A model generated the notes under the pieces. That model had not been told where the DNA came from. It did not search any database and saw only the letters and a list, made by a program, of their open reading frames with translations. The translations under genes and the position numbers were made by a program. From a virus (lineage: Duplodnaviria > Caudoviricetes), in IMG/VR virus record IMGVR_UViG_3300042934_000556, positions 1 to 56,646 of that record: DNA of 56,646 nt; one strand, written 5' to 3'. This document shows, piece after piece, positions 1 through 56,646 of the stretch. Numbering within the stretch: position 1 is the first letter of the stretch; every line of letters starts with the position of its first letter.

Positions 1-176
1 TGCGGATCACTTTGTCGGCGAGCAGGCACGGTTTTCAACTCCTTTCGGTTGGGTTCATGTCAAGAAAGTTAGACTCCTGGGACCTCAGCCCTAGGTTTGT
101 TTGACCAAAAGTTCCCCCGGGGCTTTCCGGGGGTGTAAAACTTCTGCCGAAAAGTTCCCCCGGAGGAAAAATATGG
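1..176. repeat. Terminal direct repeat / circular assembly overlap, left copy
   Basis: 1-176 matches 56471-56646 except C128 vs T56598. Confidence 0.95.
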
Positions 177-256
177 AGGCGGGCGATGCAGACGGGGGGT
201 ACTTTTTGCGAGACCCCCTCCCCCCTCTAAATGAAGGAGGTGGGAATCTCACAATG

Positions 257-347
257 TGACTCGGGACCAGCCGTCGGGCTGCCCAAGAGTCTCGCCGTGA
301 TCCCTATAATCACGAGAAGCGAGAACCCAAAGGCTGGCCCCGAGTCA
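257..347. other. Long imperfect stem-loop in the intergenic region near the genome end
   Basis: tgactcgggaccagcc (257-272) pairs with ggctggccccgagtca (332-347) with one mismatch; inner stems tctcgc/gcgaga and cgtgat/atcacg. Confidence 0.6.
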
Positions 348-360
348 GTCAGTGGTAGAG

Positions 361-624
361 CTACGAGACGGACGCGAAGGGCTTCCAGTTCTCGGTCACT
401 CTGATGTGGAGGCCCGAAACGTTCTCGGTGATGATCTCCAGAATTGCGTCTTCGATGTCCGCATCCTGAAGTTCTTCTGGAAGTTCGTCGGACGTCCTGG
501 TCACCCGCGCTAGTAGGGCAAGGGAGTGGTGGCCCTGTTCCAGGTCATACTGGAGCCACTCATCCCAATGGGTGAAAGGGTTGTAAGGATTGTCGATGGT
601 GGTGAGCATGTGGTTCTCGCTCAT
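361..624 (-). CDS. Hypothetical acidic protein, translationally coupled to the RNA polymerase gene
   Basis: 87-aa ORF with ATGA overlap to the RNAP stop; motif LTTIDNPYNPF. Confidence 0.75.
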   Translation of the reverse strand: MSENHMLTTIDNPYNPFTHWDEWLQYDLEQGHHSLALLARVTRTSDELPEELQDADIEDAILEIITENVSGLHIRVTENWKPFASVS

Positions 625-3404
625 TCGCCACCTCCACTCAGGCCAGCCTTGAGAGTGGACACCGGGACACCGAGCTGGTCGGCTACCTCGGCAAGGGTGT
701 ACTTGTCACCACGAAGAAGCAGCATGGCCCTGTTCTTGAGGGCAGCGCTCATGACTGGCTTCTCTCTTGGCGTGGCCAGTTCCTTGATCTTTTCTACATC
801 GGTGTTGTCGAGAATCTGCTTCAAGACGTTGTTGCTGACGGCGCCAGCCTGGATCGCTTCCCACTCACGTGGTTCGATCGTGATCTTGTCCTTGCCAGCC
901 TGAAGTCTCATGCGAGCCTCAGCGAGAGCCTTCGACTTGAGCTTCTTCTGCTCGGCTTCCTCCATCTCAGGGTGCGACTCAAGCTTTCGCTTGTAGATGG
1001 CGTTTGCTACGACCTGGGCCTGTCGTTCACGGGGGGCGTTCATGAGTGCCAGGGTCAGCTTGTCCTTGAGCATCTGGACTTCCTTGGCATACACCTTTGC
1101 CGCAGAGGGGGAGCGCTCGATACCCTTGGTCTTGACAAGCTCCTTGCGAGCATCGTTAGCCAGGGACTTCAACCTGTTCGAGTGATCAGCGTAGATCACC
1201 TCGATGGGCTTGCGCTTCTCCGAGACAAGGTCATGAGCGTCGTCCGTCTCAGCAAGCTTTGTGGTCTTGACCATCTTAGGCTTGCCGGGGACGTACTCCT
1301 TACCCGTTTCCACCCACACAAGCTTGCCTGTTTCAGGATCGATCGGACCGCCATCCTTGGCTTTCCGAAGTTCCCTATCGAGAACCCGCTTCTGAGAAGT
1401 GGCCCGAGAGATGATGGTTGAAGCACCACCATCGGCCTGACCAGCAGGCTTGGGCTGATACTTCGACACCAAGGCAGGGATACCGTTGTCGATCGCCGAT
1501 TGCTTGTAATTGAGCTTGTGCTTCTCGGCATCGATGATGACCATGGAATGTCGGACTGCGCGAGCAAGCTCGTTGTCCGTGGCCCCATGAATCGTCATGT
1601 CGGTGATGAGGTTGGAGATCTTCCCCATCTCGGTACCCTTAGCTTTGGGGTTGGCCTTCTCGCCTTCGGCGAACTCGACCTTCTTTGTCTTGGCGTTGTA
1701 CGTGCCTCCGCCCAGAACTCGCATACCATCGTAGCCAGGGTACGCCGACTGAGGATCGAATCCCTTGAGACCCTCGAGTGGCGGACGGGACTTGACCTTT
1801 CCGTGGTTGTTCGGAATGACCAGAACCGTATCACCGTCGAAGTCAGCACCCGACAAGCGCTCTGCCACAGAGTGATGGATACCTACTGCGTCAGGAGCAT
1901 TGCCGAGAAGCTTATTCGCCTGAGGGTGGCGGTTGTTCACAATGAGTTCGGGGATCTCGAAGAGACCTCCGTGCGGGAAGCGAACAAGCGCTACTCGGTC
2001 ACCGTTGTCCAGGGTGGGTGCGTAGATCTCTCGAGGACTCATCGAGTTGATCGGCAGTATGACCTTGGTCGCCTGACGAGGAAGGTGTGCAGCCTTCAGA
2101 TGGACAGCCGACGAATCTGTTGAATCAGCGAACTTCTCCAACAGATGTGCCTTTACGGCATCGTTGGTGAGACTCATGATGGTGTCGAACTCGCTCTTCT
2201 TGGTCTCGTACGTGATGTCGAGTTGGTCCTTGGCGAGCGTCGGCTTCTGCTTGGACAGCATCTGAGATGACAGGCTCTTAGACCATTCATCCCAGTTACC
2301 TTCCTTGTTCACGATGTTCATCGCGGACTCGACGATCTTGTTGCCGTCCTTGTCGCGCATCTCAGTGCCGTCAGGGTTCTTGCGGTAGATCTGGTCATCG
2401 ATGACGGCTCCGAACGGGTCGTCCTCCATCACCTTGCCAGTGTTCTTGTCCCGCTTCATCTCCTTCATGGCGTCGAGCTTGTTGCCCGTGTTCTTCTTGT
2501 TGGTGTTGAACACGAGGTCTACGCCAGGCGGCATGTCGTCGTTGTACATCGCCATACCTTTGAGGTAATGCGTGCCATCGACAGCGATGCGAACCTGTGC
2601 ATAGTTCGACTTTCCAAGCGATACGTCGGGGACCCCGCGACGAACGTAGATGACACCGTCGGCGTCGGTTCCGCCTTCTTCAGCGTAACGGACTTTGACC
2701 CTCTTGGAGTCGATCGAGATCGGAGGACGGATACCGTCGTAGGTGCGACCGCCATCCTTCGACTTGACGAGGATCTGCTGGATCTGATCCCGATTGTCGT
2801 TGACCTCTTTCCAAGGGACTTCAGGACCCGCCAACACCTTCAAGGTCGTGAACTTGCCCGTACCGAGCTGTTCCACCTTGATGTAGTGCATCTTGTAGCC
2901 CTCGTCCTCGAGGAGCTTACGAGCGGCCCTGAGCTTCTCCTTGCTGATGTTCAGGTGAAGCTCGACACCAGCGCCGACGTCGATGTACTTCTTCTTGGCA
3001 ACCTGGTCGCGGAGCATGTCCGCAGTCGACTCGAGGATACTGTTCTCTTCAGCGGCGCCCGGCCTGATGAGCGTCCGGAACGTGGATTCAGGGACACCCA
3101 TCTTCTTGGCTGCAGCGACATTGGAGAGGCCTCGCTCCTTGAGTTGGTTGGCTCGAGCGATGTCAGCGGCCTTTCGGGCTCGCTTGGCCATGGCGGTGGT
3201 GTCACGCAGTTGGGTGGTAGTCATACCGAACCCTTCCGCGATGTCCTTCTCCTTGAGCTCCTGTCGCTTCAGGTCTGCAACCATGGACTGGAAGGTACCT
3301 GCACGCTCGTAAGGCGTCTCACCGGAACCCCAGGGGTAGCGGCCCGACTTGCGTCGGATGCCGTAGTGAACGAGAGCATCACGCTCTTCTGCTTCGATGT
3401 TCAA
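621..3404 (-). CDS. Single-subunit two-barrel (YonO/RdRP-like) RNA polymerase with N- and C-terminal HTH-like segments
   Basis: Catalytic LSGADFDGD, upstream RFPH, plus DADG and LKG motifs; HTH-like SNVAAAKKMGVPESTFR and TLAEVADQLGVPVSTLK; N-terminal LVHYG motif. Confidence 0.8.
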   Translation of the reverse strand: MNIEAEERDALVHYGIRRKSGRYPWGSGETPYERAGTFQSMVADLKRQELKEKDIAEGFGMTTTQLRDTTAMAKRARKAADIARANQLKERGLSNVAAAKKMGVPESTFRTLIRPGAAEENSILESTADMLRDQVAKKKYIDVGAGVELHLNISKEKLRAARKLLEDEGYKMHYIKVEQLGTGKFTTLKVLAGPEVPWKEVNDNRDQIQQILVKSKDGGRTYDGIRPPISIDSKRVKVRYAEEGGTDADGVIYVRRGVPDVSLGKSNYAQVRIAVDGTHYLKGMAMYNDDMPPGVDLVFNTNKKNTGNKLDAMKEMKRDKNTGKVMEDDPFGAVIDDQIYRKNPDGTEMRDKDGNKIVESAMNIVNKEGNWDEWSKSLSSQMLSKQKPTLAKDQLDITYETKKSEFDTIMSLTNDAVKAHLLEKFADSTDSSAVHLKAAHLPRQATKVILPINSMSPREIYAPTLDNGDRVALVRFPHGGLFEIPELIVNNRHPQANKLLGNAPDAVGIHHSVAERLSGADFDGDTVLVIPNNHGKVKSRPPLEGLKGFDPQSAYPGYDGMRVLGGGTYNAKTKKVEFAEGEKANPKAKGTEMGKISNLITDMTIHGATDNELARAVRHSMVIIDAEKHKLNYKQSAIDNGIPALVSKYQPKPAGQADGGASTIISRATSQKRVLDRELRKAKDGGPIDPETGKLVWVETGKEYVPGKPKMVKTTKLAETDDAHDLVSEKRKPIEVIYADHSNRLKSLANDARKELVKTKGIERSPSAAKVYAKEVQMLKDKLTLALMNAPRERQAQVVANAIYKRKLESHPEMEEAEQKKLKSKALAEARMRLQAGKDKITIEPREWEAIQAGAVSNNVLKQILDNTDVEKIKELATPREKPVMSAALKNRAMLLLRGDKYTLAEVADQLGVPVSTLKAGLSGGGE

Positions 3405-4009
3405 GCCGACTCTCCCATCCTCTGTTGCTTCACTTGAGCCCGGTACTCCTCGATGATCTGGTCATCGTGCCGGATCTTGTCGTAGACCGTCGCCAAGTAT
3501 GACCGGTCGATCGTCTCTGTCTGGTAGCCGTCGGCCTGGTAGATGCGGAGCTCGCCGTTGATCTCGAACGGCCTGAACTCGTACTCCAGACAGAATATGG
3601 CGGCGTACACATACAACTGATCGAACGAGGCCTTGGAGGTTCCGGTCTTGAGGTCATGAATCCGAAGGAACATGGCCACGGGATCGAACCCGATCGCGTC
3701 TACGGTGCCGAAGCAGTTGAAGGAGTAAAAGAGCTCCTTCTCCGGAAACAGACCCAAGTCCAAGGCGTCGTTGATGTAGTGACAGAGATAGTCACCGTCT
3801 CGAGGTTGGTAGCGCTCGAAGGTGATGGCTTCCGCAGCCCAGGCATGCAGCCTGGTGCCCCTCTCAGTGGCCCTGGCGTTCTCCAGACGGGCGATCAGCT
3901 TCTCAGGGTCGTCCCGGAGCCAGTGATACTTTGAGGGGCTCAGGAAGGCGTGTGTGCCTTCCACTTTCGGATGGGAGTTAAACCTGAAACTCTGCTCTGA
4001 GAGCATCAA
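3401..4009 (-). CDS. PD-(D/E)xK / Cas4-like exonuclease
   Basis: LSPS, GTRLH, GTVD, IHDLKTG and QLYVY motifs. Confidence 0.75.
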   Translation of the reverse strand: MMLSEQSFRFNSHPKVEGTHAFLSPSKYHWLRDDPEKLIARLENARATERGTRLHAWAAEAITFERYQPRDGDYLCHYINDALDLGLFPEKELFYSFNCFGTVDAIGFDPVAMFLRIHDLKTGTSKASFDQLYVYAAIFCLEYEFRPFEINGELRIYQADGYQTETIDRSYLATVYDKIRHDDQIIEEYRAQVKQQRMGESA

Positions 4010-4268
4010 GCACTTCCTGTTCGTTCGAGGGATGGATGAAGGCCGCGAAGGACATGCCGTTCAGCAACTCGACGTAGTAGTTCTGGTTCGGCCTACTGGG
4101 CGCCTTCGCATTGGCCTTGACTTCAAGCATGGCCCACCGGCCTCCATGAAGGATCAGGAGGTCCGGTACACCCTGCAGGTAGCCCGGGTCATTCTTGAGA
4201 ATGAAGCAGCCGGGGAACATGCGCTCGAGCTTCACGATGAGCGTTTTTTGGTAGTCCCGCTCCAGCAC
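3978..4268 (-). CDS. VRR-NUC domain nuclease
   Basis: GVPDLLIL...LEVK...RPNQ motif. Confidence 0.85.
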   Translation of the reverse strand: MLERDYQKTLIVKLERMFPGCFILKNDPGYLQGVPDLLILHGGRWAMLEVKANAKAPSRPNQNYYVELLNGMSFAAFIHPSNEQEVLDALRAEFQV

Positions 4269-4310
4269 GCTTCACTCCTTTCGCATAGAAAACCGCAGGC
4301 TTATTCTATC

Positions 4311-4341
4311 CCTTCTATTAAAGCACATGTATTGATCACGG
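4311..4341 (-). promoter_or_regulatory. Divergent copy of the cassette promoter motif upstream of the nuclease-RNAP operon
   Basis: Minus strand CCGTGATCAATACATGTGCTTTAATAGAAGG aligns with TCGCA-N5-TACATG-N3-TATAATGAG. Confidence 0.45.
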
Positions 4342-4359
4342 ATTGGTATCTACTCTCTG

Positions 4360-4869
4360 TTACCGGTCCAGCAATTTGAAGTGCTGGAAGATGGGCCATA
4401 CATAGCAGCGCGTCATGATGGACATCGCTATCTCCCGGTCTAGCAGCCCGAGCGTCGTTGCTGCGTGCCAGGAGGTCTCGTACACCTCCTCGGTCTCGAT
4501 CAGCACGATGGGTCGGCCGAAGCTTGGGCCGGATTGCTGGAACTGCTGGCCGTACTTGATGGCGAACCACCTCGGACGCCAGAGGATGTTCGACACGTTG
4601 TTGTTGAGTCGGTCGCCGTCGAGATGGATCGGCGTGTCGAACTCCTCGTTCGGACGAGGCAGGAACGCTTGCGCGACGAGGACGGCTATCGACCTCTTGT
4701 GCTGAGCCACGAGTCCGTCGATACCACGCTTGCATATACCGACGTAGGATATGCCTCGTCCGTTGGTCTGATGGGCCATCATTTTTCCGGTGGCTTCGTT
4801 TCGAACTAGACCGGTGTTGCTGACGTAGTAACCCGGGAACTCAGCGATCTCTCGCCACTCTTCTCGCAT
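4360..4869 (-). CDS. NUMOD4 / HNH homing-endonuclease-like protein
   Basis: EEWREI..FPGYYVSNTG (NUMOD4); HLDGDRLNNNVSNILW (HNH-like). Confidence 0.8.
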   Translation of the reverse strand: MREEWREIAEFPGYYVSNTGLVRNEATGKMMAHQTNGRGISYVGICKRGIDGLVAQHKRSIAVLVAQAFLPRPNEEFDTPIHLDGDRLNNNVSNILWRPRWFAIKYGQQFQQSGPSFGRPIVLIETEEVYETSWHAATTLGLLDREIAMSIMTRCYVWPIFQHFKLLDR

Positions 4870-4949
4870 GGGACCCCACCCTGATCACTTTCTTGGACGA
4901 ACTATGGTTCTTTGGAGCCGAGTCGGACATCTTGGAACGAATCCTCGCG

Positions 4950-5305
4950 CTGCCACTTTTGCGCGAAAACTCAAAAAAGTTTTTAAAACTTGCGTACACG
5001 GTATCTACTTTTTTTTTCGCGCATTATTTTTAAAAAAAAGTGGTAAAGTGGCAAGACTGGAAGAGCGAAACCCTCTGACCTGCAACGATGCCTGCGCGAA
5101 ACGGACAAAATAGGATGTCACTTTTGAATCAAAAGTGGCAGCCGAAGCCACAAAAGTGGCAGCGACCCATCCAAGAGCCGGGCGCCCCTGTCCGATTAGT
5201 GTGGCTATTCACACGTACGGCCGTAAGCGCCCGACTCACCCGGATGGCCCTATTCACTCGGGCCCCTTGCCACTTCTCTGCCACTTTTGACATCAGAAGT
5301 GGCAT
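4950..5305. other. Putative replication origin (AT-rich tracts plus AAGTGGCA iterons)
   Basis: Non-coding; poly-T/poly-A tracts at 4975-5040; AAGTGGCA/TGCCACTT repeated in both orientations. Confidence 0.55.
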
Positions 5306-5312
5306 GGGGTTT

Positions 5313-6497
5313 TCAGGCCGCAGCCCTCAGTTTCCGAGCGAACTTGACCTCATTAAAGCTGTGTTTCTTGATCAAAGCCGCCAAAACCCCACCATCAATA
5401 GCAGCTTCGGACATAAGCACGTAGTAGTGCAGTACGTCGAATGGGGTGTTCAGACGGTCGATTCGACCATGAGCCTGATGCCAGGCCTTGTACGAATACG
5501 TCAGCGAGTAGAAGAGCATCGCGTCCGTCGACGTACAGTTCCAGCCCTCCGATCCAGCCGTGTACTGGACCAGGTAGACCCATCGATCGGTGTCTGGGAT
5601 CTCCTCATGCTTGTGCCCATTCCACTCCGCCACGGGCACTTCCCCGGCCAGTGTTCGGAGCACCTCCAACTCGTAGTCGAAGTTGTAGAACACAACCAGT
5701 CTGGGATGTCGCTTCATCCGCTCCCGAACAGCCTCGAGACGAGACGGGTGGGAATATACGACTTTCCGCATGAGGTAGAAGAACTCAGCGAGGCTGCGGA
5801 TAGGCCTCTCTTCGTACGGATTCCAGCGCTCGTGAGTGATCAACCGCAGAGTGTCTGCATCGAACTCCACCTTCACATTGTGTGTGATCCTGGTGGTGTG
5901 TCGTTCGAACGGCATGTGCACGAGAAGCTCGTTGCGGAGTCGCTCAAGCTTGTGTTCGTTGTGGAACCGCTCGATCTTCGGGAACTTGGTGTAGCTGTTG
6001 AATTCGACGTGGTTGTCGATGAACTCTGTACGGTTCTTGTAGAAACCGTTGGCGATGAAGACCGGGATGTAGTCCATCCAGGTATCGCCGGGAGTGGCAC
6101 TTAGGAGTATCCAGGTGTTCTTCTTCTCCGCTTTGACAATATGGAGAAAGGCCTTACTCCAAGCGCCACTCCCGACGAGCCTCTGCTCATCGAAAATGAA
6201 GAACGCGTTCCGGACGTTCTTGTACTTGGCGATGTTGTTCCAGGAGTCCACCACGAGGCGGCCCGTAAGCGGCCCTGCGGCCTCTCCGACGCCGAACTTG
6301 ATGAACTCCTTCTCCCAGTCCAGGGAGTCCCTCTTCTTCGCCGTGGTGATGACGTAGACGTCTTTCGGCGCTTCCTTCTCGATGTAGTACGCGGCTGCAG
6401 TCAGTGACTTACCGGTACCCACATCACCCCACAGGATCTTGCCATTCGACATGTCGCCGATGGCTTTCTTCTGATGGGGGAACAGGGTAACGGACAC
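5313..6497 (-). CDS. Superfamily 2 (SNF2/DEAD-like) helicase
   Basis: Walker A GTGKS, FDEQ, SATP, EGWN and QAHGRIDR motifs. Confidence 0.9.
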
Positions 6498-6503
6498 TGT
6501 AAC

Positions 6504-7343
6504 TTACTCCTCATGACTGACCCACAGGGGCTTGACGGTGGACGTGCTGTCGGTGTTGTTGGAAGCAGCGTTCACGGACTCGTCAGTCTGCTCCGGGGTG
6601 GTGTCGTTCATCCCGTCCTTTCGGTCGATCGCTATGTAGGGCGGCACTGGGTTGAACTCATCGGGGTCTATCATCTCCGGGTCGCTCAGAGACTCGTTGC
6701 TCTCCCGGATCTCGTCGGCTATCCAAGAAGGCATGGTCTTCTCCGACATGGGCGGCACGAAGCGGTCGTCGTGGAGCTGTGCGGCCTTCTCACGGCCTTC
6801 CATGACACCGTGGTGGTAGAGGGCCAACTGACGCTGGCGGACGTCCTCAGCGACCATGTCGGTCTTGAGTTCGGACTGCACACGCTCGAAGGCGATGGGC
6901 TTGACGGGAGCAATGTAAATCTCGTCCTCGTCTGGGTCGCCCGACTGCCACTCGTCGACCCATGCCAGCTTGGGACGCATCCCGTTGAGCATCGCAACGG
7001 TGTCTGCAACGTCCTCCTTGACCGTCTGGACCGGAGGGACCATCACCTCGGCCTCGAGCATGAGCTCGCCAGTGTCGTCGTCCTTGACGACATCCATGGA
7101 CTTGATGAAGGACCCGGCAGGGGTACCCTCCAGAATCTGCATCGGCATCGTCTGGATGAACTCCTGGAGCTGCTTGGCGAACTCCGGGTCGGGCTCGGGG
7201 ACCTGGATGAGCTGGGCCACGGACCGCTTGGGCAGCGGCGCCTTCACCGGCGCCAGGAAAGGCGTGGACATGGTCTTGAGGATCTCGCTACCCTTCGCGC
7301 CGTACTCAGCGATGAGCGCATCGAAGAACGGGGTGTTGCTCAT
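6504..7343 (-). CDS. Hypothetical acidic protein
   Basis: 279-aa ORF with AAGGAG RBS and phage-typical codon usage. Confidence 0.7.
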   Translation of the reverse strand: MSNTPFFDALIAEYGAKGSEILKTMSTPFLAPVKAPLPKRSVAQLIQVPEPDPEFAKQLQEFIQTMPMQILEGTPAGSFIKSMDVVKDDDTGELMLEAEVMVPPVQTVKEDVADTVAMLNGMRPKLAWVDEWQSGDPDEDEIYIAPVKPIAFERVQSELKTDMVAEDVRQRQLALYHHGVMEGREKAAQLHDDRFVPPMSEKTMPSWIADEIRESNESLSDPEMIDPDEFNPVPPYIAIDRKDGMNDTTPEQTDESVNAASNNTDSTSTVKPLWVSHEE

Positions 7344-7394
7344 GGTGGTACTCCTTGCTGTGGAGCTGATGGTACGAGTGAAAAATAGACTGCT

Positions 7395-7440
7395 TGTGTT
7401 ACAGGGGCAGAGGCCCGAAGACCCCTACCCCTGCCTCACA
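7395..7440 (-). terminator. Stem-loop with UUCG loop, probable terminator
   Basis: Minus strand CAGGGGTAGGGGTC-TTCG-GGCCTCTGCCCCTG, with a T-run further downstream. Confidence 0.5.
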
Positions 7441-7535
7441 CTCCTTCCCCGACCCCGAAAGGACGGAGAATACATAATAAGCGCGTCTTCATGACGCAAT
7501 CACCTCCATTCAAATATGGTTGAGCCTTCCTAGGA

Positions 7536-7868
7536 CTAAGCGAGGATTTCGTTCTTGACGTCCAGGATGCTCCGGATCTCCTGGTATTCGCTCTCGCTCA
7601 GGTCGAACATGTAGTTCCAGAACTCGACCTTGAACTCGACCCACTCCTCCTCGGTCATGGAGTTCCGGAAGTGTTCGATCTCCCGGGGGTGCAGGTACTT
7701 ACCCTGCAAGCTGAAGAACGTGATCATGCGGGCGTACGTCGGGAGGTCCGGGCCGTTCATGAACGCACCCAGACGCTGGATCTCACCCTCGCTCATTGGT
7801 TCCCCCTCTATGGAATATGGGTCAGGACTCGGTCTTATCGAGGACGGCGTCGGGTCCTCGTCCACCAT
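7536..7868 (-). CDS. Hypothetical protein
   Basis: ORF in a coupled gene run; start uncertain. Confidence 0.6.
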   Translation of the reverse strand: MVDEDPTPSSIRPSPDPYSIEGEPMSEGEIQRLGAFMNGPDLPTYARMITFFSLQGKYLHPREIEHFRNSMTEEEWVEFKVEFWNYMFDLSESEYQEIRSILDVKNEILA

Positions 7869-8128
7869 CAGAGAGCCCCCTTCACGACGAGCAGGAGGCA
7901 GGTCGTGATCTTCTCGGCGACCTCGTGGCGGTCCGCCCCGCCGCTTCCGTACTCCTCCAGGCCGCAGAGAACCAGGGTGTGGAACTCGTCGTAGAGTGAG
8001 ACGTCGTCCTCCAGGAGGGTCCTGAGGTTCTCGATTTGCTCCGGAGTGATGTGCGGCAGTCCTGCCTCTCGCTTACGAAGACCCTCCGGACTCAGGATAT
8101 CGCCCAAGGCCATCTTGCGGTCGCTCAT
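7868..8128 (-). CDS. Hypothetical protein
   Basis: ATG at 8128 coupled (TGATG) to the upstream stop. Confidence 0.65.
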   Translation of the reverse strand: MSDRKMALGDILSPEGLRKREAGLPHITPEQIENLRTLLEDDVSLYDEFHTLVLCGLEEYGSGGADRHEVAEKITTCLLLVVKGAL

Positions 8129-8628
8129 CAGTCTTCCTCCCCGACTCCGCAGTTGCACTTGGTGGCGCGACCCTCGCGGTCCCAGTTGCCCACTCGCTTC
8201 GGGCAGTCCCAGGCGTGGGGCATGTAGTAGGCCTCGGCCTCGACCACCGTACGGATGGCCCTCAGACCGGCGCTCTCCAGCTCCCCGGTCTCGTACCCAT
8301 CGGCGTTGTAGGCCGTCTTCCCCATGGACTCCAGGAGGCTCTTGAGCTCCTCACGGACGATCCGGCGGAGTCGTCCCTCCACCTGCTTGGCGATCTCCTC
8401 CTGGATGACGTCGCCGACGTTGTGCTGCTTCGGCTTGGCGCCGTCCATGTAGTCCTTGATGCTCATGACCTCGCCGGTCTTGGTGATGCGGACCCAGTGG
8501 ATGTTGGCCGCCTCGAAGTCGGTGACCCCCTCGAGCCACAGGGACGTCTCGAACGGCGAGCCGGTGTACAGCACCTCCTTGTTCTTGTCGAGAACGGAGT
8601 GCCAGTTGGGCATCTTGGTCTCACTCAT
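8128..8628 (-). CDS. Hypothetical protein with C-terminal His/Cys cluster
   Basis: 166-aa coupled ORF; HAWDC...CNC. Confidence 0.7.
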   Translation of the reverse strand: MSETKMPNWHSVLDKNKEVLYTGSPFETSLWLEGVTDFEAANIHWVRITKTGEVMSIKDYMDGAKPKQHNVGDVIQEEIAKQVEGRLRRIVREELKSLLESMGKTAYNADGYETGELESAGLRAIRTVVEAEAYYMPHAWDCPKRVGNWDREGRATKCNCGVGEED

Positions 8629-9020
8629 CAGTCGTCCTTACCCATGTCGAGGATCTTCCGGGTGGTTCGCTCGATATACGCCTCGAGCCTGGCAGGGTCT
8701 CGCTTGTAGATGGCAAGGTCCTTCTTGCGAAGGAGCTCCTTGACCATGCCGACGGCCGTCTCCCACTTCTCCTGGTAGAGGTACTCGGAAATGGTGACAA
8801 CCTGTTTGGTCTCTCCGACCAAGACGAACTTCCACGGCTCGGGGTATGGCGACCTGAGCCTGCGTCGCACCTCGTCCGGCTCCCCGGGAAATACGGGGCG
8901 CATGAACTCGTTCAGTACGGTGTCCACTACGATTCTCTCCCCTCTTGAGGTCTCCTCCGGAAATATGCCGTCAGAGAAGCCCCAGAACCTACCTCGTGGA
9001 ACCCGTCTAGGCGCTGACAT
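8628..9020 (-). CDS. Hypothetical protein
   Basis: 130-aa coupled ORF. Confidence 0.65.
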   Translation of the reverse strand: MSAPRRVPRGRFWGFSDGIFPEETSRGERIVVDTVLNEFMRPVFPGEPDEVRRRLRSPYPEPWKFVLVGETKQVVTISEYLYQEKWETAVGMVKELLRKKDLAIYKRDPARLEAYIERTTRKILDMGKDD

Positions 9021-9089
9021 AGCTCGGCTCCGAATATGAAAGTATGTGGGTGGGCGGCTTTTAGCGTCTTCCGCCCACAGGACTGGTGC

Positions 9090-9569
9090 TCAGATGAACA
9101 GCTTGAGGATCTCCTCGGTGATGGCCTCGGCCGTCCCCTTGGTCTCGTCCGATCCCTTGCTGTAGTACGTCGCCAGGTCCTGCTCGGTCATCGCCCGCTT
9201 CACGAGCTGCAGCACCTGGTGGTTCCGGGCAGCGACCTCGGGTTCCGTCATGGCCTCCCGGTGGACCTTCTCCTCGCGGGTCTCGAACGTGGCCCTGTAG
9301 GCCTTGGTCTTGTAGACCATGAAGGAGGAGTCCTTCGGCGCGAAGACGATCCAGTCGCCGATGTACGCCCGGTCGACGTTCGTCACACCCTTGAAGCCGT
9401 GGACGATGAGGTCTATTCGCCGACCCATGACGCCGAGTTCGCTCGTGTGGTACATGCGGATATCGCCACCGCACCACCTGGCGACGGCCTCGATGTTCTC
9501 GTCGGTCACCTGAACAGCTCGTGCCGACCATGTCTTGCGGAAGACCTCGGTGGTCCCGATCTCGGTCAT
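9090..9569 (-). CDS. Hypothetical phage protein
   Basis: 159 aa; RAVQVT...IGDWIV...YRATFE pattern common in phage proteins. Confidence 0.7.
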   Translation of the reverse strand: MTEIGTTEVFRKTWSARAVQVTDENIEAVARWCGGDIRMYHTSELGVMGRRIDLIVHGFKGVTNVDRAYIGDWIVFAPKDSSFMVYKTKAYRATFETREEKVHREAMTEPEVAARNHQVLQLVKRAMTEQDLATYYSKGSDETKGTAEAITEEILKLFI

Positions 9570-9581
9570 CAGATCTCCATT

Positions 9582-9845
9582 CTAGGAGAAATCAAGCATG
9601 ATTGAAAGACGCTCCTCTTCAGTGAGAACGCCCCAGAACTGGAGGAGTTCGCGAGGCGTCAGCGGCTTCCATGGGACGTTGTCGAAGTAGAAGAACAGAG
9701 ACCACATGACTCCGGTGGCGTCCTGGCTGAATCCCTTCATGAGCTCGTAATCCAGGTACTCGTGGAACGAGATCTCGTTGGGAATATCAGCTTCTTCCCA
9801 GAGTTTCTTTAGGTCGTTCTGCCACTCCTCGAGGTTTTTTCCCAA
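9582..9845 (-). CDS. Hypothetical protein
   Basis: 87-aa ORF with GGAGG RBS. Confidence 0.6.
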   Translation of the reverse strand: MGKNLEEWQNDLKKLWEEADIPNEISFHEYLDYELMKGFSQDATGVMWSLFFYFDNVPWKPLTPRELLQFWGVLTEEERLSIMLDFS

Positions 9846-10006
9846 CCTGATCCTCCCCTTTCCAGACGTGCGCGACGGTATCTACGACGCTCTACCAGAA
9901 GACGAACCTCGTCGACCACCTTCAAGATCCCCAGCACGACGAGAGAAGCTCCGATGATGACCAAATAAGTCCAGAGCCAATTGAAGTCGGATATGAAGGT
10001 CTCCAT
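9809..10006 (-). CDS. Small membrane protein
   Basis: One hydrophobic segment followed by an Arg-rich tail. Confidence 0.55.
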   Translation of the reverse strand: METFISDFNWLWTYLVIIGASLVVLGILKVVDEVRLLVERRRYRRARLERGGSGWEKTSRSGRTT

Positions 10007-10007
10007 G

Positions 10008-10241
10008 TCAGGCGACCTTGTTGAGCCGGTGGGTGCCGGTGGGGTTCTCCCGAAGGGCCAGGCGGGCGTGGTTGATCTTGGCGATGGCGTAGGTGAGCCG
10101 CGCCTCGTGGACCTTCTGCTCGGCCTCCTTGCGCTTCTTCTCCGCCTTGCGCCGGGCGAGGATGTCCGTTCCGTTGTCGACGCACCAGGCCACGGCTACG
10201 ACCGCGACCCACATGAGGACGACGAAGGTCAGTATGTTCAC
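10008..10241 (-). CDS. Small membrane-anchored protein
   Basis: GTG start after AAGGAG; N-terminal hydrophobic helix and basic coiled coil. Confidence 0.65.
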   Translation of the reverse strand: MNILTFVVLMWVAVVAVAWCVDNGTDILARRKAEKKRKEAEQKVHEARLTYAIAKINHARLALRENPTGTHRLNKVA

Positions 10242-10342
10242 TTCGAGTTCTCCTTCTTGATCTGTGATATGGCGATGCCGGTTGTGATTCCGACAAGAGC
10301 CATGATGAAACCGAAAGCCGTTCCGATGGCGAATGCGATCAC
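10238..10342 (-). CDS. 34-aa membrane peptide
   Basis: VIAFAIGTAFGFIMALVGITTGIAISQIKKENSK; overlaps both neighbours by 4 bp. Confidence 0.55.
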   Translation of the reverse strand: MIAFAIGTAFGFIMALVGITTGIAISQIKKENSK

Positions 10343-11337
10343 CGGGACAGCACCTTCTCGTCGTCGAAGACCCACCCGGAGTCCGTGACGACCTCGGCCC
10401 CGTCCGGAGCCTCCAGGGCACGAACGCCACCCTCGAGGGGGATCTGCGGCGGTGCACCCTCGATCGGGATGTGGGCGTACTTCTTGTCGAGGTCGTCCTC
10501 GTGGAGGATGGCGAACATCGACTTCAGGTACGCGCTGACGCCCTGCTTGCCGCCGATGTTGTAGTTGTACGGGCTGATCTTGAGGTCGATGTTGTCGAAC
10601 TCGCCCCAGTCCATCATCCCGACGAGGTCCTCCTCGATCTGGGTGCGGCTGTTGGTCGACATGGTGACCAGGAAGATCCGGGGCGGACGCGGGCCGTCGA
10701 ACTTGACGTTGACCTTGAGGTGGTAGAAGGGCAGCTCGCCCTCCTCGCGCGGCGGCTTGACCTTGACGTTCCACCCGGCGGCCAGCATGGCCTCGCCCTG
10801 GACCGGGTCGAGGACCACGTGGAAGTTGCGGTAGCCCTTCGCGTTGTACATACCCTCGTTACCGGCGAAGTTCCGGTAGATGATCCGGGCTCCCTCCAGC
10901 GTGATCTCGTCGTCGACCCTGCGAACCAGTTGGCTCATGTTGCTCTTGCTCCTAAATATCTGGGTGTTGATACTGGCCTTCTCGGCCAGTTCACTGCAGT
11001 GTGTTGCACCGTTCGATTCGTTGTGAATGAACGCAAGGCAACGGTCCGCGCCGAGCTTTACCATCTCCGCATTCCGAGCGAAGCCAGCACCTCTCTTGCG
11101 CGGACCGTTCCAGTCTGCCGGGTGACGCTCGACGCCGATGAGATGGGGGAGTACAGAGCCTCGCACTCGCGCCCACTCATCAGCATGAGAATCAGCCCCG
11201 GTAGGGCAAGCCCCGTGAACAACAACGAATTCGTCTTCGTCACTCTCGAGGAAATATGTCTCGAACAGCCAGTCGAGCTCTTCGAAGACAAGTGACTTGT
11301 CCGTCCAGTCCCGACTACCTGTTACCAGGACTCTCAT
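10339..11337 (-). CDS. SLOG (YspA/DUF2493-like) domain in frame with a single-stranded DNA-binding protein (internal start at 10938)
   Basis: MRVLVTGSRDW...VVHGACPTGAD (SLOG); ITLEGARIIYRNFAG...AYLKSM (OB-fold phage SSB-like); AGGAG before the internal ATG. Confidence 0.7.
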   Translation of the reverse strand: MRVLVTGSRDWTDKSLVFEELDWLFETYFLESDEDEFVVVHGACPTGADSHADEWARVRGSVLPHLIGVERHPADWNGPRKRGAGFARNAEMVKLGADRCLAFIHNESNGATHCSELAEKASINTQIFRSKSNMSQLVRRVDDEITLEGARIIYRNFAGNEGMYNAKGYRNFHVVLDPVQGEAMLAAGWNVKVKPPREEGELPFYHLKVNVKFDGPRPPRIFLVTMSTNSRTQIEEDLVGMMDWGEFDNIDLKISPYNYNIGGKQGVSAYLKSMFAILHEDDLDKKYAHIPIEGAPPQIPLEGGVRALEAPDGAEVVTDSGWVFDDEKVLSR

Positions 11338-11482
11338 CGACGCTTGTACCTCACGACCGCACCGGGAGACCGAGAGTCGAGGTAGGCGTAAATGTAGGCT
11401 TGCGAGGGCGAATAGAATATCGACCCTCGCTTGGGACGGAATCCCTTTCGATAAAGCATTCGCCGAATCCAACCCATGTCGA

Positions 11483-11701
11483 TCACTCCTCCGACTGGTA
11501 CAGCGAGACGTCCCCCAGCGAAAAGCCCCGGCGGAGAATATCGGCCGTCTTACCGCGGAGGTTCATGTGGACGATCTGGTCTCCGCAGGGGAGTTCCTCC
11601 ACTATGCCCGTGCCTACGACCTGACCTTCCTCCTCGGTACCCTCGAGCCTGTTGATGATCGGGATCTCGCCGACGATCTTGGTTCTGCGCAGTGCGGCCA
11701 T
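11483..11701 (-). CDS. Hypothetical protein
   Basis: ATG at 11701 with GAGGGG RBS. Confidence 0.6.
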   Translation of the reverse strand: MAALRRTKIVGEIPIINRLEGTEEEGQVVGTGIVEELPCGDQIVHMNLRGKTADILRRGFSLGDVSLYQSEE

Positions 11702-11720
11702 GGTGGAATATCCCCCTCGG

Positions 11721-12155
11721 TCAGATCTTGACGGTGGTGTTCTTGGTCTTCTGGTACTCGTCGATGTAGGCCTCGTTACGGTCACCGTTGAAGGTGATCT
11801 CGTAGTACTTGCCGTCGGGCCGGTCGGTGGCGACGAGCGCCTTCCAGTGCTGCAGGACCTTGACGAACCAGACGACGTAGACCTCGAACACGGGCTTCTC
11901 GAACTCCGTGGAGTAGTGCGAGTCCACGTAGTCGATCAGCAGCCGCTTCGCCTGGGCCACGAAGTCGTCCGGGACGTTCATCGGAACGACCGTCTCCTTC
12001 GGGGTGACCGAGACGTTGTAGAGGTCGTGGAACTCCTTGACCTCCGCCCGACACCTGGGGCAGACCTTCAGACCACCGCAAAGTGTGGCGTCCGGCTTGG
12101 GGCCCTTCTCCACCGGCGATCCGGCGATCTCGTGGCCGTGGCTGGTGTAAGCCAT
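11721..12155 (-). CDS. Hypothetical protein, DUF6275-like C-terminal domain
   Basis: EVYVVWF.K.LQHWKALV.T...DGKYYEITFNGD..EAYIDEY pattern (recognised from memory). Confidence 0.7.
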   Translation of the reverse strand: MAYTSHGHEIAGSPVEKGPKPDATLCGGLKVCPRCRAEVKEFHDLYNVSVTPKETVVPMNVPDDFVAQAKRLLIDYVDSHYSTEFEKPVFEVYVVWFVKVLQHWKALVATDRPDGKYYEITFNGDRNEAYIDEYQKTKNTTVKI

Positions 12156-12436
12156 CAGTCCTCCTCGTATGAAGCAAAGATCTTCTTCACTTCGTCGATG
12201 ACGATCTCTTCTACTTCGTTGTCGGCCTTGATGAGCTTGTCGAAGATGAATTCAAAAGCCCTCCGAAGGTCCGACATCTCGACCTTGTGCCGGTTCAGAC
12301 TCTGGCTACCTGCGAATATGGCATAAGCTTCACACACGTAGTCGTCGCCGTTGTCGGCTAGATATGTCGCAGGTAGGTTGTGTGTTTCGCACCAGAGCTG
12401 ACTGTCTTTGAAATCCATCGCGTCACAGAACTTCAT
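12155..12436 (-). CDS. Hypothetical protein
   Basis: Start MKFCD with AGGAGAAGGA RBS; coupled to the downstream gene. Confidence 0.6.
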   Translation of the reverse strand: MKFCDAMDFKDSQLWCETHNLPATYLADNGDDYVCEAYAIFAGSQSLNRHKVEMSDLRRAFEFIFDKLIKADNEVEEIVIDEVKKIFASYEED

Positions 12437-12631
12437 CAGTCCTTCTCCTTGCTCTTCTTGGATCGCCACTCGACGACCCAGTCGGGAATATGATCGGGAC
12501 ACCAGGCATCGCCGTTCCTCTGGAGGAACCACCCTCTTTGGTGAGCGTCTATGGTTCCGTGCTTGTGGTTGGGAACGAGTTTGGACATTCCTTATTGGAA
12601 CAGAAGTGCTGGCCCGATACGCAATATGCAG

Positions 12632-12841
12632 TCACTCCCACTGATCTTCCCACTGCTTGTCGACCTCGGCGGCTGCGGCCTTTCGCCTCTCCGCGTCCCA
12701 CACGGAGTGGAAAATGAAGTCCGCTGCAGCGTCGCCCTGATCGGCGGCCTTGCAGATCTCGATGTCCGATGCGTTCGCCAGGAGGTGTGTGACCTCCAGG
12801 TTCTCAGCCTCGTCCAGTTCGTCCGAGTAGATCTCGTCCAT
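12632..12841 (-). CDS. Hypothetical acidic protein
   Basis: ATG coupled to the upstream stop. Confidence 0.6.
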   Translation of the reverse strand: MDEIYSDELDEAENLEVTHLLANASDIEICKAADQGDAAADFIFHSVWDAERRKAAAAEVDKQWEDQWE

Positions 12842-13170
12842 CAGTCCTTCGCCCCTCCGCAAGCCACGCATCCGTACCTTGTGGTGCAGCCGCAATATCC
12901 GGAACTCCGAAGCCGATGGAGCAACTCCGTGTGATCCGGAAGCGGGCCGTTCTGCTCGTCCATCCACTGGAATACGATGCTGAGGATGGTCTTGGCGTCA
13001 CTGCCGTCGAGGTGGTCGCCACGCTCGCGGAACCGAACGCCGTCCTCCAGCATCTCGAGCATGACGTTGTGTACTTCGGAGTCATCCAGACCGGAATCCT
13101 CCAAGATCCTGTGGACCCTGGTCATGACGTCCGGCACGTACCCCGGCGGGTCAGGATAGTGGATGGGCAT
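12841..13170 (-). CDS. Hypothetical protein with C-terminal Cys cluster
   Basis: 109 aa; CGC...CVAC. Confidence 0.65.
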   Translation of the reverse strand: MPIHYPDPPGYVPDVMTRVHRILEDSGLDDSEVHNVMLEMLEDGVRFRERGDHLDGSDAKTILSIVFQWMDEQNGPLPDHTELLHRLRSSGYCGCTTRYGCVACGGAKD

Positions 13171-13343
13171 CAGTTGAGCTCCACGAATCCGATACCGGCG
13201 TCCCGCAGCTCGTCGATGAGCTCCTGGGCCTCGCTCTGCGGCATCCCGAACAGGTCGTCGAGGATGACACGAACCCGATGCATCAGGTCCTCATGCGCCA
13301 CGAAGTTCTCTTCGCCCGACTCGAATACGTTCCTGGGGGCCAT
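13170..13343 (-). CDS. 57-aa hypothetical protein (not in ORF track)
   Basis: MAPRNVFESGEENFVAHEDLMHRVRVILDD...; GAGGAGG RBS; coupled at both ends. Confidence 0.65.
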   Translation of the reverse strand: MAPRNVFESGEENFVAHEDLMHRVRVILDDLFGMPQSEAQELIDELRDAGIGFVELN

Positions 13344-13507
13344 CACCCCTCCTCTACATCCAATTGGCCGAGCGTCTTCAGGGCACCTACGTATCTACTG
13401 AAGCCGATCGGATCGAATATGGGCCATGTGTCGTGGTACCACCGCTCGGCGAAGGAATACGGATCGAACTCCTCCGCCGAGTCGATGGGTTGTGCTCTGT
13501 TGCTCAC
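13343..13507 (-). CDS. 54-aa hypothetical protein (not in ORF track)
   Basis: GTG start directly after the polymerase stop; fills the gap exactly. Confidence 0.45.
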   Translation of the reverse strand: MSNRAQPIDSAEEFDPYSFAERWYHDTWPIFDPIGFSRYVGALKTLGQLDVEEG

Positions 13508-16500
13508 TCAGACCGAGCAGAACTCATCGGCGTTGCCGAACTGAGCGATGGACTGGTACGCCTCCTCGGCGACCTGGTTGTAGTACGCCACGTCGATGAT
13601 GTCCGCGATGGACCCGGTACCCGAGACGGCGTCGTCCAGGTTCTCGAACACCATCCGGTCGACGGCTTCGGGATACAGCAGACGGATGGCCTCCGCCTCC
13701 AGCCAGGAATATCCCTTGGTACCGCTGACCGCGAACTCCTTGCCGTCCTTGATACGAAGAAGCTCCCCACCCTTGACGACGTCCTGATCCGGGTTGATCG
13801 GGACGAACATGCCGGACCGGCCGACGTGCGTGTCCTCGTCCTCGGGAGTCTCCGTCGTGAGCGCCTCGTCCTTAGGCTCCCCGATCTCCTTCACGGCCCC
13901 GTTGAACCGGAGGTACATGGCACCCTCCTTGACCTGCTTGGTCTCACACAGATCCTTGAAGTAGATCGGCTCGCCGGTGAACAACTTCTTGAAGACGTAT
14001 GGGTGCTTGAACTCCGCGCCAGTAGCCGACCAGTAGCCGACCGGGTCGCCCTCCGGCGCCCATCCGACGTAGGCGATGTACACGGCGTCGTTGACGAGGC
14101 ACATCTTCTTGTAGGTGGACTCGTGCTTGAACTCGTAGCCGTACTTGGCACCGAAGTCCTTCACGAACTGAATGATCTCCGGAGTGGCCCCCGGGATCTT
14201 GACCGAGTCGGTCTTGATGTGGGCAACCGTGACGCCCTTCTCCTGGAGCGCGTGCTTCAGGTCGATCATGAAGAGCGCACCGCGCTTGGCGACGATGTTG
14301 TCCTTGTTGCGCGGGTCTCTAGCCGGGTTGTCGAACTTCGCCGACGTGTAGCCGTAGGTCGAGTTCGCCACCAGCTTCAGCGACTGCTCGAGGTTCTTGA
14401 AGGCCTTCTTGCGCTCCTTCGGGTCCTCGATCTTCTGAATCTCCTCGATATGCGGGCGGAGCTTGCCCTCCAGGAGACCCTTGGCGTACTCGTAGTCGCC
14501 CTCCTTGATGGAGAGACGGGCTTCGAGGATCGCGGAGTACTTCGCCGTGTAGGGGCCGAACAGGTTCAGCTTCACGATCGAAGTCGGGTGCATCGAGGCG
14601 ACGTCCAGGAGAGCGACGTTCTCGTACATGCCCGGTTCCGCGTAGACGTAGCCACCCTCGCCGACGACCTCACCCCGGTAGGTGCTCTTGTCGACCTTGG
14701 CGTACTCGTCGAACTTGTAGCCCGGGAACATCTTCGACAGGTCGGTGTACACAAACGACCGCTGCGGGTTCCGCTCGTTGCCGAACAGGATGCGCATGAC
14801 GTGCGTGCGAGTCGAGTGATTGACGGTGAGGCCGCTGAGGTCCGCCAGGATCTGCCGGGCGATGAAGTCCTGCTGGCAGTGGTTCCAGACTACCTCGAGG
14901 GCGTTGACGTCGTTCTTGCAGTATTCGACGACCTGCTTGATCTTGTTCTTCGGGACCGGCTTGTCCCAGGGAATATCCATCTCGACATGCGGGAAACCGA
15001 GCTCGATCTCCCACTTCTTCAGAGACTTCTTGTCCGAGGAGAAGTCGTACACGTCGGCGTAGGACGCGTTCCAGGCGCTGGCGAACTTCGCCGCGTTGTC
15101 GTTCTCGTTGATGATCCGCTGGGAGAGGTGGTAGAGCTCCTCGTTGTTCATGCCGAGCATCCGACCCCAGAGGATATGGTTGTCGTACCCCCGGTTGTTG
15201 AAGCCGACCAGCTTGAAGTTCTTGACGAGGTTCTCGACCTCCGACGGAGTCGGTTCGATCATCGCGGTGACGGTCGAGGAGCCGAGGTACTTCCAGCAGA
15301 TCACGAAGAGATTCTGGTAGACCTCGCAGTCGAAGAATACGATGCGGCCGTTCTCGGCACTCTCGTTCTTCACGATCTCCGGGCTGTCCTCCAGAGAGGC
15401 CTCCGACTGGAAGTCCATCCGGAAGACGGTCTTCAGGCAGATATCCTTCTGGTTCGTGCTGTTGTTGGCGAGCGTCATGAGATCAGACCTCATGTCGGTC
15501 AGGTCGAAGGGGACTCCCCTCCTCTTGGCTTCGCCGAGGATATGGGCGGCGAAGTCGATGTTCTGCTTGGTACTGCCGAACTCCTTCCTCAGGCATCGGA
15601 CGAGCATGTTCCGGAGACCTTGCTCAGTCTTGATGGTGTTGTCTGTCAACACAGTCTTCTTCTCCCTGATGGGCAGTCCACCGCTAAGGGTGGCTACCGC
15701 GACGTTATTGCACCTCGTCAGCTTCCGTCGGAGTGACGCGTTCCCCGTGTACACCTTGATCTCGATACCGGGGGCATACTCCTTGGCCAGCTCGTTGACA
15801 TCGCCGTCGTAGATATAGTGCAGGTGGACACCCTTGCCGCTCTTGCTGATCTCGGCGTAGGTATGCGGCCAACCGTCGGCAGCCGCCTCCATGCTCCGTT
15901 CGAGCGACTTGGTCTTACCGTCGTCTTCGGTCAGGTCGAAGTCGATGACGATGTGGTACTCGGGGACCTTGAGAAAATGGAGCTCCGAAGTGTCAAGATC
16001 ACCGAGGACCGTGGATACGACCTGGTTGGGCTTGGGGGTGAAGGTCTCGCCCTTCTTGTTGATGCGCTCGGAGTCATCCCAGTAGAGCTTCGGGTTGCCT
16101 GCAGCATTCGCATACTGCGCAGGATATCCGGCGTACATCTCATCCAGGATCGACTCGGTCTCGTCCATGGCCAGGGTAAAGGCCGTGCGCTTCGAGTTGG
16201 TAACCTGAGTTCGGTACTTCTGGGCTCGGAACACCTTGTAGACGCTCCTTACAGAACTCCCGTCGAAGACCGCTCGGTCGTGGAACTCTTCGAAGTAGTC
16301 CTTCAACTGCTCGCGGAAGTGGTACTTCTTCATGGACCAGCCGAGCTTGCTGTCTTCCGCCCAGTTGTTGAAGAGGGCCCAAGCTTGGGTGAGAGTTGTG
16401 CCGTCCTTTTCCTTGAAGATATCGAAGTGATCGTCGATGAAGTTGGCGAACGGATCGGTGTTGAGGATCATGCGCTCGGGCTTGTAGTCGTTGTATGCGC

Positions 16501-17521
16501 CACGACCGCCCTTCGCCTTGTAGACCTCCAGACAATGGTGGGCGATCGCACCCAGCTCGAACTCCACCCTCGCCATGAGAGATCGGTAGTGGTTGAACTC
16601 GAGCGTGATACCTGTCGGGTTCACGTCAATAAGACGACGGATCAGGCCTGACTTGGAGTCACTGATTTTGACAGGCTTGTTCGTCCCCATGAACAGGAAC
16701 GCGTCGATGACCATCTCGTAGCCGGGCTTGTGCTTTTCGTTGATGATCATCTTGTCGTGACCAATCACCGAGTTGAGCACGCTGTTGTCCTCGATCTTGG
16801 ACAAGTCCCCGTCGTGCTGGACCGCAACCAGGGGGTTTGTCTTGAAGACCGCCGTGGCGAAGGCGTTGTTAGAACCAACCAACGCCTTGGCCTCGAACAT
16901 GCCGACGTAGCCCTCGAAGAGCTTCTCGATGATCTTCATGATGGTCGACTTACCGGTGCCGGGCTCTCCGAAGAAGACCACGAACTTCTCGATCTTCTTT
17001 GACTCTCCGGATACGATGGCTCCGATCGACCATTCGATCTTCTCGCGTTCCTCGTCGGAATATAGAGTACCCACGAGTTCATCCCAGGCACTGAAGTCAC
17101 CCGGGGCGAGATTGTACGGAAGCCTCTTGCTGACGAAGTCGTTCTTCTTGACCTCCGTGTTAAGGAAGGTCAGTTTTCGGTCGAGCTGCTTGGCGTCGTC
17201 GCTAGCATTCTTGAGGTACTGCTTGTACTGCGTCCACTGCTTGGAGTTGTGCGAGCGGAGGAGTTTCACGTTGCACGGAGTGCCGGCTTCCTTCAACTGC
17301 CTAGCGTAGGCCAGAAGGGCTTCGTCCACCGCGTCCTTGACGTCGTACTCGCGGGTAGACCAGAGACCCTCCTTCTCGTTCCACATGGCGTAGAACGACT
17401 GCCCACGGACCATGAGGTCCTTGGAGTTCCCGACGATGAAGTCGGGGTAGATCTCCACCGGTTCGCCTTCCTTGCGGGGAGGTTTCGTGCACACCTGAAA
17501 GAAATCCAGTTTCGATTCCAT
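13508..17521 (-). CDS. Fused SF3 (D5-like) helicase / AEP primase-polymerase / 3'-5' exonuclease / family-B-like DNA polymerase
   Basis: GEPGTGKS; IDFD and SKSGKGVHLHY; FFDCE, GFNNRGYD, YCKNDV; DVASMHP, KLVANSTYG, KTDS. Confidence 0.85.
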   Translation of the reverse strand: MESKLDFFQVCTKPPRKEGEPVEIYPDFIVGNSKDLMVRGQSFYAMWNEKEGLWSTREYDVKDAVDEALLAYARQLKEAGTPCNVKLLRSHNSKQWTQYKQYLKNASDDAKQLDRKLTFLNTEVKKNDFVSKRLPYNLAPGDFSAWDELVGTLYSDEEREKIEWSIGAIVSGESKKIEKFVVFFGEPGTGKSTIMKIIEKLFEGYVGMFEAKALVGSNNAFATAVFKTNPLVAVQHDGDLSKIEDNSVLNSVIGHDKMIINEKHKPGYEMVIDAFLFMGTNKPVKISDSKSGLIRRLIDVNPTGITLEFNHYRSLMARVEFELGAIAHHCLEVYKAKGGRGAYNDYKPERMILNTDPFANFIDDHFDIFKEKDGTTLTQAWALFNNWAEDSKLGWSMKKYHFREQLKDYFEEFHDRAVFDGSSVRSVYKVFRAQKYRTQVTNSKRTAFTLAMDETESILDEMYAGYPAQYANAAGNPKLYWDDSERINKKGETFTPKPNQVVSTVLGDLDTSELHFLKVPEYHIVIDFDLTEDDGKTKSLERSMEAAADGWPHTYAEISKSGKGVHLHYIYDGDVNELAKEYAPGIEIKVYTGNASLRRKLTRCNNVAVATLSGGLPIREKKTVLTDNTIKTEQGLRNMLVRCLRKEFGSTKQNIDFAAHILGEAKRRGVPFDLTDMRSDLMTLANNSTNQKDICLKTVFRMDFQSEASLEDSPEIVKNESAENGRIVFFDCEVYQNLFVICWKYLGSSTVTAMIEPTPSEVENLVKNFKLVGFNNRGYDNHILWGRMLGMNNEELYHLSQRIINENDNAAKFASAWNASYADVYDFSSDKKSLKKWEIELGFPHVEMDIPWDKPVPKNKIKQVVEYCKNDVNALEVVWNHCQQDFIARQILADLSGLTVNHSTRTHVMRILFGNERNPQRSFVYTDLSKMFPGYKFDEYAKVDKSTYRGEVVGEGGYVYAEPGMYENVALLDVASMHPTSIVKLNLFGPYTAKYSAILEARLSIKEGDYEYAKGLLEGKLRPHIEEIQKIEDPKERKKAFKNLEQSLKLVANSTYGYTSAKFDNPARDPRNKDNIVAKRGALFMIDLKHALQEKGVTVAHIKTDSVKIPGATPEIIQFVKDFGAKYGYEFKHESTYKKMCLVNDAVYIAYVGWAPEGDPVGYWSATGAEFKHPYVFKKLFTGEPIYFKDLCETKQVKEGAMYLRFNGAVKEIGEPKDEALTTETPEDEDTHVGRSGMFVPINPDQDVVKGGELLRIKDGKEFAVSGTKGYSWLEAEAIRLLYPEAVDRMVFENLDDAVSGTGSIADIIDVAYYNQVAEEAYQSIAQFGNADEFCSV

Positions 17522-17532
17522 CTATCCTCCTT

Positions 17533-18072
17533 TCACTCAGCTCGCCCCCGCTCCAGTACGTAAGCACTCAGTTGATCCCAGAGTTCAACCGAACGCTGAT
17601 CCGTACGTGGATATCGCAGTGGGAAGAATCCGCCTTCCCCGGCCGGGCTGTAGTTCCTATGTATTACGTCCTCGAGGACGTTGCTGATGAATGATCTGGG
17701 CAGTCGTCGACGATCGTGATATCCCTCGAGCCCGATGTTGCTCATAAGAGTCCAGAACCAGTAGTGGACCGTCCCGTCAGCCTCAAACTCGAGGTCTTGA
17801 GCAAGACGGACCATCAGTTCAAACACCGAGCACCCCGTCTCCATCCATTCAGGGTCCTCGTCAACAGGAAGGCCCTGGTCCTCCAAAAATCGGAGTCGCA
17901 GAGCCTTCCCGCCTTCGATTCGGTTCTCGTCACGTTCGACGACAACCTCGAACTCCGTAGTGAAGAGAATACGGAGCAGACGCCAGTATGTCAGGGGTCC
18001 TTCGGGGATATCGGGATCGGCGACCTGCCGGTAGAGCCACTCGAAATATGGCTCGTCAAGGCGGACGCTCAT
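17533..18072 (-). CDS. Hypothetical protein
   Basis: 179-aa ORF; PYFEWL...DENR...GGFFPL...ELWDQ. Confidence 0.75.
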   Translation of the reverse strand: MSVRLDEPYFEWLYRQVADPDIPEGPLTYWRLLRILFTTEFEVVVERDENRIEGGKALRLRFLEDQGLPVDEDPEWMETGCSVFELMVRLAQDLEFEADGTVHYWFWTLMSNIGLEGYHDRRRLPRSFISNVLEDVIHRNYSPAGEGGFFPLRYPRTDQRSVELWDQLSAYVLERGRAE

Positions 18073-18087
18073 CCCGTAGTCACCCCC

Positions 18088-18759
18088 TTACTTGCCGATC
18101 ACGCTCTCGGAGTGGCGGCCGTCCCAGACGATCTCGAAGTCCATCTTGTACCGGTCGTTCCGGACGTAGATGGTTTTGCGGTGCTCGCCGAGCTGCTCGA
18201 GGTTGTAGTACCCGATGTGCCTCTGGACGAGCTCCTTCGAGAGCGTCTCGTCGTTCTCGTCGGCCACTTCGCTATCGGTGGCGAAATATGTCACTGTGGC
18301 CTGCTGGTAGTCGTTCTCGTTCGCGTCGTACATCGTGAAGTTGATGAGACGCGGACCGGGCTCATTGGTGTTGGTGGCGGCGTCCAGCTTCTCCGCCTCC
18401 TCGACCTTGGTACTGATCTGGGACTGAACCAGTTCCTGAGCGAGAACGGACGGCGCCGAGGAAATGCCCTGGTAGTTCGTCAGTGCCTCAGCGGCCTCCT
18501 CGGAAAGAATGCTGGCCGGGAGGTCATCGCTCGACACTTCGCTTTCAGCCTCGTCCTGCTCCACGATCACTTGGGTGTCATGAGCAAGCAACGCGGCCTC
18601 GATCTTCGCCTTGTACTTCTCCTCGAAGAAGTACCGGGAGACTTCGGTCTCCTTGCGGAGCCTCTCCACGTAGTGGTCGTGAAGTTGTGTCTTGGCGACG
18701 TAATATCCCGCCGCCGCTCCGAGCGCAGCCCACAGTAGCTTGGTGAACATTTCGATCAC
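18088..18759 (-). CDS. Hypothetical protein with N-terminal membrane anchor
   Basis: LLWAALGAAAGYYV anchor; C-terminal IYVRND...DFEI; start uncertain. Confidence 0.75.
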   Translation of the reverse strand: MIEMFTKLLWAALGAAAGYYVAKTQLHDHYVERLRKETEVSRYFFEEKYKAKIEAALLAHDTQVIVEQDEAESEVSSDDLPASILSEEAAEALTNYQGISSAPSVLAQELVQSQISTKVEEAEKLDAATNTNEPGPRLINFTMYDANENDYQQATVTYFATDSEVADENDETLSKELVQRHIGYYNLEQLGEHRKTIYVRNDRYKMDFEIVWDGRHSESVIGK

Positions 18760-18772
18760 TCCCCTCAGGTCC

Positions 18773-19699
18773 TCAGACCTGCTTCATCAGGCTGAGGATC
18801 TCGCCGTCGACGTTGAAGTCGAGAAGGATCGCCTGCTTGTCGCCGTTGATCCACTTCTTGCCCTCGTACACGCCCTCGTTCCAGACGCCGAAGTCGATGA
18901 CGCCGTCGCCACGGCCGTCCTTGGGGTTGATGACCCAGCCGACGACCTGACCGGCAGCGGTACGCTCGAAGCCGAGCATCTCGTAGACCTGGTTCAGCGT
19001 GACGAAGCCGTCGACGCGGAGAAGGGTGTTCGCCATGTTCTGGACGTTCTCGATGCGCGTCTGGTTCTGGTGCGGGAACTCCGACCAGTCATCGTGGTCC
19101 GAGTCGAACAGACGGGCGTAGACCGACCCGGCGTCGATCTCCTTCTTGATGGCCTCCTGGTCGAGACCCTTCAAGATCGTGGTGACCGGGCCGGTCTCGG
19201 TCTCCTCGACGACCTCCCTCTCGGCGGTGCCCCAGCGGTACTCGAGGTCCTTCTCGGTGCCCTGATCCTCGACGACACGCTTGCGGTAGTCCTGGAGCGT
19301 CTTGGTGGCGATGCCGAGAGAGGCGGTGAGAGCGGTGTTGCGACGCGTCAGGATGACATGAGCGCCGGTGAGAGCGGTGAGGGTGCCGAGTCCAATGGCG
19401 ACAGACGGGGCGTAGAGTTTGGCGACGCGGATGGCCACCTGCAGCTTTGCGCCGATCTTTGCCTTCTTCTTGACCTCCTCGCCCTCGTTCTCGGTCTTCT
19501 CGTCGACCTTGTTGAGGAGCTTGTTGCCCTCTTCGAGGACGTCGCTCAGCTTGAGGGTCGCTCGACAGGCGAGGACGACCGTTGTGGTGAATCCGACGGC
19601 GCCGAGGCCGAGCAGCAGGACGGGCGAATGGGTCTTGACAGTGAGGGTCTGCCGGGCCATGGCTCCGGTGACACGGTTCCTCATGGACTTGAGGCTCAT
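18773..19699 (-). CDS. DUF6353-like phage protein
   Basis: HSP.LL.GLG..G, KLY.P, LNQVYEMLG, GW, LDFN motifs. Confidence 0.75.
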   Translation of the reverse strand: MSLKSMRNRVTGAMARQTLTVKTHSPVLLLGLGAVGFTTTVVLACRATLKLSDVLEEGNKLLNKVDEKTENEGEEVKKKAKIGAKLQVAIRVAKLYAPSVAIGLGTLTALTGAHVILTRRNTALTASLGIATKTLQDYRKRVVEDQGTEKDLEYRWGTAEREVVEETETGPVTTILKGLDQEAIKKEIDAGSVYARLFDSDHDDWSEFPHQNQTRIENVQNMANTLLRVDGFVTLNQVYEMLGFERTAAGQVVGWVINPKDGRGDGVIDFGVWNEGVYEGKKWINGDKQAILLDFNVDGEILSLMKQV

Positions 19700-20151
19700 C
19701 GGTTGTTCTCCTGGGCGTTGGTGTAGGTGCGGATACAGTGCTCGGCGATCTCGTCCAATTCGGAGTCAATCATGTCCATGAGCACGTAGTACTTGTTGAC
19801 CGGCAGACGTTCGCCAGTGGTACGAACGAAGATGGTCCCGCTCAGCGCAAAGGGTTCGTTCAAAGCCTCAGCGAAAATGAACGGGTCACCCTCGATCGGG
19901 AAATAACCCTCGTGTTGGAAGACCACGTGTGGGGTTCGACGACCCGAATCCACGATGTTGAAGAGCTGAAGGCGGTGGATGATCCTCATGATGGTCGTCT
20001 TACCGCTGCCTCCTCGACCGCAAATGATTACGATCTTGGGTTCCCCGCCAGTGAGCATCGCACCGACGATGATCTCCAGCTTCCTCCGGTCTTCGGGCTC
20101 GAGCAGACGGTCCATCAGCTCATTGTAGGCCTTGGGAATATGGCCGTTCAT
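19696..20151 (-). CDS. Small P-loop protein, truncated paralogue of the SF3 helicase domain
   Basis: Walker A GRGGSGKTT; both ends align by eye to the 1337-aa protein. Confidence 0.7.
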   Translation of the reverse strand: MNGHIPKAYNELMDRLLEPEDRRKLEIIVGAMLTGGEPKIVIICGRGGSGKTTIMRIIHRLQLFNIVDSGRRTPHVVFQHEGYFPIEGDPFIFAEALNEPFALSGTIFVRTTGERLPVNKYYVLMDMIDSELDEIAEHCIRTYTNAQENNR

Positions 20152-20384
20152 CGTCGGTACCTCCTGTAGGGTCCGGGCTCGCTGTTCGTCTCGCCGTAGA
20201 TCTTCTCGTCGACGAAGGACAGCACGCTCTCGACGCGCCGAGCGACGAACTTGGCGACCATGTCGCTGCTCTTGTCGCCTACCTTCTGACGGATCGACTT
20301 CGGTACTACCCTTGCGGTGGTTCTGACGATGGTGCGACCGAACAACGTTCCCACCACGACACCGGCGGCGAATCGCATTCCCAT
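20148..20384 (-). CDS. Small membrane-associated hypothetical protein
   Basis: MGMRFAAGVVVGTLFG; GAGGAGGGG RBS. Confidence 0.6.
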   Translation of the reverse strand: MGMRFAAGVVVGTLFGRTIVRTTARVVPKSIRQKVGDKSSDMVAKFVARRVESVLSFVDEKIYGETNSEPGPYRRYRR

Positions 20385-20776
20385 TGGAGTTTCCCCTCCT
20401 CTTTCAACTTGCGTATTCGGTACGTCAGGGGGTCGTCGGATCGGTCGACGTTGAAATATAGAGGCTTGAAGTCGACTTTGCCGCGCGTCCAGTCCCGGCC
20501 CTCGGCGAATCCATGCGCCCATACACCGAAGTCGATGTACCCGTCGCCTTCATCCGAGTCTCGAATCCACCCGATCATCTCGCCCCATCGGTCTTTCTCG
20601 AAACCGAGGAGCGTCAGTACCTCGTTCAGCGAAACGTGACCACGGGTTCGGAGAATATGATTCGCCTTCTCCTGCGCGTCCTGTACGAACACCGCGTTCA
20701 ACCAGCGGTCCCTGCTGTTCCAGTTCGGATTGGTCCTGTCGAAAACTCTTTTGTGCCGAGAGGCACGGGACTTCAT
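20306..20776 (-). CDS. DUF6353-like C-terminal-domain paralogue
   Basis: LNEVLTLLGF...GW...GDGYIDFGVW...FNVD, similar to 18773-19699. Confidence 0.7.
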   Translation of the reverse strand: MKSRASRHKRVFDRTNPNWNSRDRWLNAVFVQDAQEKANHILRTRGHVSLNEVLTLLGFEKDRWGEMIGWIRDSDEGDGYIDFGVWAHGFAEGRDWTRGKVDFKPLYFNVDRSDDPLTYRIRKLKEEGKLQWECDSPPVSWWERCSVAPSSEPPQG

Positions 20777-20919
20777 CAGATCTTCCCCTGCCGTTTGAGT
20801 CTGAAGAATATGGCCACGACCTGGCCCTCGGGCATCTTGTTCACCTTCGAGGGCCAGGTCTTGCTGTGGGGGTAGGCCTGCTTGATCAGCTCCCTCTTCT
20901 GAAATATGTCACTGGACAT
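20776..20919 (-). CDS. 47-aa hypothetical protein (not in ORF track)
   Basis: MSSDIFQKRELIKQAYPHSKTWPSKVNKMPEGQVVAIFFRLKRQGKI; coupled to the next gene. Confidence 0.65.
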   Translation of the reverse strand: MSSDIFQKRELIKQAYPHSKTWPSKVNKMPEGQVVAIFFRLKRQGKI

Positions 20920-20932
20920 GGCCGTGGGGTGC

Positions 20933-21640
20933 CTAGCGTCCGGTGTCGATCGGCTCGGGCTCCGGGAAGGTGATCCCGTAACCGCCGTCGGACAGAGGCA
21001 CCGGGCGAGCGCGGTTGAGGTTGTACCAACCCCACTCCTCGTCGGTGCTCTTGGGGACCACCCCGGGGATGAGGTTGTAGTAGTCGCCGACGGTCGCGTG
21101 CCGGTACTTCTCGATCAGCCCCTCGAGGGAGAGGAGGATGTTGACGGCGTCCTGCCGGGACTCGAACGCGAACTGCTGAACGGAGTTCGACCGGCGAACG
21201 ACCTTCGGCTGATAGCTCCCGTTCTGAGAAACCGGGACGACGTTGTTCATCGTCCGGATGACCGGAGCGTTGGACGAGAAGCGGTTGTAGGGGACGTGGT
21301 TGCCCCCCATGGGCGGACTGGTGATACTGGGGCGCTCGCCGTGGTTCAACTTCTCCTCGAGCGCCTGCTGGAAGCCGGTCGTCACCTGACCGAACGCCGC
21401 GACGATCATCCCCCGGATCGTGGGCATCAGCATGTCCTTGACGAACCAGTCGCGGAGGTTCTCACCCTCGTCGACGAACATCTCGCGCATCTGACGTCCG
21501 ATGGACTTCTTGCGGGGCGTGACCTTGCCCTTGACGTCGACCGGTTCTATCTTCTTGGGTGCCTCGGAGTTTTCCGTGGTACCCGAGTCCTCCTTGGAGG
21601 CCTTGATGTGTGACAAGTGGCTGTTACCAGGGAAATCCAT
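20933..21640 (-). CDS. Hypothetical protein
   Basis: 235 aa; FPGNS...FESRQDA...TVGDYY...WGW. Confidence 0.8.
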   Translation of the reverse strand: MDFPGNSHLSHIKASKEDSGTTENSEAPKKIEPVDVKGKVTPRKKSIGRQMREMFVDEGENLRDWFVKDMLMPTIRGMIVAAFGQVTTGFQQALEEKLNHGERPSITSPPMGGNHVPYNRFSSNAPVIRTMNNVVPVSQNGSYQPKVVRRSNSVQQFAFESRQDAVNILLSLEGLIEKYRHATVGDYYNLIPGVVPKSTDEEWGWYNLNRARPVPLSDGGYGITFPEPEPIDTGR

Positions 21641-21654
21641 GGCTACCTTTCGAA

Positions 21655-21690
21655 AAACCCAAACCCCTTGCGGGGTTGGGAAATGAGTGT
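21655..21690 (-). repeat. Cassette 3' hairpin repeat (copy a)
   Basis: aaacccaaaccccttgcggggttggg. Confidence 0.8.
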
Positions 21691-21842
21691 TACGCGGTCA
21701 GTTCCTTCTTGGGCTCTTCGTCAGGGCCAAAGTACTCGTCAGCCTGCTTGTTTATCACCTTTTCGATCTTCCCGAGAAGAACGGCGGCGAGTCCAGCAGC
21801 GAGGAATTTGACGATATCCTTCTTATTCTGGGGCTTGAGCAT
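21690..21842 (-). CDS. Cassette gene: 50-aa membrane peptide
   Basis: Lies between promoter and hairpin repeats; hydrophobic FLAAGLAAVLLG. Confidence 0.7.
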   Translation of the reverse strand: MLKPQNKKDIVKFLAAGLAAVLLGKIEKVINKQADEYFGPDEEPKKELTA

Positions 21843-21861
21843 GAGAGGGCGTCCAATCGTT

Positions 21862-21895
21862 AGGGGTCTCATTATAGGCCTTGTGAAATATGCGA
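21862..21895 (-). promoter_or_regulatory. Cassette promoter repeat
   Basis: TCGCATATTTCACAAGGCCTATAATGAGACCCCT. Confidence 0.8.
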
Positions 21896-21908
21896 GGAGC
21901 CTAGGGTG

Positions 21909-22049
21909 TCACTTTCTCGGTCCCGTGTTGAAGATTCGACATACGTGGAGTGAGACCTCCCACCGCGAACAACGCTTCTTTCTTGCGCACTCTTCGTGGG
22001 TCTTCTTGCATCGCGGGCAGCAATTCGACGGAATGGATTCCTTCTGCAT
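21909..22049 (-). CDS. 46-aa Cys-rich peptide (not in ORF track)
   Basis: MQKESIPSNCCPRCKKTHEECARKKRCSRWEVSLHVCRIFNTGPRK; GGAG RBS. Confidence 0.45.
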   Translation of the reverse strand: MQKESIPSNCCPRCKKTHEECARKKRCSRWEVSLHVCRIFNTGPRK

Positions 22050-22089
22050 TATGTCGCTCCGATACCGAGTACGAATATGGCGCGATGAG

Positions 22090-22207
22090 CGGGGCGCATG
22101 TTCCTCACGTTGGGGGAGTCATGAGCTACGGCTGTCGTTTGGTCGACCAGCATCCGGAATATGGTTTCGGGAGACCCCTCCCACCGTCGCCATTGCTGGT
22201 CGCCCCG
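22090..22207 (-). ncRNA. Candidate structured RNA
   Basis: Intergenic; nested stems CGGGGCG/CGCCCCG, CGACCAGCA/TGCTGGTCG, ATGG/CCAT, GGGAG/CTCCC. Confidence 0.4.
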
Positions 22208-22222
22208 TTCATCATTGTTGCG

Positions 22223-22747
22223 TCAGGCCGCGTTGCCCGTCTTTCGCTTCATGGCGATCATGGTGTGATGCTTCGACCACTGCATCGGGTTCTTGCCTGC
22301 GACCTTCATGAAGTCCTCGTCGGACATGGCGAGGAGCTCGTCGTCGTTGTACTGACGCTCCTGGGTTTCGCTCTCGGCGATCTTCTTCTGGATGTCGGCG
22401 GGCATGATCGAGATGAAGAACGAGAACCCGGCGTCGGGCATCTCGACCAAATCGGCGAAGAACGCCTCGTAGGCACCACACCCCTTAAAGCGTCGTATGA
22501 CACCCGCGTCCTTGATGATGAGGTCGTCCTCGCGGATGCCGACCGAGCGGAACAGCATCTCCTGCCAGAGGTCCAGCATCCGACGGCTGTCCTCGTTCTC
22601 GACGATCTCCTTGAGGTACGTGCCGGGGTCCTTCATGTGGGCCAGTTCCATCTCGGCCATGTCGGTCTTGCCGAGGGAGAAGTACCACTCGGACTGGACG
22701 TCGGTTCCGTCGGGGGTCTGGTGGCTGATGATCTTGCGGACGGGCAT
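22223..22747 (-). CDS. Hypothetical phage protein
   Basis: MPVRKIISHQTPDG...WYFSLGKTDMAEMEL. Confidence 0.75.
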   Translation of the reverse strand: MPVRKIISHQTPDGTDVQSEWYFSLGKTDMAEMELAHMKDPGTYLKEIVENEDSRRMLDLWQEMLFRSVGIREDDLIIKDAGVIRRFKGCGAYEAFFADLVEMPDAGFSFFISIMPADIQKKIAESETQERQYNDDELLAMSDEDFMKVAGKNPMQWSKHHTMIAMKRKTGNAA

Positions 22748-22839
22748 TGCTTTCTCGTTTCTCTTCGATTTAACAAGCGGAAGGGGCGGCACGCAGAATA
22801 TGACTTCCACGTACCGCCCCGACCTTCAACGGGTGTTGA

Positions 22840-23214
22840 TCAGGCGTTCTCGGCGAGCACCTGCTCGTTCTCGCCGGTGATGACCTGGAGGTCGACCTCG
22901 TCCTCGCTGAGGGTCTCCTCGTCGGCCTGCTTCGCGGCGAACTTGGCGAAGGCCACGGCGGCCAGGGCCACGGAGACGGCGACTCCGGCGACGACCTTCT
23001 TGTTCTCCTTGAGCTTCTCGGTCACGGAGACCAGGCGCTCCTTGAAGGACTTCTTGCCGCCCTCGATGACCTCCAGCTCCGGGGCCTCGGTGGTCTCCTC
23101 GATGACCTCCAGCTCGGAGGCCTTCTCGCTCTGCGCCGGGACGACCAGGTTCTCCTCGGCGGCCTGGGCGGCGACGGACTCGGCGGTGACCTTGGTGTTC
23201 TTGTTGTTCGACAT
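22840..23214 (-). CDS. Membrane protein with duplicated ELEVIE
   Basis: AAGGAG RBS; hydrophobic VVAGVAVSVALAAVAFA. Confidence 0.75.
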   Translation of the reverse strand: MSNNKNTKVTAESVAAQAAEENLVVPAQSEKASELEVIEETTEAPELEVIEGGKKSFKERLVSVTEKLKENKKVVAGVAVSVALAAVAFAKFAAKQADEETLSEDEVDLQVITGENEQVLAENA

Positions 23215-23315
23215 GCTCTTGGGCTCCTTCAGTTTCCGAAAATATCGTTCGGGTGGCTTGTGTGGTACTCGTACGCGGCGATCCAATATGGATTACCGCG
23301 AGGGCCCCAATCTCT

Positions 23316-24095
23316 TCAATAGAGCTGGGCGTACCTGTGATTCGGTCGGTTGACGAAGTCGATGGCGAGACACGGGACGTTGTTCTTCGTGAGCGCCGAC
23401 GTGTAGTTGAGTTCGAGCTTGTCGTTGGAGTCCCAGCCGAGGTCGTCGGAGGCGCCGATGGGCGTCAGACCCAGAAGGTGGTAGAACTCCGTCAACGACA
23501 GGTGTGTGCTGTTGATCAGCTCGTGGTTGAAGTCGTTCACGGCCTTACGAATCGTCTCCATGTCACTGACGAAATATCGATCCGACCACTTGTCCCAACA
23601 TAGGACGCTTCCCTGCTGAGCGGCGAGAGCGAGTACCGTCTGGCCCGGAGGGTTCGCTGTGATGCGGTCCTGGACGATCTCGTCGCGGATCGCCTGCTCC
23701 TTGTTCTTACCGACCTTCTTCAGCGTCTTCTCGCGGTACTCCTTGAAGCTCTTCTCGGCGAACGCGTAGGCCGATGCCATGGCAGCCGCCCGGCGCTCAC
23801 TCACGCGGTTGGCGCAGATGGTCGCCGTGACGGTCATGGCCAGGCAGGTCGCTGCCGGGATGTACAGCTTCCAGGTGAGCTCGGCCTTTCCCTTGAACGT
23901 GTTGAAGTGTTCGGCTTCCTCGGTGGTGGAGATCTCCACTTCCGCTTCTCCGAGAACCTTGGCGGCCTGGAAAGCTGCCTTGGCGGCCAAATATACGGAT
24001 GTGACAGCGCCAGAGACGCTTAGTGCGGTCAGAATCGCCGGAGAGTTGTTTGCGGCGACCTTACCTGCACGCTGGAACAGCGCGCTGAAGTCCAT
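23316..24095 (-). CDS. DUF6353-like phage protein
   Basis: NSPAILTAL, KLYIPA, LTEFYHLLGL, LGW motifs. Confidence 0.75.
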   Translation of the reverse strand: MDFSALFQRAGKVAANNSPAILTALSVSGAVTSVYLAAKAAFQAAKVLGEAEVEISTTEEAEHFNTFKGKAELTWKLYIPAATCLAMTVTATICANRVSERRAAAMASAYAFAEKSFKEYREKTLKKVGKNKEQAIRDEIVQDRITANPPGQTVLALAAQQGSVLCWDKWSDRYFVSDMETIRKAVNDFNHELINSTHLSLTEFYHLLGLTPIGASDDLGWDSNDKLELNYTSALTKNNVPCLAIDFVNRPNHRYAQLY

Positions 24096-24186
24096 GATTG
24101 AAGCTCCTGTCGTGTCGCCGTGTTGGCGATTCTGATGCGTGGTTTGGTTCTACTTCTCGTTCTTGGGGAGAGGGGTGATCAGATTC

Positions 24187-24561
24187 TTACGCATTGTCTC
24201 TCTCCTTCTTCGCTTCCTCGAAGCGCTCGTTCGCCTCGTCGGAGAACTCGTTCGAACCCGTGTTGTACTGGGCGTAGACGTCATCGTCACTGATGCGAAC
24301 GTGGCGGTAGAGCATCGACTCACCAGCCTCGAGTTCCTCCATCGTCGATGGGGGAACCGGAATTGTCGACCAGCCGTCGCCGTAGTGGTCTGCCTCGAAC
24401 TTTTCGAGTTCGTTCTTATACTTCACCGCGAGAGACGTGGCGACGACCGTCCCGACGACTCCGGCGATGGTCGGAATATGGCGCTTGAGCTGTCGCAGCC
24501 TCATCTTCAGAACCTCGCGCCGGAGCTGGTTCTTCGTCTTACCCGTCACTTCACCGAACAC
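24187..24561 (-). CDS. Membrane-anchored hypothetical protein
   Basis: IPTIAGVVGTVVATSLAV hydrophobic segment. Confidence 0.7.
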   Translation of the reverse strand: MFGEVTGKTKNQLRREVLKMRLRQLKRHIPTIAGVVGTVVATSLAVKYKNELEKFEADHYGDGWSTIPVPPSTMEELEAGESMLYRHVRISDDDVYAQYNTGSNEFSDEANERFEEAKKERDNA

Positions 24562-24586
24562 AGGGGGCAGCCCTTCTGAATATGGC

Positions 24587-24636
24587 GAAACCCAAACCCC
24601 ATGCGCGGGTGCGCTGAGGCGTGGGTCTTGAGGTCA
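24587..24636 (-). repeat. Cassette 3' hairpin repeat (copy b, with insertion)
   Basis: gaaacccaaaccccatgcgcggg...gggtcttgaggtca. Confidence 0.8.
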
Positions 24637-24828
24637 GTTCTCGTCTTCGGGGGTGTAGAACTCGTTGTAGAGGCCCTTCTCCTTGAGGAACTCGTCGTGC
24701 TGCTTCAGACCGATCTTCAGCAGTACCGCCGCGCCGGTGGCGGCAACGGTGGTGACTGCGAGGATCTTGGTCTTGTTCTCGACGATCTTGTCCTTGGCGG
24801 AGGTAAGGGCCTTCTTGGCGGCGTTCAT
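24634..24828 (-). CDS. Cassette gene: 64-aa membrane peptide
   Basis: MNAAKK...ILAVTTVAATGAAVLL...EDEN. Confidence 0.75.
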   Translation of the reverse strand: MNAAKKALTSAKDKIVENKTKILAVTTVAATGAAVLLKIGLKQHDEFLKEKGLYNEFYTPEDEN

Positions 24829-24853
24829 AACACGTCCAATCTGGTTAGAGGGT

Positions 24854-24887
24854 AGGGGTCTCATTATAGGACGTGTAATTCTTGCGA
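24854..24887 (-). promoter_or_regulatory. Cassette promoter repeat
   Basis: TCGCAAGAATTACACGTCCTATAATGAGACCCCT. Confidence 0.8.
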
Positions 24888-24900
24888 GGGTAGGTTAACC

Positions 24901-25098
24901 CTACGAACGCCTCGACTTTCCGTACGTGCTGCTCTTGATGCGACGGTTGACGTCCTTGGCGTAGGCCCGGCGGCCCTGGTAAGCGCCGATCGCGTTGATC
25001 ACCTTTCCCGCCGCCGCGAGCGCCACGGAAATGACTCCGATGACGGCTACCGGGTTGTTGTTGAACTCTTCCTTGAGCCGCTTCAGACCTTCGTTCAT
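24901..25098 (-). CDS. Small membrane protein
   Basis: NPVAVIGVISVALAAAG. Confidence 0.7.
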   Translation of the reverse strand: MNEGLKRLKEEFNNNPVAVIGVISVALAAAGKVINAIGAYQGRRAYAKDVNRRIKSSTYGKSRRS

Positions 25099-25289
25099 GC
25101 TTCACTCCCCTTGGAATATGACTTGACCGACTTCGCCAGTTGCCGCATGGCGATTCCGGTGGCGACCTTGAGACCCAGTACGACGACCAGGTTGATAACG
25201 ACACGTCGGAACGGAGGGTCCCAGAAGGGCTCGTTCTCGATAACTTCTTCCTCTTTAGGAAGTAGCGTCACCAGCTTTGGTGGTTCCAT
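25095..25289 (-). CDS. 64-aa membrane protein
   Basis: MEPPKL...VVINLVVVLGLKV; coupled at both ends. Confidence 0.6.
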   Translation of the reverse strand: MEPPKLVTLLPKEEEVIENEPFWDPPFRRVVINLVVVLGLKVATGIAMRQLAKSVKSYSKGSEA

Positions 25290-25381
25290 TACTTGTACCA
25301 CCAATCCCAGATCCATCCGGCCAGCTTTCCCGCGCAACACCCGATCGCCAAACAGGATATGATCGTAACTAGAATGTCCAC
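25289..25381 (-). CDS. 30-aa hydrophobic peptide (not in ORF track)
   Basis: AGGAGG RBS, GTG start; MDILVTIISCLAIGCCAGKLAGWIWDWWYK; TAATG overlap. Confidence 0.55.
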   Translation of the reverse strand: MDILVTIISCLAIGCCAGKLAGWIWDWWYK

Positions 25382-25399
25382 TAACTGTCCCTCCTAGGC

Positions 25400-25438
25400 G
25401 AAACCCAAACCCCTTGTGGGGGTTCGGGCTTGAGGTCA
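25400..25438 (-). repeat. Cassette 3' hairpin repeat (copy c)
   Basis: gaaacccaaaccccttgtgggggttcgggcttgaggtca. Confidence 0.85.
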
Positions 25439-25624
25439 GTTCTCGTTGGTGGTCTTCTTGGTCTTCTTGGCCTCCTTCTTCTCCAGGTATTTCGCGTAGG
25501 CGAGGCCGACCGCGAGGAATCCGGCAGTGGTGGCAGCCGACATAGCGGCGCCCACGGCGAATGCCTTGGCGATCTCCTTGCCGAAATTGATGTCCTGGGA
25601 CTCGGTGGAGGTGTTGTTGTCCAT
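25436..25624 (-). CDS. Cassette gene: 62-aa membrane peptide
   Basis: Hydrophobic core, Lys-rich tail ending NEN. Confidence 0.75.
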   Translation of the reverse strand: MDNNTSTESQDINFGKEIAKAFAVGAAMSAATTAGFLAVGLAYAKYLEKKEAKKTKKTTNEN

Positions 25625-25648
25625 GAGAGGTTTCCAATCTAAAGGTTA

Positions 25649-25681
25649 CGGGTCTCATTATAGAGCATGTAATTCTTGCGA
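25649..25681 (-). promoter_or_regulatory. Cassette promoter repeat
   Basis: TCGCAAGAATTACATGCTCTATAATGAGACCCG. Confidence 0.8.
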
Positions 25682-25720
25682 GTTTTGCCCAAAATACCCG
25701 CTCGGGAAATTTTGGAAAAC

Positions 25721-25760
25721 GAAACCCAAACCCCTTGTGGGGGTTCAGGCTTTGAGGTCA
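25721..25760 (-). repeat. Cassette 3' hairpin repeat (copy d)
   Basis: gaaacccaaaccccttgtgggggttcaggctttgaggtca. Confidence 0.85.
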
Positions 25761-26048
25761 GTTCTCGATGTTGGTGTTGTTCATGATGGAAAGGTAGTAG
25801 ACGTCGTCCATCTCGCTCTGCTGGACGATCAGGTCCTCGCGCTCCAGGAGCGCCTTCTTGTCGTCGCCGGTCACCTCCGGAAGGGGCTCGAACTCGACCT
25901 CCACCTCGGGCGCCTGGGCGGCGTTCTTGATGGAGTTGAGCACGAGCACCGTGGAGGCGGCGGCTGCGGTGAAGGCGATCACGCTGGGGGCGTAGGTCTT
26001 GATCTTCTGCTTGAGGGTGGCGAACTTCTCGTTCTTCTTCTCGTTCAT
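25758..26048 (-). CDS. Cassette gene: 96-aa membrane-anchored protein
   Basis: Basic N-terminus, hydrophobic helix, ends IEN. Confidence 0.75.
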   Translation of the reverse strand: MNEKKNEKFATLKQKIKTYAPSVIAFTAAAASTVLVLNSIKNAAQAPEVEVEFEPLPEVTGDDKKALLEREDLIVQQSEMDDVYYLSIMNNTNIEN

Positions 26049-26067
26049 GGTAAGTCCAATCTAGAGT

Positions 26068-26101
26068 AGGGGTCTCATTATAGGGCATGTAATTCTTGCG
26101 A
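26068..26101 (-). promoter_or_regulatory. Cassette promoter repeat
   Basis: TCGCAAGAATTACATGCCCTATAATGAGACCCCT. Confidence 0.8.
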
Positions 26102-26110
26102 GGACATGTC

Positions 26111-26147
26111 GAAACCCAAACCCCTTGTGGGGTCGGGTCTGAGGTCA
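26111..26147 (-). repeat. Cassette 3' hairpin repeat (copy e)
   Basis: gaaacccaaaccccttgtggggtcgggtctgaggtca. Confidence 0.85.
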
Positions 26148-26390
26148 ATCTTGGTCGGCGCTCTTGGTTTTCTTGACGGCGATCTGACTCACGGTGTCGA
26201 TGGCCTTGACGGCGGCGTAGACTCCGATCGCGGCGAGAGTGACATGCTTCACCAACGTCTTTCCGTGGTCGGCGATGGCCTTGACGGTTTCGGGGTGAAG
26301 AATATGGGTCTCTTCGGGAGCGGAGTCGTCAGCCTTCTTGTTCTTGGGCTTGTCGACGAACGTGAGCTGAACGGCCTTCTTCTTGAACAT
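26145..26390 (-). CDS. Cassette gene: 81-aa protein
   Basis: MFKKKAV...VTLAAIGVYAAV. Confidence 0.75.
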   Translation of the reverse strand: MFKKKAVQLTFVDKPKNKKADDSAPEETHILHPETVKAIADHGKTLVKHVTLAAIGVYAAVKAIDTVSQIAVKKTKSADQD

Positions 26391-26407
26391 AGCGGGGTCC
26401 AATCGGT

Positions 26408-26441
26408 AGGGGTCTCATTATAGGCCGTGTAATATGTGCGA
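26408..26441 (-). promoter_or_regulatory. Cassette promoter repeat
   Basis: TCGCACATATTACACGGCCTATAATGAGACCCCT. Confidence 0.8.
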
Positions 26442-26448
26442 AGGCCTG

Positions 26449-26679
26449 TCAGAACAGCTCGTCGTCGACGATCTGCTTCCAGAAAATGACCGACTCTACC
26501 CGACGTTTCGGGTCGTCCTCGTACATCCGCATCTGATCTTCGAATGCCTTGTGGTACGTACGGATGCGAGCGTTCTTGTCGAAGCTTCGCTGGTACCTCC
26601 GCTGAGCAAGAACTGTCCCTATTGCCGATGACGCTACGGCTCCAACCACAACGAGTGCGAAGAAGAGCTTTCCGTTCAT
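26449..26679 (-). CDS. 76-aa membrane-anchored protein lying between cassettes
   Basis: GGGGAGGG RBS; LFFALVVVGAVASSAIG. Confidence 0.7.
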   Translation of the reverse strand: MNGKLFFALVVVGAVASSAIGTVLAQRRYQRSFDKNARIRTYHKAFEDQMRMYEDDPKRRVESVIFWKQIVDDELF

Positions 26680-26714
26680 GGTTCCCTCCCCGAAATATGA
26701 TGACCCCTGGCGGC

Positions 26715-26753
26715 GAAACCCAAACCCCATGTAGGGGTCCGGGCTTGAGATTA
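26715..26753 (-). repeat. Cassette 3' hairpin repeat (copy f)
   Basis: gaaacccaaaccccatgtaggggtccgggcttgagatta. Confidence 0.85.
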
Positions 26754-26969
26754 GTTCTCGATCTTGTCCAATGTCAGCTTAAGCTTGAAGCCTTCGCGCT
26801 TCACATTGAAGTGGTAGAGGCCGTCTTCAACGCTTTCGTTAATCCCACCCTGATTCTGCAGTACGCTATAAAGCCACTGGTTGCGAGGGGTGAGGTTTCC
26901 GATAGCGTCCCAACGACCGTTACCAACGATAATGGTGAGGGGCGTGAGGTCCTTCTTCTTGCGGAACAT
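26751..26969 (-). CDS. Cassette gene: 72-aa protein
   Basis: Lies between repeats; ends KIEN. Confidence 0.7.
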   Translation of the reverse strand: MFRKKKDLTPLTIIVGNGRWDAIGNLTPRNQWLYSVLQNQGGINESVEDGLYHFNVKREGFKLKLTLDKIEN

Positions 26970-26984
26970 AGTGATCCAATCGGT

Positions 26985-27018
26985 AGGGGTCTCACTATAG
27001 GACGTGTAATCCTTGCGA
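26985..27018 (-). promoter_or_regulatory. Cassette promoter repeat
   Basis: TCGCAAGGATTACACGTCCTATAGTGAGACCCCT. Confidence 0.8.
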
Positions 27019-27057
27019 GACCTCTAGAGAATCACTCTCATTTTGACCCCGAGCGGC

Positions 27058-27095
27058 GAAACCCAAACCCCATGCGGGGTAGGGTCTTGAGCTCA
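27058..27095 (-). repeat. Cassette 3' hairpin repeat (copy g)
   Basis: gaaacccaaaccccatgcggggtagggtcttgagctca. Confidence 0.85.
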
Positions 27096-27293
27096 CTCGT
27101 CAAACGTACCGTTGTCGACGAAGTAGTCCACGGCCACTGCGATCATCTCTTCGACACTCGTCACCTGTCCGGCCTTGAGCTTTTCGCTGAGGTGGGCGAT
27201 GTAGCCATTCACCATAGCGAACTGCTCGAGGTCTAGGTAACGGAGTCCGATGAGCTGAATCGAAGTGATCTCGAGGATCTGCTTGTGCAGCAT
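27093..27293 (-). CDS. Cassette gene: 66-aa protein
   Basis: MLHKQILE... after GGAAGG RBS. Confidence 0.7.
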   Translation of the reverse strand: MLHKQILEITSIQLIGLRYLDLEQFAMVNGYIAHLSEKLKAGQVTSVEEMIAVAVDYFVDNGTFDE

Positions 27294-27310
27294 TGGTAAG
27301 CCTTCCGTTA

Positions 27311-27343
27311 AGGGTCTCATTATAGGCCTTGTAAAGCTTGCGA
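27311..27343 (-). promoter_or_regulatory. Cassette promoter repeat
   Basis: TCGCAAGCTTTACAAGGCCTATAATGAGACCCT. Confidence 0.8.
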
Positions 27344-27358
27344 GACCCCTAACGGAGT

Positions 27359-27397
27359 AAACCCAAACCCCTTGCGGGGGTCTGGACTTTGAGGTCA
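27359..27397 (-). repeat. Cassette 3' hairpin repeat (copy h)
   Basis: aaacccaaaccccttgcgggggtctggactttgaggtca. Confidence 0.85.
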
Positions 27398-27700
27398 GTT
27401 CTCGTCGGGGACGGGGGTCATGATGAACATTGGTTCGTCGCGGCCGTTGTAGAAAGTGACGGAGTGACCGGTCTCGCGGACGTGCTTGGCAGCATCGTTG
27501 ACTTCTCGGATCTTCGCATCGGCGGCCTCCACGTCCTTGAGCGTCTCAGCGATGTCCTCTCGGACTTCGTCGATGCGCTTGATGACGTGGAGACAGAACG
27601 CTGCGGTGGCGAGGCAGCCAGCGACGATGGCAGCATCTACTGCGATCTGGTTCTCCTGGTACTTCTTCTTGGCCTTCTCGAACTTCTGCTTGATGTTCAT
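27395..27700 (-). CDS. Cassette gene: 101-aa membrane-anchored protein
   Basis: Basic N-terminus, hydrophobic helix, ends PDEN. Confidence 0.75.
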   Translation of the reverse strand: MNIKQKFEKAKKKYQENQIAVDAAIVAGCLATAAFCLHVIKRIDEVREDIAETLKDVEAADAKIREVNDAAKHVRETGHSVTFYNGRDEPMFIMTPVPDEN

Positions 27701-27721
27701 GAGCGGCTGTTCCTTTCGTTA

Positions 27722-27754
27722 AGGGTCTCACTATAGGGCGTGTAAAATATGCGA
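27722..27754 (-). promoter_or_regulatory. Cassette promoter repeat
   Basis: TCGCATATTTTACACGCCCTATAGTGAGACCCT. Confidence 0.8.
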
Positions 27755-27762
27755 CCCTCGAC

Positions 27763-27800
27763 GAAACCCAAACCCCATGTGGGGTCCGGGCTGAAACTCA
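27763..27800 (-). repeat. Cassette 3' hairpin repeat (copy i)
   Basis: gaaacccaaaccccatgtggggtccgggctgaaactca. Confidence 0.85.
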
Positions 27801-28016
27801 GTCCTTCTTGGTCTCAGATATGCTCTCGCACTGCGCGACGGTCTGGTCGATGGTCTCGAAGGCTCTGTCCCACCCAGCCGTGAACCCGTCGATGAACTGC
27901 ATACGGCCGAGGACTTCGAGGTCTTCAGCCTGATGACGGTTCTTCTTCCGGTTCAGGATATAGGGGGTGCAGATTCCTGCGATGACACCGAGCAGAGCAG
28001 CGATAGCGATGGTCAT
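27798..28016 (-). CDS. Cassette gene: 72-aa membrane-anchored protein
   Basis: MTIAIAALLGVIAGIC N-terminal anchor. Confidence 0.75.
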   Translation of the reverse strand: MTIAIAALLGVIAGICTPYILNRKKNRHQAEDLEVLGRMQFIDGFTAGWDRAFETIDQTVAQCESISETKKD

Positions 28017-28037
28017 AGCTAACAGCCTTTCTAGGTA

Positions 28038-28070
28038 AGGGTCTCATTATAGGCCTTGTAATATGTGCGA
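28038..28070 (-). promoter_or_regulatory. Cassette promoter repeat
   Basis: TCGCACATATTACAAGGCCTATAATGAGACCCT. Confidence 0.8.
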
Positions 28071-28106
28071 TACCGGCGTAAAGGGTCCCAGAGAGAGCTA
28101 TTAGGC

Positions 28107-28151
28107 AAAAAACAGACGGCGTGTAAACCTTGTTAGGGTCTACACGCCGTC
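28107..28151 (-). terminator. Intrinsic terminator
   Basis: GACGGCGTGTAGACC...GGTTTACACGCCGTC followed by TGTTTTTT. Confidence 0.8.
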
Positions 28152-28194
28152 CATCCGGTCGTCCTGGTTGGGACGCTTTCTCAGTTGATGAAGG

Positions 28195-28482
28195 TCACTT
28201 CTTGACGAGGCTGAATGCCTTCGTGGCGATCACGTGGGTGTGCTCGTAGCTGATGACGATGAGGATGCCAGCGAGAGACGACAGCGCAGCGACTACCTGG
28301 TCCTTGCTCACCTTCTGCTTGGAATCGACTTCCTGCAGCTTGTAGAGCTTGGCCAACTGGTCGCTTACGCGGTTGTACTCATCGCTGTCCTCCGGCGTGT
28401 TAGACAGCTTCTTGAACAGTCGCGCGATCTCCTTCTGGAGGTCGTTCGGCTCCGACGTCTTGAACTTCAGCATCTTGGGCAA
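28195..28482 (-). CDS. Cassette gene: membrane-associated hypothetical protein
   Basis: GGAAGGA RBS; SLAGILIVISYE..HVI.TKA. Confidence 0.75.
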   Translation of the reverse strand: MPKMLKFKTSEPNDLQKEIARLFKKLSNTPEDSDEYNRVSDQLAKLYKLQEVDSKQKVSKDQVVAALSSLAGILIVISYEHTHVIATKAFSLVKK

Positions 28483-28497
28483 AGCAGTTCCTTCCGT

Positions 28498-28531
28498 AGG
28501 GGTCTCACTATAGGGCGTGTAAAATATGCGA
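28498..28531 (-). promoter_or_regulatory. Cassette promoter repeat
   Basis: TCGCATATTTTACACGCCCTATAGTGAGACCCCT. Confidence 0.8.
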
Positions 28532-28628
28532 CCCCTGCGACCTAATGTTACGCCTCGTTGGTGGCCTTGCGGAACCAGAACCGGTTCTCGATCTCTTCTA
28601 CACCCATTACCACGAACATTCCTCTTCC

Positions 28629-29024
28629 CTAGGGCTTGACGATCGGATTGGTACCCGTGTCGCTGTTGACCTTGAACGTAGCAACATCCATAGTTTCGAG
28701 GTCCTCGGGGTCGCCGTCGACGACCAATGAGAATACCTTGCGGGTCCCGTCGTCCGAGTCTTCGACCTTTATCTCTCCCACGTAGGGGGCGTTGCTCGCG
28801 TAATAGGACTTCTTGGAGATCTGGACGAGAACGCCCAGAAAGGTGTTCAGTGCGGTGATCGACGCTACGACCTTCTCGGGCTCCGGGAAGTTCCAGAGCT
28901 GCGCCAGCGCGAAATATAGCGTGGCGAGTCCCGGAAGCACGATCGTTGCTGACTTCTTCACGACGTTGTAGGCGCCGTCACCCAACATGGGGGTCTGTGG
29001 TTTGGCGTGCGACGACACGGACAT
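28629..29024 (-). CDS. Holin (Dp-1-like) with acidic C-terminal extension
   Basis: YNVVK...VLPGLATLYFALAQLW...VVASITALNTFLGVLVQIS two-TM pattern. Confidence 0.75.
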   Translation of the reverse strand: MSVSSHAKPQTPMLGDGAYNVVKKSATIVLPGLATLYFALAQLWNFPEPEKVVASITALNTFLGVLVQISKKSYYASNAPYVGEIKVEDSDDGTRKVFSLVVDGDPEDLETMDVATFKVNSDTGTNPIVKP

Positions 29025-29373
29025 CGTTGATCTCCCTTGGTTCCCTGCTTTGGAATATCGATTCGTACTCGTCTTGCGGACCGAACGGAAGCTTATCCAC
29101 TTCATTCATGACCCGTTCGGCTGCACCGTTTCCACCGAGAGCCCGGTAAGGCTCGTAGAAGTACTTCCGGAGTTCCTCGTACTCGTCCCGGGTAGCCCAC
29201 CCACGGCGAATATACGCGACACCGAACGTCATGATGTGTTCGTAGGCGATACCCATCAGAAGGCGTACCGTTGCGGCCTTTGTGCGATCCTTGTGCTGCA
29301 AGTAGGCCCAAAAACCGGACGATGCGCCTAGTGTCACGAGTGAAGTGATGGCCAATTGCAGCCATGTTTCCAT
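28978..29373 (-). CDS. Membrane protein in the lysis region (holin-like)
   Basis: N-terminal TM ending ASSGFWAYL; YEPYRALGGNG motif. Confidence 0.65.
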   Translation of the reverse strand: METWLQLAITSLVTLGASSGFWAYLQHKDRTKAATVRLLMGIAYEHIMTFGVAYIRRGWATRDEYEELRKYFYEPYRALGGNGAAERVMNEVDKLPFGPQDEYESIFQSREPREINDVRVVARQTTDPHVG

Positions 29374-29398
29374 ACTCGCCCTCCCCTAAATATGTGTG

Positions 29399-30385
29399 TT
29401 AGGTAGTCCTCTTCCAGACCCCTACGGACTTGGTCCACGGTTCAGCGAGTTTCCACACCCCGTCGACCTTCACGTACGGAACTGCAAGTTTCCACTCAAC
29501 ACCTACTTTCACATAGGCACCCGCGAGTGTTCTGATACTGGTGGCCGCCGACCACGCACTCCATCCGACCGAACTCTTTGCCCGGGTTCGAAAATAGTAC
29601 AGCGTGCCAGGAGTGAGCCCGGCGACTGTCTTTGGAGACGTTGCGGGTATGGTCGTTGTTGGCGACCCCGATACGCTGGTGGAATATCCGACTTCATATC
29701 CCGTGATCGGCGATCCGCCGTTACCGTTAGCGCTCCATGCGGCATCTACACTGGTCATCCGAACAGCAGCCAATAGAGGAGCTGTTGGCGGATCTGGAAC
29801 TTTGAGCGTCTTTGTAGTTGCTCGACCGGACCACGCACTCCACCCCTCGGAGTTATGAGTCCGGGCCCAGAAGTAATACGTCGTTCCCGGAGTCAATCCG
29901 GATATGGTCGTAGATCGGTCGGAAGAGACGATGTGTTGCGCAGAGGTAGAACTCGTCCCGTAACCGATTTGCCTCGAATCAATAGCGTCACCGCCATTGG
30001 AACCATCCGAGAATGTTGCATGAACCGATGTAGACGTGACGTTGGATATGACCGGGGTGGATGGCTTAGACGGGATCGTGTCACGTTTGATGGCCTGACT
30101 GAACGTCGTAGGCCCGCCGATACCCGTGGCACTGGACTTCTCGAGCAGACGGAACGTTACCGTCTGAGAGTCCGCGACCCTGACCTCGCCAACCTTGTAC
30201 CAGTCGGCACCGGTCGGATAATTGATGGTTTTGTAGGTGGTGTTTCCATTAGCGGTCCAGTTGAACGGCATCCCGTTCCACCAGTCGCTGGAATATCCCG
30301 CCTTGAACCAGAACTCAACATCCGACCCGGTGTCTCGGATCATCATCGTGCCGTTGACGCCTGTAGTCTTCTTGTAGTCGACCAT
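29399..30385 (-). CDS. Minor tail protein with two fibronectin type III domains
   Basis: GLTPGTTYYFWAR and GLTPGTLYYFRTR FN3 signatures. Confidence 0.8.
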   Translation of the reverse strand: MVDYKKTTGVNGTMMIRDTGSDVEFWFKAGYSSDWWNGMPFNWTANGNTTYKTINYPTGADWYKVGEVRVADSQTVTFRLLEKSSATGIGGPTTFSQAIKRDTIPSKPSTPVISNVTSTSVHATFSDGSNGGDAIDSRQIGYGTSSTSAQHIVSSDRSTTISGLTPGTTYYFWARTHNSEGWSAWSGRATTKTLKVPDPPTAPLLAAVRMTSVDAAWSANGNGGSPITGYEVGYSTSVSGSPTTTIPATSPKTVAGLTPGTLYYFRTRAKSSVGWSAWSAATSIRTLAGAYVKVGVEWKLAVPYVKVDGVWKLAEPWTKSVGVWKRTT

Positions 30386-30393
30386 GGGCGTCG

Positions 30394-30633
30394 CTAACTG
30401 ATGATCTTGAAGTAGATGTCTCCGTCGTTCCCGCCGGTCGGATCAGCGGTTCCTGAGGATATGCCTGCTGCGGTTCGGAAACCGGCCTTGCCGGTTGGGA
30501 TGAGAGATTTCACCGCAGCGATGAGATCTCGGGTCCTGTTGATCTCCCTTGCTCCCCAGCGAACCCGGCCTTCTTCTCCGGTATCCGGGACCAACGGGTA
30601 CCCTGCAGCTTGCGCTGCGTCTCCGACAGCCAT
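30394..30633 (-). CDS. Small minor tail protein
   Basis: C-terminal GTADPTGGNDGDIYFK; tail position. Confidence 0.65.
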   Translation of the reverse strand: MAVGDAAQAAGYPLVPDTGEEGRVRWGAREINRTRDLIAAVKSLIPTGKAGFRTAAGISSGTADPTGGNDGDIYFKIIS

Positions 30634-30654
30634 TCCTAACCTCCCTTACAAATA

Positions 30655-31830
30655 TCAGGGCTGTTCCGACCAAGTCGTCGCGTCTGCGTCGAGGTCGAAC
30701 CAGGTCTTGTTGTTCATCCAGGACAGCCAAGAACCGGTGTTGATGAAGGTGTTGAGAGTGAGAGTCGGATATGACCGCTCTCCCTCTCGGTCAGACACAA
30801 AGATTTGTTCTGTCACCCGCATGTTGTTGGTAACACCATCCGTGTTACGCATCTCGACTATATCGCCGAGGTTGTAGTGAGTGCCGTACTTGTACTGGCT
30901 GAATTGGCTGATCTCACCGTCGAGGCTCTGGATTGCCTGGTTCTTGGAGAGTTCCTCCTTGCCTCGCTGAATAAGAGCCGACACCACGTCCGGGTTTTCG
31001 GCTGTGATGTCTGTTGCGTTTACGACCAGAACTCGGCGCTCGAACCCTTCGATCTCAGGGTCGATACCCACTGGGTATACCTTCTGGAAACCAGCAGGAG
31101 AATATACATACGCTACGTTCTTGGCCTTTTCGATGGTGGTGAGCTCTTTGACGTTCTGCAAGTTGTCGAGCTCGGGCGTGAAGACGACCGGCGCCAGTAC
31201 CGTCTGGGCAGTGGTCCGGTCGCTTCCGCTGTAAATATCGAAGTAGAGCTGTGACGAGTCGTAGTACCGCAGCATTCGGAACCCGAGGTTCCAGACACTG
31301 CAAATATCCTTGATCGCCGTGTAGACCGTAGTCGGGTCCAGCTCCACCGTGATGGGGTCAATCGGCTCCACGATGGTGTCCTCGGGCATGAACGTCCCCT
31401 CGATGATGAAGGGAATGACATCGCCTAGGTCGAGGACACCTGTGACGCAAATATCGTGGAAGATCTTCCTAGCGACGTTCCCGGGAGTGTCCGTGATGGT
31501 CCACTTTGGAGACGTCGTCAGATCAGACAATGATTCCTTGGCGATCCGGTCGTCGAGGATCGCCTCGAGTGAACGACCCTTCGCCGTGAGCATCTTACGG
31601 CCCTCGGCGTCGACCGAGTCCTCTACCGTCTCCACCGTCATGATCCGATGCGACTCGTTCATGGCGAGCATGGTTCCGGTCTTGAGGAGCATCCGGCTCT
31701 TGTTCGTCGAGTAAATATCGATCTGGAAGTCACCGTAATCCTGATACCGCTCGGTCCAGATGAGCGATTCGAACTGATCAATGACTTCCTGACGACGGAG
31801 GAGAGGATCGAGGGTGTAAGCCTCCATCAC
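30655..31830 (-). CDS. Minor tail / baseplate hub protein (ReqiPepy6 Gp37-like)
   Basis: FESLIWTERY..GDF and YNLGDIV motifs; follows the distal tail gene. Confidence 0.75.
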   Translation of the reverse strand: MMEAYTLDPLLRRQEVIDQFESLIWTERYQDYGDFQIDIYSTNKSRMLLKTGTMLAMNESHRIMTVETVEDSVDAEGRKMLTAKGRSLEAILDDRIAKESLSDLTTSPKWTITDTPGNVARKIFHDICVTGVLDLGDVIPFIIEGTFMPEDTIVEPIDPITVELDPTTVYTAIKDICSVWNLGFRMLRYYDSSQLYFDIYSGSDRTTAQTVLAPVVFTPELDNLQNVKELTTIEKAKNVAYVYSPAGFQKVYPVGIDPEIEGFERRVLVVNATDITAENPDVVSALIQRGKEELSKNQAIQSLDGEISQFSQYKYGTHYNLGDIVEMRNTDGVTNNMRVTEQIFVSDREGERSYPTLTLNTFINTGSWLSWMNNKTWFDLDADATTWSEQP

Positions 31831-32648
31831 AGTCCTCCGTACTTGTTGACGTACTCGATGGACACCGGTATTGCGTCTCCAGTCGCGTAGACCCGGAGGC
31901 CGTTGTTACCGCGCTTCAGCTCCAACCACTTCGACTGTGGAGATATGCCGTAGAGAACGGAGCTAATAGTTCCACCCCGATTGAGGGTTGCCCCCTTGTT
32001 GCCTTCGACTGTACTGATGGTCAGAATATCGCCAGCAATCAAGGGGGCGTTGTCGAACGTCAGCGTCTGTATTTCGCCGCTGGGAATGCGGTGATACACC
32101 GTCAGCTCATCGACGGCCCGGTCTGTGGTCACCGTGATGACGACACCCGTCTCGACTGTTCCCGGATAGTCGAAATATGTTTCGGTGAGATCGGTGGTCA
32201 GCAGACCGGGGATAGACTGAGTAGTGAGCTCGTAGAAGTCAGGCTTGAAGCACATGATGGATACATCCATCGTTGGCTCCTGCGTGAAATGATCGGGATC
32301 GCAGGATTCCACGATACCCAAGATCTCGACTACGAGCCCACTCTCAAGGAACCACTGTAGAGCGATCTCGGACTCAGGCATGAAGAAGTCGTACAGCTTC
32401 TGCCTGAGAGTCCAGACCGTTTCTGTTGCCGGATCAGGGTCGAGTTCCAGCTTGAACTTGACGTTCCGGGCTTCTCGTCGGCTCGACTGATATTGCTCTC
32501 CGTCGACACCGGCGAAACTAGACGACACAAGAGTCGCCTTGACAGGCCCGAGCCCGTCAATATCGGCCACGATGAACCCCTGAGGGTCTTCGAGGACCAG
32601 TTTGAACAGGTCGCCCTGAACGTTTCGAACTTCGACCCTTTCGAGCAT
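31827..32648 (-). CDS. Distal tail protein (Dit)
   Basis: Directly after the tape measure gene; IDGLGP...W.L..G.N. Confidence 0.75.
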   Translation of the reverse strand: MLERVEVRNVQGDLFKLVLEDPQGFIVADIDGLGPVKATLVSSSFAGVDGEQYQSSRREARNVKFKLELDPDPATETVWTLRQKLYDFFMPESEIALQWFLESGLVVEILGIVESCDPDHFTQEPTMDVSIMCFKPDFYELTTQSIPGLLTTDLTETYFDYPGTVETGVVITVTTDRAVDELTVYHRIPSGEIQTLTFDNAPLIAGDILTISTVEGNKGATLNRGGTISSVLYGISPQSKWLELKRGNNGLRVYATGDAIPVSIEYVNKYGGL

Positions 32649-35600
32649 TACGTCAGAGCTCCCTTCGTGGTTGACAGTTGATTCTTTGTCTGACGGTAGA
32701 TCTCCGCCGAAGACAGAGCCTTGGGCGAAGTGTTGTTTTGGATGTAGGTGATGGAACCGAGAGGATTGGTCTCGATCTCATCGGCTGCGGCTTGATTACT
32801 TGCGTAACCCGAAGCGACATACCTCGCCTTGGCATAGGCCGAGTCGATGGGAATATAGGAAGATCCGAACATCCCACTGATCCCAGCGACATCCCTACGG
32901 ACACTGGACAGGTCCAGAACCGGAGTGATTACTGGTTGCATGTCGTTCTCGTTGGTGATCAAGTCGGAGAAACCCGTGAGCGACTTCCTAAGAGATTCGA
33001 CGGCAGCCGTTCCAGTGCGGGCGGCAGACCGTTCGACGGAACCGGACATTTCGTCCAGGCCCTTGATGAGTCCCTGCGCGGAATATCCTCCCATCTCCAT
33101 GAATACACGAGATGGAGACTTGATCTTCAGCTTGGTCTTGATGGCCCTGATCATTGCCGCAGCAATGACATCCATCTGCTTCTCGATGAACTTCTGCTGA
33201 GACTTCAGACCGTTCAGAATACCCTTGGCCGAGTCGACACCTGCCTGGTAGAGAGCATCCGAACCCGTCTTACCAATATGAGCGCCTGCTGCGTCAAGAT
33301 CCTTACCGAGCTTGTTGACCTCGTTAACGCCCTGAATACCCTTGTCGAGAAGTTCGGTTACGAACGGCAGAGCACTGGGGCCCTGCTCCAGCAGATCCTT
33401 GTAGAGCTCGTCGTTGAGACCGAACCCACGCAGCTTCTGAAGCGCATTCGAGAACAGCTTGGTATCCTCGATCTGCTTCTTAAGCTCCTCCACGTAGCTC
33501 GAATATGTCGTCTCTGCTGTAGGGCTTGCAACGTCCGAGTACTTGTCGGTGATTTGCTTGCGGTAGTCGTCCCGAGTCTTGATGGCGGCTTGATATGCCT
33601 CGTCCGCCTTCTTGATCTTCTCAGTGAGGATGTCGTACTTGTCGGCGAGTTTACCTATAGCGGTCTTCTCGTCGTTGAGCGATTTGGTCAGGGCAGTATA
33701 GGCTTCTGCGGCCTTCTTGCGTTCCGATGAAGAAGCCTTAGAACTCTTTGAGAGATCTTTAAGCATCTTCTTCAGATCGTCAAATGCCTTGTAAACCTGA
33801 CCCTTGTTTCCGTCAAGCCCCTTTCTGAAACCATCGTTTACGTAGTTACCAAGCTTCTCGAATTCCTTGGAAGGAGAGTTGATTCCAAGGAAATCCTTAG
33901 CCGAATTGTACGCCGAGCTGGCAACTTCACGAGCTGCCGATGCTACAGCTCCTACACCGCTGGCAAGCCCCTTAACCATACCTTCGATGATTGCGCCAGC
34001 CAGATTTCGACCAGCTTGATTCATAGCGTCGGTGTTTTCGCGGATGGTTTTGGCCATACCATTTATGAAACTAATGATCATTTTGACGCCAGCGTCAATG
34101 ACCTTCGGAAGATTCCGCCCGATACCCTCGATGAACTTCACGACCACTCGAGTAGCCTGATCGATCACGTCACCGAGGTTGTTCGCAATGCCTCGGAGGA
34201 TACCCGTCAACAACTTGAGTCCGGCATCGACCATCTTCGGGACGTACTGTGCAAGCTTCTGAAGAAGCATCGTGAGCATACGCAGAAGTGCGTCCACGAT
34301 CTTCGGAGTAAGCCTGACGATCGCAGAGATGAGTGACTCCATCACTGTGACAATGGCCTTGGTGATGGAAGGACCGGCTGTGGCTATAACCTCAGCAAAG
34401 GCGATAAGTCCCAAGCCGATTTGCTTCATGACCTCCGGAATAAGACCTATGAGACCGGCCACGATCCCGATGATCATTGCTGTTGCAGCGCCACCAGCCG
34501 CAGCCAATGCCGTAAGTGCAGCAGCGAACAGAAGCACTCCTGCTCCAGCAGCCAACATGCCGACGCCCAGTAGAGCGACGCCCACGCCCAGACCGATGAT
34601 GGCTGGAACCACCGGGGCCAGAATAAGACCCGCCAGACCGATGACCACAAGGGCACCGGCCAGCATGACAAGACCCTTACCTATCTCCTCCCAGGTCATC
34701 CCGCCGAAAGCAACGAGCACGGGATGAAGAACCCACAGCGCCGCTGAAACGACGAGTAGAGCAGCCGCTCCGGGAAGCGCCCCGGTCATGAGGAACAGGG
34801 CCCCGGCGATCAAACCGAGGGTACCTGCCAACATGACCATGGACTTGCCGATTTCTTCCCAAGAGAACTCTGACATTTTGACGAGAACGCCGGTAACCTG
34901 CTGAAGAGCAAGCACTGTGATCAACATCGCAGCCGCACCGAGAGGAGCAGTCGGCGGAATGACGTACAAAGCTGCCGCCATCAAGCCGAGAGCACCTAGC
35001 ATAACTGTCAGACTCTTCCCGATCTCACCCCAAGACATCTTGGCCATGTCTTCGAGGGCGTCGGCGACCTGACCTAGTGACAGTGCCACGAGAAGAATAC
35101 CCGCGCCAGCAAGTGGTGCAGTAGGAGGGATGAGTTTGAGAGCTCCCGAGATGACGACGAGACCACCGGCCAAGGCCGCTAGACCCTTTCCGATTTCGCC
35201 CCAGGACATCTTAGAGAAGTCCTCTACGGCACTGGCGAGGATCTTGATCCCTGCCGCCAGCAATACGATTCCGGCCGCCTGAGCCAGTCCGCCCTTATTG
35301 GCCTTGGCGAACATGGTGAAGAGAGTTAGCGCTCCGAGAAGAGCACCGACTCCCACGAGACCCTTGGCAAGTTCGTTCCAGCCAAGGCTCGACAGGTCTT
35401 CTACCGCACTGGCCAGGATCTTGATCGCCCCGGCGAGAACGATCATAGCAAGACCTGTGGTTATGAGACCCTTGGGGTTCTTCATGAGTTGAGAAACCCC
35501 GACAAGGGCCCCGAGAAGACCAATTGTGCCGGTCAACCCCTTGGCCAACTCGTTCCAGTCCAGAGCAGCGAGGTCTTCGACGGCCTGGGCAAGAATAAGG

Positions 35601-38101
35601 ATTGCGACTGAGAGCAGGATCATCGAAGCGGCCACGAACGGCATCTTGGCGAAGCCCGCGAACCCCGACAGCTTCTCGAATATGAGAAGAGATCCGAGAA
35701 GTTGCGTGAACAGACCACCCATAGCGACAGAAGCTCGCGTCAAGCCGTCGGCATCGATCTTGGAGAGGATGTTCATGGCTGCTGCCAATATACCTACCGC
35801 AAGAGCAATCTGAAGAAGCGTCGCAGCTCGAAGGGTGTTTTGCATGGAACCGAGTACGCCGGTGAAGTTCTCGATGGCTTCACTAATACCGTCGAGCAAT
35901 CCTGGAGCTCCGCCACCGGCGAAGTTCTTGATGATCAGAACAAGACCTGCGAACAGACCCGTGTTGATCCCGGCGAGGACGTTCTCGAAATTGAGCCCGT
36001 CGAACATCGTGGAGACATCGATACCCAGCCCGCTGAAGAAGTCGGATATGCGACCACCCAGCTTCTGGAAGAAATTACCCACGTTCTCCATGACCGTGAG
36101 AGTCTTCTCCCAAGCCTTGGAGGCTACTTCACCCAACCGTCCGAGAGGCTCGAGTTTGGAGGATATACCCTCGACACTCTTCTCGACGCCCTTGGAATCG
36201 GTGTCCTTGAAGAGCGAACCGAGCCACTTGGCAAGCTCCTGTACGAGCTTGATCGGAATGGCGAGAACCACTCCGATCCCCTTGAAGAGATTCTTGAGCC
36301 CCTCTCCTTCTCGGATTCCGTTTCGGACAGCGACGAGAAAATCGCCGATCTTCGCAGTGAAGCTGAGGAACCCTCCGGAGCCTTGTGTCACCGCTCCGAA
36401 CAAGTCAAAGATTACACCAACAACACCCTTGATGATGTCGACAGCGATTCCAAATATCGCAAAGACACCGGCAAAGGTTCGCTTCAGTTTGTCTGCTGTT
36501 TCTCCCCCGACGATAAGTCGTTCGGTGAAGTCCCTGAAAGACTTCGTCATGTCGGCAAGCTGCTTGCCGGTGGTGGCCGGGAATATCTGGCGGAATGCAT
36601 CCTTGATCGGTTTGAGCACCGACATCAGGCCCTTGAAGACGTTCGTGACGCCTTCAACGAGTGCGTCTCTGCCGCCGAAAGATTTCCAATCCGACAACAT
36701 CTTGTTTCGGCCTTCGGCAGAACCTTGGATCATCTTGCCGATGGAATCGCTGATACCGGTGAACAGACCCTTGGCTTCCATGAAGTCGCCAAATATGATC
36801 TTCCAGGTCTGAGCCCACCCCGAAGTCATTTGCTCTTTGAACGTTCCGAAGAGCTGGGTGACGGTCTTTACTTCCGTAGCCGCTTTCTTGGCGGTTTCGG
36901 CCTGCTTCTGGATTGCCTTGATCTGCGACTTACTGAATCCTTGAGCCGCAAGATCAGCATCGGTGAGATCTCCAGTGAATTGCTGAAGAGTCGCCGTGAG
37001 AACTTCTGAATCCAACCATGACTCACCGTTCACAGCAGAAATCGAGTTTCGGAAAGACTTTCCGTTGACTTCGATATTCTTCATGGGACCGACGAGCTTG
37101 ACAGCACCATCCTTGAGTTTACCCATGGCTACGGCAGTGTCAGCCAAGGCTTGCTTAAATACGGCACCGCCCATACTGGCAGCTTCGACTGAGTTCCAGT
37201 CCTCGAGCGAAACAGTACCCGAGGAAATGGCCTGAGAAAGCTGATACATGGCGCCAGCGGCACGTTCAGAACTGGTACCTGACATCGCAGCAAGGTTAGC
37301 GATACCCTTGATGGCGCCAACCGACGTTTCGAGATCGACACCGGCAGCAGTGAACTGACCAATGTTCTTCGCCATTTCGGAGAAGTTGTAGATCGTCTGG
37401 TCGGAATAATGGTTCAGTTCATCCAAGGCCTTCGTGACGTCGTTCAGATTTGTACCTTGACGCTCTGTGTTCGCCAGGATGGTTTGGATCGAGTTGATGT
37501 TCGTCTCATACTCTCGAAAACCCTCCATGATGGGTCCGAAAGTGAATGAGTTGACGAGCCTCTGTCCTGCTTCGGCGGCTCGAGCACCAATGTTGTGAAG
37601 GGCTCCGGTGGCTACTTGTCCAAGAGCGGTGAATCGGCCAGCGAGACTCTGAACTCCACTCTCGAGATTCTTTAGGGCGTTAGAATTCTTGTTGGTTTCC
37701 TCGTTGCTCTTGTTCATCTTCGTGAGAAAGCCCTCAAGGGCCTTCTCACTGGACGAGACCTTCTGGCCGAACTGTTGAGCTGCAGTGGCCACCGTGCTGA
37801 CGCCACTGGAAAAACGCTCGAGAAATCCTCGTCCGGCTTCGACCTTCTGACCGAATTGCTGGGTTTCGGTGGCCACTTCCGAAACACCCTTTGTGAAGCG
37901 CCCAAGAGCATCTCGGTTGGTGACCATGTTCTGGTTGAAGCTCTGGCTGACCTGAGCGACCCCCGCGAGACCCTTCTGCGCCCCCTGGAGCTGGAGGCTC
38001 TTGTTGAGGACTTCGAGGGAGCGGATCGTCTGCTGAACGCCCTGTTGGAACTCGGCGTTTTGGAACTTCATCTGAACGACGCGTTCGTCGATGGTGCTCA
38101 T
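32648..38101 (-). CDS. Tape measure protein
   Basis: About 1817 aa, Ala/Gly-rich helical repeats (W.EIGK.L), two I.SPS motifs; ATGA overlap with the upstream gene. Confidence 0.92.
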   Translation of the reverse strand: MSTIDERVVQMKFQNAEFQQGVQQTIRSLEVLNKSLQLQGAQKGLAGVAQVSQSFNQNMVTNRDALGRFTKGVSEVATETQQFGQKVEAGRGFLERFSSGVSTVATAAQQFGQKVSSSEKALEGFLTKMNKSNEETNKNSNALKNLESGVQSLAGRFTALGQVATGALHNIGARAAEAGQRLVNSFTFGPIMEGFREYETNINSIQTILANTERQGTNLNDVTKALDELNHYSDQTIYNFSEMAKNIGQFTAAGVDLETSVGAIKGIANLAAMSGTSSERAAGAMYQLSQAISSGTVSLEDWNSVEAASMGGAVFKQALADTAVAMGKLKDGAVKLVGPMKNIEVNGKSFRNSISAVNGESWLDSEVLTATLQQFTGDLTDADLAAQGFSKSQIKAIQKQAETAKKAATEVKTVTQLFGTFKEQMTSGWAQTWKIIFGDFMEAKGLFTGISDSIGKMIQGSAEGRNKMLSDWKSFGGRDALVEGVTNVFKGLMSVLKPIKDAFRQIFPATTGKQLADMTKSFRDFTERLIVGGETADKLKRTFAGVFAIFGIAVDIIKGVVGVIFDLFGAVTQGSGGFLSFTAKIGDFLVAVRNGIREGEGLKNLFKGIGVVLAIPIKLVQELAKWLGSLFKDTDSKGVEKSVEGISSKLEPLGRLGEVASKAWEKTLTVMENVGNFFQKLGGRISDFFSGLGIDVSTMFDGLNFENVLAGINTGLFAGLVLIIKNFAGGGAPGLLDGISEAIENFTGVLGSMQNTLRAATLLQIALAVGILAAAMNILSKIDADGLTRASVAMGGLFTQLLGSLLIFEKLSGFAGFAKMPFVAASMILLSVAILILAQAVEDLAALDWNELAKGLTGTIGLLGALVGVSQLMKNPKGLITTGLAMIVLAGAIKILASAVEDLSSLGWNELAKGLVGVGALLGALTLFTMFAKANKGGLAQAAGIVLLAAGIKILASAVEDFSKMSWGEIGKGLAALAGGLVVISGALKLIPPTAPLAGAGILLVALSLGQVADALEDMAKMSWGEIGKSLTVMLGALGLMAAALYVIPPTAPLGAAAMLITVLALQQVTGVLVKMSEFSWEEIGKSMVMLAGTLGLIAGALFLMTGALPGAAALLVVSAALWVLHPVLVAFGGMTWEEIGKGLVMLAGALVVIGLAGLILAPVVPAIIGLGVGVALLGVGMLAAGAGVLLFAAALTALAAAGGAATAMIIGIVAGLIGLIPEVMKQIGLGLIAFAEVIATAGPSITKAIVTVMESLISAIVRLTPKIVDALLRMLTMLLQKLAQYVPKMVDAGLKLLTGILRGIANNLGDVIDQATRVVVKFIEGIGRNLPKVIDAGVKMIISFINGMAKTIRENTDAMNQAGRNLAGAIIEGMVKGLASGVGAVASAAREVASSAYNSAKDFLGINSPSKEFEKLGNYVNDGFRKGLDGNKGQVYKAFDDLKKMLKDLSKSSKASSSERKKAAEAYTALTKSLNDEKTAIGKLADKYDILTEKIKKADEAYQAAIKTRDDYRKQITDKYSDVASPTAETTYSSYVEELKKQIEDTKLFSNALQKLRGFGLNDELYKDLLEQGPSALPFVTELLDKGIQGVNEVNKLGKDLDAAGAHIGKTGSDALYQAGVDSAKGILNGLKSQQKFIEKQMDVIAAAMIRAIKTKLKIKSPSRVFMEMGGYSAQGLIKGLDEMSGSVERSAARTGTAAVESLRKSLTGFSDLITNENDMQPVITPVLDLSSVRRDVAGISGMFGSSYIPIDSAYAKARYVASGYASNQAAADEIETNPLGSITYIQNNTSPKALSSAEIYRQTKNQLSTTKGALT

Positions 38102-38475
38102 GCGGATGTCACCGCCTTCCATACTTGATCTGCGATGTGGTCAAATATCGGTTTCATCGCGGGGTTGATGTAGTCCCGACCTTGGACGTAACCACCGGTT
38201 CCGGTACCATAGCCGTACTGAAGCATGATGGCTACGGGAAATCCGTTTTCAACATCGTTGTTGGTCCATGTTATGGAAACGGACCCCCGGGAGTGTTCGA
38301 CTGTGTAATCCCAGGAGTCCGATGCCAAACCGGAGTCTTTAGGTACTGCTGAAGCCAAAGCGTTTACTCCCATTTTGGCTGCTGCGTCCAACGACTTATA
38401 GATGTCGCTGCTTCGCATCTTCCGAATGGAGTCTTCCGTTCGTAGGCCCGAACGTTTGACTACGAACGAAATCAC
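38098..38475 (-). CDS. HK97 gp10-like neck/tail component
   Basis: PKDSG...SW...LQYGYGT...YINPAM. Confidence 0.7.
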   Translation of the reverse strand: MISFVVKRSGLRTEDSIRKMRSSDIYKSLDAAAKMGVNALASAVPKDSGLASDSWDYTVEHSRGSVSITWTNNDVENGFPVAIMLQYGYGTGTGGYVQGRDYINPAMKPIFDHIADQVWKAVTSA

Positions 38476-38489
38476 TTTGGCTCCTTTGG

Positions 38490-38768
38490 TTACTCCAGGC
38501 CGGTCATCTTCCGACCAGCATCGAAGGCGTTGGTGTTGGCGTTCTTGATCGCGTTGAAGGTCTCGAAGTAGAACCGGAGCGCGTATGCCTCATCGGCGTC
38601 ATACCCGAAGGGTTCAGAGGTCAAAGGGTCGACCCCGTCGATCACTGCGTGATTTGCGAGCCATGCTGCGATGGCTTCGACATCTTCGAACGCCTCTCGG
38701 AGACGAATGACCGCCTGAGCGGCCTTCATGTCGAGTACCTGCTTGTTGACTTCTAGACCGATGGCCAT
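38490..38768 (-). CDS. Hypothetical tail-region protein
   Basis: 92-aa ORF with AAGGA RBS. Confidence 0.65.
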   Translation of the reverse strand: MAIGLEVNKQVLDMKAAQAVIRLREAFEDVEAIAAWLANHAVIDGVDPLTSEPFGYDADEAYALRFYFETFNAIKNANTNAFDAGRKMTGLE

Positions 38769-38785
38769 GCGTTTGTATTCCTTAG

Positions 38786-40159
38786 TTATGCGGAAGAGGA
38801 AGCTTCATAGGAGAAATGGCCCTTGATGCCACTGCCCGAAACCCATGTGAATGGTGTCTGGGAGTCAACATCTCCGGTATTGGTGTTTGATCCGTTCACC
38901 TGCCCAGAAACGACGCCTATACGGAATGCGTTCGCCGTGACCATACGTGCACGGCCCAGACAAACAGCCGAGTTGCTGTTGTTGTTCAACTCCACGAAAC
39001 CGAGACTATCTGAACTTCGGGCACCAGTTAGAGGAAGACTGAACTGCCAGTTGTCCGCAGTCCCTCCTCCACCGAAATTGGTTGTAGAGCCGAACTCGAT
39101 TTCGAACCGGACTTCGACCTTTCGACCTATCTTGATGTAGCGACAACTGATCGTCGCGTTACCGAAAGACGGAAGAGCAGCACCACTCGATGTTGTCCAC
39201 GTCGGCGTATAGGACGTCCAGACACCAGGATCGTTGAGGAGACGTCTCCAGGGGGACCAACCATTCGCAGCGTTTGCTGTGCGATGCCAGATGTCGGATA
39301 CCGTGCTCGAACCACCAACGTGCTTGGTGAAGGTCTGCTTGGCGAAATCAGTCCCATCCACGTACGTCAACAATTCACCCGCGCTACCCGCGAAATCCCA
39401 GCCCGTTGAATCGGTCGAGGTGAAATACGATCTCGACCATCCATTGGGATATGAAGTGATTGCAGTCGTCTGCGTGATCGTTCCTGATGCCAGCGTCAGA
39501 AGAGTACTAACCAGAGACCATCCGGTCCATCCACCACCACCAACTGAAGTATGGTAGGTTCTGGTCCACATGCGCGAACCACGTGATCCCCCGTCAGTAC
39601 CGACCAAAGTCTGGTAGCATCGGTCCGATTCGAGTTTGTACGTGGTGAGGGTGCCGAATCCCGCACCAACTGACCAACCAGAATTTGTGGTCAGATTCAT
39701 CTGCGAGATACCACTAGGATATGCGGTCGGTGTTGCAGTCTCGGTGTTTGCGTTCGAGGCGAGAATCTGAACCTTGTTACCGGGAACCGCAGCAAGTCCC
39801 GCCGGGGTTACTGCACGAGTCGTGTCCGTGCCAGATATGGTCTCCGCCGAAGTGGCGAGCTCTACTAGACCCTTCTGGATTTCACTTGCGTAGGGCCCGG
39901 CCAGATCGTTTGTGTCCAACCACACCGAACCATCCGGAACGGCACCAGGGTCGGCATCTCCGACATACGTGAAGGCATCTACCTTGGAATATGAAGTTCC
40001 GCCATAGATCTGCATTCCTGAAACGGCTCCGACATCGATTGGCGTTCCATCATGCCGAACGAGAACGAGGTGGCCAGACTCGTTGACCGAACCGGAAACG
40101 ATCGATGTGGATTCGATTTCAAGTGTTCGCTCTGCGGTTACTACAGTTACCGTAGCCAC
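38786..40159 (-). CDS. Tail fibre / receptor-binding protein
   Basis: KGLVELAT...RAVTPAGL fibre repeat; W.R...WTGW / WSPW motifs; C-terminal beta-rich domain. Confidence 0.75.
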   Translation of the reverse strand: MATVTVVTAERTLEIESTSIVSGSVNESGHLVLVRHDGTPIDVGAVSGMQIYGGTSYSKVDAFTYVGDADPGAVPDGSVWLDTNDLAGPYASEIQKGLVELATSAETISGTDTTRAVTPAGLAAVPGNKVQILASNANTETATPTAYPSGISQMNLTTNSGWSVGAGFGTLTTYKLESDRCYQTLVGTDGGSRGSRMWTRTYHTSVGGGGWTGWSLVSTLLTLASGTITQTTAITSYPNGWSRSYFTSTDSTGWDFAGSAGELLTYVDGTDFAKQTFTKHVGGSSTVSDIWHRTANAANGWSPWRRLLNDPGVWTSYTPTWTTSSGAALPSFGNATISCRYIKIGRKVEVRFEIEFGSTTNFGGGGTADNWQFSLPLTGARSSDSLGFVELNNNSNSAVCLGRARMVTANAFRIGVVSGQVNGSNTNTGDVDSQTPFTWVSGSGIKGHFSYEASSSA

Positions 40160-40187
40160 GAGGCCACCTTTCTTACTCGACGAAATA

Positions 40188-40922
40188 TCAGATCATAGGG
40201 TCCCAAGCCCCATCGATACGAGGTTTGGGGGCTGCCGGAATCCATACTTCTCCGGTACGAACTCGAGGCGTCGCCGGAATCCATTTACCACCCCAACGGA
40301 CCTTTCGTGTCACAAAAGTCTCGGACTCGTTAGCCCAATATGATGCATCATCGAAGTTCGCTACGAGGTTAGGGGTGGTCCCATTCCAGACACCGGCCAT
40401 AAAGACCATTCCAACAGACGTCTTGTTGAACGTCCCTCCGACGGTGCAACGAGCCATCTCGTTCCAGACCTGACCGTCAGTGGAGTTATACATCCGCACG
40501 ACGTTGTTGCCGTCCATGTTCCCGATACCCCACCAGGCACTCGGAATCCAGTCCCACCCGATACCAACAGTTGTATCGGTCACGACTTCATCGCTGAAGG
40601 TGGTGAGGCCTCCAGGTTGGAACGTGATGTAAGCACCGTTCGGACCACCAAGGGCCGAGATATGGTTACCAGCCCCGTCGTGAGCTCCGATGTAGAACTC
40701 ACAACCTTCGGCTCGATCGCCAGTCACGGACAGTTTAGCGGCGAAAATCCCCTGTGTGAGATCGAAGCTGATATCACCTTCGATTCTTGGGTAATCAGCA
40801 ACGCAGGCCAAATTCAGAGTCCCGCCAGATTCGATGGCCCCCGGGCCCTGTGTTTCGGTCCACTTGGTTGAATCAAGATTTCCATCATCAAAATTGTCGA
40901 TGAGCGTTTGCTTGTATACCAC
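40188..40922 (-). CDS. Minor tail protein (beta-sandwich / lectin-like)
   Basis: DNFDDG.LD..KW start; YNSTDGQVW; Trp-rich C-terminal repeats. Confidence 0.6.
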   Translation of the reverse strand: MVYKQTLIDNFDDGNLDSTKWTETQGPGAIESGGTLNLACVADYPRIEGDISFDLTQGIFAAKLSVTGDRAEGCEFYIGAHDGAGNHISALGGPNGAYITFQPGGLTTFSDEVVTDTTVGIGWDWIPSAWWGIGNMDGNNVVRMYNSTDGQVWNEMARCTVGGTFNKTSVGMVFMAGVWNGTTPNLVANFDDASYWANESETFVTRKVRWGGKWIPATPRVRTGEVWIPAAPKPRIDGAWDPMI

Positions 40923-40934
40923 AGGGCCTCCCTT

Positions 40935-41723
40935 CTATCCGTCGCTGATGGTGTAAGTGTTCTCGTCGATTGAAACGACTGTCGGCCAATCGAATTGAAG
41001 GTAAATATCGTCCAGTTTCTCGATGGCTTCATCCGGACCGGAGATAGTGAACGTACGATCCCCGTTGTCGGTGACAACGAATACAAAGAACGCGTCGTAC
41101 ATTTCGACTAGTTCCGAGAAAGATGGCAGTCTGGCTGCGTTTTCCTCATCCCCGTAAAGGGCGTTTTCGATGAGCTCTAGCACCTGCGAATCGGTGGTAC
41201 GAGAATCGATCTCTACGTGAGAAGTCCTCTTGTAGCCCGAAACAACAGGTGGTCGAGTTGTCACGTTCCAACTGAACTCTACGGGATCTGTTGAGTCACT
41301 AAGGGACGAATATGACCGTTGGGTTGGTTCGGCCAAGGCATTGTATACGATGTGTATCTTATACCCTAGATCACCGTTGAGGTCACTCCCCACCAGTGTT
41401 CGGTAGGAGAAGCCGAATGACTTTCTACGTTGTTGAGTGAGACGAAGACCAGTGCGGATCTCGGCCGTACCATCGCACCGAGCAAATAGATCAGGATATG
41501 TGAACGCATTGATCGTAGCTCCGAACTCCTCGGCGGAAGACGCGATCAAGTACTTGTTACCGTCGAGGTAGTACGATTTGGTCCCTCCTCCAGTGGGATT
41601 CATCTCAACTGAAGTCAAACCGGTCCACGGCACTCCTGGGAATCCATCTACATAGAGGACTCCACGGTCAATTCCGGCTTCGTAGAGTCTAGTTCCGGAA
41701 ACACTCCATATGAGTCGAGCCAC
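40935..41723 (-). CDS. Second tail-tube-like protein (paralogue of the major tail protein)
   Basis: LYEAGIDRGVLY...EEFGATINAFTYP closely parallels 42309-43193. Confidence 0.75.
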   Translation of the reverse strand: MARLIWSVSGTRLYEAGIDRGVLYVDGFPGVPWTGLTSVEMNPTGGGTKSYYLDGNKYLIASSAEEFGATINAFTYPDLFARCDGTAEIRTGLRLTQQRRKSFGFSYRTLVGSDLNGDLGYKIHIVYNALAEPTQRSYSSLSDSTDPVEFSWNVTTRPPVVSGYKRTSHVEIDSRTTDSQVLELIENALYGDEENAARLPSFSELVEMYDAFFVFVVTDNGDRTFTISGPDEAIEKLDDIYLQFDWPTVVSIDENTYTISDG

Positions 41724-41736
41724 TCGTTTCCTCCTC

Positions 41737-42279
41737 TCAACCTCTAGTTCCGAACTGTTGCTTCCTCTGAGCGTTGAGCTTCTGACGCTGTGAAAGCATC
41801 TCCCGCTTACCCATCTTCTTCGGAGGAGCGCTCTTCAGATTGATCACTCGGATCAACGTCAACAACCGGTTTAGATGCCAGTGTTGACACTCGAACGGGA
41901 CGCCCGCCGCGATCATCCAGTGGTAGACGATCTCCGCAGTGATCACCTCACGGTTTTTCTTGGGGGCGCCCTGATCGTTGAATGTCGTTGCGGTCATCTT
42001 CGAATCGATATAGTTTCGAATCGCCTCGACGTTGTCCTTTGTGAGACTGGCGAAAACCTCCGGAGGAACATTCGGAGTGAGCGTCATCATCTTGATGTAC
42101 TCGAAAACTTCCTCCGGGGCTTTCTCCTTGTCACTGAGGAACGGTTTCTCGAAGAATGACTCCCATTTTGACAGAGAGACAAGAGAGTGCTCCAACTCGA
42201 GCACGCAAGACTTAACAACAACAAACTTCTGGTTCTCTTCGTCGAAGCCTTCTTCGAGAACGACTTCGATGGTGAGCAC
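41737..42279 (-). CDS. Tail assembly chaperone-like protein
   Basis: Follows the major tail gene; LEHSLVSLSKWES...WHLNRLLTLI. Confidence 0.6.
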   Translation of the reverse strand: MLTIEVVLEEGFDEENQKFVVVKSCVLELEHSLVSLSKWESFFEKPFLSDKEKAPEEVFEYIKMMTLTPNVPPEVFASLTKDNVEAIRNYIDSKMTATTFNDQGAPKKNREVITAEIVYHWMIAAGVPFECQHWHLNRLLTLIRVINLKSAPPKKMGKREMLSQRQKLNAQRKQQFGTRG

Positions 42280-42308
42280 TCTCTAGCCTCCTTCTGTCGA
42301 TGGGTTGA

Positions 42309-43193
42309 TTACGAGTAGGTGATGAGCCAGTCGTTGTCTACGTTGGACGGGAACTTGTAGCCCTTGGCCGGACGGGCCTCGACGATGGTGTCCTCAGAGA
42401 TGATGACCGGGCCGGGGGCCTGGAGCTCACCGCCGATGTAGTAGTTGACGCCCGTGACAGTCGGGATGGTGATGGTGTCGGTCGCCGCGTCGTACGACGG
42501 CTCGGTCGGAGTCGCTTCGAGAACGGTTCCGGAGAACATGGCGATGACGGTGGCCGGGTCCGGGAGCGATGGGTCGGTACCCTCGGTGCCGTAGAGGAAC
42601 TCCTCCAGGGTGTCGAGTGCTCCGGCGTCTACCTTGGTGGAGTCGATCGTCAGGGTGGCCGTTGGCTTGTAGTCGACACCGGCGATCTGGCCGACCTCGA
42701 CGGGGGTAGTGGTGAACTCCCACGAGAACGTGATCGCCTCGGGCGAGTCATTGACGGTGGCGTACGCCTTCTCCGACGGGGCCGCGAGGGCGCCGTAGAC
42801 GAGGTGCAGCTTGTATCCGTGGTCCTGGCCGTCCAGGTCGTTGCCGAGCTTGGTGCGGTAGGACAGACCGAAGGCCTTGCGAGACTGCTGACCGACGAGG
42901 ACGCCCGGCGTGGGCGCTGCGGTACCGTCACACTGGCCGAACTCGTCAGGGTAGGTGAAGGCCTCGATCGTGCCGCCGAACTCCTCGGCCGAGATGAGGT
43001 TCAGGTACTTGATGTTGTCGGCGTACTGCGGGTTGGACTCGGCACCCGACGGCGACTCGGTGACGGTGGTGAGACCGTTCCAAGCGTAGCCGCTGGTGTA
43101 GGCACCTGCGCCGTTGGGGATGTAGAGGACACCGTGGTCGACGCCGGTCTCATAGTACCGCTCGCCACTCTTGTCCCAGGTGAGCTGGGTCAT
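42309..43193 (-). CDS. Major tail (tube) protein with C-terminal accessory domain
   Basis: YETGVDHGVLY, YADNIKY motifs; strongly biased codon usage. Confidence 0.85.
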   Translation of the reverse strand: MTQLTWDKSGERYYETGVDHGVLYIPNGAGAYTSGYAWNGLTTVTESPSGAESNPQYADNIKYLNLISAEEFGGTIEAFTYPDEFGQCDGTAAPTPGVLVGQQSRKAFGLSYRTKLGNDLDGQDHGYKLHLVYGALAAPSEKAYATVNDSPEAITFSWEFTTTPVEVGQIAGVDYKPTATLTIDSTKVDAGALDTLEEFLYGTEGTDPSLPDPATVIAMFSGTVLEATPTEPSYDAATDTITIPTVTGVNYYIGGELQAPGPVIISEDTIVEARPAKGYKFPSNVDNDWLITYS

Positions 43194-43209
43194 ATTTGGA
43201 GACTCCCTC

Positions 43210-43533
43210 TCAGAAGTACAGGTTGTAGACGTAGTGATGGAGATTGTCCGCCGTGAATATACGATTCAGGTTGGACAATCGCAACAAAGCGATCTTGTCC
43301 GGGACGTCCCAATCCGGACTCCTGGATATCGCCGTAACCTGGTATCGCTTGGCGTAGCTGTATGGCTTGTTGCCCGCGAATTCGACTTTTGCATTGTCCT
43401 GGGCGTAGATGATACAGGGATACTTCATCCCTGTGTTGGGGGGTTGTTGGAAATATACGTTCGCACTTCCCAACACCCCCTCCAGGAGCGTCTGAAGCTC
43501 AAGACGTTTCGGGTCTGGGGCCGTTGTAGACAC
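43210..43533 (-). CDS. Tail completion / terminator protein
   Basis: NVYFQQP...MKYPCIIY motif. Confidence 0.7.
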   Translation of the reverse strand: MSTTAPDPKRLELQTLLEGVLGSANVYFQQPPNTGMKYPCIIYAQDNAKVEFAGNKPYSYAKRYQVTAISRSPDWDVPDKIALLRLSNLNRIFTADNLHHYVYNLYF

Positions 43534-43828
43534 CCCCTAGCCTCAGGAGAAGGCGGGGATTCTGCACCTCGACCTCAGAAACGGTCCACAGAGTCCCCGC
43601 CCACTCGACATAGCGAATGGCAAAGAAATGCTCGTTCGCGTAAGCATCTGCAACAACACTTATGGAGTTGCTCACCGAGAGGTCATTGTTGACACTCTCA
43701 CCTTCCCTGAACTTCAGCGAATTCCTGACCACGTCTCCAAAATATGAGAACTCTGTGATCTGGTCTTCGTGCACGCCGGGGGAGGTTTCAACAGTTACGC
43801 CGTATCCCACCTTTCCATAGAATCTCAT
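43499..43828 (-). CDS. Head closure / head-tail joining protein
   Basis: Position after the capsid gene; ISVVADAY...W.V..VEV..PRL. Confidence 0.7.
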   Translation of the reverse strand: MRFYGKVGYGVTVETSPGVHEDQITEFSYFGDVVRNSLKFREGESVNNDLSVSNSISVVADAYANEHFFAIRYVEWAGTLWTVSEVEVQNPRLLLRLGGVYNGPRPETS

Positions 43829-43846
43829 TTTGACGCATCAGTCCGA

Positions 43847-45895
43847 TCAGGCAGACTTGCGCTTGAACGTCCAGGAGTCCTCCGCCGTGTTGGCGAAGTA
43901 GTAGCCGTCCAGGGCGACCGCGTAGACGGTCGTGGAGGCACCGGCCGCCAGAGCGGGCTGGGCACCCGGGGTCAGGACCGCGTCGTTGCTGTCACGGTAC
44001 TCCACGCCGGTGACCGTCGGGATGGTCACGACGCCGGTGGTCGAGTTGAAGGTCGGCTGAACCGGCTCGACGAGGTTGTCGGCAGACGCCACCGTCTTGA
44101 TGACCAGAGCCGACTTCGGTCGGATGAGGGCACCCGATGCACGGGTCTCCATCAGGTACTTGTACTGGTTGTAGTCGATGTCGAAGTCGTCGAACATCGT
44201 CAGCTCGCCACCACGGTCGGTGCCGACGTTGTAGTCCGCCAGGTTGACGATGATTCCGATCAGGTCGGAGATCTCCTTCATCGGCTCGACGGTGACGATC
44301 TTGTCGACGCCCAGCGCGTCCGCGACCTCGCCTCGGTTCTTGTAGAGCCGCTGACCGTTCAGGTCACGGGCCTGCAGGAACTTGTTGAGCTGGGGGATCG
44401 TGGTGAAGAACGTCGGGGTACCGGTCCCCTTGTAGTACTCCATGCCGTCCATGACGCCGTCGACGACGACCTCGTAGCCCAGGTCGTTTCCGGTGGCCGT
44501 CGGGTTGACGAACAGCGTGGTGACGAACAGCTCGTGGTCGTTGAGAATCGACCGGATGCCGGAGCCGCTGGAGGCGCCCATCGGGTCCTTGACCTTGTCC
44601 TCGTCGGCGATGTCTCGACCGTCACCGATGAGGACCGCACGTGCGAACTCCTCCTCGGTCATCAGACGCATCTCGCCCTTGAGGAAGGCGACCATGTCGA
44701 AGTCGGTGATGTCGAGCAGGTCGTCGCGGTCGAGCTTCTGCTTCTTGTAGATTGTGGTCGGGTCGGTGGTCCGCTTGGTGACGCCGAACCACTCCTCGCG
44801 CTTGTAGTTCCCCTTGATGTAGCCCTTGGCACGGGCCTCGTCCTGGGTCAGGTCGGCGGCGAAGGTCTTGATCCGGGAGAACGGGGTGTGTCGGGTGCTG
44901 TTGAGGACCGTGGCAACCCACTCGGTCCGACGCTTGTCGAGCTCGATGACGCCGGTCGCGGCCTTGGCGTCCGGGAACAGGATGTCGATGTTCTCGATGC
45001 CGTGCTGCAGGTTGTCCTTGGCGTACTGCTCGACAGCCGCCTTGAGAGAGCCGCGCTTCTCGGCGTCGGCGAAGATGCCCTTGAGGGCGTCGTGGGAGAG
45101 CTCGTGCTTGGCACTGCCCTTGTCGTCGGTGTTGGTCTGGTCGAAGACGTTGCGCGACATGTGGTTGCCGGCTCCTTCCTGGTGGGTGAGGTCGCCGCCA
45201 TCGGCGGACTTGTCGGAGTGCTCGGCGGAATTCGCCTTTGCTGCGTCCTGGAGTGCGACGCCGATCAGATAGTGGACGACGTTCTTCTGCTCTTCGTCGA
45301 AGGTCTCGTAGACGTCGTTGATGGTGAGATCGTCGTCGTCCTCGTCACCATCGGCGTGCTGAAGATCCTCGTCGTCCTCGTCACCGTCTTCCTCGTCTTC
45401 CTCGTCTTCCTCGTCGGAGTTTCCGGCGTGGTCGAGCTCGAGTCCCGTGTGGATGACGGCTTCGTCCTCAAGTGTCTCGAAGTCGCCATCGCCGTGGTTG
45501 ATGTTGACGAAGTCGATCTTGGCGCCGGGATTGGCCCCGGCCAGGACCAGGCTGACCTCGCGGATGATTCCGTGGAGGACTTCCTTGCCCTTCTCCACCA
45601 GGTTGTTGGCGTAGATGGAGAGATGCTTGATGTCACCGTGCTCGACGAGGCTTCGGGCGTTCTTCCCCTGCTCGGTGTCGTTGAAGAACGCGTAGGCGTA
45701 GACACCCTCGTCGCGGTGCTCGAGGACCGCGTGACCGAGGACGTTCTTCGCGTCGCTGTGTCCGTGCTGCCAGACCAGAGGAACCTGCTGGTGGTGCATC
45801 TTCTCGAAGGCACCGCGCATAATGGTCCGACCGTCGGAGCACCTGAGGCCAGCCTTGGTGGCCCAGCCGCCGAAGTCAGCTTCGATTACTGCCAT
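43847..45895 (-). CDS. Prohead protease - scaffold - major capsid fusion (HK97 fold) with C-terminal accessory domain
   Basis: N-terminal FGGWAT...PLVWQH...LSI...EVSLV..GANP protease; acidic linker; capsid domain. Confidence 0.88.
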   Translation of the reverse strand: MAVIEADFGGWATKAGLRCSDGRTIMRGAFEKMHHQQVPLVWQHGHSDAKNVLGHAVLEHRDEGVYAYAFFNDTEQGKNARSLVEHGDIKHLSIYANNLVEKGKEVLHGIIREVSLVLAGANPGAKIDFVNINHGDGDFETLEDEAVIHTGLELDHAGNSDEEDEEDEEDGDEDDEDLQHADGDEDDDDLTINDVYETFDEEQKNVVHYLIGVALQDAAKANSAEHSDKSADGGDLTHQEGAGNHMSRNVFDQTNTDDKGSAKHELSHDALKGIFADAEKRGSLKAAVEQYAKDNLQHGIENIDILFPDAKAATGVIELDKRRTEWVATVLNSTRHTPFSRIKTFAADLTQDEARAKGYIKGNYKREEWFGVTKRTTDPTTIYKKQKLDRDDLLDITDFDMVAFLKGEMRLMTEEEFARAVLIGDGRDIADEDKVKDPMGASSGSGIRSILNDHELFVTTLFVNPTATGNDLGYEVVVDGVMDGMEYYKGTGTPTFFTTIPQLNKFLQARDLNGQRLYKNRGEVADALGVDKIVTVEPMKEISDLIGIIVNLADYNVGTDRGGELTMFDDFDIDYNQYKYLMETRASGALIRPKSALVIKTVASADNLVEPVQPTFNSTTGVVTIPTVTGVEYRDSNDAVLTPGAQPALAAGASTTVYAVALDGYYFANTAEDSWTFKRKSA

Positions 45896-45912
45896 TTTGA
45901 CTGTCTCCCTCC

Positions 45913-46407
45913 TTACTTCTTAGATGTTGTGTTCCGGGCTCCGACGGAGCCGTTCTTGCGCATCTTCTCGATCCGCTCCTGCATGGTCTTGATCTTCGCC
46001 TTTAGCGACTTGACCTCGTCTTCGAGAAGCTTGTCCTTGTTCTTCTCGTAGTACTCCTTGGACGCCTTTGCAGCCTTGGATTTCTGAGCTGCAGTCTGCT
46101 TAGTCGATGACTTCGCTGCGGACGAAGCCTTCTTCTCTGGCGTCTTTTTGGTTTCAGCGCCACTTCGGGCTTTGGCCTGCTCGGTCAATACCGTCAGAGC
46201 CTTACGAAGCTTTTCCAACCGACTTTTGAGGGCTGTCACTTCGGCCTCGAGCTTCTTGCGCCTTTCGGCTTGACGCTGGGCTCTGGTCTTGGTCGCTGGC
46301 TTGAGTGTGACGCCCTTCTTCGTACGACCCTTCAACTGACGGGTCTTCAAGTAGTAGGCGCGTCGTTTCGCCGGGTCGTACTCGTGGACGATCTCGTCAG
46401 CCATCAT
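45913..46407 (-). CDS. Basic coiled-coil hypothetical protein
   Basis: EIVHEYDPAKRRAYY...; Lys-rich; lies between portal and capsid genes. Confidence 0.7.
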   Translation of the reverse strand: MMADEIVHEYDPAKRRAYYLKTRQLKGRTKKGVTLKPATKTRAQRQAERRKKLEAEVTALKSRLEKLRKALTVLTEQAKARSGAETKKTPEKKASSAAKSSTKQTAAQKSKAAKASKEYYEKNKDKLLEDEVKSLKAKIKTMQERIEKMRKNGSVGARNTTSKK

Positions 46408-47753
46408 TCGGCCCCAAGGCTCTGGAGCATGGAGTCGATCATCGCATTGGCTTCAGCGATTCCGCTCTGAACCAGATCTTCCCCTTCGTCTTCGGAGTCC
46501 TCCTCTTCCAAGGCAGAGCCCGAATCGACCGGAGATGTTGTTGGATCTCCGGCCTGAGGCATGTTGCTGTTGACAAGCTGGTCGGCCTTCGGGTCCTTGG
46601 AGGGTTTGAAGCCGATGCCCTGTCGGATCTCGTTGGCGGAGAGGACTTCGTTTCGAGTGAACTTGTCGGCGATCTCAGCGATCTGCTCCATCGGAACGAG
46701 CTTGAACGGGTCGCGGAAGTACATGATCGACTGCTTCTGAGACCGGGCCGTTTTGGTCAGGAAGGTCTTCTTCATGGCCTCCGAGATCGCCTGAACGACG
46801 GGCTCGATGGTCCGGCTGAAGTAGTTCAGCATGGCCTTCTCGTCAGCCGTGCCGTTCATGACCTCCTCCGTCAGACCAAGCTGAGCGTAGAGGATGCTCG
46901 TGAGGTACTCGATCTGCTTGAGGAGATTGTTCTCGACCGGCCGGTTGAGCTGCGTGATTTTCTCGGTACCATCGGTATAGGCGATACCGTACTGACTCCC
47001 CTTGAGCTGGAACTCAATATCCTTACGCCTTTGTTCGGCTTGCTGCCGTCTGGCTTCGGATTTGATCACGTAAGGAAGCTGAATGATCATGTCGAGCTTA
47101 CCGGAACTCGACTGCTCGTCCACCGAGTCCAACATGTTGAGCTTGTGAATGAGTCGTTTAAGTGTCGAGTTCGGTTCGTTCATCACCGAATATAGGGGGT
47201 TCTCGACGATCGCGGTGTACTTCTTTTCGACCGTGACTTGCTTCCTCTGCCCAACCCGGTCGTCGTAAAGACTTACTGTTACGTGTCGGGGATGCCATGC
47301 CACGATCTCGCCGACTCGAAGACTCCGGATGGTATAACTCGCCGACTCGGACGGATTAATATCTGTCTCTACCGGAACGATCGCCGCCGTACCATGTTCG
47401 AACAGCGTCATTGCTATGTCCTGACGGAACTGTCGGGCGCCCTGGTCGATGTTGGGTTCAACCTGGAGACAATCCTGGAGTCCGCTGTCCATGTCTTCGA
47501 GGTAACGTCCCTCCTCGTCGGTTCGGACGTGTCGAATATCGACACCAGCGACATCGATACCGAGCCTGGTGTAGATTGACGAGATGATGGATCGTTCGCT
47601 GGAATATGACGACCGACTACGACTCGAAGGAGAGTAGTAGTACCCTGTACTCTCGTGTCCGCCGAAGGAGCGGACGCCGGTGTAGTTGTCATCGAGAAAG
47701 ACGTTCCAACTGTGCTTGAGAGTCCTCTTTACTCGCGAAAGCAAACCTGCCAT
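46404..47753 (-). CDS. Portal protein
   Basis: 449 aa; HK97-like LQVEPN and LSANEIR..IG..P motifs. Confidence 0.88.
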   Translation of the reverse strand: MAGLLSRVKRTLKHSWNVFLDDNYTGVRSFGGHESTGYYYSPSSRSRSSYSSERSIISSIYTRLGIDVAGVDIRHVRTDEEGRYLEDMDSGLQDCLQVEPNIDQGARQFRQDIAMTLFEHGTAAIVPVETDINPSESASYTIRSLRVGEIVAWHPRHVTVSLYDDRVGQRKQVTVEKKYTAIVENPLYSVMNEPNSTLKRLIHKLNMLDSVDEQSSSGKLDMIIQLPYVIKSEARRQQAEQRRKDIEFQLKGSQYGIAYTDGTEKITQLNRPVENNLLKQIEYLTSILYAQLGLTEEVMNGTADEKAMLNYFSRTIEPVVQAISEAMKKTFLTKTARSQKQSIMYFRDPFKLVPMEQIAEIADKFTRNEVLSANEIRQGIGFKPSKDPKADQLVNSNMPQAGDPTTSPVDSGSALEEEDSEDEGEDLVQSGIAEANAMIDSMLQSLGAE

Positions 47754-47789
47754 TGGTCACCTCCTTCCTGAAAATATGGCCCGGAGAGT

Positions 47790-48446
47790 CTAACCGATCC
47801 CCATGTTCTTGAGCATCTCCTGGGCAGACTTTTGACCGTTCGGATCGGTAGCCTTCTTGTAGGCCTTCTTACCAGCGTCGGCAATGGTCTTGTCGATACC
47901 GGCCTTGTGGGCCCAGAGAGCGCCTCCGACCACGATTGCCGTTGCCGCCGAGGCATACTGCGAATTACCTCTGAGGATATGGCTCGTGCCTCGAATACCC
48001 TTGCGGGTGCTGTTTGCAACGTTCTTGCGTTTACGCTCGCCCTTGGCCTTGTCTGCGTGCTTGGACATGTCCTGATTGGACAGATGAGCGTCGAAGGCCT
48101 TCTTGTACGCCGGATTCTTACTCTTGCCCTCGACCTTGGCTTTGATCAGCTTTCGTCGAGTACCAGCGCCTTCGCCGTAGAACATCTTGGCTCGGGCGAA
48201 CTCCTTGGCATCCTTGGCGGCGTCTCGGTTGATCGATCTGGACACTCCGTTGGGGCGGGACTTACGGATGCCCCATTTCATACCCTTGACACCGTAGTGA
48301 ACAAGTTCGCCGTTTACATAAGAGTGGAAGAACTCATCGTCCAAGATAACAGCTCCCGGAGCATTGCGAATCTCTTCGAGTCTCCGCGTCATACTCTCCT
48401 CATCGGGGATTTGAGAGGGCAATATGAAACCGGGGGACCTGTACAT
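47790..48446 (-). CDS. HYGVKGMKWG-motif protein, basic
   Basis: ELVHYGVKGMKWGIRK. Confidence 0.8.
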   Translation of the reverse strand: MYRSPGFILPSQIPDEESMTRRLEEIRNAPGAVILDDEFFHSYVNGELVHYGVKGMKWGIRKSRPNGVSRSINRDAAKDAKEFARAKMFYGEGAGTRRKLIKAKVEGKSKNPAYKKAFDAHLSNQDMSKHADKAKGERKRKNVANSTRKGIRGTSHILRGNSQYASAATAIVVGGALWAHKAGIDKTIADAGKKAYKKATDPNGQKSAQEMLKNMGIG

Positions 48447-48447
48447 G

Positions 48448-49281
48448 TTACTTCACCTCCTTAAAAGGTGTTGGGTCGACACCCATCTCTTTGTGTAGAG
48501 TTTTACCCCATTCCTGAACGTACCTTGGCGGGTTGGTCCCCCAGTGATATGCACTGAAGAGTTCAGCTTCCAACTCGCCTCTCTCCATGGTGCTCATCGC
48601 GTAATCGGATACGTCCCAGATTTGGCGTCCCTCGCGAGCGGCTACTTTCTGAGCAACCTTCAGAGCCTTGTTTCGAGCTTCGATGTTCCCACCCGAGACC
48701 TTTTGCCTACCACGAGAATCGGTAGTCAATTGCTGGGTGGAATGAAATATGGCGTGAGAATTCTCATGAGTGATCAGACCCTTCACGTTACCGGTACCCG
48801 CGTGGTTCCAATTCCCATCGGCATCTTGGAGCTCACGGCGCATGTCTCGAGCGCCGACGAAGATTGTACCTTCGTTAGCCGAACCGAGTTCCTGAGTGTT
48901 CTCTACGAAAGCGAGGAAACTCTTCTCGAGTTCAGGCGTGTATATCGGGTGACTTTTGTCGAAGACCTTTACGTCCTTGACTGTGTAACCGTACCGATCA
49001 TGCATGAGACGAGCAACTTCGAGAGCACCCGAGGCAGTGCTACTGTGAACTCGAGAATCAATTCTAGGCGGTGTGAAAGGCTGCCTAGAGGTCGTCTCCT
49101 CGTCCTTACGAACACCCCACTTCATACCCTTGACACCATAGTGAACAAGTTCACTGTCGAAGTCGCTGAATTCGAATAGAGTAAAACCCGTAGTTTCCTC
49201 GGATCGCCTTCGAAGATCGTCTTTGAGTTCTTCCTGGGAAGAATATGCCGACGGAAGGACGAATCCAGGCGTTCTGGACAT
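48448..49281 (-). CDS. HYG-motif protein with zincin-like (HExxH) domain
   Basis: ELVHYGVKGMKWGVRK; THENSH...SDYA...ELEAELF. Confidence 0.8.
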   Translation of the reverse strand: MSRTPGFVLPSAYSSQEELKDDLRRRSEETTGFTLFEFSDFDSELVHYGVKGMKWGVRKDEETTSRQPFTPPRIDSRVHSSTASGALEVARLMHDRYGYTVKDVKVFDKSHPIYTPELEKSFLAFVENTQELGSANEGTIFVGARDMRRELQDADGNWNHAGTGNVKGLITHENSHAIFHSTQQLTTDSRGRQKVSGGNIEARNKALKVAQKVAAREGRQIWDVSDYAMSTMERGELEAELFSAYHWGTNPPRYVQEWGKTLHKEMGVDPTPFKEVK

Positions 49282-49284
49282 CGG

Positions 49285-49989
49285 TCACTTCCTTTCCTTG
49301 AATGGGGTCGGGTCGATCCCCATTTCTGCGTGAAGAGTCTGCCCCCATACCGTTACGAAAGAAGGCGGTTTCGGATGCCAGTGGTACTGTGAGAAGAGTT
49401 CGGCTTCGATCTCCTCATGGCCGTGCGAGGAAGCTGCGTAACCAGACAGCTTCTCCAATAGTCTGTGTTCTGATATACCCTTACGCTGTGCCTCGTCGAC
49501 CATGGCTTGGAGAGCCTTCATTCGGGCTTCTTTCTCCCCACCAACTACCTTTCCATTCTCGTCGTACTTCTCCCGTGAATGGAATATCGCGTGTGCAGAT
49601 TCGTGGGTGATGAGCCCTATCGGGTTCCCCAAACCTTTCCCTACCCAGCCCGTCTTCTCGGAGGCCTTCATCTCTCGAGTGGGATCACGTATGGCGAGGT
49701 AAATATCACCTTCGAGTTTTTGCTTACCATTGTTCGCAACGTAACCGAGGGTGCCTCTCGAGTATTCTTCGTGACCAGGAGCGATGGCTTTGATCTCTCG
49801 AACCTTGTAGCCGTATCGCTCTTGGATCAGAGCTGCGACCTCACGAGCGGCTTGCTGGGAAACCACATGGACTCTAGAGTCCATCTTGGGGCTTTCGCCA
49901 ACGGACTGAAAACGTCCAGCGACATCATCATCCTTACGGACGCCCCACCGCATACCCTTGACGCCATAGTGGACGAGTTCGTCGGTCAT
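49285..49989 (-). CDS. HYG-motif protein with zincin-like (HExxH) domain
   Basis: ELVHYGVKGMRWGVRK; THESAH...SGYA...EIEAELF. Confidence 0.8.
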   Translation of the reverse strand: MTDELVHYGVKGMRWGVRKDDDVAGRFQSVGESPKMDSRVHVVSQQAAREVAALIQERYGYKVREIKAIAPGHEEYSRGTLGYVANNGKQKLEGDIYLAIRDPTREMKASEKTGWVGKGLGNPIGLITHESAHAIFHSREKYDENGKVVGGEKEARMKALQAMVDEAQRKGISEHRLLEKLSGYAASSHGHEEIEAELFSQYHWHPKPPSFVTVWGQTLHAEMGIDPTPFKERK

Positions 49990-50960
49990 GACCCCAGCTT
50001 GTGGTCGCTCTTCTTGTGGGCGGCGAGAGCGAGGCTAGAGAGGCTTACTGTTCCGTAGGCCTTCAGAATATCCGAGGTCTTGGCCTTGCCGGTGGCCAGA
50101 CGCTTTTCCTGATCTCGAAGCTTCTTGGCTCTACGAGCTGCCTCGTTCTTGAGGCCACCGCTCCGGACGAGGTTGGCGGCCGTGGAGTTCATGGCGGTTG
50201 CGAACTTCTCCATCTTCGTAGCCGTGCCGTCTGCCACTCTTTCTAGACGGGCTGCGCGGAGATTCAAGTCGCCGGTTCGAGCCTTGCGGACGCCCCACTT
50301 CATACCCTTGACGCCGTAGTGCTTGAGTTCGGAATGCTTCGCTTCATCGAAGTTGTATTCCATGTTCGTCAGACCTCCCCACATTCCGGCGCCAGATCCT
50401 GTCACTTCTCCGGTCACCTTGAAGCCGAGCTTCTCATAGATATGCCTAGCGTCGGGAGAGATCCCGGGTACTTCGAGGGTCATCTTCTTGAAGCCCTCCT
50501 GCTTACCAAAATCCCGTCCAGCCTGCATGACGGCTGTAGCATAACCTTTACCACGAGCGGACTTGTCGATCCCAAGCCAATTGAGATAAAGCTCGTCCTT
50601 GTTTCGCTTCGTGACGTAGGCATCTCCGACCTTTTTACCGGAGCCATCCAAGATGTCGAGACTGGCGTTCTTCGAGTACCACTCGCGATACTTCTTACTC
50701 ATCCTACCCGTGAGTTCAGCGACCTTGGTGGGCGGGACTTTCTGGAGTGTGATGGTCTCTCCCGAAGCCGTCTTACGACTTACCGTGTCCGGTCCGAGAG
50801 ATTTGAGTGGTTCTCGCGTTGGCTTGTCGGACTTCCGAACACCCCACTTCATACCCTTAACACCGTAGTGCTTGAGTCCCTCGCTCATTTCGGCAATGTT
50901 GCTCTCGATGAGATCGAGGAGGTCTCCGTACTCCGCTTCGAGATTGAAATCACTACTCAT
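49986..50960 (-). CDS. Double HYG-motif protein with GNAT acetyltransferase domain
   Basis: LKHYGVKGMKWG twice; ARGKGYAT and ARHIYEKLGF GNAT motifs. Confidence 0.8.
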   Translation of the reverse strand: MSSDFNLEAEYGDLLDLIESNIAEMSEGLKHYGVKGMKWGVRKSDKPTREPLKSLGPDTVSRKTASGETITLQKVPPTKVAELTGRMSKKYREWYSKNASLDILDGSGKKVGDAYVTKRNKDELYLNWLGIDKSARGKGYATAVMQAGRDFGKQEGFKKMTLEVPGISPDARHIYEKLGFKVTGEVTGSGAGMWGGLTNMEYNFDEAKHSELKHYGVKGMKWGVRKARTGDLNLRAARLERVADGTATKMEKFATAMNSTAANLVRSGGLKNEAARRAKKLRDQEKRLATGKAKTSDILKAYGTVSLSSLALAAHKKSDHKLGS

Positions 50961-50989
50961 TTTGACAGGACCTCCCTTCGAGGTCTCGT

Positions 50990-52030
50990 TTAGTACTTAC
51001 GATTCTCCAACTCGATGAGGCTGGCTTCGGCGAAGTTGATGTCGTCCTTGGTGAGAGGTTCATTCGACTTCTTACCGACAAGCTCACGAGCGAAGATGAC
51101 GAGAGGAGTCTCTCCGATGACGCCAGCGTCCATCTCATCGACAATTGCTCCATAACCCTTCTTACGGAGTGCGTCGAACATTCCCATGGCGTGGCCGTCA
51201 CTCCAACTACCACCACTGAGCTCTTGATACTTGGCCAAGACTCGTTCATCCGTGTACCAAGCCTCGAACTCTTTCTTACCGCCTATCAGAGATTCTTTCA
51301 GTGCTTCGAGTGTGGTCGACAGCTTTGGAACTCGAATGTCTTGCTCGGCTTGAAAGGTTACATGGTGAAGTGGTCCGAGCAGCTCTTGGCGGAACTGAGA
51401 TACATATCGATGGTAGTCTTCCAGGCTGTGAGTGGAATACGTCGCATCTCGAAACTCGGTTTCCGCTTTTTGTGAGAGTCGATGAAACTCGTGACCAGCC
51501 GGAAGGGTGAACTCGTCCCGCTCCCAAGAACTGTCTTTGATGTAGTCGTTACTACCCCAAGTTTTGATCTTGGAATGCATGACGTGCTTATGGAACGTCT
51601 CTGGACTGATCGACTTTCCGCGAAGTTCCTCAATGGACTTTACGGTCTTGGCTTCAGCAATCGCATTTGCTGCGATCAGACCAGCAATGGCACCGGTGAA
51701 TATCAGAGCTTTCTTGTGTCTGGCAACAAAGCTCTTCTTGGTTGGCTTCTCGTCTGAACCTTCGAGCTTGGCCTGAGACTTCTTCTCGTTGGCCTCCAGG
51801 TTTTTCTTGATCTGTTTGGCGTTGGGTTCCTTCTTGGGCTTGTGCGCCTTCTTCCACTTCTTGTCAGCGGAAGTCATGCGGTACTTGCCGGTCTCCTCGT
51901 CCTTTCGGACACCCCACTTCATACCCTTGACGCCGTAGTGGGTAAGAAACCTCTCGCTTCGGAGAATATCGTCAATGGCCGAGGCACCATGCTGAAGTAT
52001 CCGAGCAATCTCGTCTTCCGAACTACTCAT
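50990..52030 (-). CDS. HYG-motif protein with unknown C-terminal domain
   Basis: FLTHYGVKGMKWGVRK; hydrophobic segment; FHRLS...KGYGAIVD. Confidence 0.8.
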   Translation of the reverse strand: MSSSEDEIARILQHGASAIDDILRSERFLTHYGVKGMKWGVRKDEETGKYRMTSADKKWKKAHKPKKEPNAKQIKKNLEANEKKSQAKLEGSDEKPTKKSFVARHKKALIFTGAIAGLIAANAIAEAKTVKSIEELRGKSISPETFHKHVMHSKIKTWGSNDYIKDSSWERDEFTLPAGHEFHRLSQKAETEFRDATYSTHSLEDYHRYVSQFRQELLGPLHHVTFQAEQDIRVPKLSTTLEALKESLIGGKKEFEAWYTDERVLAKYQELSGGSWSDGHAMGMFDALRKKGYGAIVDEMDAGVIGETPLVIFARELVGKKSNEPLTKDDINFAEASLIELENRKY

Positions 52031-52042
52031 TTCACCTCCTTC

Positions 52043-53788
52043 CTACTCGAACTGTTCCTTGTTGAGCTTGTAAGCGATGAAAGCATCCATCATCGCAGCA
52101 ACGTTGTCGATCTTGGCTTCCTGACGCTTCTTAAGAAGCTTTCGGTTGCCGTTCGTGTCCTCCATGGTAATGGCGTTACCCATGGCAAAGGTCATCAGTG
52201 CCTGATCAAATATGAGCAAACGTTCGCCACTCAGAGCCTTGAGTTCCCCAAGCGGGACCGACTCTGTCTTCGCCCCCTGAATCACTTTCTCGATGCCGTA
52301 AGGCCCGTTCTCCGCTTCCCAGCGGGCTACAAACTCCTTTGCGTTGTAGGGGTCGAAACCAAGTGCGCGCACATCATAGTTACAGTCCTGGATATGGACG
52401 TCCAGGTCGTCGTAGACCTCCATCATGTCGAGGATCGTTCCCTCAAGAACGTGGAGGCTGCCCTCGTCTATGAACTCGTTGTACTTTTGGCGCATAGCTC
52501 CATGGAGCTTGAGCAAGGTCAACGAGGAAATGTAGCTGCGGGTCTTTACGCCAAATCCTCCGCCTCGCAGAGGGAAGATGAATGTGAACGCACAGAAGTC
52601 GTCACCCTGAGAGAGGTCCGCTCCAAGAGCGCAAGGCATTCCCCAGAAGGTTCGAGGATGGTGAGGCAGAGTCTCTTCGTAAGTGAAGAAGTACGTATAC
52701 CCCTCCATCGGAATCCCGAAACGCTTTGCCAGAATATCGTTCCGGGAAGCAGGAGCCTTCTCGGCTCGTTCAACGTCGAGTTGGTAGGTGTCATAGGTGA
52801 CGGTCTTCCCGAGATTGGGATTGGCCTTCAACCACATCGCCGGGTTTCCGACCTCTTCCAACTCATCCAATCGGTAATGCCAGATCGAAACGTGAGGTGC
52901 TTGATACTCGCCCTTGAGAATATCGGCAAGCTCGAGCTTGATGGTGTCACCGCTGCCGTTTCGAACGGTTCCCTCGGAGCTGACGGCTACAATGAGATAG
53001 TCGTCCAGCTTGGAAGAACCCTGTTCGATGGCGCCAATGACGTCTTCCCGGAGATCTCCCGAAAGCCACTCGTCGACGGTCGCTACCTTGGTTCGGAGGC
53101 CTTGGAGCTTGTTGATGGTCATTGGCCGGACCTCGAGCATCGATCCCGTGAGGAAGTTCTCGATACCCTTCTTGGTGGCAGCCAGTTTGACTCGGTTGGC
53201 CTTGGAACCAGTCGTGTTCTGTAGTGACCCTTCGGTCATGAACGAAAATAGCGGACCGCGACTTCTGGTGATTGCGGTCCTGATCGGCTGCATGACCTCT
53301 TCGGCTTGCTTCATGGTCGGAGCCGTGGTGATCTGGTGAGTCGTCGAGGTGTCCACGTTCAGAAAATAGCTCTGAAGACACGACTCATAGAGCGACTTGG
53401 CGGCGCCTCGTGCAACGATGAGGTACTGCTTGGTTGTCAACCGCTTCTTGATAACCTTGTCGACGTACCTACCCCCATGGTTGTCGGGATCGGGTTCGTA
53501 GACGCTCCGGTTGATGAAGTAGTACCAGCAGAATATCTGTTCGGCCCAGAGCTTGAACGAGTCGAGCAGATGAAGGTCACTCCCGTCGGTGAGAGTTAGT
53601 TCCTTCTCACAGTAGAGGACGAAGCCCTCGACCGGAGCAGGATCGTAGTAGATGTTCGGGTTGGCGATGAGTGCGTCGATGCGGTTCATCTCCAAGGAGA
53701 CTTCTCGGTTGACCGGAATATCACCGCGCATCACCGCCTCACGGAACTTGCCGTAGTAGTACGGTGTTGCCGTGTTCGACAGAGCCAT
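52043..53788 (-). CDS. terL: Terminase large subunit
   Basis: VARGAAKS (Walker A), VDE (Walker B), KANPNLG, GADLSQGDD, KIDNVAA. Confidence 0.93.
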   Translation of the reverse strand: MALSNTATPYYYGKFREAVMRGDIPVNREVSLEMNRIDALIANPNIYYDPAPVEGFVLYCEKELTLTDGSDLHLLDSFKLWAEQIFCWYYFINRSVYEPDPDNHGGRYVDKVIKKRLTTKQYLIVARGAAKSLYESCLQSYFLNVDTSTTHQITTAPTMKQAEEVMQPIRTAITRSRGPLFSFMTEGSLQNTTGSKANRVKLAATKKGIENFLTGSMLEVRPMTINKLQGLRTKVATVDEWLSGDLREDVIGAIEQGSSKLDDYLIVAVSSEGTVRNGSGDTIKLELADILKGEYQAPHVSIWHYRLDELEEVGNPAMWLKANPNLGKTVTYDTYQLDVERAEKAPASRNDILAKRFGIPMEGYTYFFTYEETLPHHPRTFWGMPCALGADLSQGDDFCAFTFIFPLRGGGFGVKTRSYISSLTLLKLHGAMRQKYNEFIDEGSLHVLEGTILDMMEVYDDLDVHIQDCNYDVRALGFDPYNAKEFVARWEAENGPYGIEKVIQGAKTESVPLGELKALSGERLLIFDQALMTFAMGNAITMEDTNGNRKLLKKRQEAKIDNVAAMMDAFIAYKLNKEQFE

Positions 53789-53803
53789 CGTCGACCCTCC
53801 CTT

Positions 53804-54352
53804 CTACGGTCTCCGTTCGCGCTCTCGTGCGATGTTCCTAGCAATGGCTCCGGCTCCTGCGGCTACGGCAGCAGAAGTGCCGCCAGTCGCGTAAGCAGCT
53901 CCTGCCGAAAGGGCCGTACCGAGACCCGTCTTGACGGCCTTTCCGGTTTCCGTCTCCAGGAATTTCCGAACCTTCTCGACGGTCTCGCCGTAAGCGAGAA
54001 CCTTCTTGACCTGATCGTGGCCCTTGTCGACAGATGACTTCTGGGGAGACCCAGGCGGGGGTGTCACAATATTCCGGTACTGGCGTTCCAGGTTCATGCG
54101 GGTCAGAAGACCTTGGAGTTCCTGGTTGCTGAGCGAATGTGTCCCGCCTTCGGCAATCTTGCGCTGGGCGTCCATGGCAGCCTTGACGTCGGCCGAGACC
54201 TTGGGTTTCGAAGCCGATCGAGACTCGGATGATCCGCCGGAACCGCCCGCTCGAGCGAGTTCTGCATCGGAGCGACGTACGCCCCACTTCATGCCCTTGA
54301 CACCGTGATGACTCAGGCTGCCGGAATAACCTCCGGGTCGGGATCGATCCAC
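53804..54352 (-). CDS. HYG-motif protein
   Basis: SLSHHGVKGMKWGVRR; LSNQEL...RMNLERQY; probable GTG start at 54352 after GAGGAGG. Confidence 0.75.
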   Translation of the reverse strand: MDRSRPGGYSGSLSHHGVKGMKWGVRRSDAELARAGGSGGSSESRSASKPKVSADVKAAMDAQRKIAEGGTHSLSNQELQGLLTRMNLERQYRNIVTPPPGSPQKSSVDKGHDQVKKVLAYGETVEKVRKFLETETGKAVKTGLGTALSAGAAYATGGTSAAVAAGAGAIARNIARERERRP

Positions 54353-54690
54353 TGGTCCTCCTCTCGCAGGACGTTGAGGCGCCACTCAAGTTCGGCGGCG
54401 GTCTTGTTCATGGCATCGAGGGCGAACGAGGTCCCTGGAGGATCGAAGAGAAGTCGTACCTTCAAGTACAGATACGACTTCACCATGTTCATCCGTGAGT
54501 CGCCCCCGATGAAGCTTTCCCACGTGGCCGTAGAGTCCTCGATCATGAACCCTTCGGTCGGACCTATCCCGACTTGGGTCAGGACTGAGATCATGCTGTT
54601 AAGATGAAGCATGATGTCGAGGTCGAACGAGGTGTCAGCCTCACTGAGACCGATGAGCTTCTTCGTTGACGTAAGGATGCTCTGCGCCAC
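54313..54690 (-). CDS. Head-tail connector/adaptor protein
   Basis: SIL...KKLIG...FD.DI...YLKVRLLFDPP...ELEWR. Confidence 0.7.
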   Translation of the reverse strand: MAQSILTSTKKLIGLSEADTSFDLDIMLHLNSMISVLTQVGIGPTEGFMIEDSTATWESFIGGDSRMNMVKSYLYLKVRLLFDPPGTSFALDAMNKTAAELEWRLNVLREEDQWIDPDPEVIPAA

Positions 54691-54727
54691 GTGGGAAACC
54701 TCCTTTCATTTTGACGATGTTGCGTGT

Positions 54728-55612
54728 TCAGTCTCGACGATTGACCTCGGCCTGTACGGCGTCGTAGTTGTAACCCGCCTTCGTCAGCCGGGACTTGCGC
54801 TCGGCACCGTCACCCCAGTCGCCTCGGATGACCTGCGTGGCGACCTGGCTGACGGTCAGCTTGGGCTTGGTCTCGCCCTTGGGCGTGAGCAGCCGGTTGA
54901 CCTCGGCTTGGACCTTCTTGGCGTCGTAGCCCGCCTTCTTGAGACGAGAGACGCGGTCCGTTCCGTTGCCCCAGCCGCCTCGGCCCTCGATGATCTCGTT
55001 GGCGATCTGGCTGACGGTCTTCTTGACCGGCGGGTCGCCCGCCTTAAGACGACGAACCTCAGCCTGGACGACGGAGTAGTTGTAACCGGCTGCCCTCAGA
55101 CGGCTCTCTCGCTCTGGACCGTTCCCCCACTCACCCTTGATGACAGACTTTACGATCGCGTCGAGACTCAGGGGGCCGTCGTTCTTGTCGGGGGTGGAGG
55201 GGTCCGGGGAGGAGGGGGTGGGCTTTTGGTAGCTGCCCGAGAAGAACAGTGCGTGGACGTGGTCCTTGTGGTTCGCCGTGCTGTTACCTCGGTCAGCCAT
55301 GCCACGTACGACGCCGGGGCTGGTGACGGTCGAGGTGATCTTCTGGTACCAAATGACGTGCTGTAGGCGGAGCCGCTTACGGTTCTTCCAGATGTAGTTC
55401 CGAACCCAGTCACCGGCCGCCTTGTTGCGGACCATGAAGTCCAGGGCTCGGCCGCTGTGGTGCTCGGTGTTGCTGGCGTTGCCGTCGTACCCCCACATGT
55501 ACCAGACGTCGTGTCCGGCTTCCTGGGCAGCGTCGAAGACCTCCCGGGAAATGGACTTGGTGGTGGCGGTGATCTTACCGAGCTTGGCGCTGGCGTGGCT
55601 GTAGGTGGTCAT
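54728..55612 (-). CDS. Endolysin: M15/DD-peptidase-like catalytic domain plus three Cpl-7 (CW_7) repeats
   Basis: EHHSGRALDF...HKDHVH; three (V/I)I.G..WG.G..R..RL..AGY....VQAEV repeats; ATG at 55612 coupled to the upstream stop. Confidence 0.85.
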   Translation of the reverse strand: MTTYSHASAKLGKITATTKSISREVFDAAQEAGHDVWYMWGYDGNASNTEHHSGRALDFMVRNKAAGDWVRNYIWKNRKRLRLQHVIWYQKITSTVTSPGVVRGMADRGNSTANHKDHVHALFFSGSYQKPTPSSPDPSTPDKNDGPLSLDAIVKSVIKGEWGNGPERESRLRAAGYNYSVVQAEVRRLKAGDPPVKKTVSQIANEIIEGRGGWGNGTDRVSRLKKAGYDAKKVQAEVNRLLTPKGETKPKLTVSQVATQVIRGDWGDGAERKSRLTKAGYNYDAVQAEVNRRD

Positions 55613-55746
55613 GCGGACTGGTCCTCCTCGGCGTCGAAGTCGGCCGCGCTCTCTTCGGCGAGAACGGTGTCGGCCAGCTCGTCCTCGCTGACGTCGTTGA
55701 TCGGCGGGCAGGGCCCGGTGGGCTCGTCGGTCTTCTTGGTGGTCAT
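55609..55746 (-). CDS. 45-aa acidic peptide (not in ORF track)
   Basis: AGGAGGAG RBS; MTTKKTDEPTGPCPPINDVSEDELAD...; ATGA overlap with the endolysin. Confidence 0.65.
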   Translation of the reverse strand: MTTKKTDEPTGPCPPINDVSEDELADTVLAEESAADFDAEEDQSA

Positions 55747-55754
55747 TGCTCCTC

Positions 55755-56174
55755 CTACCAGAGCTTCGTGTCGCCGGGCTGTCGGGCAACGAGCGGACGG
55801 GGAAGTAGTCTCTCGTCGCCGTAGTGGATGGCGTTGTGCGTTCGGTGAGTAACCGTGATCAGGTTGTCCGGGTCGATGAGACAGGGGTCTCCGGATTCGA
55901 GTTGTTGGAGAGTGATGGGATTGATGTGATGAATATAGACCCGATCATGGATCTCATAACCCTCGATCCCAAGATCGCAACCTTCATCTCGGACGATGAT
56001 CCTGTCCCGAGCTTGGCGCCACTCTCGTGAGGTGTAGAACCCTTGGTTGACCCATCGGTCAAAACCAAAGGTCGCTTGTCCTACGTTCCCTCGAAGAGCG
56101 AGGTAGCGAAAACGTTCGGCGAACGTTGTCAGCTTACGAAGCTCTCGGTAACTCCTATTCATCGGGCTGCTCAA
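55755..56174 (-). CDS. HNH endonuclease (packaging-associated)
   Basis: FYTSREW...RD..C...IHHI.P...NL...THNAIH. Confidence 0.85.
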   Translation of the reverse strand: MSSPMNRSYRELRKLTTFAERFRYLALRGNVGQATFGFDRWVNQGFYTSREWRQARDRIIVRDEGCDLGIEGYEIHDRVYIHHINPITLQQLESGDPCLIDPDNLITVTHRTHNAIHYGDERLLPRPLVARQPGDTKLW

Positions 56175-56499
56175 ACGGTTGCTGACCGGAATAAGCCCGC
56201 ATGGCGCTGATCGCGTTAGTGTACAGTTCCTCGATCCGCTGCTGAGACTCGTAGGCCTCGCGCTTGACCTTGAGTAGTTCGTTCTCGTGTCTGAGACGCT
56301 CCTGCTCGAGGATCTCTCGGGTCGAACCTAGCTTCAGGAAATGGGTGATCACCTGAGCTGAGGCTGTACCATCTTCCAACTGCTGTTCAGCGAGCCTGGC
56401 GGCCTTAGCCACGAGCTGACTCTCCCGAGCCTCGGGAGTTGCGGCCGGTTTATGTCGACTAGGTCTCGGTTGCGGATCACTTTGTCGGCGAGCAGGCAC
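56155..56499 (-). CDS. Probable terminase small subunit
   Basis: First gene of the packaging operon; GAAAGGAG RBS before GTG at 56499 (alternative TTG at 56508); function inferred from position. Confidence 0.55.
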   Translation of the reverse strand: MPARRQSDPQPRPSRHKPAATPEARESQLVAKAARLAEQQLEDGTASAQVITHFLKLGSTREILEQERLRHENELLKVKREAYESQQRIEELYTNAISAMRAYSGQQPFEQPDE

Positions 56500-56646
56500 G
56501 GTTTTCAACTCCTTTCGGTTGGGTTCATGTCAAGAAAGTTAGACTCCTGGGACCTCAGCCCTAGGTTTGTTTGACCAAAAGTTCCCCCGGGGCTTTCTGG
56601 GGGTGTAAAACTTCTGCCGAAAAGTTCCCCCGGAGGAAAAATATGG
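56471..56646. repeat. Terminal direct repeat / circular overlap, right copy
   Basis: Matches 1-176 with one mismatch. Confidence 0.95.

Follow-up and report, generated by a model that had tools for sequence, protein, structure and literature searches.

A predicted single-chain two-barrel RNA polymerase with terminal helix-turn-helix modules, and a promoter-like element that accompanies it, in a Streptomyces phage genome

Analysis of a 56,646-nucleotide stretch of viral DNA (IMG/VR record IMGVR_UViG_3300042934_000556; the whole stretch is called the window below), which is the whole genome of a Rimavirus-like (cluster BI) Streptomyces phage, revealed a gene for a predicted single-chain two-barrel RNA polymerase of the family PHROG 4291 (positions 621 to 3404, minus strand; TTG start, 927 aa). 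All genes, domains, and repeat copies located below also lie on the minus strand. A confident structure model and structural matches support the compact two-barrel fold. With somewhat better than even confidence, we infer that the enzyme is DNA dependent and most likely transcribes phage genes from a promoter-like element of about 33 bp, which precedes ten small membrane-protein cassettes in this genome; the terminal helix-turn-helix (HTH) modules of the polymerase would be the candidate readers of this element, without a host sigma factor.

Motifs, fold, and terminal modules of the polymerase

The protein matches the PHROG 4291 profile from aa 2 to 924 on profile positions 3 to 907 of 909 (E = 0, 1446.8 bits) and is 92% identical to the polymerases of Rimavirus phages, e.g., Popy, DrGrey, and Rima, the closest relatives with names, from which it thus diverges by 8%. 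The family comprises 2246 clusters at 50% identity (E <= 1e-3) and is carried by phages of Actinobacteria and Firmicutes, with human gut and oral samples among the sources; RefSeq and PHROG name it "RNA-dependent RNA polymerase." In 58 of the 60 matches listed, the match ends less than 600 nt from the right end of the record, making the polymerase gene the last or second-last gene.

The motifs on which the initial annotation had relied, GADFDGD (the metal loop; aa 519 to 525, nt 1830 to 1850), RFPH (aa 475 to 478, nt 1971 to 1982), and KG (aa 282 and 283), together with an N-terminal L-x-HYG...GRYPWGSG (ALVHYGIRRKSGRYPWG, from aa 10, with HYG at aa 13 to 15), are all present in the 927 residues and are conserved across 131 relatives. 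In the 131-sequence alignment, G519, D521, D523, G524, D525, R475, P477, and H478 are invariant in the second barrel, K282 and G283 in the first, and G15, S20, and G21 in the leader; H13, R22, Y23, G26, S27, and G28 are conserved in at least 90% of the sequences. Because these residues are invariant across relatives at 44 to 72% identity, the motifs are not a matter of chance.

The structure model (pLDDT 90.3, pTM 0.83) places two double-psi barrels in a catalytic core at aa ~228 to 762. The first, beta-like barrel (aa ~228 to 370, nt 2295 to 2723) has six strands between residues 236 and 367, carries KG, and has Q270, R272, K303, and K314 as further invariants next to K282 and G283; structural matches start at aa 227 to 229. 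The second, beta-prime-like barrel (aa ~436 to 535, nt 1800 to 2099) consists of a six-strand block at 445 to 531 with RFPH and GADFDGD, the latter being the DxDGD loop expected of the superfamily in this barrel. These boundaries were read from the secondary structure of the model and not from a residue-level superposition. Past the catalytic barrel, the model has two long helices (aa 586 to 605 and 610 to 629; nt 1518 to 1649) in which M593, G594, N598, L599, D602, D625, and K628 are invariant; judged by position, they may occupy the place that the bridge helix and the trigger-loop helices have in other two-barrel polymerases.

A Foldseek search of the PDB with the model gave 24 matches at E <= 1e-3, and among the matches listed all are polymerases of the two-barrel superfamily: QDE-1 (E 3.5e-8), P74-26 gp62 (1.7e-6), P23-45 gp64 (4.3e-6), P23-45 gp96 (7.1e-4), and also RDR2, with bacterial beta-prime chains appearing from E 1.2e-3 on. 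The compact two-barrel polymerase proposed from the letters of the sequence is thus borne out at the level of fold, by the model and by matches to QDE-1, RDR2, gp64/gp62, gp96, and cellular large subunits. Against the Pfam RdRP family (PF05183), the protein scores 13.1 bits (E 0.04), below the gathering cut-off of 23.8 bits, and 22 of 52 relatives match at E <= 0.01, the best at 2.9e-5. PDB sequence searches with the whole protein, the family profile, and 69 aa around the catalytic loop returned HTH proteins only and no polymerase. An ESM Atlas search with aa 200 to 720 gave leads only, among them a cluster in which 60% of the members carry Pfam RdRP (score 0.87); no model of this polymerase was found there.

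HTH segments had been proposed at both ends of the chain, and both are upheld, the C-terminal one in this protein and the N-terminal one chiefly through its relatives. The C-terminal, sigma region-4-like module (aa 887 to 923, nt 636 to 746) matches Pfam HTH_23 at aa 890 to 918 (E 5e-6, 26.6 bits, above the 24.6 cut-off) and Sigma70_r4_2 at aa 892 to 919 (E 2.5e-5, 24.3 bits, just below the 25.7 cut-off); among the 52 relatives scanned, HTH_23 was found in 51 and Sigma70_r4_2 in 47. The N-terminal helical module (aa 36 to 115, nt 3060 to 3299; model helices at 33 to 138) matches HTH_3 at aa 88 to 108 (E 0.0053) and HTH_28 (E 0.076), both below cut-off, and PHROG DNA-binding families over aa 41 to 113 (E 2.7e-5 to 8.7e-3). 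It is stronger in relatives, with clear matches in P0137 and P0179.

The N-terminal leader and the setting of the polymerase gene

Ahead of the N-terminal module lies a leader (aa 9 to 30, nt 3315 to 3380; DALVHYGIRRKSGRYPWGSGET) that is conserved family-wide and predicted to be disordered, with a pLDDT of 45 to 54 over aa 1 to 30. It had been taken for an HYG tag through which the polymerase might be packaged; of this, a short likeness to the head-module motif holds. The N-terminal L-x-HYG is conserved, and acidic-L-x-HYG-x-K/R, about ten residues, is common to the leader and the DUF7211 motif of head-module proteins (Pfam PF23847); after this shared start, SGRYPWGSG follows in the leader versus GMKWGVRK in the DUF7211 motifs. 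The leader itself fails the PF23847 model, with no match even at E <= 1, whereas the seven head-module motifs score 43 to 54 bits. An HMM of the leader run against 749 ORFs of the window placed five of the six DUF7211 ORFs in its top 10 (E 0.003 to 0.46), and the polymerase N-terminus of one relative touches the DUF7211 model (E 0.0064, profile positions 5 to 13). Both kinds of leader occur within a single phage lineage: DUF7211 was found in all four polymerase-positive records tested and was absent from the one negative record. The list of the 25 families most frequent in 52 polymerase relatives does not include it.

The seven DUF7211 motifs (L-x-H-Y/H-GVKGMKWGVRK; E 2e-10 to 4e-22, all above cut-off) are spread over six head-module ORFs within 47790 to 54385, namely 53804 to 54385, 50990 to 52030, 49986 to 50960 (two motifs and a GNAT domain), 49285 to 49989, 48448 to 49281, and 47790 to 48446. 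These ORFs lie on either side of the terminase gene (52043 to 53788) and ahead of the portal gene (46404 to 47753), and the DNA of the motifs forms a 56-nt repeat family (D2). A protease-spacer-capsid fusion protein (43847 to 45895) has 14 hydrophobic-x-His sites in its first 300 residues and none in its last 382, compared with a background of 0.69 per 100 aa in 76 minus-strand ORFs; these may be cleavage sites of the capsid precursor. Our literature search turned up neither a virion proteome for phages of this group nor, by that name, any paper on DUF7211. Capsid-targeting sequences of T4 provide a functional analogy for such a leader. It is conceivable, though we regard it as rather doubtful, that some polymerase molecules enter the capsid by way of the disordered, conserved L-x-HYG leader and arrive with the DNA.

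A serious alternative, to which we give a little less than an even chance, is a non-virion polymerase like gp64 of Thermus phage P23-45: host RNA polymerase would transcribe its gene, and the phage enzyme would then take over the cassettes and the replication genes, with the leader serving folding, regulation, or partner binding instead of capsid targeting. According to the accessible part of its report, gp64, the closest solved phage relative, is undetectable in virions (10.1101/2022.12.01.518664), and the mismatch between our leader and the DUF7211 model points the same way. So does the genomic setting, as the polymerase gene lies within the replication module, beside nuclease and helicase genes, and its gene group is preceded by a gap of 440 nt (4870 to 5312) with a terminator-like hairpin and a 9-of-12 sigma-70-like site, so that the host could drive expression; the two sigma-70-like sites found in this gap are no enrichment over the 2.6 expected in shuffles. 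This alternative has to contend with the family-wide conservation of a disordered leader, with the residues it has in common with all seven head-module motifs, with the N-terminus in another record that touches the DUF7211 model, with the phage-type element at the polymerase operon of Arthrobacter phage Tribby (see below), and with one metagenomic protein in which a portal domain is fused to a leaderless polymerase core. That protein (P0161: portal domain, linker, core) is one of only three relatives longer than 1623 aa; P0169 has the same linker and core with the portal match absent, and P0272 has no informative domain. All three are singletons, each from one contig, as was confirmed for P0161 and P0169 and is listed for P0272, and scans of genome and viral contigs with P0161 found only ordinary polymerases of ~890 aa, so the fusion is a hint and not evidence.

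The stop codon of the polymerase gene is overlapped by a conserved 87-aa gene (361 to 624; PHROG 4303, function unknown, E 1.3e-36) that is also the next gene downstream of the polymerase in all five other records examined; its product has 90 relatives. The 87-aa protein is a candidate partner of the polymerase. Its fold prediction, made without an alignment, was unusable (pLDDT 44.5). A scan of 36 window proteins (79 ORFs in total) against PHROGs found no sigma factor or other polymerase subunit.

A promoter-like element that accompanies the polymerase gene

The core of the element, TTACA-N4-CTATARTGA, occurs in ten copies within 21869 to 28522 (21869 to 21886, 24861 to 24878, 25655 to 25672, 26075 to 26092, 26415 to 26432, 26992 to 27009, 27317 to 27334, 27728 to 27745, 28044 to 28061, and 28505 to 28522), each 15 to 35 nt upstream of a small ORF and every one on the gene strand, where 0.10 copies were expected; a 14-mer test likewise gave 10 versus 0.36 expected. 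The full element of ~33 bp reads TCGCA-N4-TTACA-N4-CTATAATGAGACCC. Conservation runs from ~20 nt upstream to ~10 nt downstream of a TATAAT hexamer, and the sole conserved upstream box, TTACA, lies 4 nt from it; with neither a -35 hexamer at 16 to 18 nt nor a TGn before the hexamer, the element does not have the form of a sigma-70-type promoter. The last copy (21869 to 21886) faces a 21-kb replication block whose final gene is the polymerase, and no copy lies near the polymerase gene itself in this window. On the plus strand, three repeat copies read CTCACTATAGGG, which we take to be the T7 promoter core; we consider this a coincidence, as its orientation is opposite to that of the genes and no T7-type polymerase was found. 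A search for RNA data covering the cassette region listed no source. In the literature, two long motif strings occurred in no paper and two short strings only in unrelated papers.

The initial annotation had also tied the polymerase to the cassette repeat, and co-occurrence of the two across phages of four host groups supports that link. The 18-nt core has 12 matches (10 on the gene strand) in Lactococcus phage P078, compared with 2.2 expected, and 8 (7 on the gene strand) in Tribby, compared with 0.55 expected; one Tribby copy lies upstream of the nuclease-polymerase operon. In Faecalibacterium phage FP_oengus, the exact promoter pattern gave 0 matches (50,000 bases with up to 2 mismatches and 8,700 bases with up to 3), and repeat finding recovered 12 copies of a diverged element, aligned in register, with CTTTAT instead of TATAAT; hexamer position 2 thus no longer has its A, leaving no sigma-type -10. 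Of nine viral records at least 90% complete that contain the exact motif, eight encode PHROG 4291, in a choice of records that was not blind, four single-copy records having been picked at ~60 kb. Among the multi-copy motif records, five of nine are fragments (43 to 69% complete) in which the polymerase gene was not seen.

These observations bear on a second alternative, which we think improbable: that the elements ahead of the cassettes are sigma-A promoters of the ordinary host kind and that the protein primes replication, makes regulatory or double-stranded RNA, or is mainly an HTH regulator. TATAAT is the bacterial -10 consensus, and because the match is perfect, host RNA polymerase could use the element in three of the four host groups. 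The place of the polymerase gene in the replication module and the database name of the family would also fit, as would the RNA-dependent activity of QDE-1, the best structural match, described in the accessible part of PMC9508822. Ordinary sigma-A promoters would not explain why conservation reaches so far to either side of the hexamer, why TTACA is fixed at a spacing foreign to sigma-70 in place of a -35 or a TG extension, why one element serves phages of hosts from Lactococcus to Streptomyces, why the FP_oengus form dispenses with the A at position 2, or why element and polymerase gene go together in viral records. That the protein is a true RNA-dependent RNA polymerase, as its database name implies, is very improbable: the weak Pfam RdRP matches of the family and the cellular RdRPs at the top of the structural matches favor it, but this is a double-stranded DNA phage with no known RNA template, the phage members of the superfamily that have been tested use DNA templates, as far as the accessible parts of the reports go (YonO, PMC5467207; crAss-like gp66, 10.1101/2020.03.07.982082; gp64 and gp96, 10.1101/2022.12.01.518664), and DNA is also what three DNA-binding HTH modules and a DNA motif that travels with the gene suggest.

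If the polymerase does read the element through its own HTH modules, as we favor, it would, at ~100 kDa, be among the smallest two-barrel enzymes that transcribe on their own, the catalytic chain itself recognizing the promoter. The conserved element is a ready template for in vitro transcription, and an active enzyme-promoter pair would be a minimal model of promoter finding by two-barrel polymerases and a possible orthogonal expression tool for high-GC Gram-positive hosts. A more far-reaching version, which taken as a whole we consider unlikely, would give the phage transcriptional autonomy from the first minute of infection by combining a capsid-loaded polymerase, direct promoter reading, and a small subunit. 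A few polymerase molecules would be loaded into the capsid through the disordered leader, which would then be a half-diverged version of the DUF7211 cargo tag, its initial L-x-H echoing the hydrophobic-x-His sites in the part of the capsid precursor that is cut out. Ejected with the DNA, the polymerase would read the ~33-bp promoter by its sigma-4-like and N-terminal HTHs. The small membrane-protein cassettes would be expressed first; the last promoter would then serve the replication block, polymerase gene included, and the 87-aa protein would be a dedicated small subunit of the enzyme.

Comparison with known systems

The polymerase family is not new, and the core of our reading of it is already in Koert et al. 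2021 (bioRxiv, 10.1101/842583). The accessible text of that work describes an HTH-flanked putative RNA polymerase with RdRP likeness, a DxDGD loop, and terminal HTHs in an actinophage supercluster (BI, AM, AU, AW, DJ, CC, EL), in Lactococcus 1706-like phages, and in FP_oengus, and cites YonO as a relative. The protein described here is like that family in its full-length PHROG 4291 match, its DxDGD loop, and its terminal HTHs, and nothing essential is different. Koert et al. also report there a phage GC content 20 to 30% under that of the host, which fits a phage-specific transcription system. New here are the recurrence of the element core in Arthrobacter and Lactococcus phages, its diverged form in FP_oengus, and the co-occurrence of element and polymerase. 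In their accessible parts, papers on related Arthrobacter clusters (Klyczek 2017, PMC5513430) and Microbacterium clusters (Jacobs-Sera 2020, PMC7302621) mention neither the polymerase nor the motif, and our literature search found no biochemical or expression data for any PHROG 4291 family member.

The closest solved structures are those of QDE-1 and RDR2 and of the Thermus phage proteins gp64 and gp62. QDE-1 and RDR2 (PDB 2J7N, 7Y7x, 7W84; 10 to 14% identity) are eukaryotic silencing enzymes without HTH modules. The non-virion RNA polymerase P23-45 gp64/P74-26 gp62 (PDB 8F72, 8F5M) is ~12 to 14% identical to the protein described here; gp64, at ~600 aa, lacks both the terminal HTH modules and the N-terminal leader. 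From what is accessible of its report, gp64 elongates RNA on an RNA-DNA scaffold and is found on phage DNA, where it has a promoter motif of its own; its promoters are GC-rich, and it is absent from virions (10.1101/2022.12.01.518664). YonO of the Bacillus prophage SPbeta, likewise a phage polymerase made of one chain, belongs to the two-barrel superfamily and has a DxDGD loop, according to the accessible part of PMC5467207. The likeness to YonO suggested initially holds at the level of fold class only: the two-barrel fold is common to both, but an hhalign comparison of the 131-sequence profile with YonO as a lone sequence, a weak target, gave a probability of only 1.1%, and YonO was not among the matches listed from the PDB fold searches. 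The virion-delivered polymerases, crAss-like phi14:2 gp66 and P23-45 gp96 (a tape-measure fusion and a weak fold match to our protein, E 7.1e-4), are very large and have been shown in virions, and the N4 vRNAP is another polymerase delivered in this way; their strategy would be common to the polymerase described here if its leader targets the capsid.

A widespread family of predicted phage polymerases

A direct repeat of 176 bp at both termini (bases 1-176 recur at 56471-56646 with 99% identity) indicates that the window is a whole linear genome with both ends, and its first 20 kb are ~92% identical, in reverse orientation, to Streptomyces cluster BI phages (genus Rimavirus). Every credible gene is encoded on the minus strand. 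The polymerase gene (621-3404, minus strand; TTG start, 927 aa) is covered end to end by the PHROG 4291 profile ("RNA-dependent RNA polymerase"; E = 0, aa 2-924, 909 profile positions). By tblastn, the protein matched 250 phage records, 249 of which cover at least 80% of it; among the hosts were Arthrobacter (95), Gordonia (55), Streptomyces (54), and Lactococcus (13), with further carriers among Curtobacterium, Rhodococcus, Microbacterium, and Faecalibacterium phages and human-associated siphovirus contigs. In an evenly spread listing, the match ends no more than 600 nt from the right end of the record in 58 of 60 rows; the two outliers are a contig of partial length and FP_oengus, the record of which has a different start point. 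This is a very large family: among 8000 candidates scored at the 90% clustering level, 7996 were related, and at the 50% level there were 2246 clusters at E ≤ 1e-3 and 884 at E ≤ 1e-30.

The available text of Koert et al. (bioRxiv 10.1101/842583) links this family to Pfam RdRP by HHpred (95.7%), describes a DxDGD loop and, at both protein ends, HTH domains, relates the family to YonO-like and crAss-like enzymes, and uses this gene to define an actinophage supercluster together with Lactococcus 1706-like and Faecalibacterium phages. The structural reading of the polymerase is already in print there; our literature search found no paper testing any family member. The protein is genuine and well conserved, and it belongs to a known family of predicted phage polymerases. 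An 87-aa gene (361-624, minus strand; PHROG 4303) overlaps the stop codon of the polymerase gene and directly follows that gene in all five other records examined. The 87-aa protein has 90 relatives, with an invariant T-x-D-N-P...W...D...L core, and is a candidate small subunit or partner of the polymerase.

The cassette element and its probable polymerase

Ten cassette units sit between the lysis and replication genes (element copies at 21869..28522, minus strand), each comprising a conserved hairpin, a ~33-bp element, 15-35 nt, and a small ORF that often encodes a membrane span. The element consensus on the gene strand is cTCGCA...aTTACA.G.CCTATAaTGAGACCCcTA, and its 18-nt core, TTACA-N4-CTATARTGA (≤2 mismatches), occurs 10 times in the window versus 0.10 expected, with every copy on the gene strand. 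Two distant phages that carry the polymerase have the same core: Arthrobacter phage Tribby (8 matches, 7 on the gene strand, versus 0.55 expected) and Lactococcus phage P078 (12 matches, 10 on the gene strand, versus 2.2 expected), in the same kind of small-gene region; in Tribby, the nuclease-exonuclease-polymerase operon has one copy upstream of it. A third carrier, Faecalibacterium phage FP_oengus, gave no match to the core pattern in 58.7 kb, and its small-gene region holds 12 copies of GaCGCGAAAAAt.CA....cCTTTATGGA. In a MAFFT alignment, this form falls into register with the other three, its few gaps being confined to the flanking ends and none inside the conserved element; the CGCG box aligns, as do ..ACA and ..TAT.G., and TATAAT is replaced by CTTTAT.

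The element's conserved upstream box lies 4 nt from the hexamer, not 16-18 nt, and the FP_oengus lineage has lost the A at hexamer position 2, a base that sigma-A requires for -10 recognition. From these features, and from an architecture shared by phages of such dissimilar hosts as Lactococcus and Streptomyces, we read the element as a predicted phage-specific promoter. That reading is supported by its co-occurrence with the polymerase. An exact-motif scan of viral contigs gave at least 125 stretches, whose parent records were then searched for PHROG 4291. Among the matches listed, the profile was found in four of five multi-copy records (the miss is a 56%-complete fragment) and in all four single-copy complete records of ~60 kb; four further two-copy records, which are 43-69%-complete fragments, and one 136-kb single-copy record were without it. 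Eight of the nine motif records at least 90% complete among the matches listed encode PHROG 4291, in a small sample that is not blind because the four single-copy records of ~60 kb were selected for their size. The initial annotation had suggested that polymerase, repeat, and leader might form one system, and the link between polymerase and repeat is its best-supported part.

No element copy lies near the polymerase gene itself in the window; the last copy (21869-21886) faces a 21-kb replication block whose final genes are those for the polymerase and the 87-aa protein. An AT-rich intergenic gap of 440 nt (4870-5312, gene strand minus) separates the helicase gene from the HNH, endonuclease, exonuclease, and polymerase genes downstream of it, and contains a terminator-like hairpin (5151-5135), a 9-of-12 sigma-70-like site (5054-5026) within an AT-rich stretch, and AAAGTGGCA / TGCCACTTT several times over, in both orientations. 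Possible roles for the gap are those of origin, operator array, and host-type promoter region; together with the missing element, its hairpin and sigma-70-like site make host-driven expression of the polymerase possible.

Other features of the cassettes were also observed. A conserved hairpin with its flank (gene strand ...CCCCACAAGGGGTTTGGGTTTC...) closes most cassettes (21650-27803; repeat families D4, D7, D11, and D16), so that the terminators are conserved in sequence, not in shape alone; in P23-45, according to the available text of 10.1101/2022.12.01.518664, a conserved terminator motif accompanies the phage polymerase. Many cassette ORFs have no obvious GGAGG ribosome-binding site; common to them is GATTGGA, placed 8-12 nt ahead of the start codon (e.g., 26395-26412, 26050-26062, and 25630-25645, minus strand). 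On the plus, non-coding strand, three element copies (26987-27000, 27723-27736, and 28500-28513) carry CTCACTATAGGG, the core of the T7 promoter; because it is oriented opposite to the genes and no T7-type polymerase was encountered, we regard this as coincidence.

The leader and packaging

The initial annotation proposed that an HYG tag in the N-terminal leader (aa 9-30) might package the polymerase. Seven L-x-H-Y/H-GVKGMKWGVRK copies (Pfam DUF7211, 43-54 bits) are distributed over six ORFs in the terminase and portal gene neighbourhood, and these ORFs have unrelated C-terminal parts: a GNAT domain, two with an H-E-x-x-H motif, and basic or hydrophobic tails. Enzyme-like bodies stand behind the leaders at 49986-50960, 49285-49989, and 48448-49281 (minus strand); one protein has two leaders and the GNAT acetyltransferase domain, and two paralogues carry H-E-x-x-H, a motif typical of zinc peptidases. 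The polymerase leader has only acidic-L-x-HYG-x-K/R in common with this motif, and the DUF7211 model did not match it even at E ≤ 1, which leaves DUF7211 membership unsupported. A polymerase-leader HMM ranked five of the six DUF7211 ORFs in the top ten of 749 window ORFs, over ~10 residues at non-significant E values (0.003-0.46), and the DUF7211 model reaches the N terminus of the polymerase from another record (E = 0.0064). DUF7211 genes were present in all four polymerase-positive records tested and absent from the one negative record. P078 carries a single DUF7211 gene, located upstream of its terminase gene.

A protease-spacer-capsid fusion has 14 hydrophobic-x-His sites in its first 300 residues and none in its last 382, against a background of 0.69 per 100 aa (76 minus-strand ORFs examined), a distribution that fits, but does not prove, a protease site mimicked by the leaders. 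The metagenomic relative P0161 joins a portal domain, a long linker, and a polymerase core without leader or terminal HTHs, and P0169 has the same linker and core; each comes from a single contig, and neither was recovered in two further collection scans. In P0129, a 1062-aa relative from a singleton contig, a 2'-5' RNA ligase / 2H phosphoesterase domain (Pfam 2_5_RNA_ligase2, E = 3.2e-6) precedes the leader, which is thus internal there. We found no virion proteome for this phage group, and gp64, the closest solved phage relative, is not in virions according to the available text of 10.1101/2022.12.01.518664. We consider packaging of the polymerase doubtful, and packaging through a leader tag is offered as a hypothesis.

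Motifs, DNA-binding modules, and fold

The motifs named in the initial annotation were all located: HYG (aa 13-15), KG (aa 282-283), RFPH (aa 475-478), and GADFDGD (aa 519-525). They are not chance occurrences: among 131 relatives (44-72% identity), G15, S20, G21, K282, G283, R475, P477, H478, and catalytic-loop residues G519, D521, D523, G524, and D525 are invariant, and conservation is 90% or higher at H13, R22, Y23, and G26-G28. The C-terminal HTH (aa 890-918) exceeds the Pfam HTH_23 cut-off and resembles sigma-70 region 4 (HTH_23 in 51 and Sigma70_r4_2 in 47 of 52 relatives). The N-terminal helical module (aa 36-115) gave sub-threshold HTH matches in this protein and clear ones in relatives. 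That the HTHs read the promoter, and that the enzyme is sigma independent, are reasonable inferences.

At the sequence level, links to known polymerases are weak. Pfam RdRP scored 13.1 bits (cut-off 23.8) and reached E ≤ 0.01 in 22 of 52 relatives, and PDB sequence searches returned HTH proteins only, with no polymerase match. The suggested likeness to YonO stands at the superfamily level only; comparison of the family profile with the single YonO sequence (from SPBc2), a weak test, gave no match. An AlphaFold2 model (131-row alignment; mean pLDDT 90.3, pTM 0.83), uncertain only at aa 1-30 (pLDDT 45-54) and a few loops, bears out the proposed compact two-barrel structure. Foldseek against the PDB matched QDE-1 (E = 3.5e-8), P74-26 gp62 (1.7e-6), P23-45 gp64 (4.3e-6), plant RDR2 (2.1e-6 to 4.4e-4), P23-45 gp96 (7.1e-4), and D chains (large, beta-prime subunit) of mycobacterial RNA polymerase (from 1.2e-3). 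In a structural match table with unlabelled columns, the entries were 14.5, 457, and 5.9 for maize RDR2; 13.9, 361, and 4.5 for QDE-1 (model 228-759); 11.7, 367, and 4.9 for gp64 (model 228-762, chain 92-509); and 10.5-11.1, 129-219, and 2.9-9.2 for Pol II Rpb1 and kin (model 436-660). The low global TM-scores (0.25-0.31) reflect flanking modules that differ between the compared proteins.

In order, the model contains a six-strand block (aa 236-367), connector helices (aa 388-434), a second six-strand block holding RFPH and GADFDGD (aa 445-531), and two long helices (aa 586-629); barrel boundaries and helix names are our reading from position. These elements run in the same order as described for gp64, QDE-1, and gp66 in the available text of 10.1101/2022.12.01.518664: beta-like barrel, clamp connector, beta-prime-like barrel, bridge helix, and trigger helices.

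Follow-up and report, generated by a model that had tools for sequence, protein, structure and literature searches.

What is the row of small genes that separates the lysis and tail genes of this phage from its replication genes, and how do its members come and go? The stretch of DNA analysed (the window, 56,646 nt in full) is the complete genome of a lytic cluster BI (Rimavirus-like) Streptomyces siphophage, with every gene on the minus strand and a record completeness rating of 100%. Ten promoter-like and nine hairpin repeat copies lie on the minus strand between positions 21655 and 28531, and none occurs elsewhere in the window (Table 1). Nine units run in the order promoter, ORF, hairpin, and the first is closed by a different, canonical terminator. 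A sequence-only reading had described ten single-gene cassettes. Ten promoter-led units are indeed present, but the description misses the separate terminator of cassette 1 and nine extra ORFs without a promoter repeat, which sit between units in groups of one, three and five.

We lean towards reading the region as a hyperplastic array of ‘expression slots’ served by a phage-polymerase promoter. Each slot would comprise a promoter of ~38 nt (TCGCA-N5-TTACA-N5-TATAAT-GAGACCCCTA), a short leader with a ribosome-binding site, a single small ORF that usually encodes a protein with one hydrophobic stretch, and an RNA hairpin of 10-13 bp, G-U pairs included, beginning directly behind the last codons or inside them. 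Transcription would start and stop at the repeats, so that each gene yields a strong monocistronic message. A look-up among RNA sequencing runs retrieved none that contains this DNA. The units, each with its own promoter and nine with the shared hairpin, appear to be the self-contained expression units that had been proposed.

Table 1. Features of the array and the phage RNA polymerase gene (window coordinates).
Feature	Position	Strand	Remarks
Whole array	21655..28531	-	ten promoter-led units and nine ORFs without repeat
Promoter repeat P1	28501..28531	-	60.1 bits; identical to P3 across 31 nt
ORF c1, 92 aa	28195..28473	-	phrog_5818; hydrophobic stretch near C-terminus; weak holin-like match
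Canonical terminator-like hairpin with U-run	28104..28155	-	ends cassette 1; -31 kcal/mol, z -6.96; not the shared repeat
Promoter repeat P2	28040..28070	-	pattern and weight matrix
ORF c2, 72 aa	27798..28016	-	phrog_20510; N-terminal hydrophobic stretch
Hairpin repeat T2	27765..27792	-	sequence match and folding
Promoter repeat P3	27724..27754	-	pattern and weight matrix
ORF c3, 101 aa	27395..27700	-	dN/dS ~0.14; among nine relatives, in DrGrey and HazuAndZazu only
Hairpin repeat T3	27359..27389	-	sequence match and folding
Promoter repeat P4	27313..27343	-	variant stands before another gene in Rima, Maya, FidgetOrca and Hoshi
ORF c4, 66 aa	27093..27293	-	phrog_21911; without hydrophobic stretch
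Hairpin repeat T4	27059..27087	-	sequence match and folding
Promoter repeat P5	26988..27018	-	pattern and weight matrix
ORF c5, 72 aa, ORFan	26751..26969	-	no PHROG match
Hairpin repeat T5	26716..26746	-	sequence match and folding
76-aa ORF without promoter or hairpin repeat	26449..26679	-	phrog_19607; CATATT and SD upstream
Promoter repeat P6	26411..26441	-	60.2 bits
ORF c6, 81 aa	26145..26390	-	phrog_6618; direct matches in Bing, Kardashian and Scap1
Hairpin repeat T6	26109..26142	-	sequence match and folding
Promoter repeat P7	26071..26101	-	pattern and weight matrix
ORF c7, 96 aa	25758..26048	-	phrog_21206
Hairpin repeat T7	25722..25752	-	sequence match and folding
Promoter repeat P8	25651..25681	-	50.8 bits, weakest copy
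ORF c8, 62 aa	25436..25624	-	phrog_20298
Hairpin repeat T8	25401..25431	-	sequence match and folding
Three small overlapping/abutting ORFs (30, ~63, 65 aa) without promoter repeat	24901..25381	-	hydrophobic stretch in each; start of middle ORF uncertain
Promoter repeat P9	24857..24887	-	pattern and weight matrix
ORF c9, 64 aa	24634..24828	-	phrog_12653; a weak relative, 35% identical, in Gordonia phage Vardy
Hairpin repeat T9	24588..24628	-	longer, branched form
Five ORFs without promoter repeat	21909..24561	-	124 aa; 259 aa DUF6353; 124 aa; 174 aa Phage_TAC_17; 46 aa Cys-rich
Promoter repeat P10	21865..21895	-	pattern and weight matrix
ORF c10, 50 aa	21690..21842	-	hydrophobic stretch
Hairpin repeat T10	21658..21680	-	ninth copy of the repeat; UUUUU follows
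Two-barrel single-subunit RNA polymerase, 927 aa	621..3404	-	ADFDGD loop (residues 520-525); proposed to read the promoter repeat

Both repeat families reported by the sequence-only reading are real. An IUPAC pattern for the promoter repeat, searched over the whole window and followed by a weight matrix, recovered 10/10 of the claimed copies on the minus strand with 0 mismatches, and it had no match in 100 shuffles. The ten copies score 50.8-60.2 bits, and the next-best site in the window scores -4.6. The repeat is 31-38 nt long, and a start codon follows each copy at ~20-35 nt. For the hairpin repeat, GGGGTTTGGGTTT occurs exactly nine times where 0.94 occurrences are expected by chance, always on the minus strand and within 1 nt of the claimed positions; one extra plus-strand match, with 2 mismatches, corresponds to the opposite arm of a hairpin. 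An independent repeat finder also detects both families (D1 and D3/D4/D6/D8).

Each of the nine hairpin copies folds, with energies from -15.3 to -26 kcal/mol (z -2.6 to -4.4), and the repeat extends into the last ORF codons, with GAGAAC directly before the stop in 5/9. Across 13 genomes, 58/58 distinct copies are more stable as sense than as antisense RNA (mean -18.1 vs -14.2 kcal/mol), G-U pairs occur in 56/58, and the arms co-vary in Kardashian and Scap1. Whether the hairpins terminate transcription is a separate matter, and they may stabilise or process RNA instead. Only 2/9 copies pass a terminator-like scan, and most pair their own U-run; within cluster BI1 the 3′ arm GGGGTTTGGGTTT never changes, whereas G-U pairing lets the 5′ arm vary; and promoterless genes come after some hairpins. 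These features would suit a 3′-end stabiliser or RNase processing site on longer read-through transcripts, with the invariant arm as a protein or RNase recognition site. We regard this as possible though doubtful, given that the hairpins sit right after a stop codon and right before the next promoter, as terminators do, and that the equivalent place in cassette 1 is closed by a canonical terminator. To our knowledge, YonO, a two-barrel phage polymerase, has none of the flap, lid, zipper and rudder of the beta/beta-prime subunits. The discussion section of the YonO paper, in the portion available, ties these elements to hairpin-dependent pausing and termination (PMC5467207).

The promoter-led ORFs are mutually unrelated, as had been claimed, with no paralogues inside the window at E 1e-3. 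In a PHROG scan that included the promoter-led ORFs c1 to c9, eight ORFs fell into eight different PHROGs, one had a weak match and one had none; the families matched are of unknown function. For c5, a 5.8-billion-cluster search found no relatives, whereas relatives of c1 are present in 5/5 of the distant phages compared, and c6 is joined to a Tribby ORF by clustering only. One hydrophobic stretch is present in 8/10 of the promoter-led ORFs. The cassette ORFs that could be tested are under protein-coding constraint (dN/dS 0.14-0.67 for four with equal-length orthologues). A role in early host take-over or anti-defence, as put forward by the sequence-only reading, is a guess; exclusion and lysis timing are further candidate roles. 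Among the ORFs without a promoter repeat, each of the five in the last group has CATATT in its upstream gap, and the DUF6353 and Phage_TAC_17 genes are retained in the distant relatives compared.

We compared the window with nine close relatives whose flanks are ~90% identical to it. Each carries 9-13 promoter and 8-12 hairpin copies, and the same repeats enclose different genes in the same slots. The c5 slot holds five unrelated genes across the 10 genomes, four of them alternatives found in the relatives, and DrGrey carries both alternatives of the c3 slot. Blocks of similarity end at the repeats: 12 of 26 distinct block ends fall inside repeat zones that make up 13.7% of the array (binomial p 6e-5), a coincidence that conservation of the repeats would in part produce by itself, and several further ends lie within 10-20 nt of these zones. 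Promoter variants were exchanged relative to c4 between the window and Rima-type phages; otherwise they mostly travel with their own gene. With one and the same partner, dS shifts nine-fold between neighbouring genes, from 0.06 to 0.53. Gene order is almost fully collinear, with one order change in the 9 genomes compared, so the ‘shuffling’ amounts to loss, gain and replacement and not to free reordering. The earlier proposal of gain, loss and reordering therefore stands for single cassettes gained, lost or replaced, but reordering is rare.

Could the array instead owe most of its growth to one promoter–gene–hairpin unit that was duplicated in tandem and whose coding parts then diverged fast, with relatives differing by divergence and simple deletions? 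Many products do share a common plan (an N-terminus rich in Lys, a hydrophobic stretch rich in Ala, and an acidic tail with -EN at its end), the repeat reaches the first and last codons of some ORFs, and both the collinearity and the general fidelity of promoter variants to their genes fit such a history. We nevertheless consider it unlikely: paralogues and shared PHROGs are missing within the window, unrelated genes occupy the same slot in genomes with ~90% identical flanks, promoter variants are swapped around c4, and neighbouring genes differ nine-fold in dS. Site-specific movement by an integron-type system is far less probable still, and is refuted as far as sequence can show. The likeness is an outward one, in that unrelated small genes stand in a row between repeats that form hairpins. 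Searches of the window, a record rated complete, with PF00589 and PF00239 found neither a tyrosine nor a serine recombinase; Rima has no annotated integrase; each cassette has its own promoter; and the hairpins favour sense RNA. The array is thus recombinase-free, as proposed, and the integron analogy drawn alongside that proposal fails. More plausibly, cassettes owe their loss, gain and replacement to ordinary homologous recombination at the 30-75 nt repeats, which may act within one genome (deletion, conversion) and between co-infecting relatives.

Which enzyme reads the promoter repeat? The ten window copies carry a perfect TATAAT or TATAGT, and none passes a two-hexamer sigma-70 scan: there is neither a -35 element at 16-18 nt nor a TG extension. 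The hexamer differs among the copies of Bing, Kardashian and Scap1 (TTTAAT, TACTAT, TGTAAT, TATGAT), while TCGCA and ATGAGACCCCTAC are invariant. The window also encodes a two-barrel single-subunit RNA polymerase, with fold matches to QDE-1 (E 2e-10), P32 gp64 / P74 gp62 (E ~5e-7) and beta-prime subunits, and with helix-turn-helix (HTH) matches at both ends, an N-terminal HTH and a C-terminal sigma-region-4-like HTH. Because the repeat has no sigma-70 geometry and is conserved across phages that all encode such a polymerase, we think it somewhat probable that the repeat is the cognate promoter of this enzyme, and that the phage polymerase, not the host sigma-A holoenzyme, reads it. In this model TCGCA and TTACA, upstream boxes separated by one helical turn, would be contacted by its two HTH domains; the DNA would melt at TATAAT, and transcription would start in the GAGACC region. 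What the sequence-only reading overlooked is that the promoter probably belongs to the phage polymerase and is not of host type.

The motif extends well beyond cluster BI. It recurs with the same spacing in Arthrobacter phage Tribby and Gordonia phage Vardy, the latter with 8 copies (TCGCA-N5-TTACA-N5-TATAATGAGACCCCTA) in a mid-genome region of small membrane-protein genes, and its core, TTACAT(A/G)CCCTATAATGA, has 10 copies in Lactococcus phage P078. A 45-nt promoter query matches 188 of 50,697 phage records, and 250 records hold the polymerase; compared by phage name groups, the two sets occupy the same groups, and promoter and polymerase records number 55/55 in Gordonia, 54/54 in Streptomyces and 4/4 in Rhodococcus, a co-occurrence that can be explained by shared descent alone. 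A 22-base pattern is present in at least 116 viral stretches (105 with two or more copies, median spacing 394 nt), and a search of 185,579 species genomes yields it in no more than 5 short contigs, which resemble array fragments.

A host promoter is the main competing explanation, and it has some chance of being right, although we judge it the less probable one. Actinobacterial promoters often have no -35 element. The HrdB (sigma-A) holoenzyme could accordingly use TATAAT as a -10 element by itself, with TCGCA and TTACA as sites for a phage-lineage regulator (a T4 MotA-like activator, or a repressor) and GAGACC as leader. The perfect hexamers in the window suit this explanation, most copies having TATAAT without a change, as does an inverted repeat, GTAGGGGTC ... 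GACCCCTAC, which flanks 24/98 distinct promoter copies vs 25/1960 shuffled controls, a pattern that an operator could produce. For Faecalibacterium phage FP_oengus, which encodes the polymerase, the 50 kb examined contain no motif match. Tribby has a good copy directly upstream of the nuclease/polymerase operon, which requires either a virion-delivered polymerase or reading by the host enzyme; and the confinement of the motif to 7 kb of the window leaves the polymerase few direct targets, its gene lying far downstream of the array. The authors of the Vardy announcement, in its available text, also took their 50-bp motif for a sigma-70 -10 element (PMC9671010). Against a host promoter stand the missing -35 and TG elements, the T at hexamer position two (TTTAAT) in three otherwise intact copies (two in Bing, one in Kardashian), the persistence of both the odd geometry and the CCC preceding TATAAT in the 33% GC genome of P078, and the restriction of the motif to polymerase-bearing phage groups, with host chromosomes lacking it.

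The proposed phage-polymerase promoter has a counterpart in the T7-type promoter and terminator system, whose CTATAG-GGAGA may resemble the repeat. Both are conserved over ~23-38 nt through the (here putative) start site, which TATA immediately precedes, and the first transcribed bases are conserved as well. Unlike the right-hand T7 enzyme, the polymerase here is of the two-barrel kind, and its promoters would be clustered in one array and not head late operons. Two-barrel single-subunit phage polymerases include YonO of SPbeta (PMC5467207) and Thermus phage P32 gp64 / P74 gp62 (PDB 8f72, 8f5m), which, in the material available on them, share a DxDGD catalytic loop and a QDE-1-like fold with the 927-aa protein. 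Polymerase activity was proposed for the cluster BI protein, with HTH at both ends noted, by Koert et al. (bioRxiv 10.1101/842583). Neither work assigns a promoter in its accessible parts: the YonO paper states that of YonO to be undetermined, and ‘promoter’ occurs 0 times in the preprint text. What appears new here is a promoter without sigma-70 geometry, shared with Gordonia and Arthrobacter phages and, in its core, with a Lactococcus phage, and linked to a two-barrel polymerase.

PeSL (promoter-early stem-loop) cassettes of T4-type myoviruses have reportedly been described by Comeau et al. (2014). The array resembles them, and the analogy drawn by the sequence-only reading holds in architecture. 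In the sections available of Arbiol et al. 2010 (PMC2839356), the PeSL is a composite of stem-loop and strong promoter, repeated around small non-essential ORFs in a hyperplastic region; close relatives differ by insertions, deletions and replacements located at the repeats, with no dedicated recombinase, as here. By the same sections, PeSL promoters are sigma-70-like, early and host-read, whereas here the geometry is not sigma-70 and reading by the phage polymerase is more likely; the two systems have unrelated host phyla, virion types and repeat sequences; and mini-circles have been demonstrated for PeSLs, while here they are hypothetical.

[quoted passage not shown] This is the same motif as the promoter repeat (8 copies found here), and the available text of the announcement is silent on cassette turnover, a shared hairpin, the polymerase and other clusters. 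Similar arrays in related phage clusters are already noted in print, which the sequence-only reading overlooked. Small membrane-protein gene arrays have been recorded in clusters AM/AU, CC and DJ (Klyczek et al. 2017, PMC5513430; PMC13313380); as far as the available portions of these papers go, they describe genes only, with ‘promoter’ and ‘terminator’ occurring 0 times in that of PMC5513430. The arrays match the present one in position (after the tail genes), in kind of product and in phage supercluster.

The array is a real feature of the genome and is PeSL-like, resembling the promoter-early stem-loop cassettes of T4-type phages. A pattern search found the ten promoter-repeat copies described by the sequence-only reading, all on the minus strand (0 matches in 100 shuffles), and a search with the 13-nt hairpin arm found its nine hairpin-repeat copies; both repeat families were also recovered by an independent repeat finder, and the structural description was right. 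A promoter weight matrix derived from 15 genomes (98 distinct copies) scores the ten window copies at 51-60 bits and every other window site at ≤ -4.6. All nine copies of the hairpin repeat fold (-15 to -26 kcal/mol, z -2.6 to -4.4), in five cases the next promoter comes 10-41 nt later, and the repeat finder shows the repeat reaching into the ORF ends (CGAGAAC-TGA-CCTCAA). The notion of ten single-gene cassettes is accurate for nine units of promoter, ORF and hairpin repeat. The first small promoter-led ORF (c1, in the series c1 to c10) is closed by another kind of hairpin, which has a U-run (-31 kcal/mol, z -7) and fits the definition of an intrinsic terminator, and nine ORFs without the promoter repeat are interspersed, including those for a DUF6353 protein and a Phage_TAC_17-like protein, which are both retained in the distant relatives compared. 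Rfam gave 0 matches in the window.

Two smaller features accompany the promoter copies. The leaders of c5, c6, c7, c8, c9 and c10 carry AGATTGGA 7-12 nt before the ATG and no GGAGG-like Shine-Dalgarno sequence, the remaining four of the ten carry GAAAGGA or GGAAGGA, and both leader types are found again in the BI phages Bing, Kardashian and Scap1 and in Gordonia phage Vardy. An inverted repeat of up to 14 nt, GTAGGGGTC ... GACCCCTAC, brackets many promoter copies; exact inverted matches of at least 7 nt surround 24 of the 98 distinct promoters versus 25 of 1960 shuffled controls. The repeat may serve as an operator or may fold into a hairpin found in read-through RNA only.

By a Kyte-Doolittle window scan alone (17 residues, maximum ≥ 1.5), the products of eight of these ten ORFs contain a single strongly hydrophobic stretch, and a Lys-rich start and an acidic tail are common to many cassette proteins. 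That these ORFs are mutually unrelated, as first described, is borne out: BLASTP found no paralogues within the window at E 1e-3, so paralogy was rejected at the level of BLASTP comparison, and in a PHROGs scan of c1-c9 and a 76-aa ORF (c10 left out) eight of ten matched eight different families of unknown function, with a weak match only for c3 and none for c5. Pfam returned no matches for the cassette proteins tested. Where equal-length orthologues exist, cassette dN/dS is 0.14-0.67, which indicates that the tested ORFs are real genes, some under relaxed constraint. The ORFan c5, with no relatives among 5.8 billion protein cluster representatives, occupies the most variable position of the array. 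Recent horizontal transfer was considered for c9 and rejected, since its Streptomyces and Gordonia phage versions are just 35% identical.

We compared the homologous region in nine relatives (Rima, Psst4, Psst2, Maya, DrGrey, HazuAndZazu, IceWarrior, FidgetOrca and Hoshi), which hold 9-13 promoter and 8-12 hairpin copies. Whole cassette units are present or absent between these genomes. The c5 slot, meaning the array position that holds this cassette, contains five unrelated genes over ten genomes, and the slot after c7 holds one of two alternative genes. Only DrGrey and HazuAndZazu share c3, and they also hold the different gene that most other relatives have in its place. Similarity blocks between the window and each relative start at the hairpin, last codons included, and stop just past the promoter and leader. 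When breakpoints were checked against the repeats, 12 of the 26 distinct block ends in the array fell in strict repeat zones that make up 13.7% of it (p 6e-5), seven were 1-20 nt beyond a repeat zone, and the remaining seven lay in the repeat-free part. Block ends at repeats are partly expected, the repeats being the conserved parts. Real recombination is further indicated by the presence or absence of whole units, by promoter variants before c4 and before its neighbour that have changed places in Rima-type phages relative to the window, together with an identity of the first and third promoter copies (P1 and P3) seen in the window alone, and by dS to one partner, which ranges from 0.06 to 0.53 between neighbouring genes.

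The loss and gain of cassettes at repeats proposed from the sequence, and their replacement there, are thus supported; free reordering is not, because gene order is otherwise collinear, with one change (a family located after gene D in Psst4 and before gene D in Bing). The array is also recombinase-free, as proposed: no tyrosine or serine recombinase is encoded, and PF00589 (tyrosine recombinase) has 0 matches in the record, with the control matched in 14 of 14 genomes. A search of sequencing runs listed no RNA run that contains the stretch. In four soil-metagenome DNA runs, contigs break where promoter copies are identical, and the ends left loose at promoters or hairpins continue into unlike sequence, which fits the sharing of these repeats by other phages. 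Joints at repeats in these runs had short sides only (21-55 letters), an unreliable joint class that carries no weight for circles or deletions.

Of the two analogues suggested earlier, PeSL cassettes are alike in architecture and evolutionary behaviour. According to the passages available from the PeSL study (PMC2839356), they too combine a repeated stem-loop and promoter (here ten promoters and nine hairpins) in a hyperplastic small-ORF region, with insertions, deletions and replacements between close relatives that map to the repeats. However, the PeSL promoter is a strong, sigma-70-like early one, and none of the ten array promoters passes a sigma-70 two-hexamer scan. Effective termination by the stem-loops and the formation of mini-circles are further PeSL features. 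The integron analogy fails. There is no IntI-type tyrosine recombinase, and whereas integron cassettes are promoterless and end in attC, those of the array are each led by their own promoter and have simple hairpins that favour sense RNA. A single earlier report describes the motif, which it gives a length of 50 bp and five copies in Vardy (PMC9671010, in the sections available), and small membrane-protein gene arrays are noted in the available parts of reports on actinophage clusters AM/AU, CC and DJ (PMC5513430, PMC13313380). A literature search, with supplements outside its scope, returned no paper on BI cassette turnover at repeats, the shared hairpin, or a link between motif and polymerase.

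An ungapped alignment of the hairpins was out of register on the 5' arm, and each copy was folded singly instead. For every one of 58 distinct copies, drawn from 13 genomes, sense RNA folds better than antisense (means of -18.1 and -14.2 kcal/mol), G-U pairs are present in 56 of the 58, and both arms change together in distant copies. The strand bias in folding and the paired arm changes imply that the hairpin is an RNA-level element of the sense transcript. Only three U follow it, mostly paired, and two of nine copies pass a terminator-like scan, so it is from position that we infer a probable role in terminating transcription. A role as RNA stabiliser or processing site is a live alternative.

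The promoter repeat has a perfect TATAAT or TATAGT hexamer, with boxes TCGCA and TTACA 14 and 5 nt upstream (9-10 nt from one box to the other) and GAGACCCCTA after it. In all ten window copies the hexamer has A as its second and T as its sixth base. This perfect -10 appearance favours a sigma-70-type host promoter read through its -10, the reading published for the Vardy motif in the available text of PMC9671010. A -35 at 16-18 nt and a TG extension are nevertheless absent from the repeat, whose hexamer is preceded by (G/C)(C/T)C rather than TGN, and none of the ten window copies passes a sigma-70 two-hexamer scan. Across Kardashian, Bing and Scap1 the hexamer varies, with TTTAAT (twice in Bing, once in Kardashian), TACTAT and TGTAAT, while TCGCA and ATGAGACCCCTAC remain fixed, the opposite of what a host promoter recognized by its -10 alone predicts.

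A candidate reader is encoded by the phage itself. Its last gene specifies a 927-aa protein with an ADFDGD loop (DxDGD metal-binding), conserved without exception across all 43 aligned homologues, and Pfam places one HTH match near residue 90 and a sigma-region-4-like HTH at 889-919. Koert et al. proposed polymerase function from HHpred and noted both HTH domains; the word ‘promoter’ is absent from the available portion of their text (bioRxiv 10.1101/842583). A PDB chain sequence search gave chance matches only, and a fold search was required. With an AlphaFold model (pLDDT 79), Foldseek matched QDE-1 (E 2e-10), the Thermus-phage RNA polymerases P32 gp64 (E 5.6e-7) and P74 gp62 (about 5e-7), plant RDR2 and beta-prime subunits, with 27 matches at E ≤ 0.001 and TM-scores of just ~0.3. 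The predicted structure has a double-psi beta-barrel fold like that of QDE-1 and beta-prime, and we refer to the protein as a two-barrel single-subunit RNA polymerase.

The family has at least 7,996 homologues in metagenomes and occurs in 250 phage records from two bacterial phyla. Promoter boxes and spacing are the same in Bing, Kardashian, Scap1, Vardy and Arthrobacter phage Tribby, and the core TTACAT(A/G)CCCTATAATGA(A/G)A has ten copies in the 33% GC genome of Lactococcus phage P078, whose polymerase is 36% identical to that of the window. Of 50,697 phage records, 188 matched a 45-nt promoter query, and their name groups, the level of this comparison, are those of the 250 polymerase records. 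Viral stretches with a 22-base promoter pattern number at least 116. Two or more copies are present in 105 of these (511 copies in total, spaced by a median of 394 nt); in 38 stretches the BI hairpin arm shares the strand of the pattern, and in none does it lie on the opposite one. Among 185,579 species genomes the pattern is found in five short contigs only, with up to seven copies each, and these are probably phage fragments, mis-binned or co-assembled. They are 3-8 kb loci with 1-7 promoter-like copies, from MAGs labelled Acidobacteria, Scandinavium, Fervidobacterium and Marmoricola and from one Streptomyces assembly.

Confinement of the motif to polymerase-bearing groups, conserved boxes and a drifting hexamer together suggest that the repeat is the polymerase's own promoter, a candidate absent from the sequence-only reading and one that we slightly favour. 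Against it speak the perfect -10 look and the sigma-70 interpretation of Vardy in the available text (PMC9671010), and co-occurrence of motif and polymerase is explicable by shared descent alone. Two further points against it are that Faecalibacterium phage FP_oengus has the polymerase and no motif copy was found in the 50 kb examined, and that upstream of the polymerase operon there is a good copy in Tribby and a very weak one in the window.

The broader proposal, a little short of an even bet, is that the 38-nt repeat may be the cognate promoter of a large family of HTH-fused two-barrel polymerases and that the array may be a bank of slots swapping, or birthing, small genes. One polypeptide with two HTH domains would read the two upstream boxes, and the TATAAT element would be melted. 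The slots would be dedicated to expression by this polymerase, exchanging unrelated genes for small membrane proteins, ORFans among them, or even giving rise to new ones. If the polymerase is carried in the virion, array genes would be the first to be expressed after injection. Should this be correct, a widespread phage RNA polymerase family without an assigned promoter would gain one (for the prototype, YonO, the promoter is still undefined in the sections available from PMC5467207), promoter recognition by a minimal two-barrel polymerase would be directly testable, and an orthogonal expression system could follow for Streptomyces and other Actinobacteria. PeSL-style plasticity, with turnover at repeated regulatory signals and no recombinase, would have arisen independently in siphophages of Gram-positive hosts and would also be common in soil viromes. 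The fast-turning small membrane proteins and ORFans would be candidates for host take-over, exclusion and counter-defence.

The window itself is one whole phage genome, reverse-complemented and wrapped over the cohesive-end junction, given a terminal 176-nt repeat with one mismatch and a Rima left end that has the same first bases as the window minus strand. IMG/VR rates the record 100% complete. The left end, as in Rima, starts CCATATT with CGCCCGCCT preceding. With a 7.2-kb stretch as query, 68% of it aligns with Psst4 (Rimavirus group, cluster BI) at 89% identity, and ~50% aligns with Rima, Maya, DrGrey and others of this group. All long ORFs are on the minus strand, and by Rima annotation the order is HNH, endolysin, terminase, head and tail genes, holin, small-gene array, replication genes (a 1337-aa primase/polymerase, helicase and nucleases) and, last, the 927-aa protein. 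The 440-bp gap between the helicase and HNH genes contains several GCCACTTTTG / CAAAAGTGGCA copies in both orientations and long A/T runs, and looks like a replication origin with iterons.

Coordinates of features in the window and of equivalent sites in related phages
Feature	Genome	Position	Strand	Remark
Terminal repeat	window	1-176 and 56471-56646
927-aa protein gene	window	621-3404	minus	proposed reader of the promoter repeat
Weak promoter-like site	window	4341	minus	-4.6 bits, upstream of nuclease/polymerase operon
Good promoter copy	Tribby	46031-46070		place equivalent to window 4341
Candidate replication origin	window	4870-5312	minus	gap between helicase and HNH genes
Array	window	21655-28531	minus
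c5	window	26751-26969		ORFan
Leaders with AGATTGGA, examples	window	26975-26985, 26398-26408
Inverted repeat, example	window	27343-27360 with 27305-27318
Inverted repeat, example	Bing	23000-23060
ATATT signal, examples	window	26699, 24584, 23290, 22802, 22163, 22079, 29394, 47778, 7819, 7518	minus

A further strand-biased signal, (C/G)ATATT(C/T), occurs 101-102 times on the gene strand versus 4 for its complement over the whole window, where other A2T3 pentamers have 2-20 occurrences. The bias recurs in Bing (100:2), Kardashian (56:3), Scap1 (24:0) and Vardy (146:8). FP_oengus shows it for GATATTT (42:1), and the AT-rich Tribby and P078 lack it. In coding DNA the signal is spread genome-wide and occupies all three frames (24/22/18), and it also lies just 5' of many ribosome-binding sites. 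It may mark primase starts in lagging synthesis of one strand, act as a Chi-like signal, form a second class of promoter, or be a site of RNA processing.

Follow-up and report, generated by a model that had tools for sequence, protein, structure and literature searches.

The window analysed here, the whole stretch of 56,646 nucleotides, belongs to a cluster-BI (Rimavirus-like) Streptomyces siphophage. Judging from its sequence and a structural model, the head of this phage appears to be made from one polyprotein, in which an S78-type serine protease is followed by an acidic, partly disordered, scaffold-like spacer and an HK97-fold capsid protein. This 682-aa fusion protein is encoded on the minus strand (ORF 43847-45895). 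Its residues 1-134 (45494..45895, minus strand) form a prohead serine protease domain, which matches the Pfam family Peptidase_S78 (PF04586) over residues 24-128 at 26.9 bits, above the curated cut-off of 21 (E 6.1e-6), and phrog_3270, a head maturation protease, at E 4e-260; AF2 modelled residues 11-130 with pLDDT values of 96-98. Alignment A2 (122 sequences) shows no variation at His44, Ser93 or His134. His44 and Ser93, the conserved His and Ser expected of the S78 family, are the putative catalytic pair, which we take to be catalytic from their 49-residue spacing, equal to that of His65 and Ser114 in HK97. Residues 135-298 (45002..45493, minus strand) constitute the acidic, scaffold-like spacer, which bears the repeated sites and is disordered at 144-187 and 223-263 and helical at 192-222 and 268-295 in the AF2 model. 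Residues 299-682 (43847..45001, minus strand) make up the major capsid domain, of HK97 fold by Foldseek and extended at its C-terminus by an additional beta domain. With the AF2 model of the fusion protein (mean pLDDT 82.9), the top Foldseek matches were all HK97-fold capsids (6tb9, 8eb4, 1ohg and 2ft1; E down to 1.3e-11), the best for the capsid domain being the GTA capsid 6tb9 (E 1.3e-11), HK97 (1ohg and 2ft1) and actinophage capsids. The Pfam family Phage_capsid (PF05065) scored 20.9 bits, below its cut-off of 24.2, a phmmer search of the PDB returned 0 matches, and a search with the A2 profile returned a weak capsid match (9sz9, E 0.0088) and two chance-level rows. Membership of the HK97-fold capsids therefore rests on the fold, and these PDB searches yielded no solved structure of a relative from which the mature N-terminus could be read as the first modelled residue.

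The first-pass annotation had described repeated L-x-H sites in the spacer, and all the peptides that it quoted were found in the ORFs of the window. The six spacer sites, all on the minus strand, are ELDH-AG (His156, 45428..45436), DLQH-AD (His180, 45356..45364), SAEH-SD (His226, 45218..45226), DLTH-QE (His238, 45182..45190), ELSH-DA (His268, 45092..45100) and NLQH-GI (His298, 45002..45010), of which five have the L-x-H form and SAEH is a variant with Ala instead of Leu at P3. A site that had been overlooked, I-N-His134 followed by GD (45494..45502, minus strand), closes the protease domain and is a candidate self-release site; its equivalent is present in 146 of 151 lineage representatives, with I, L, M, F or V at P3. 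The junction site at His298 precedes Gly299, the predicted mature capsid N-terminus, and its His is conserved in 120/120 close sequences and 141/151 representatives. Between these two, His180 is retained in 115/120 close sequences and 116/151 representatives, His238 in 118/120 close sequences (P3 Leu in 89, Ile in 28), His156 in 86 of the 120 (P3 Leu in 81, Ile in 34), the variant His226 in 97 of the 120 (P3 Ala in 91) and His268 in 130 of the 151 representatives (P3 Leu in 124). Within spacer residues 136-298, L-x-His occurs 5 times against 0.72 expected, a count reached in 0.0002 of 5000 composition-preserving shuffles, and [LIVM]-x-His 7 times against 1.5 expected, reached by none of the 5000. 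Among the 22 His of the fusion protein, 20 fall within residues 1-298, and neither of the two in the capsid domain stands in an [LIVM]-x-His context. The motif is at composition expectation in 22 other ORFs of the window, and the fusion protein alone stands out (14 vs 4.7). In the AF2 model, the spacer sites fall in low-confidence or inter-helix segments.

We then consider the lineage, represented by the protein of the window and 150 cluster representatives at 50% identity (151 in total), of which 146 were usable and five were left out of the statistics for a truncated protease or capsid part. Across these 146 divergent sequences, 748 of 878 spacer His (85%) stand in an [LIVM]-x-His context, compared with 160 in shuffles, giving a mean of 5.1 sites per spacer, and 130 of 545 capsid-domain His (24%) do so, which is the background level. 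After [LIVM]-x, His is the only one of the 20 residues that is enriched, with a ratio of 4.66 and Tyr next at 1.64. The P1' residue at spacer sites is mostly Ala (237), Ser (174), Asp (82), Gly (63) or Asn (52). The last spacer site lies 7 residues before the LFPD motif of the capsid N-arm in 41 sequences and 11 residues in 51, of 142 scored, four of the 146 having been missed in this scoring. These data indicate that the [LIVM]-x-His pattern is genuine and holds throughout the phage lineage. Because the motif is lineage-wide and His-specific, has a small P1', falls within disordered stretches and is set at a constant spacing from the capsid N-arm, it is read as a cleavage site of spacer and junction. 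For the spacer and the capsid junction, comparison thus strongly supports the earlier proposal that the prohead protease cuts after L-x-His; for the N-terminal tags described below, cleavage is more tentative.

The same P3/P1 pair recurs near the N-termini of other proteins of the window. DUF7211 (PF23847) has seven matches above its curated cut-off in six ORFs (43-54 bits vs a cut-off of 27), and in all seven the residue at P3 is Leu and that at P1 is His. The first-pass annotation had grouped these as HYG proteins, which is correct for ELVH-YG (three times), GLKH-YG, ELKH-YG and FLTH-YG, but SLSH-HG makes an HHG motif. Another match to the tag regular expression, at 17948-17962, falls in a frame that is not used and ends at a stop, and was set aside as chance. 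Pfam searches at E <= 5 with five of the tagged proteins returned DUF7211 only. Pfam gives DUF7211 no function, we found no literature naming it, and a literature search with the tag strings returned nothing relevant.

All six tagged proteins are encoded on the minus strand. The 218-aa protein (47790..48446) has an ELVH-YG tag (48252-48320) behind a 50-aa leader; the leader of its orthologue Rima gp11 is only 7 aa long, and the rest of the two proteins is nearly identical. Two proteins contain an HExxH motif, one of 277 aa (48448..49281; ELVH-YG, tag 49096-49164) and one of 234 aa (49285..49989; tag 49927-49986), whose leader is just M-T-D-E-L-V-His and whose nearest ESM Atlas clusters are metalloprotease- and Pro-Pro-endopeptidase-like (score 0.96), which serves as a lead only. 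The double-tagged protein of 324 aa (49986..50960; tags 50826-50882 and 50277-50333) matches Pfam DUF7211 twice and Acetyltransf_1, and consists of a tag-GNAT acetyltransferase, a second tag and a 117-aa module, with phrog_17496 covering residues 210-324. Rima gp10 is the tagged 117-aa module on its own, and in the window and TaidaOne the tag-GNAT module stands in frame before it, resulting in two tags. The 346-aa protein (50990..52030; FLTH-YG, tag 51893-51958) has in its leader an extra spacer-type site, I-L-Q-His14 followed by GA (51989-52000, minus strand), and both its tag site and this site are retained in Rima gp9. The sixth, of 193 aa (53804..54385; SLSH-HG, tag 54266-54319), is encoded upstream of the large terminase. 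Close relatives thus differ by entire tagged modules and by leader length, with modular exchange of the tagged proteins between them. The leaders had been described as mostly acidic, and by our reading this is true of seven of the eight in the window; the exception, that of 53804-54385, is rich in Arg, with some doubt as to its start codon. The tagged genes flank the terminase and portal genes.

In other genomes, we collected 156 unique tags from 70 loci, with P3 being Leu in 140, Ile in 11, Val in 3, Met in 1 and Phe in 1, and the P1 His present in 155. [LIVM]-x-His opens 155 of the 156, a figure that is partly built in, since the seed pattern of the scan demanded His-[YH]-G and the follow-up HMM was built from the seven tags of the window, all with Leu and His. 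In this set P3 and P1 match the Gly and Trp of the tag in conservation. The residue after the tag His is His in 74, Tyr in 70, Phe in 9 and Trp in 3, and such an aromatic-type P1' is uncommon at spacer sites, which have Ala, Ser, Asp, Gly or Asn there; the tags may therefore be poor substrates or non-substrates. The conserved part of the tag, of about 13 residues, is basic and Gly/Trp-rich and sits after the proposed cut. AF2 modelled the tag alone with a mean pLDDT of 61 and without secondary structure, which fits a linear motif. A complex prediction of the protease domain (residues 1-134, A2) with a 40-aa tag (A3), run without controls, scored 0.00 and carries no weight either way on binding. 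Where tags from other genomes have long leaders, 9 of the 20 His in these leaders stand in the site context, too few to judge.

Two further proteins begin with the same kind of site. The RNA-polymerase-like protein of 927 aa (621..3404, minus strand) has a DFDGD motif and a C-terminal HTH, matches phrog_4291 at E = 0, and carries at its N-terminus a variant tag, A-L-V-His followed by YGIRRKSGRYPWG (3327-3377, minus strand). The ALVH-YGIRR reported earlier was confirmed on this ORF, as were ILQH-GA in 50990-52030 and EIVH-EY in 45913-46407. The RNA-polymerase-like N-terminus has no Pfam DUF7211 match at E <= 0.01, so that the seven tags above the cut-off are joined by a variant that escapes the Pfam model. 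The other protein is a basic coiled-coil head protein of 164 aa (phrog_12541; 45913..46407, minus strand), which opens with M-M-A-D-E-I-V-His followed by EYDP. Both families were gathered by whole-protein similarity, not by motif. Among the RNA-polymerase-like proteins, 112 of 120 carry x-x-His-[YF]-G...SGRYP, with L, I, V or M at P3 in 108; of the eight misses, four have their start called at the Met at P2, two vary elsewhere in the tag and two are truncated. In the coiled-coil family, a regular expression found [LIV]-x-His before Y-D in 78 of 81 homologues, and the other three show I-V-H, L-S-H or V-I-H by eye. Its P1' is small or acidic in most cases (Ala 32, Glu 19 and Asp 11 of 78). Since the sequence after the His differs between the DUF7211, RNA polymerase and coiled-coil families, the site is the element that they share. 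The portal N-terminus also bears T-L-K-His followed by SW, but by eye, uncounted, this position is often Asn, Arg, Ser, Lys, Gln or Asp among the 50 homologues listed, and the candidate was rejected for lack of a consistent His; a match to the site need not be meaningful.

Tag and fusion protein occur together. Within the DNA examined around the tag, 45 of the 70 tag-selected loci contain the same protease-capsid fusion, and in these fusions 197 of 233 spacer His stand in the [LIVM]-x-His context; 16 of the 25 loci without a fusion are contigs under 10 kb. By tblastn, the tag matched 229 phage records and the fusion 244, with near-identical counts per host genus (tag/fusion: Streptomyces 54/54, Gordonia 55/55, Arthrobacter 91/95). 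Among the exceptional loci that were resolved, we found no counter-example in which the tag stands beside a different head protease. L040, a possible case of this kind, turned out to be a prophage with a deletion that joins the first residues of the protease gene to a tape-measure-like ORF; L044 is the RNA polymerase end of a phage; and L005, L052 and L068 have no head genes in the DNA examined. The link that the first-pass annotation drew between scaffold sites and tagged proteins is real: three N-terminal families that are unrelated to one another share these P3 and P1 residues, and the lineages with the tag are those with the fusion. Tag and fusion are always in one lineage, so their co-occurrence may reflect common descent rather than functional coupling, and we found no natural case with a changed P1 by which co-variation could be tested.

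On balance, we lean towards a mechanism in which the fused S78 protease would cut after [LIVM]-x-His and the tags would act as capsid-loading and trimming signals, in the manner of the T4 capsid-targeting sequence. After assembly of the procapsid, the protease domain would cut first at its own C-terminal end (His134), next at the five to six spacer sites, and finally at His298, leaving Gly299 as the capsid N-terminus and reducing the spacer to small peptides that would exit the head. The same site, 5-50 residues from the N-terminus, would open three kinds of N-terminal signal, namely the DUF7211 tag on six neighbours (the GNAT acetyltransferase, two HExxH proteins and three unknowns), the related tag on the RNA-polymerase-like protein, and the start of the basic coiled-coil head protein. 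Proteins bearing such a signal would enter the procapsid, where their short, mostly acidic leader would be removed, leaving a basic Gly/Trp-rich N-terminus on the cargo, which would probably be delivered to the host with the DNA. From sequence comparison, it is probable that the tagged neighbouring enzymes and the phage's own RNA polymerase enter the head and undergo trimming inside it.

The closest parallel is T4. According to two reports, gp21 of T4 cuts after L/I-x-Glu and removes capsid-targeting leaders (PMC9026906), and a three-residue site (hydrophobic-x-defined P1) is common to scaffold, capsid and unrelated cargo (IPI-III and Alt), as it is here, with N-terminal leaders sending diverse cargo into the head and the cargo set differing among relatives (PMC9026906, PMC3012670). 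In agreement with a T4-type system, [LIVM]-x-His is present in the spacer and at the N-termini of three unrelated families. By contrast with T4, the defined P1 is His instead of Glu, the protease is of S78 type and fused to the capsid protein instead of a separate gp21, and the phages are siphoviruses of Gram-positive hosts with genomes of about 55 kb. Moreover, T4 targeting information lies in the removed leader, whereas the leaders here are short, variable and exchangeable, and the conserved tag part follows the His and would stay on the cargo after the proposed cut. The proteases of giant phages (SPN3US gp245 and phiKZ gp175) share redundant sites per propeptide, a small P1' and a P4 preference, SPN3US gp245 cutting after A-x-Glu with Ser at P1' and several sites per propeptide, and a virion RNA polymerase is among their processed head proteins, as described in PMC10052503 and PMC9026906. 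They differ in the A-x-Glu motif, in their long propeptides and in having no retained DUF7211-like tag. The motif of giant-phage prohead proteases is also given as (S/A/G)-x-Glu. HK97, with its gp4 protease and gp5 delta domain, has an S78 family protease, which removes an N-terminal scaffold-like segment, and the same capsid fold; protease, scaffold and capsid form one chain in our case. The final cut in HK97 is after Lys103, and we know of no L-x-His rule or cargo system described for it. Encapsulin cargo-loading peptides resemble the proposed tags in being short, linear and Gly-rich and in bringing unrelated enzymes into an HK97-fold shell, but they are usually C-terminal, are not tied to a protease site and occur in compartments that are not viral. 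To our knowledge, P1-His specificity is unusual among prohead proteases. Our literature searches returned no description of a P1-His prohead protease or of an [LIVM]-x-His cleavage or tag system, no proteomics on capsid-protease fusions, and nothing relevant for cluster BI and mass spectrometry.

Several other explanations were weighed against this mechanism. An unlikely though serious one is that the spacer sites are cleaved but the tags merely dock, a pseudo-substrate, cut slowly or not at all, keeping the cargo bound to the protease domain or to some other surface of the procapsid with the leader staying on. The P1' of the tags fits such docking, being His, Tyr, Phe or Trp in 156/156 unique tags instead of the mostly Ala, Ser, Asp, Gly or Asn of the spacer sites, and so does the location of the strongly conserved tag portion after the His; in T4, a change at P1 stops processing yet targeting persists, according to PMC9026906. 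However, the leaders are free in length and sequence between orthologues (7 vs 50 aa), as expected of a discarded part, the long leader of the 346-aa protein holds an extra spacer-type site with Gly at P1' that is kept in Rima, and in the coiled-coil family P1' is mostly small or acidic. It is improbable that the spacer sites are cleaved and the Leu-x-His of DUF7211 only resembles them by coincidence, its peptide serving some other purpose, such as binding DNA, contacting the portal or terminase, or acting on membranes once ejected. The basic, Gly/Trp-rich character of the tag, the position of the genes around the terminase and portal genes, and a tag without known function or literature would suit this explanation, which has to contend with the same P3/P1 pair before three different sequences (DUF7211, the RNA polymerase tag and the Y-D-P protein), with P3 and P1 as strongly conserved as the Gly and Trp of the tag, and with the confinement of the tag to the lineage whose spacer bears the sites.

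Two explanations concern the spacer itself. We consider it very improbable that [LIVM]-x-His marks metal-binding or scaffold-contact repeats instead of protease sites. A His beside Asp/Glu-rich sequence could bind metal, but neither the combination of a conserved hydrophobic P3 with a small P1' nor the invariant site at the end of the protease domain and the constant spacing between a site and the capsid N-arm would be explained, and a hydrophobic P3, a defined P1 and a small P1' match the prohead-protease logos given in PMC10052503 and PMC9026906. The chance that the pattern is accidental or an artefact of composition is negligible: the numbers in one single protein are small, but the window shuffles (0.0002 of trials), the lineage count (748 vs 160 expected) and the specificity of the enrichment for His refute it.

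If the cleavage and loading mechanism holds, a simple sequence rule would predict the mature capsid N-termini and the packaged proteins in a large and widespread phage lineage, which includes phages of Streptomyces, Arthrobacter, Gordonia, Rhodococcus, Lactococcus and Faecalibacterium and many gut and soil prophages. It would give a function to a Pfam family without one, DUF7211, and add a His-specific member to the prohead proteases. It would further suggest injection of a phage-encoded RNA polymerase and variable effector enzymes by siphoviruses of ordinary size that infect Gram-positive hosts; injected RNA polymerases and effectors have so far been found mainly in N4-like, crAss-like and giant phages. 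A wider reading, which as a whole we regard as possible but would not expect to hold in full, makes DUF7211 a portable, lineage-wide head-loading tag, whose cargo would be trimmed by a P1-His protease and injected with the DNA. Under this wider reading, any protein opening with an acidic stretch, [LIVM]-x-His and a basic, Gly/Trp-rich segment would enter the procapsid of siphophages with a protease-capsid fusion; the cargo would comprise a two-barrel RNA polymerase that starts phage transcription and changing enzymes, including the acetyltransferase and the Zn-protease-like proteins, as injected counter-defence or takeover factors; and the N-terminal peptide left on the cargo would serve again, during ejection or inside the host. 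A further use of the tag could be the loading of foreign proteins into phage heads, an application already made of the T4 targeting sequence (PMC3012670). With respect to virions, orf7 of Lactococcus phage 1706 has two tag-like motifs and is labelled "structural protein" in GenBank (a record label only), and phrog_35934, which matches the tag, is labelled "virion structural protein" (a database label only).

As a complete virus record, the window spans 56.6 kb, and its head module runs along the minus strand in the order of a tagged 193-aa protein, the large terminase (52043-53788), five tagged proteins, the portal (46404-47753), a basic coiled-coil protein of 164 aa and, last, the 682-aa protease-capsid fusion protein (43847-45895). 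In the fusion, a Pfam S78 protease match above the cut-off covers residues 24-128. In an AF2 model with a 122-sequence alignment as input, residues 1-135 form a confidently modelled protease domain, the acidic stretches 144-187 and 223-263 are disordered, residues 192-222 and 268-295 are helical, and the C-terminal part is an HK97-fold domain with an extra C-terminal beta domain. The top Foldseek matches of the capsid domain were HK97-fold capsids.

The first-pass annotation had proposed a His-specific maturation code from L-x-H peptides shared by the spacer and the residues preceding the HYG motifs. All the quoted peptides were found in the window, but SAEH has Ala at P3 (P1 being the His), and the 193-aa protein reads SLSH-HG, not SLSH-YG. 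An overlooked site, I-N-His134/GD (the slash marks the proposed cut), ends the protease domain, and His134 is invariant in all 122 aligned sequences. Twenty of the 22 His residues of the fusion precede residue 299. L-x-H occurs five times in the spacer against 0.72 expected, a count reached in 0.0002 of 5000 shuffles; it is absent from the capsid domain, and in 22 other window ORFs the motif count equals the expectation from composition. His accounts for 6% of the residues in the capsid spacer, whereas most tail proteins are very His-poor; the 1824-aa tape-measure protein (32648-38122, minus strand) has only four. The portal reads T-L-K-His/SWNVF from residue 11, with the His at residue 14, within a conserved R-L-K-x-A-W-N-A-F helix. 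In 50 homologues inspected by eye, uncounted, His is frequent at this position, but Asn, Arg, Ser, Lys, Gln and Asp occur there too, which makes an obligatory site improbable.

At the level of sequence, the L-x-His pattern is a rule of the lineage. The best 150 representatives of 50%-identity clusters (44-57% identical to the query) were taken with the query; five were set aside because their protease or capsid part was truncated, leaving 146 sequences. In these, [LIVM]-x precedes 748 of 878 spacer His residues (85%) versus 160 in shuffles, with a mean of 5.1 sites per spacer, whereas the capsid domains are at background (130/545, 24%). Among the 20 residues, only His is enriched after [LIVM]-x (ratio 4.66; Tyr is next at 1.64). 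The residue after the His (P1') is mostly small (Ala 237, Ser 174, Asp 82, Gly 63, Asn 52), and acidic residues are frequent at P4 to P6. The last site precedes the LFPD motif, which is conserved in the capsid N-arm, by 7 residues in 41 and by 11 in 51 of the 142 sequences scored, the two spacings corresponding to two forms, L-x-His/G-I-x-N-I and L-x-His/A-x-x-Y-G-I-x-N-I. This combination, in which P3 is hydrophobic, P1 is fixed, P1' is small, and several redundant copies lie in a disordered acidic propeptide with the last one opening the mature domain, is the signature of known prohead-protease sites.

The HYG motif is DUF7211 in Pfam, with seven matches above the cut-off in six window ORFs, all having Leu at P3 and His at P1. 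Scanning a single genome from each prokaryote species for the tag pattern yielded 70 loci in Bacillota, Actinomycetota, Bacteroidota MAGs and others, in which an HMM of the window tags found 188 tags, 156 of them unique. P3 is Leu in 140, Ile in 11, Val in three, Met in one and Phe in one of these, and P1 is His in 155, figures that are partly built in because the seed pattern demanded His and the tags behind the HMM all had Leu and His. The His is followed by H (74), Y (70), F (9) or W (3) and then by the consensus G-[VI]-K-G-M-K-W-G-V-R-[RK]. No fold is predicted for the isolated tag peptide (mean pLDDT 61), as would be expected for a linear motif. In other genomes, leaders counted from the first in-frame Met to P4 have 2-14 residues in 102 of 131 cases and contain 18% D+E and 9% K+R. 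The leader of the window's 346-aa protein contains an additional spacer-type site, I-L-Q-His/G, also present in phage Rima. The public start of Rima gp7 (2624-3130 of its locus) is the Met of G-M-K-W-G inside the tag, and that of four RNAP homologues (P0382, P0393, P0400 and P0403) is a Met at P2. Conservation of acidic and Leu residues upstream suggests that the annotated starts of these tagged genes are too late.

Two further families, gathered by whole-protein similarity, are free of the bias of the tag scan. The 927-aa RNAP-like protein (621-3404, minus strand), encoded at the genome end far from the head genes, matches phrog_4291 'RNA-dependent RNA polymerase' (E = 0), has a DFDGD motif and an HTH/sigma-region-4-like C-terminus, and looks like a single-chain two-barrel RNA polymerase; SEA-PHAGES-style records name it only 'helix-turn-helix DNA-binding domain protein'. 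In 112 of 120 homologues, an acidic leader comes first and is followed by x-x-His-[YF]-G...S-G-R-Y-P-W, with L, I, V or M at P3 in 108; of the eight misses, four have their start annotated at a Met in P2, two vary elsewhere in the tag and two are truncated. In the 164-aa coiled-coil protein (phrog_12541), [LIV]-x-His followed within five residues by Y-D/N/E occurs in 78 of 81 homologues, with the same pattern visible by eye in the other three; the His lies at positions 6-21, most commonly 7. Since the sequence after the His is unlike in the three families, the site is their common element.

Based on the motif statistics and conservation observed here, we infer cleavage, packaging and injection as follows. 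The S78 domain would cut after [LIVM]-x-His, freeing itself at His134 before the spacer is chopped, and the capsid N-terminus would be made at Gly299. Proteins opening with the same site would enter the procapsid and lose their short leaders there, leaving a basic Gly/Trp-rich N-terminus on cargo that probably exits with the DNA. Alternatively, the tag may dock uncleaved. This is a serious rival, if an improbable one, because the spacer sites have a small P1' where the tags have an aromatic one, and because the tag's conserved residues are found downstream of the proposed cut. The P1' of tags is not always aromatic, as Arg or Lys follows the His in both tag-like motifs (I-L-Q-His-R-G and I-L-L-His-K-G) of Lactococcus phage 1706 orf7 (2501-3889 of its locus), which also has two further L-x-His sites. 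This protein is labelled 'structural protein' in its GenBank record, and the tag matches a PHROG with the annotation 'virion structural protein'; these record labels link the tag to the virion indirectly.

Cleavage after [LIVM]-x-His would function like the T4 gp21/capsid-targeting-sequence system and the giant-phage proteases. The site is L/I-x-Glu for T4 gp21 (PMC9026906) and A-x-Glu with Ser at P1' for SPN3US gp245 (PMC10052503). In contrast to the Glu of those systems, P1 here is His; moreover, protease and capsid protein form a single chain, the tag would stay on the cargo, and the phages are ordinary-sized siphoviruses of Gram-positive hosts. In the literature searched, the name DUF7211 was not found, and searches on the tags, the fusion protein, prohead-protease cleavage and cluster BI proteomics found no description of an L-x-His rule.

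Linkage and modularity were also observed directly. Within the DNA fetched, 45 of the 70 tag-selected loci carry the same protease-spacer-capsid fusion, with 197 of 233 spacer His in context (sum of the locus table). Of the 25 fusion-less loci, 16 are contigs shorter than 10 kb, one covers a phage's RNAP end and one is the deleted Blautia prophage described below. Among 50,697 phage records, the tag matched 229 and the fusion 244, with nearly equal genus counts. ReqiPepy6 has nine tagged genes, and close relatives differ by whole tagged modules: five genes lie between terminase and portal in the window and three each in Rima and TaidaOne. Rima gp10 is a tagged protein of 117 aa, whereas in the window and TaidaOne a tag-GNAT module precedes the gp10-type module in frame, giving a two-tag protein. 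The leader is 7 aa in Rima gp11 versus 50 aa in the window orthologue, the remainder being nearly identical. Judged by sizes and annotations, the window's extra genes appear to be those at 48448-49281 and 49285-49989 (both minus strand), which encode paralogous tagged proteins with HExxH motifs; ESM Atlas neighbours of the 234-aa one in 'metalloprotease' and 'Pro-Pro endopeptidase' clusters (score 0.96) offer a lead. In a Blautia prophage (13732-17685 of its locus, plus strand), the protease-capsid gene continues after its first ~70 residues straight into a tape-measure-like repeat protein of 1318 aa that has only one His. A deletion seems to have taken out the head-to-tail genes, so that a dead prophage remains, with a tagged gene, terminase and portal. 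Elsewhere in the window, a 1337-aa ORF (13508-17521, minus strand) combines a DUF5906 (primase/helicase-type) region with a weak family-B DNA polymerase match.
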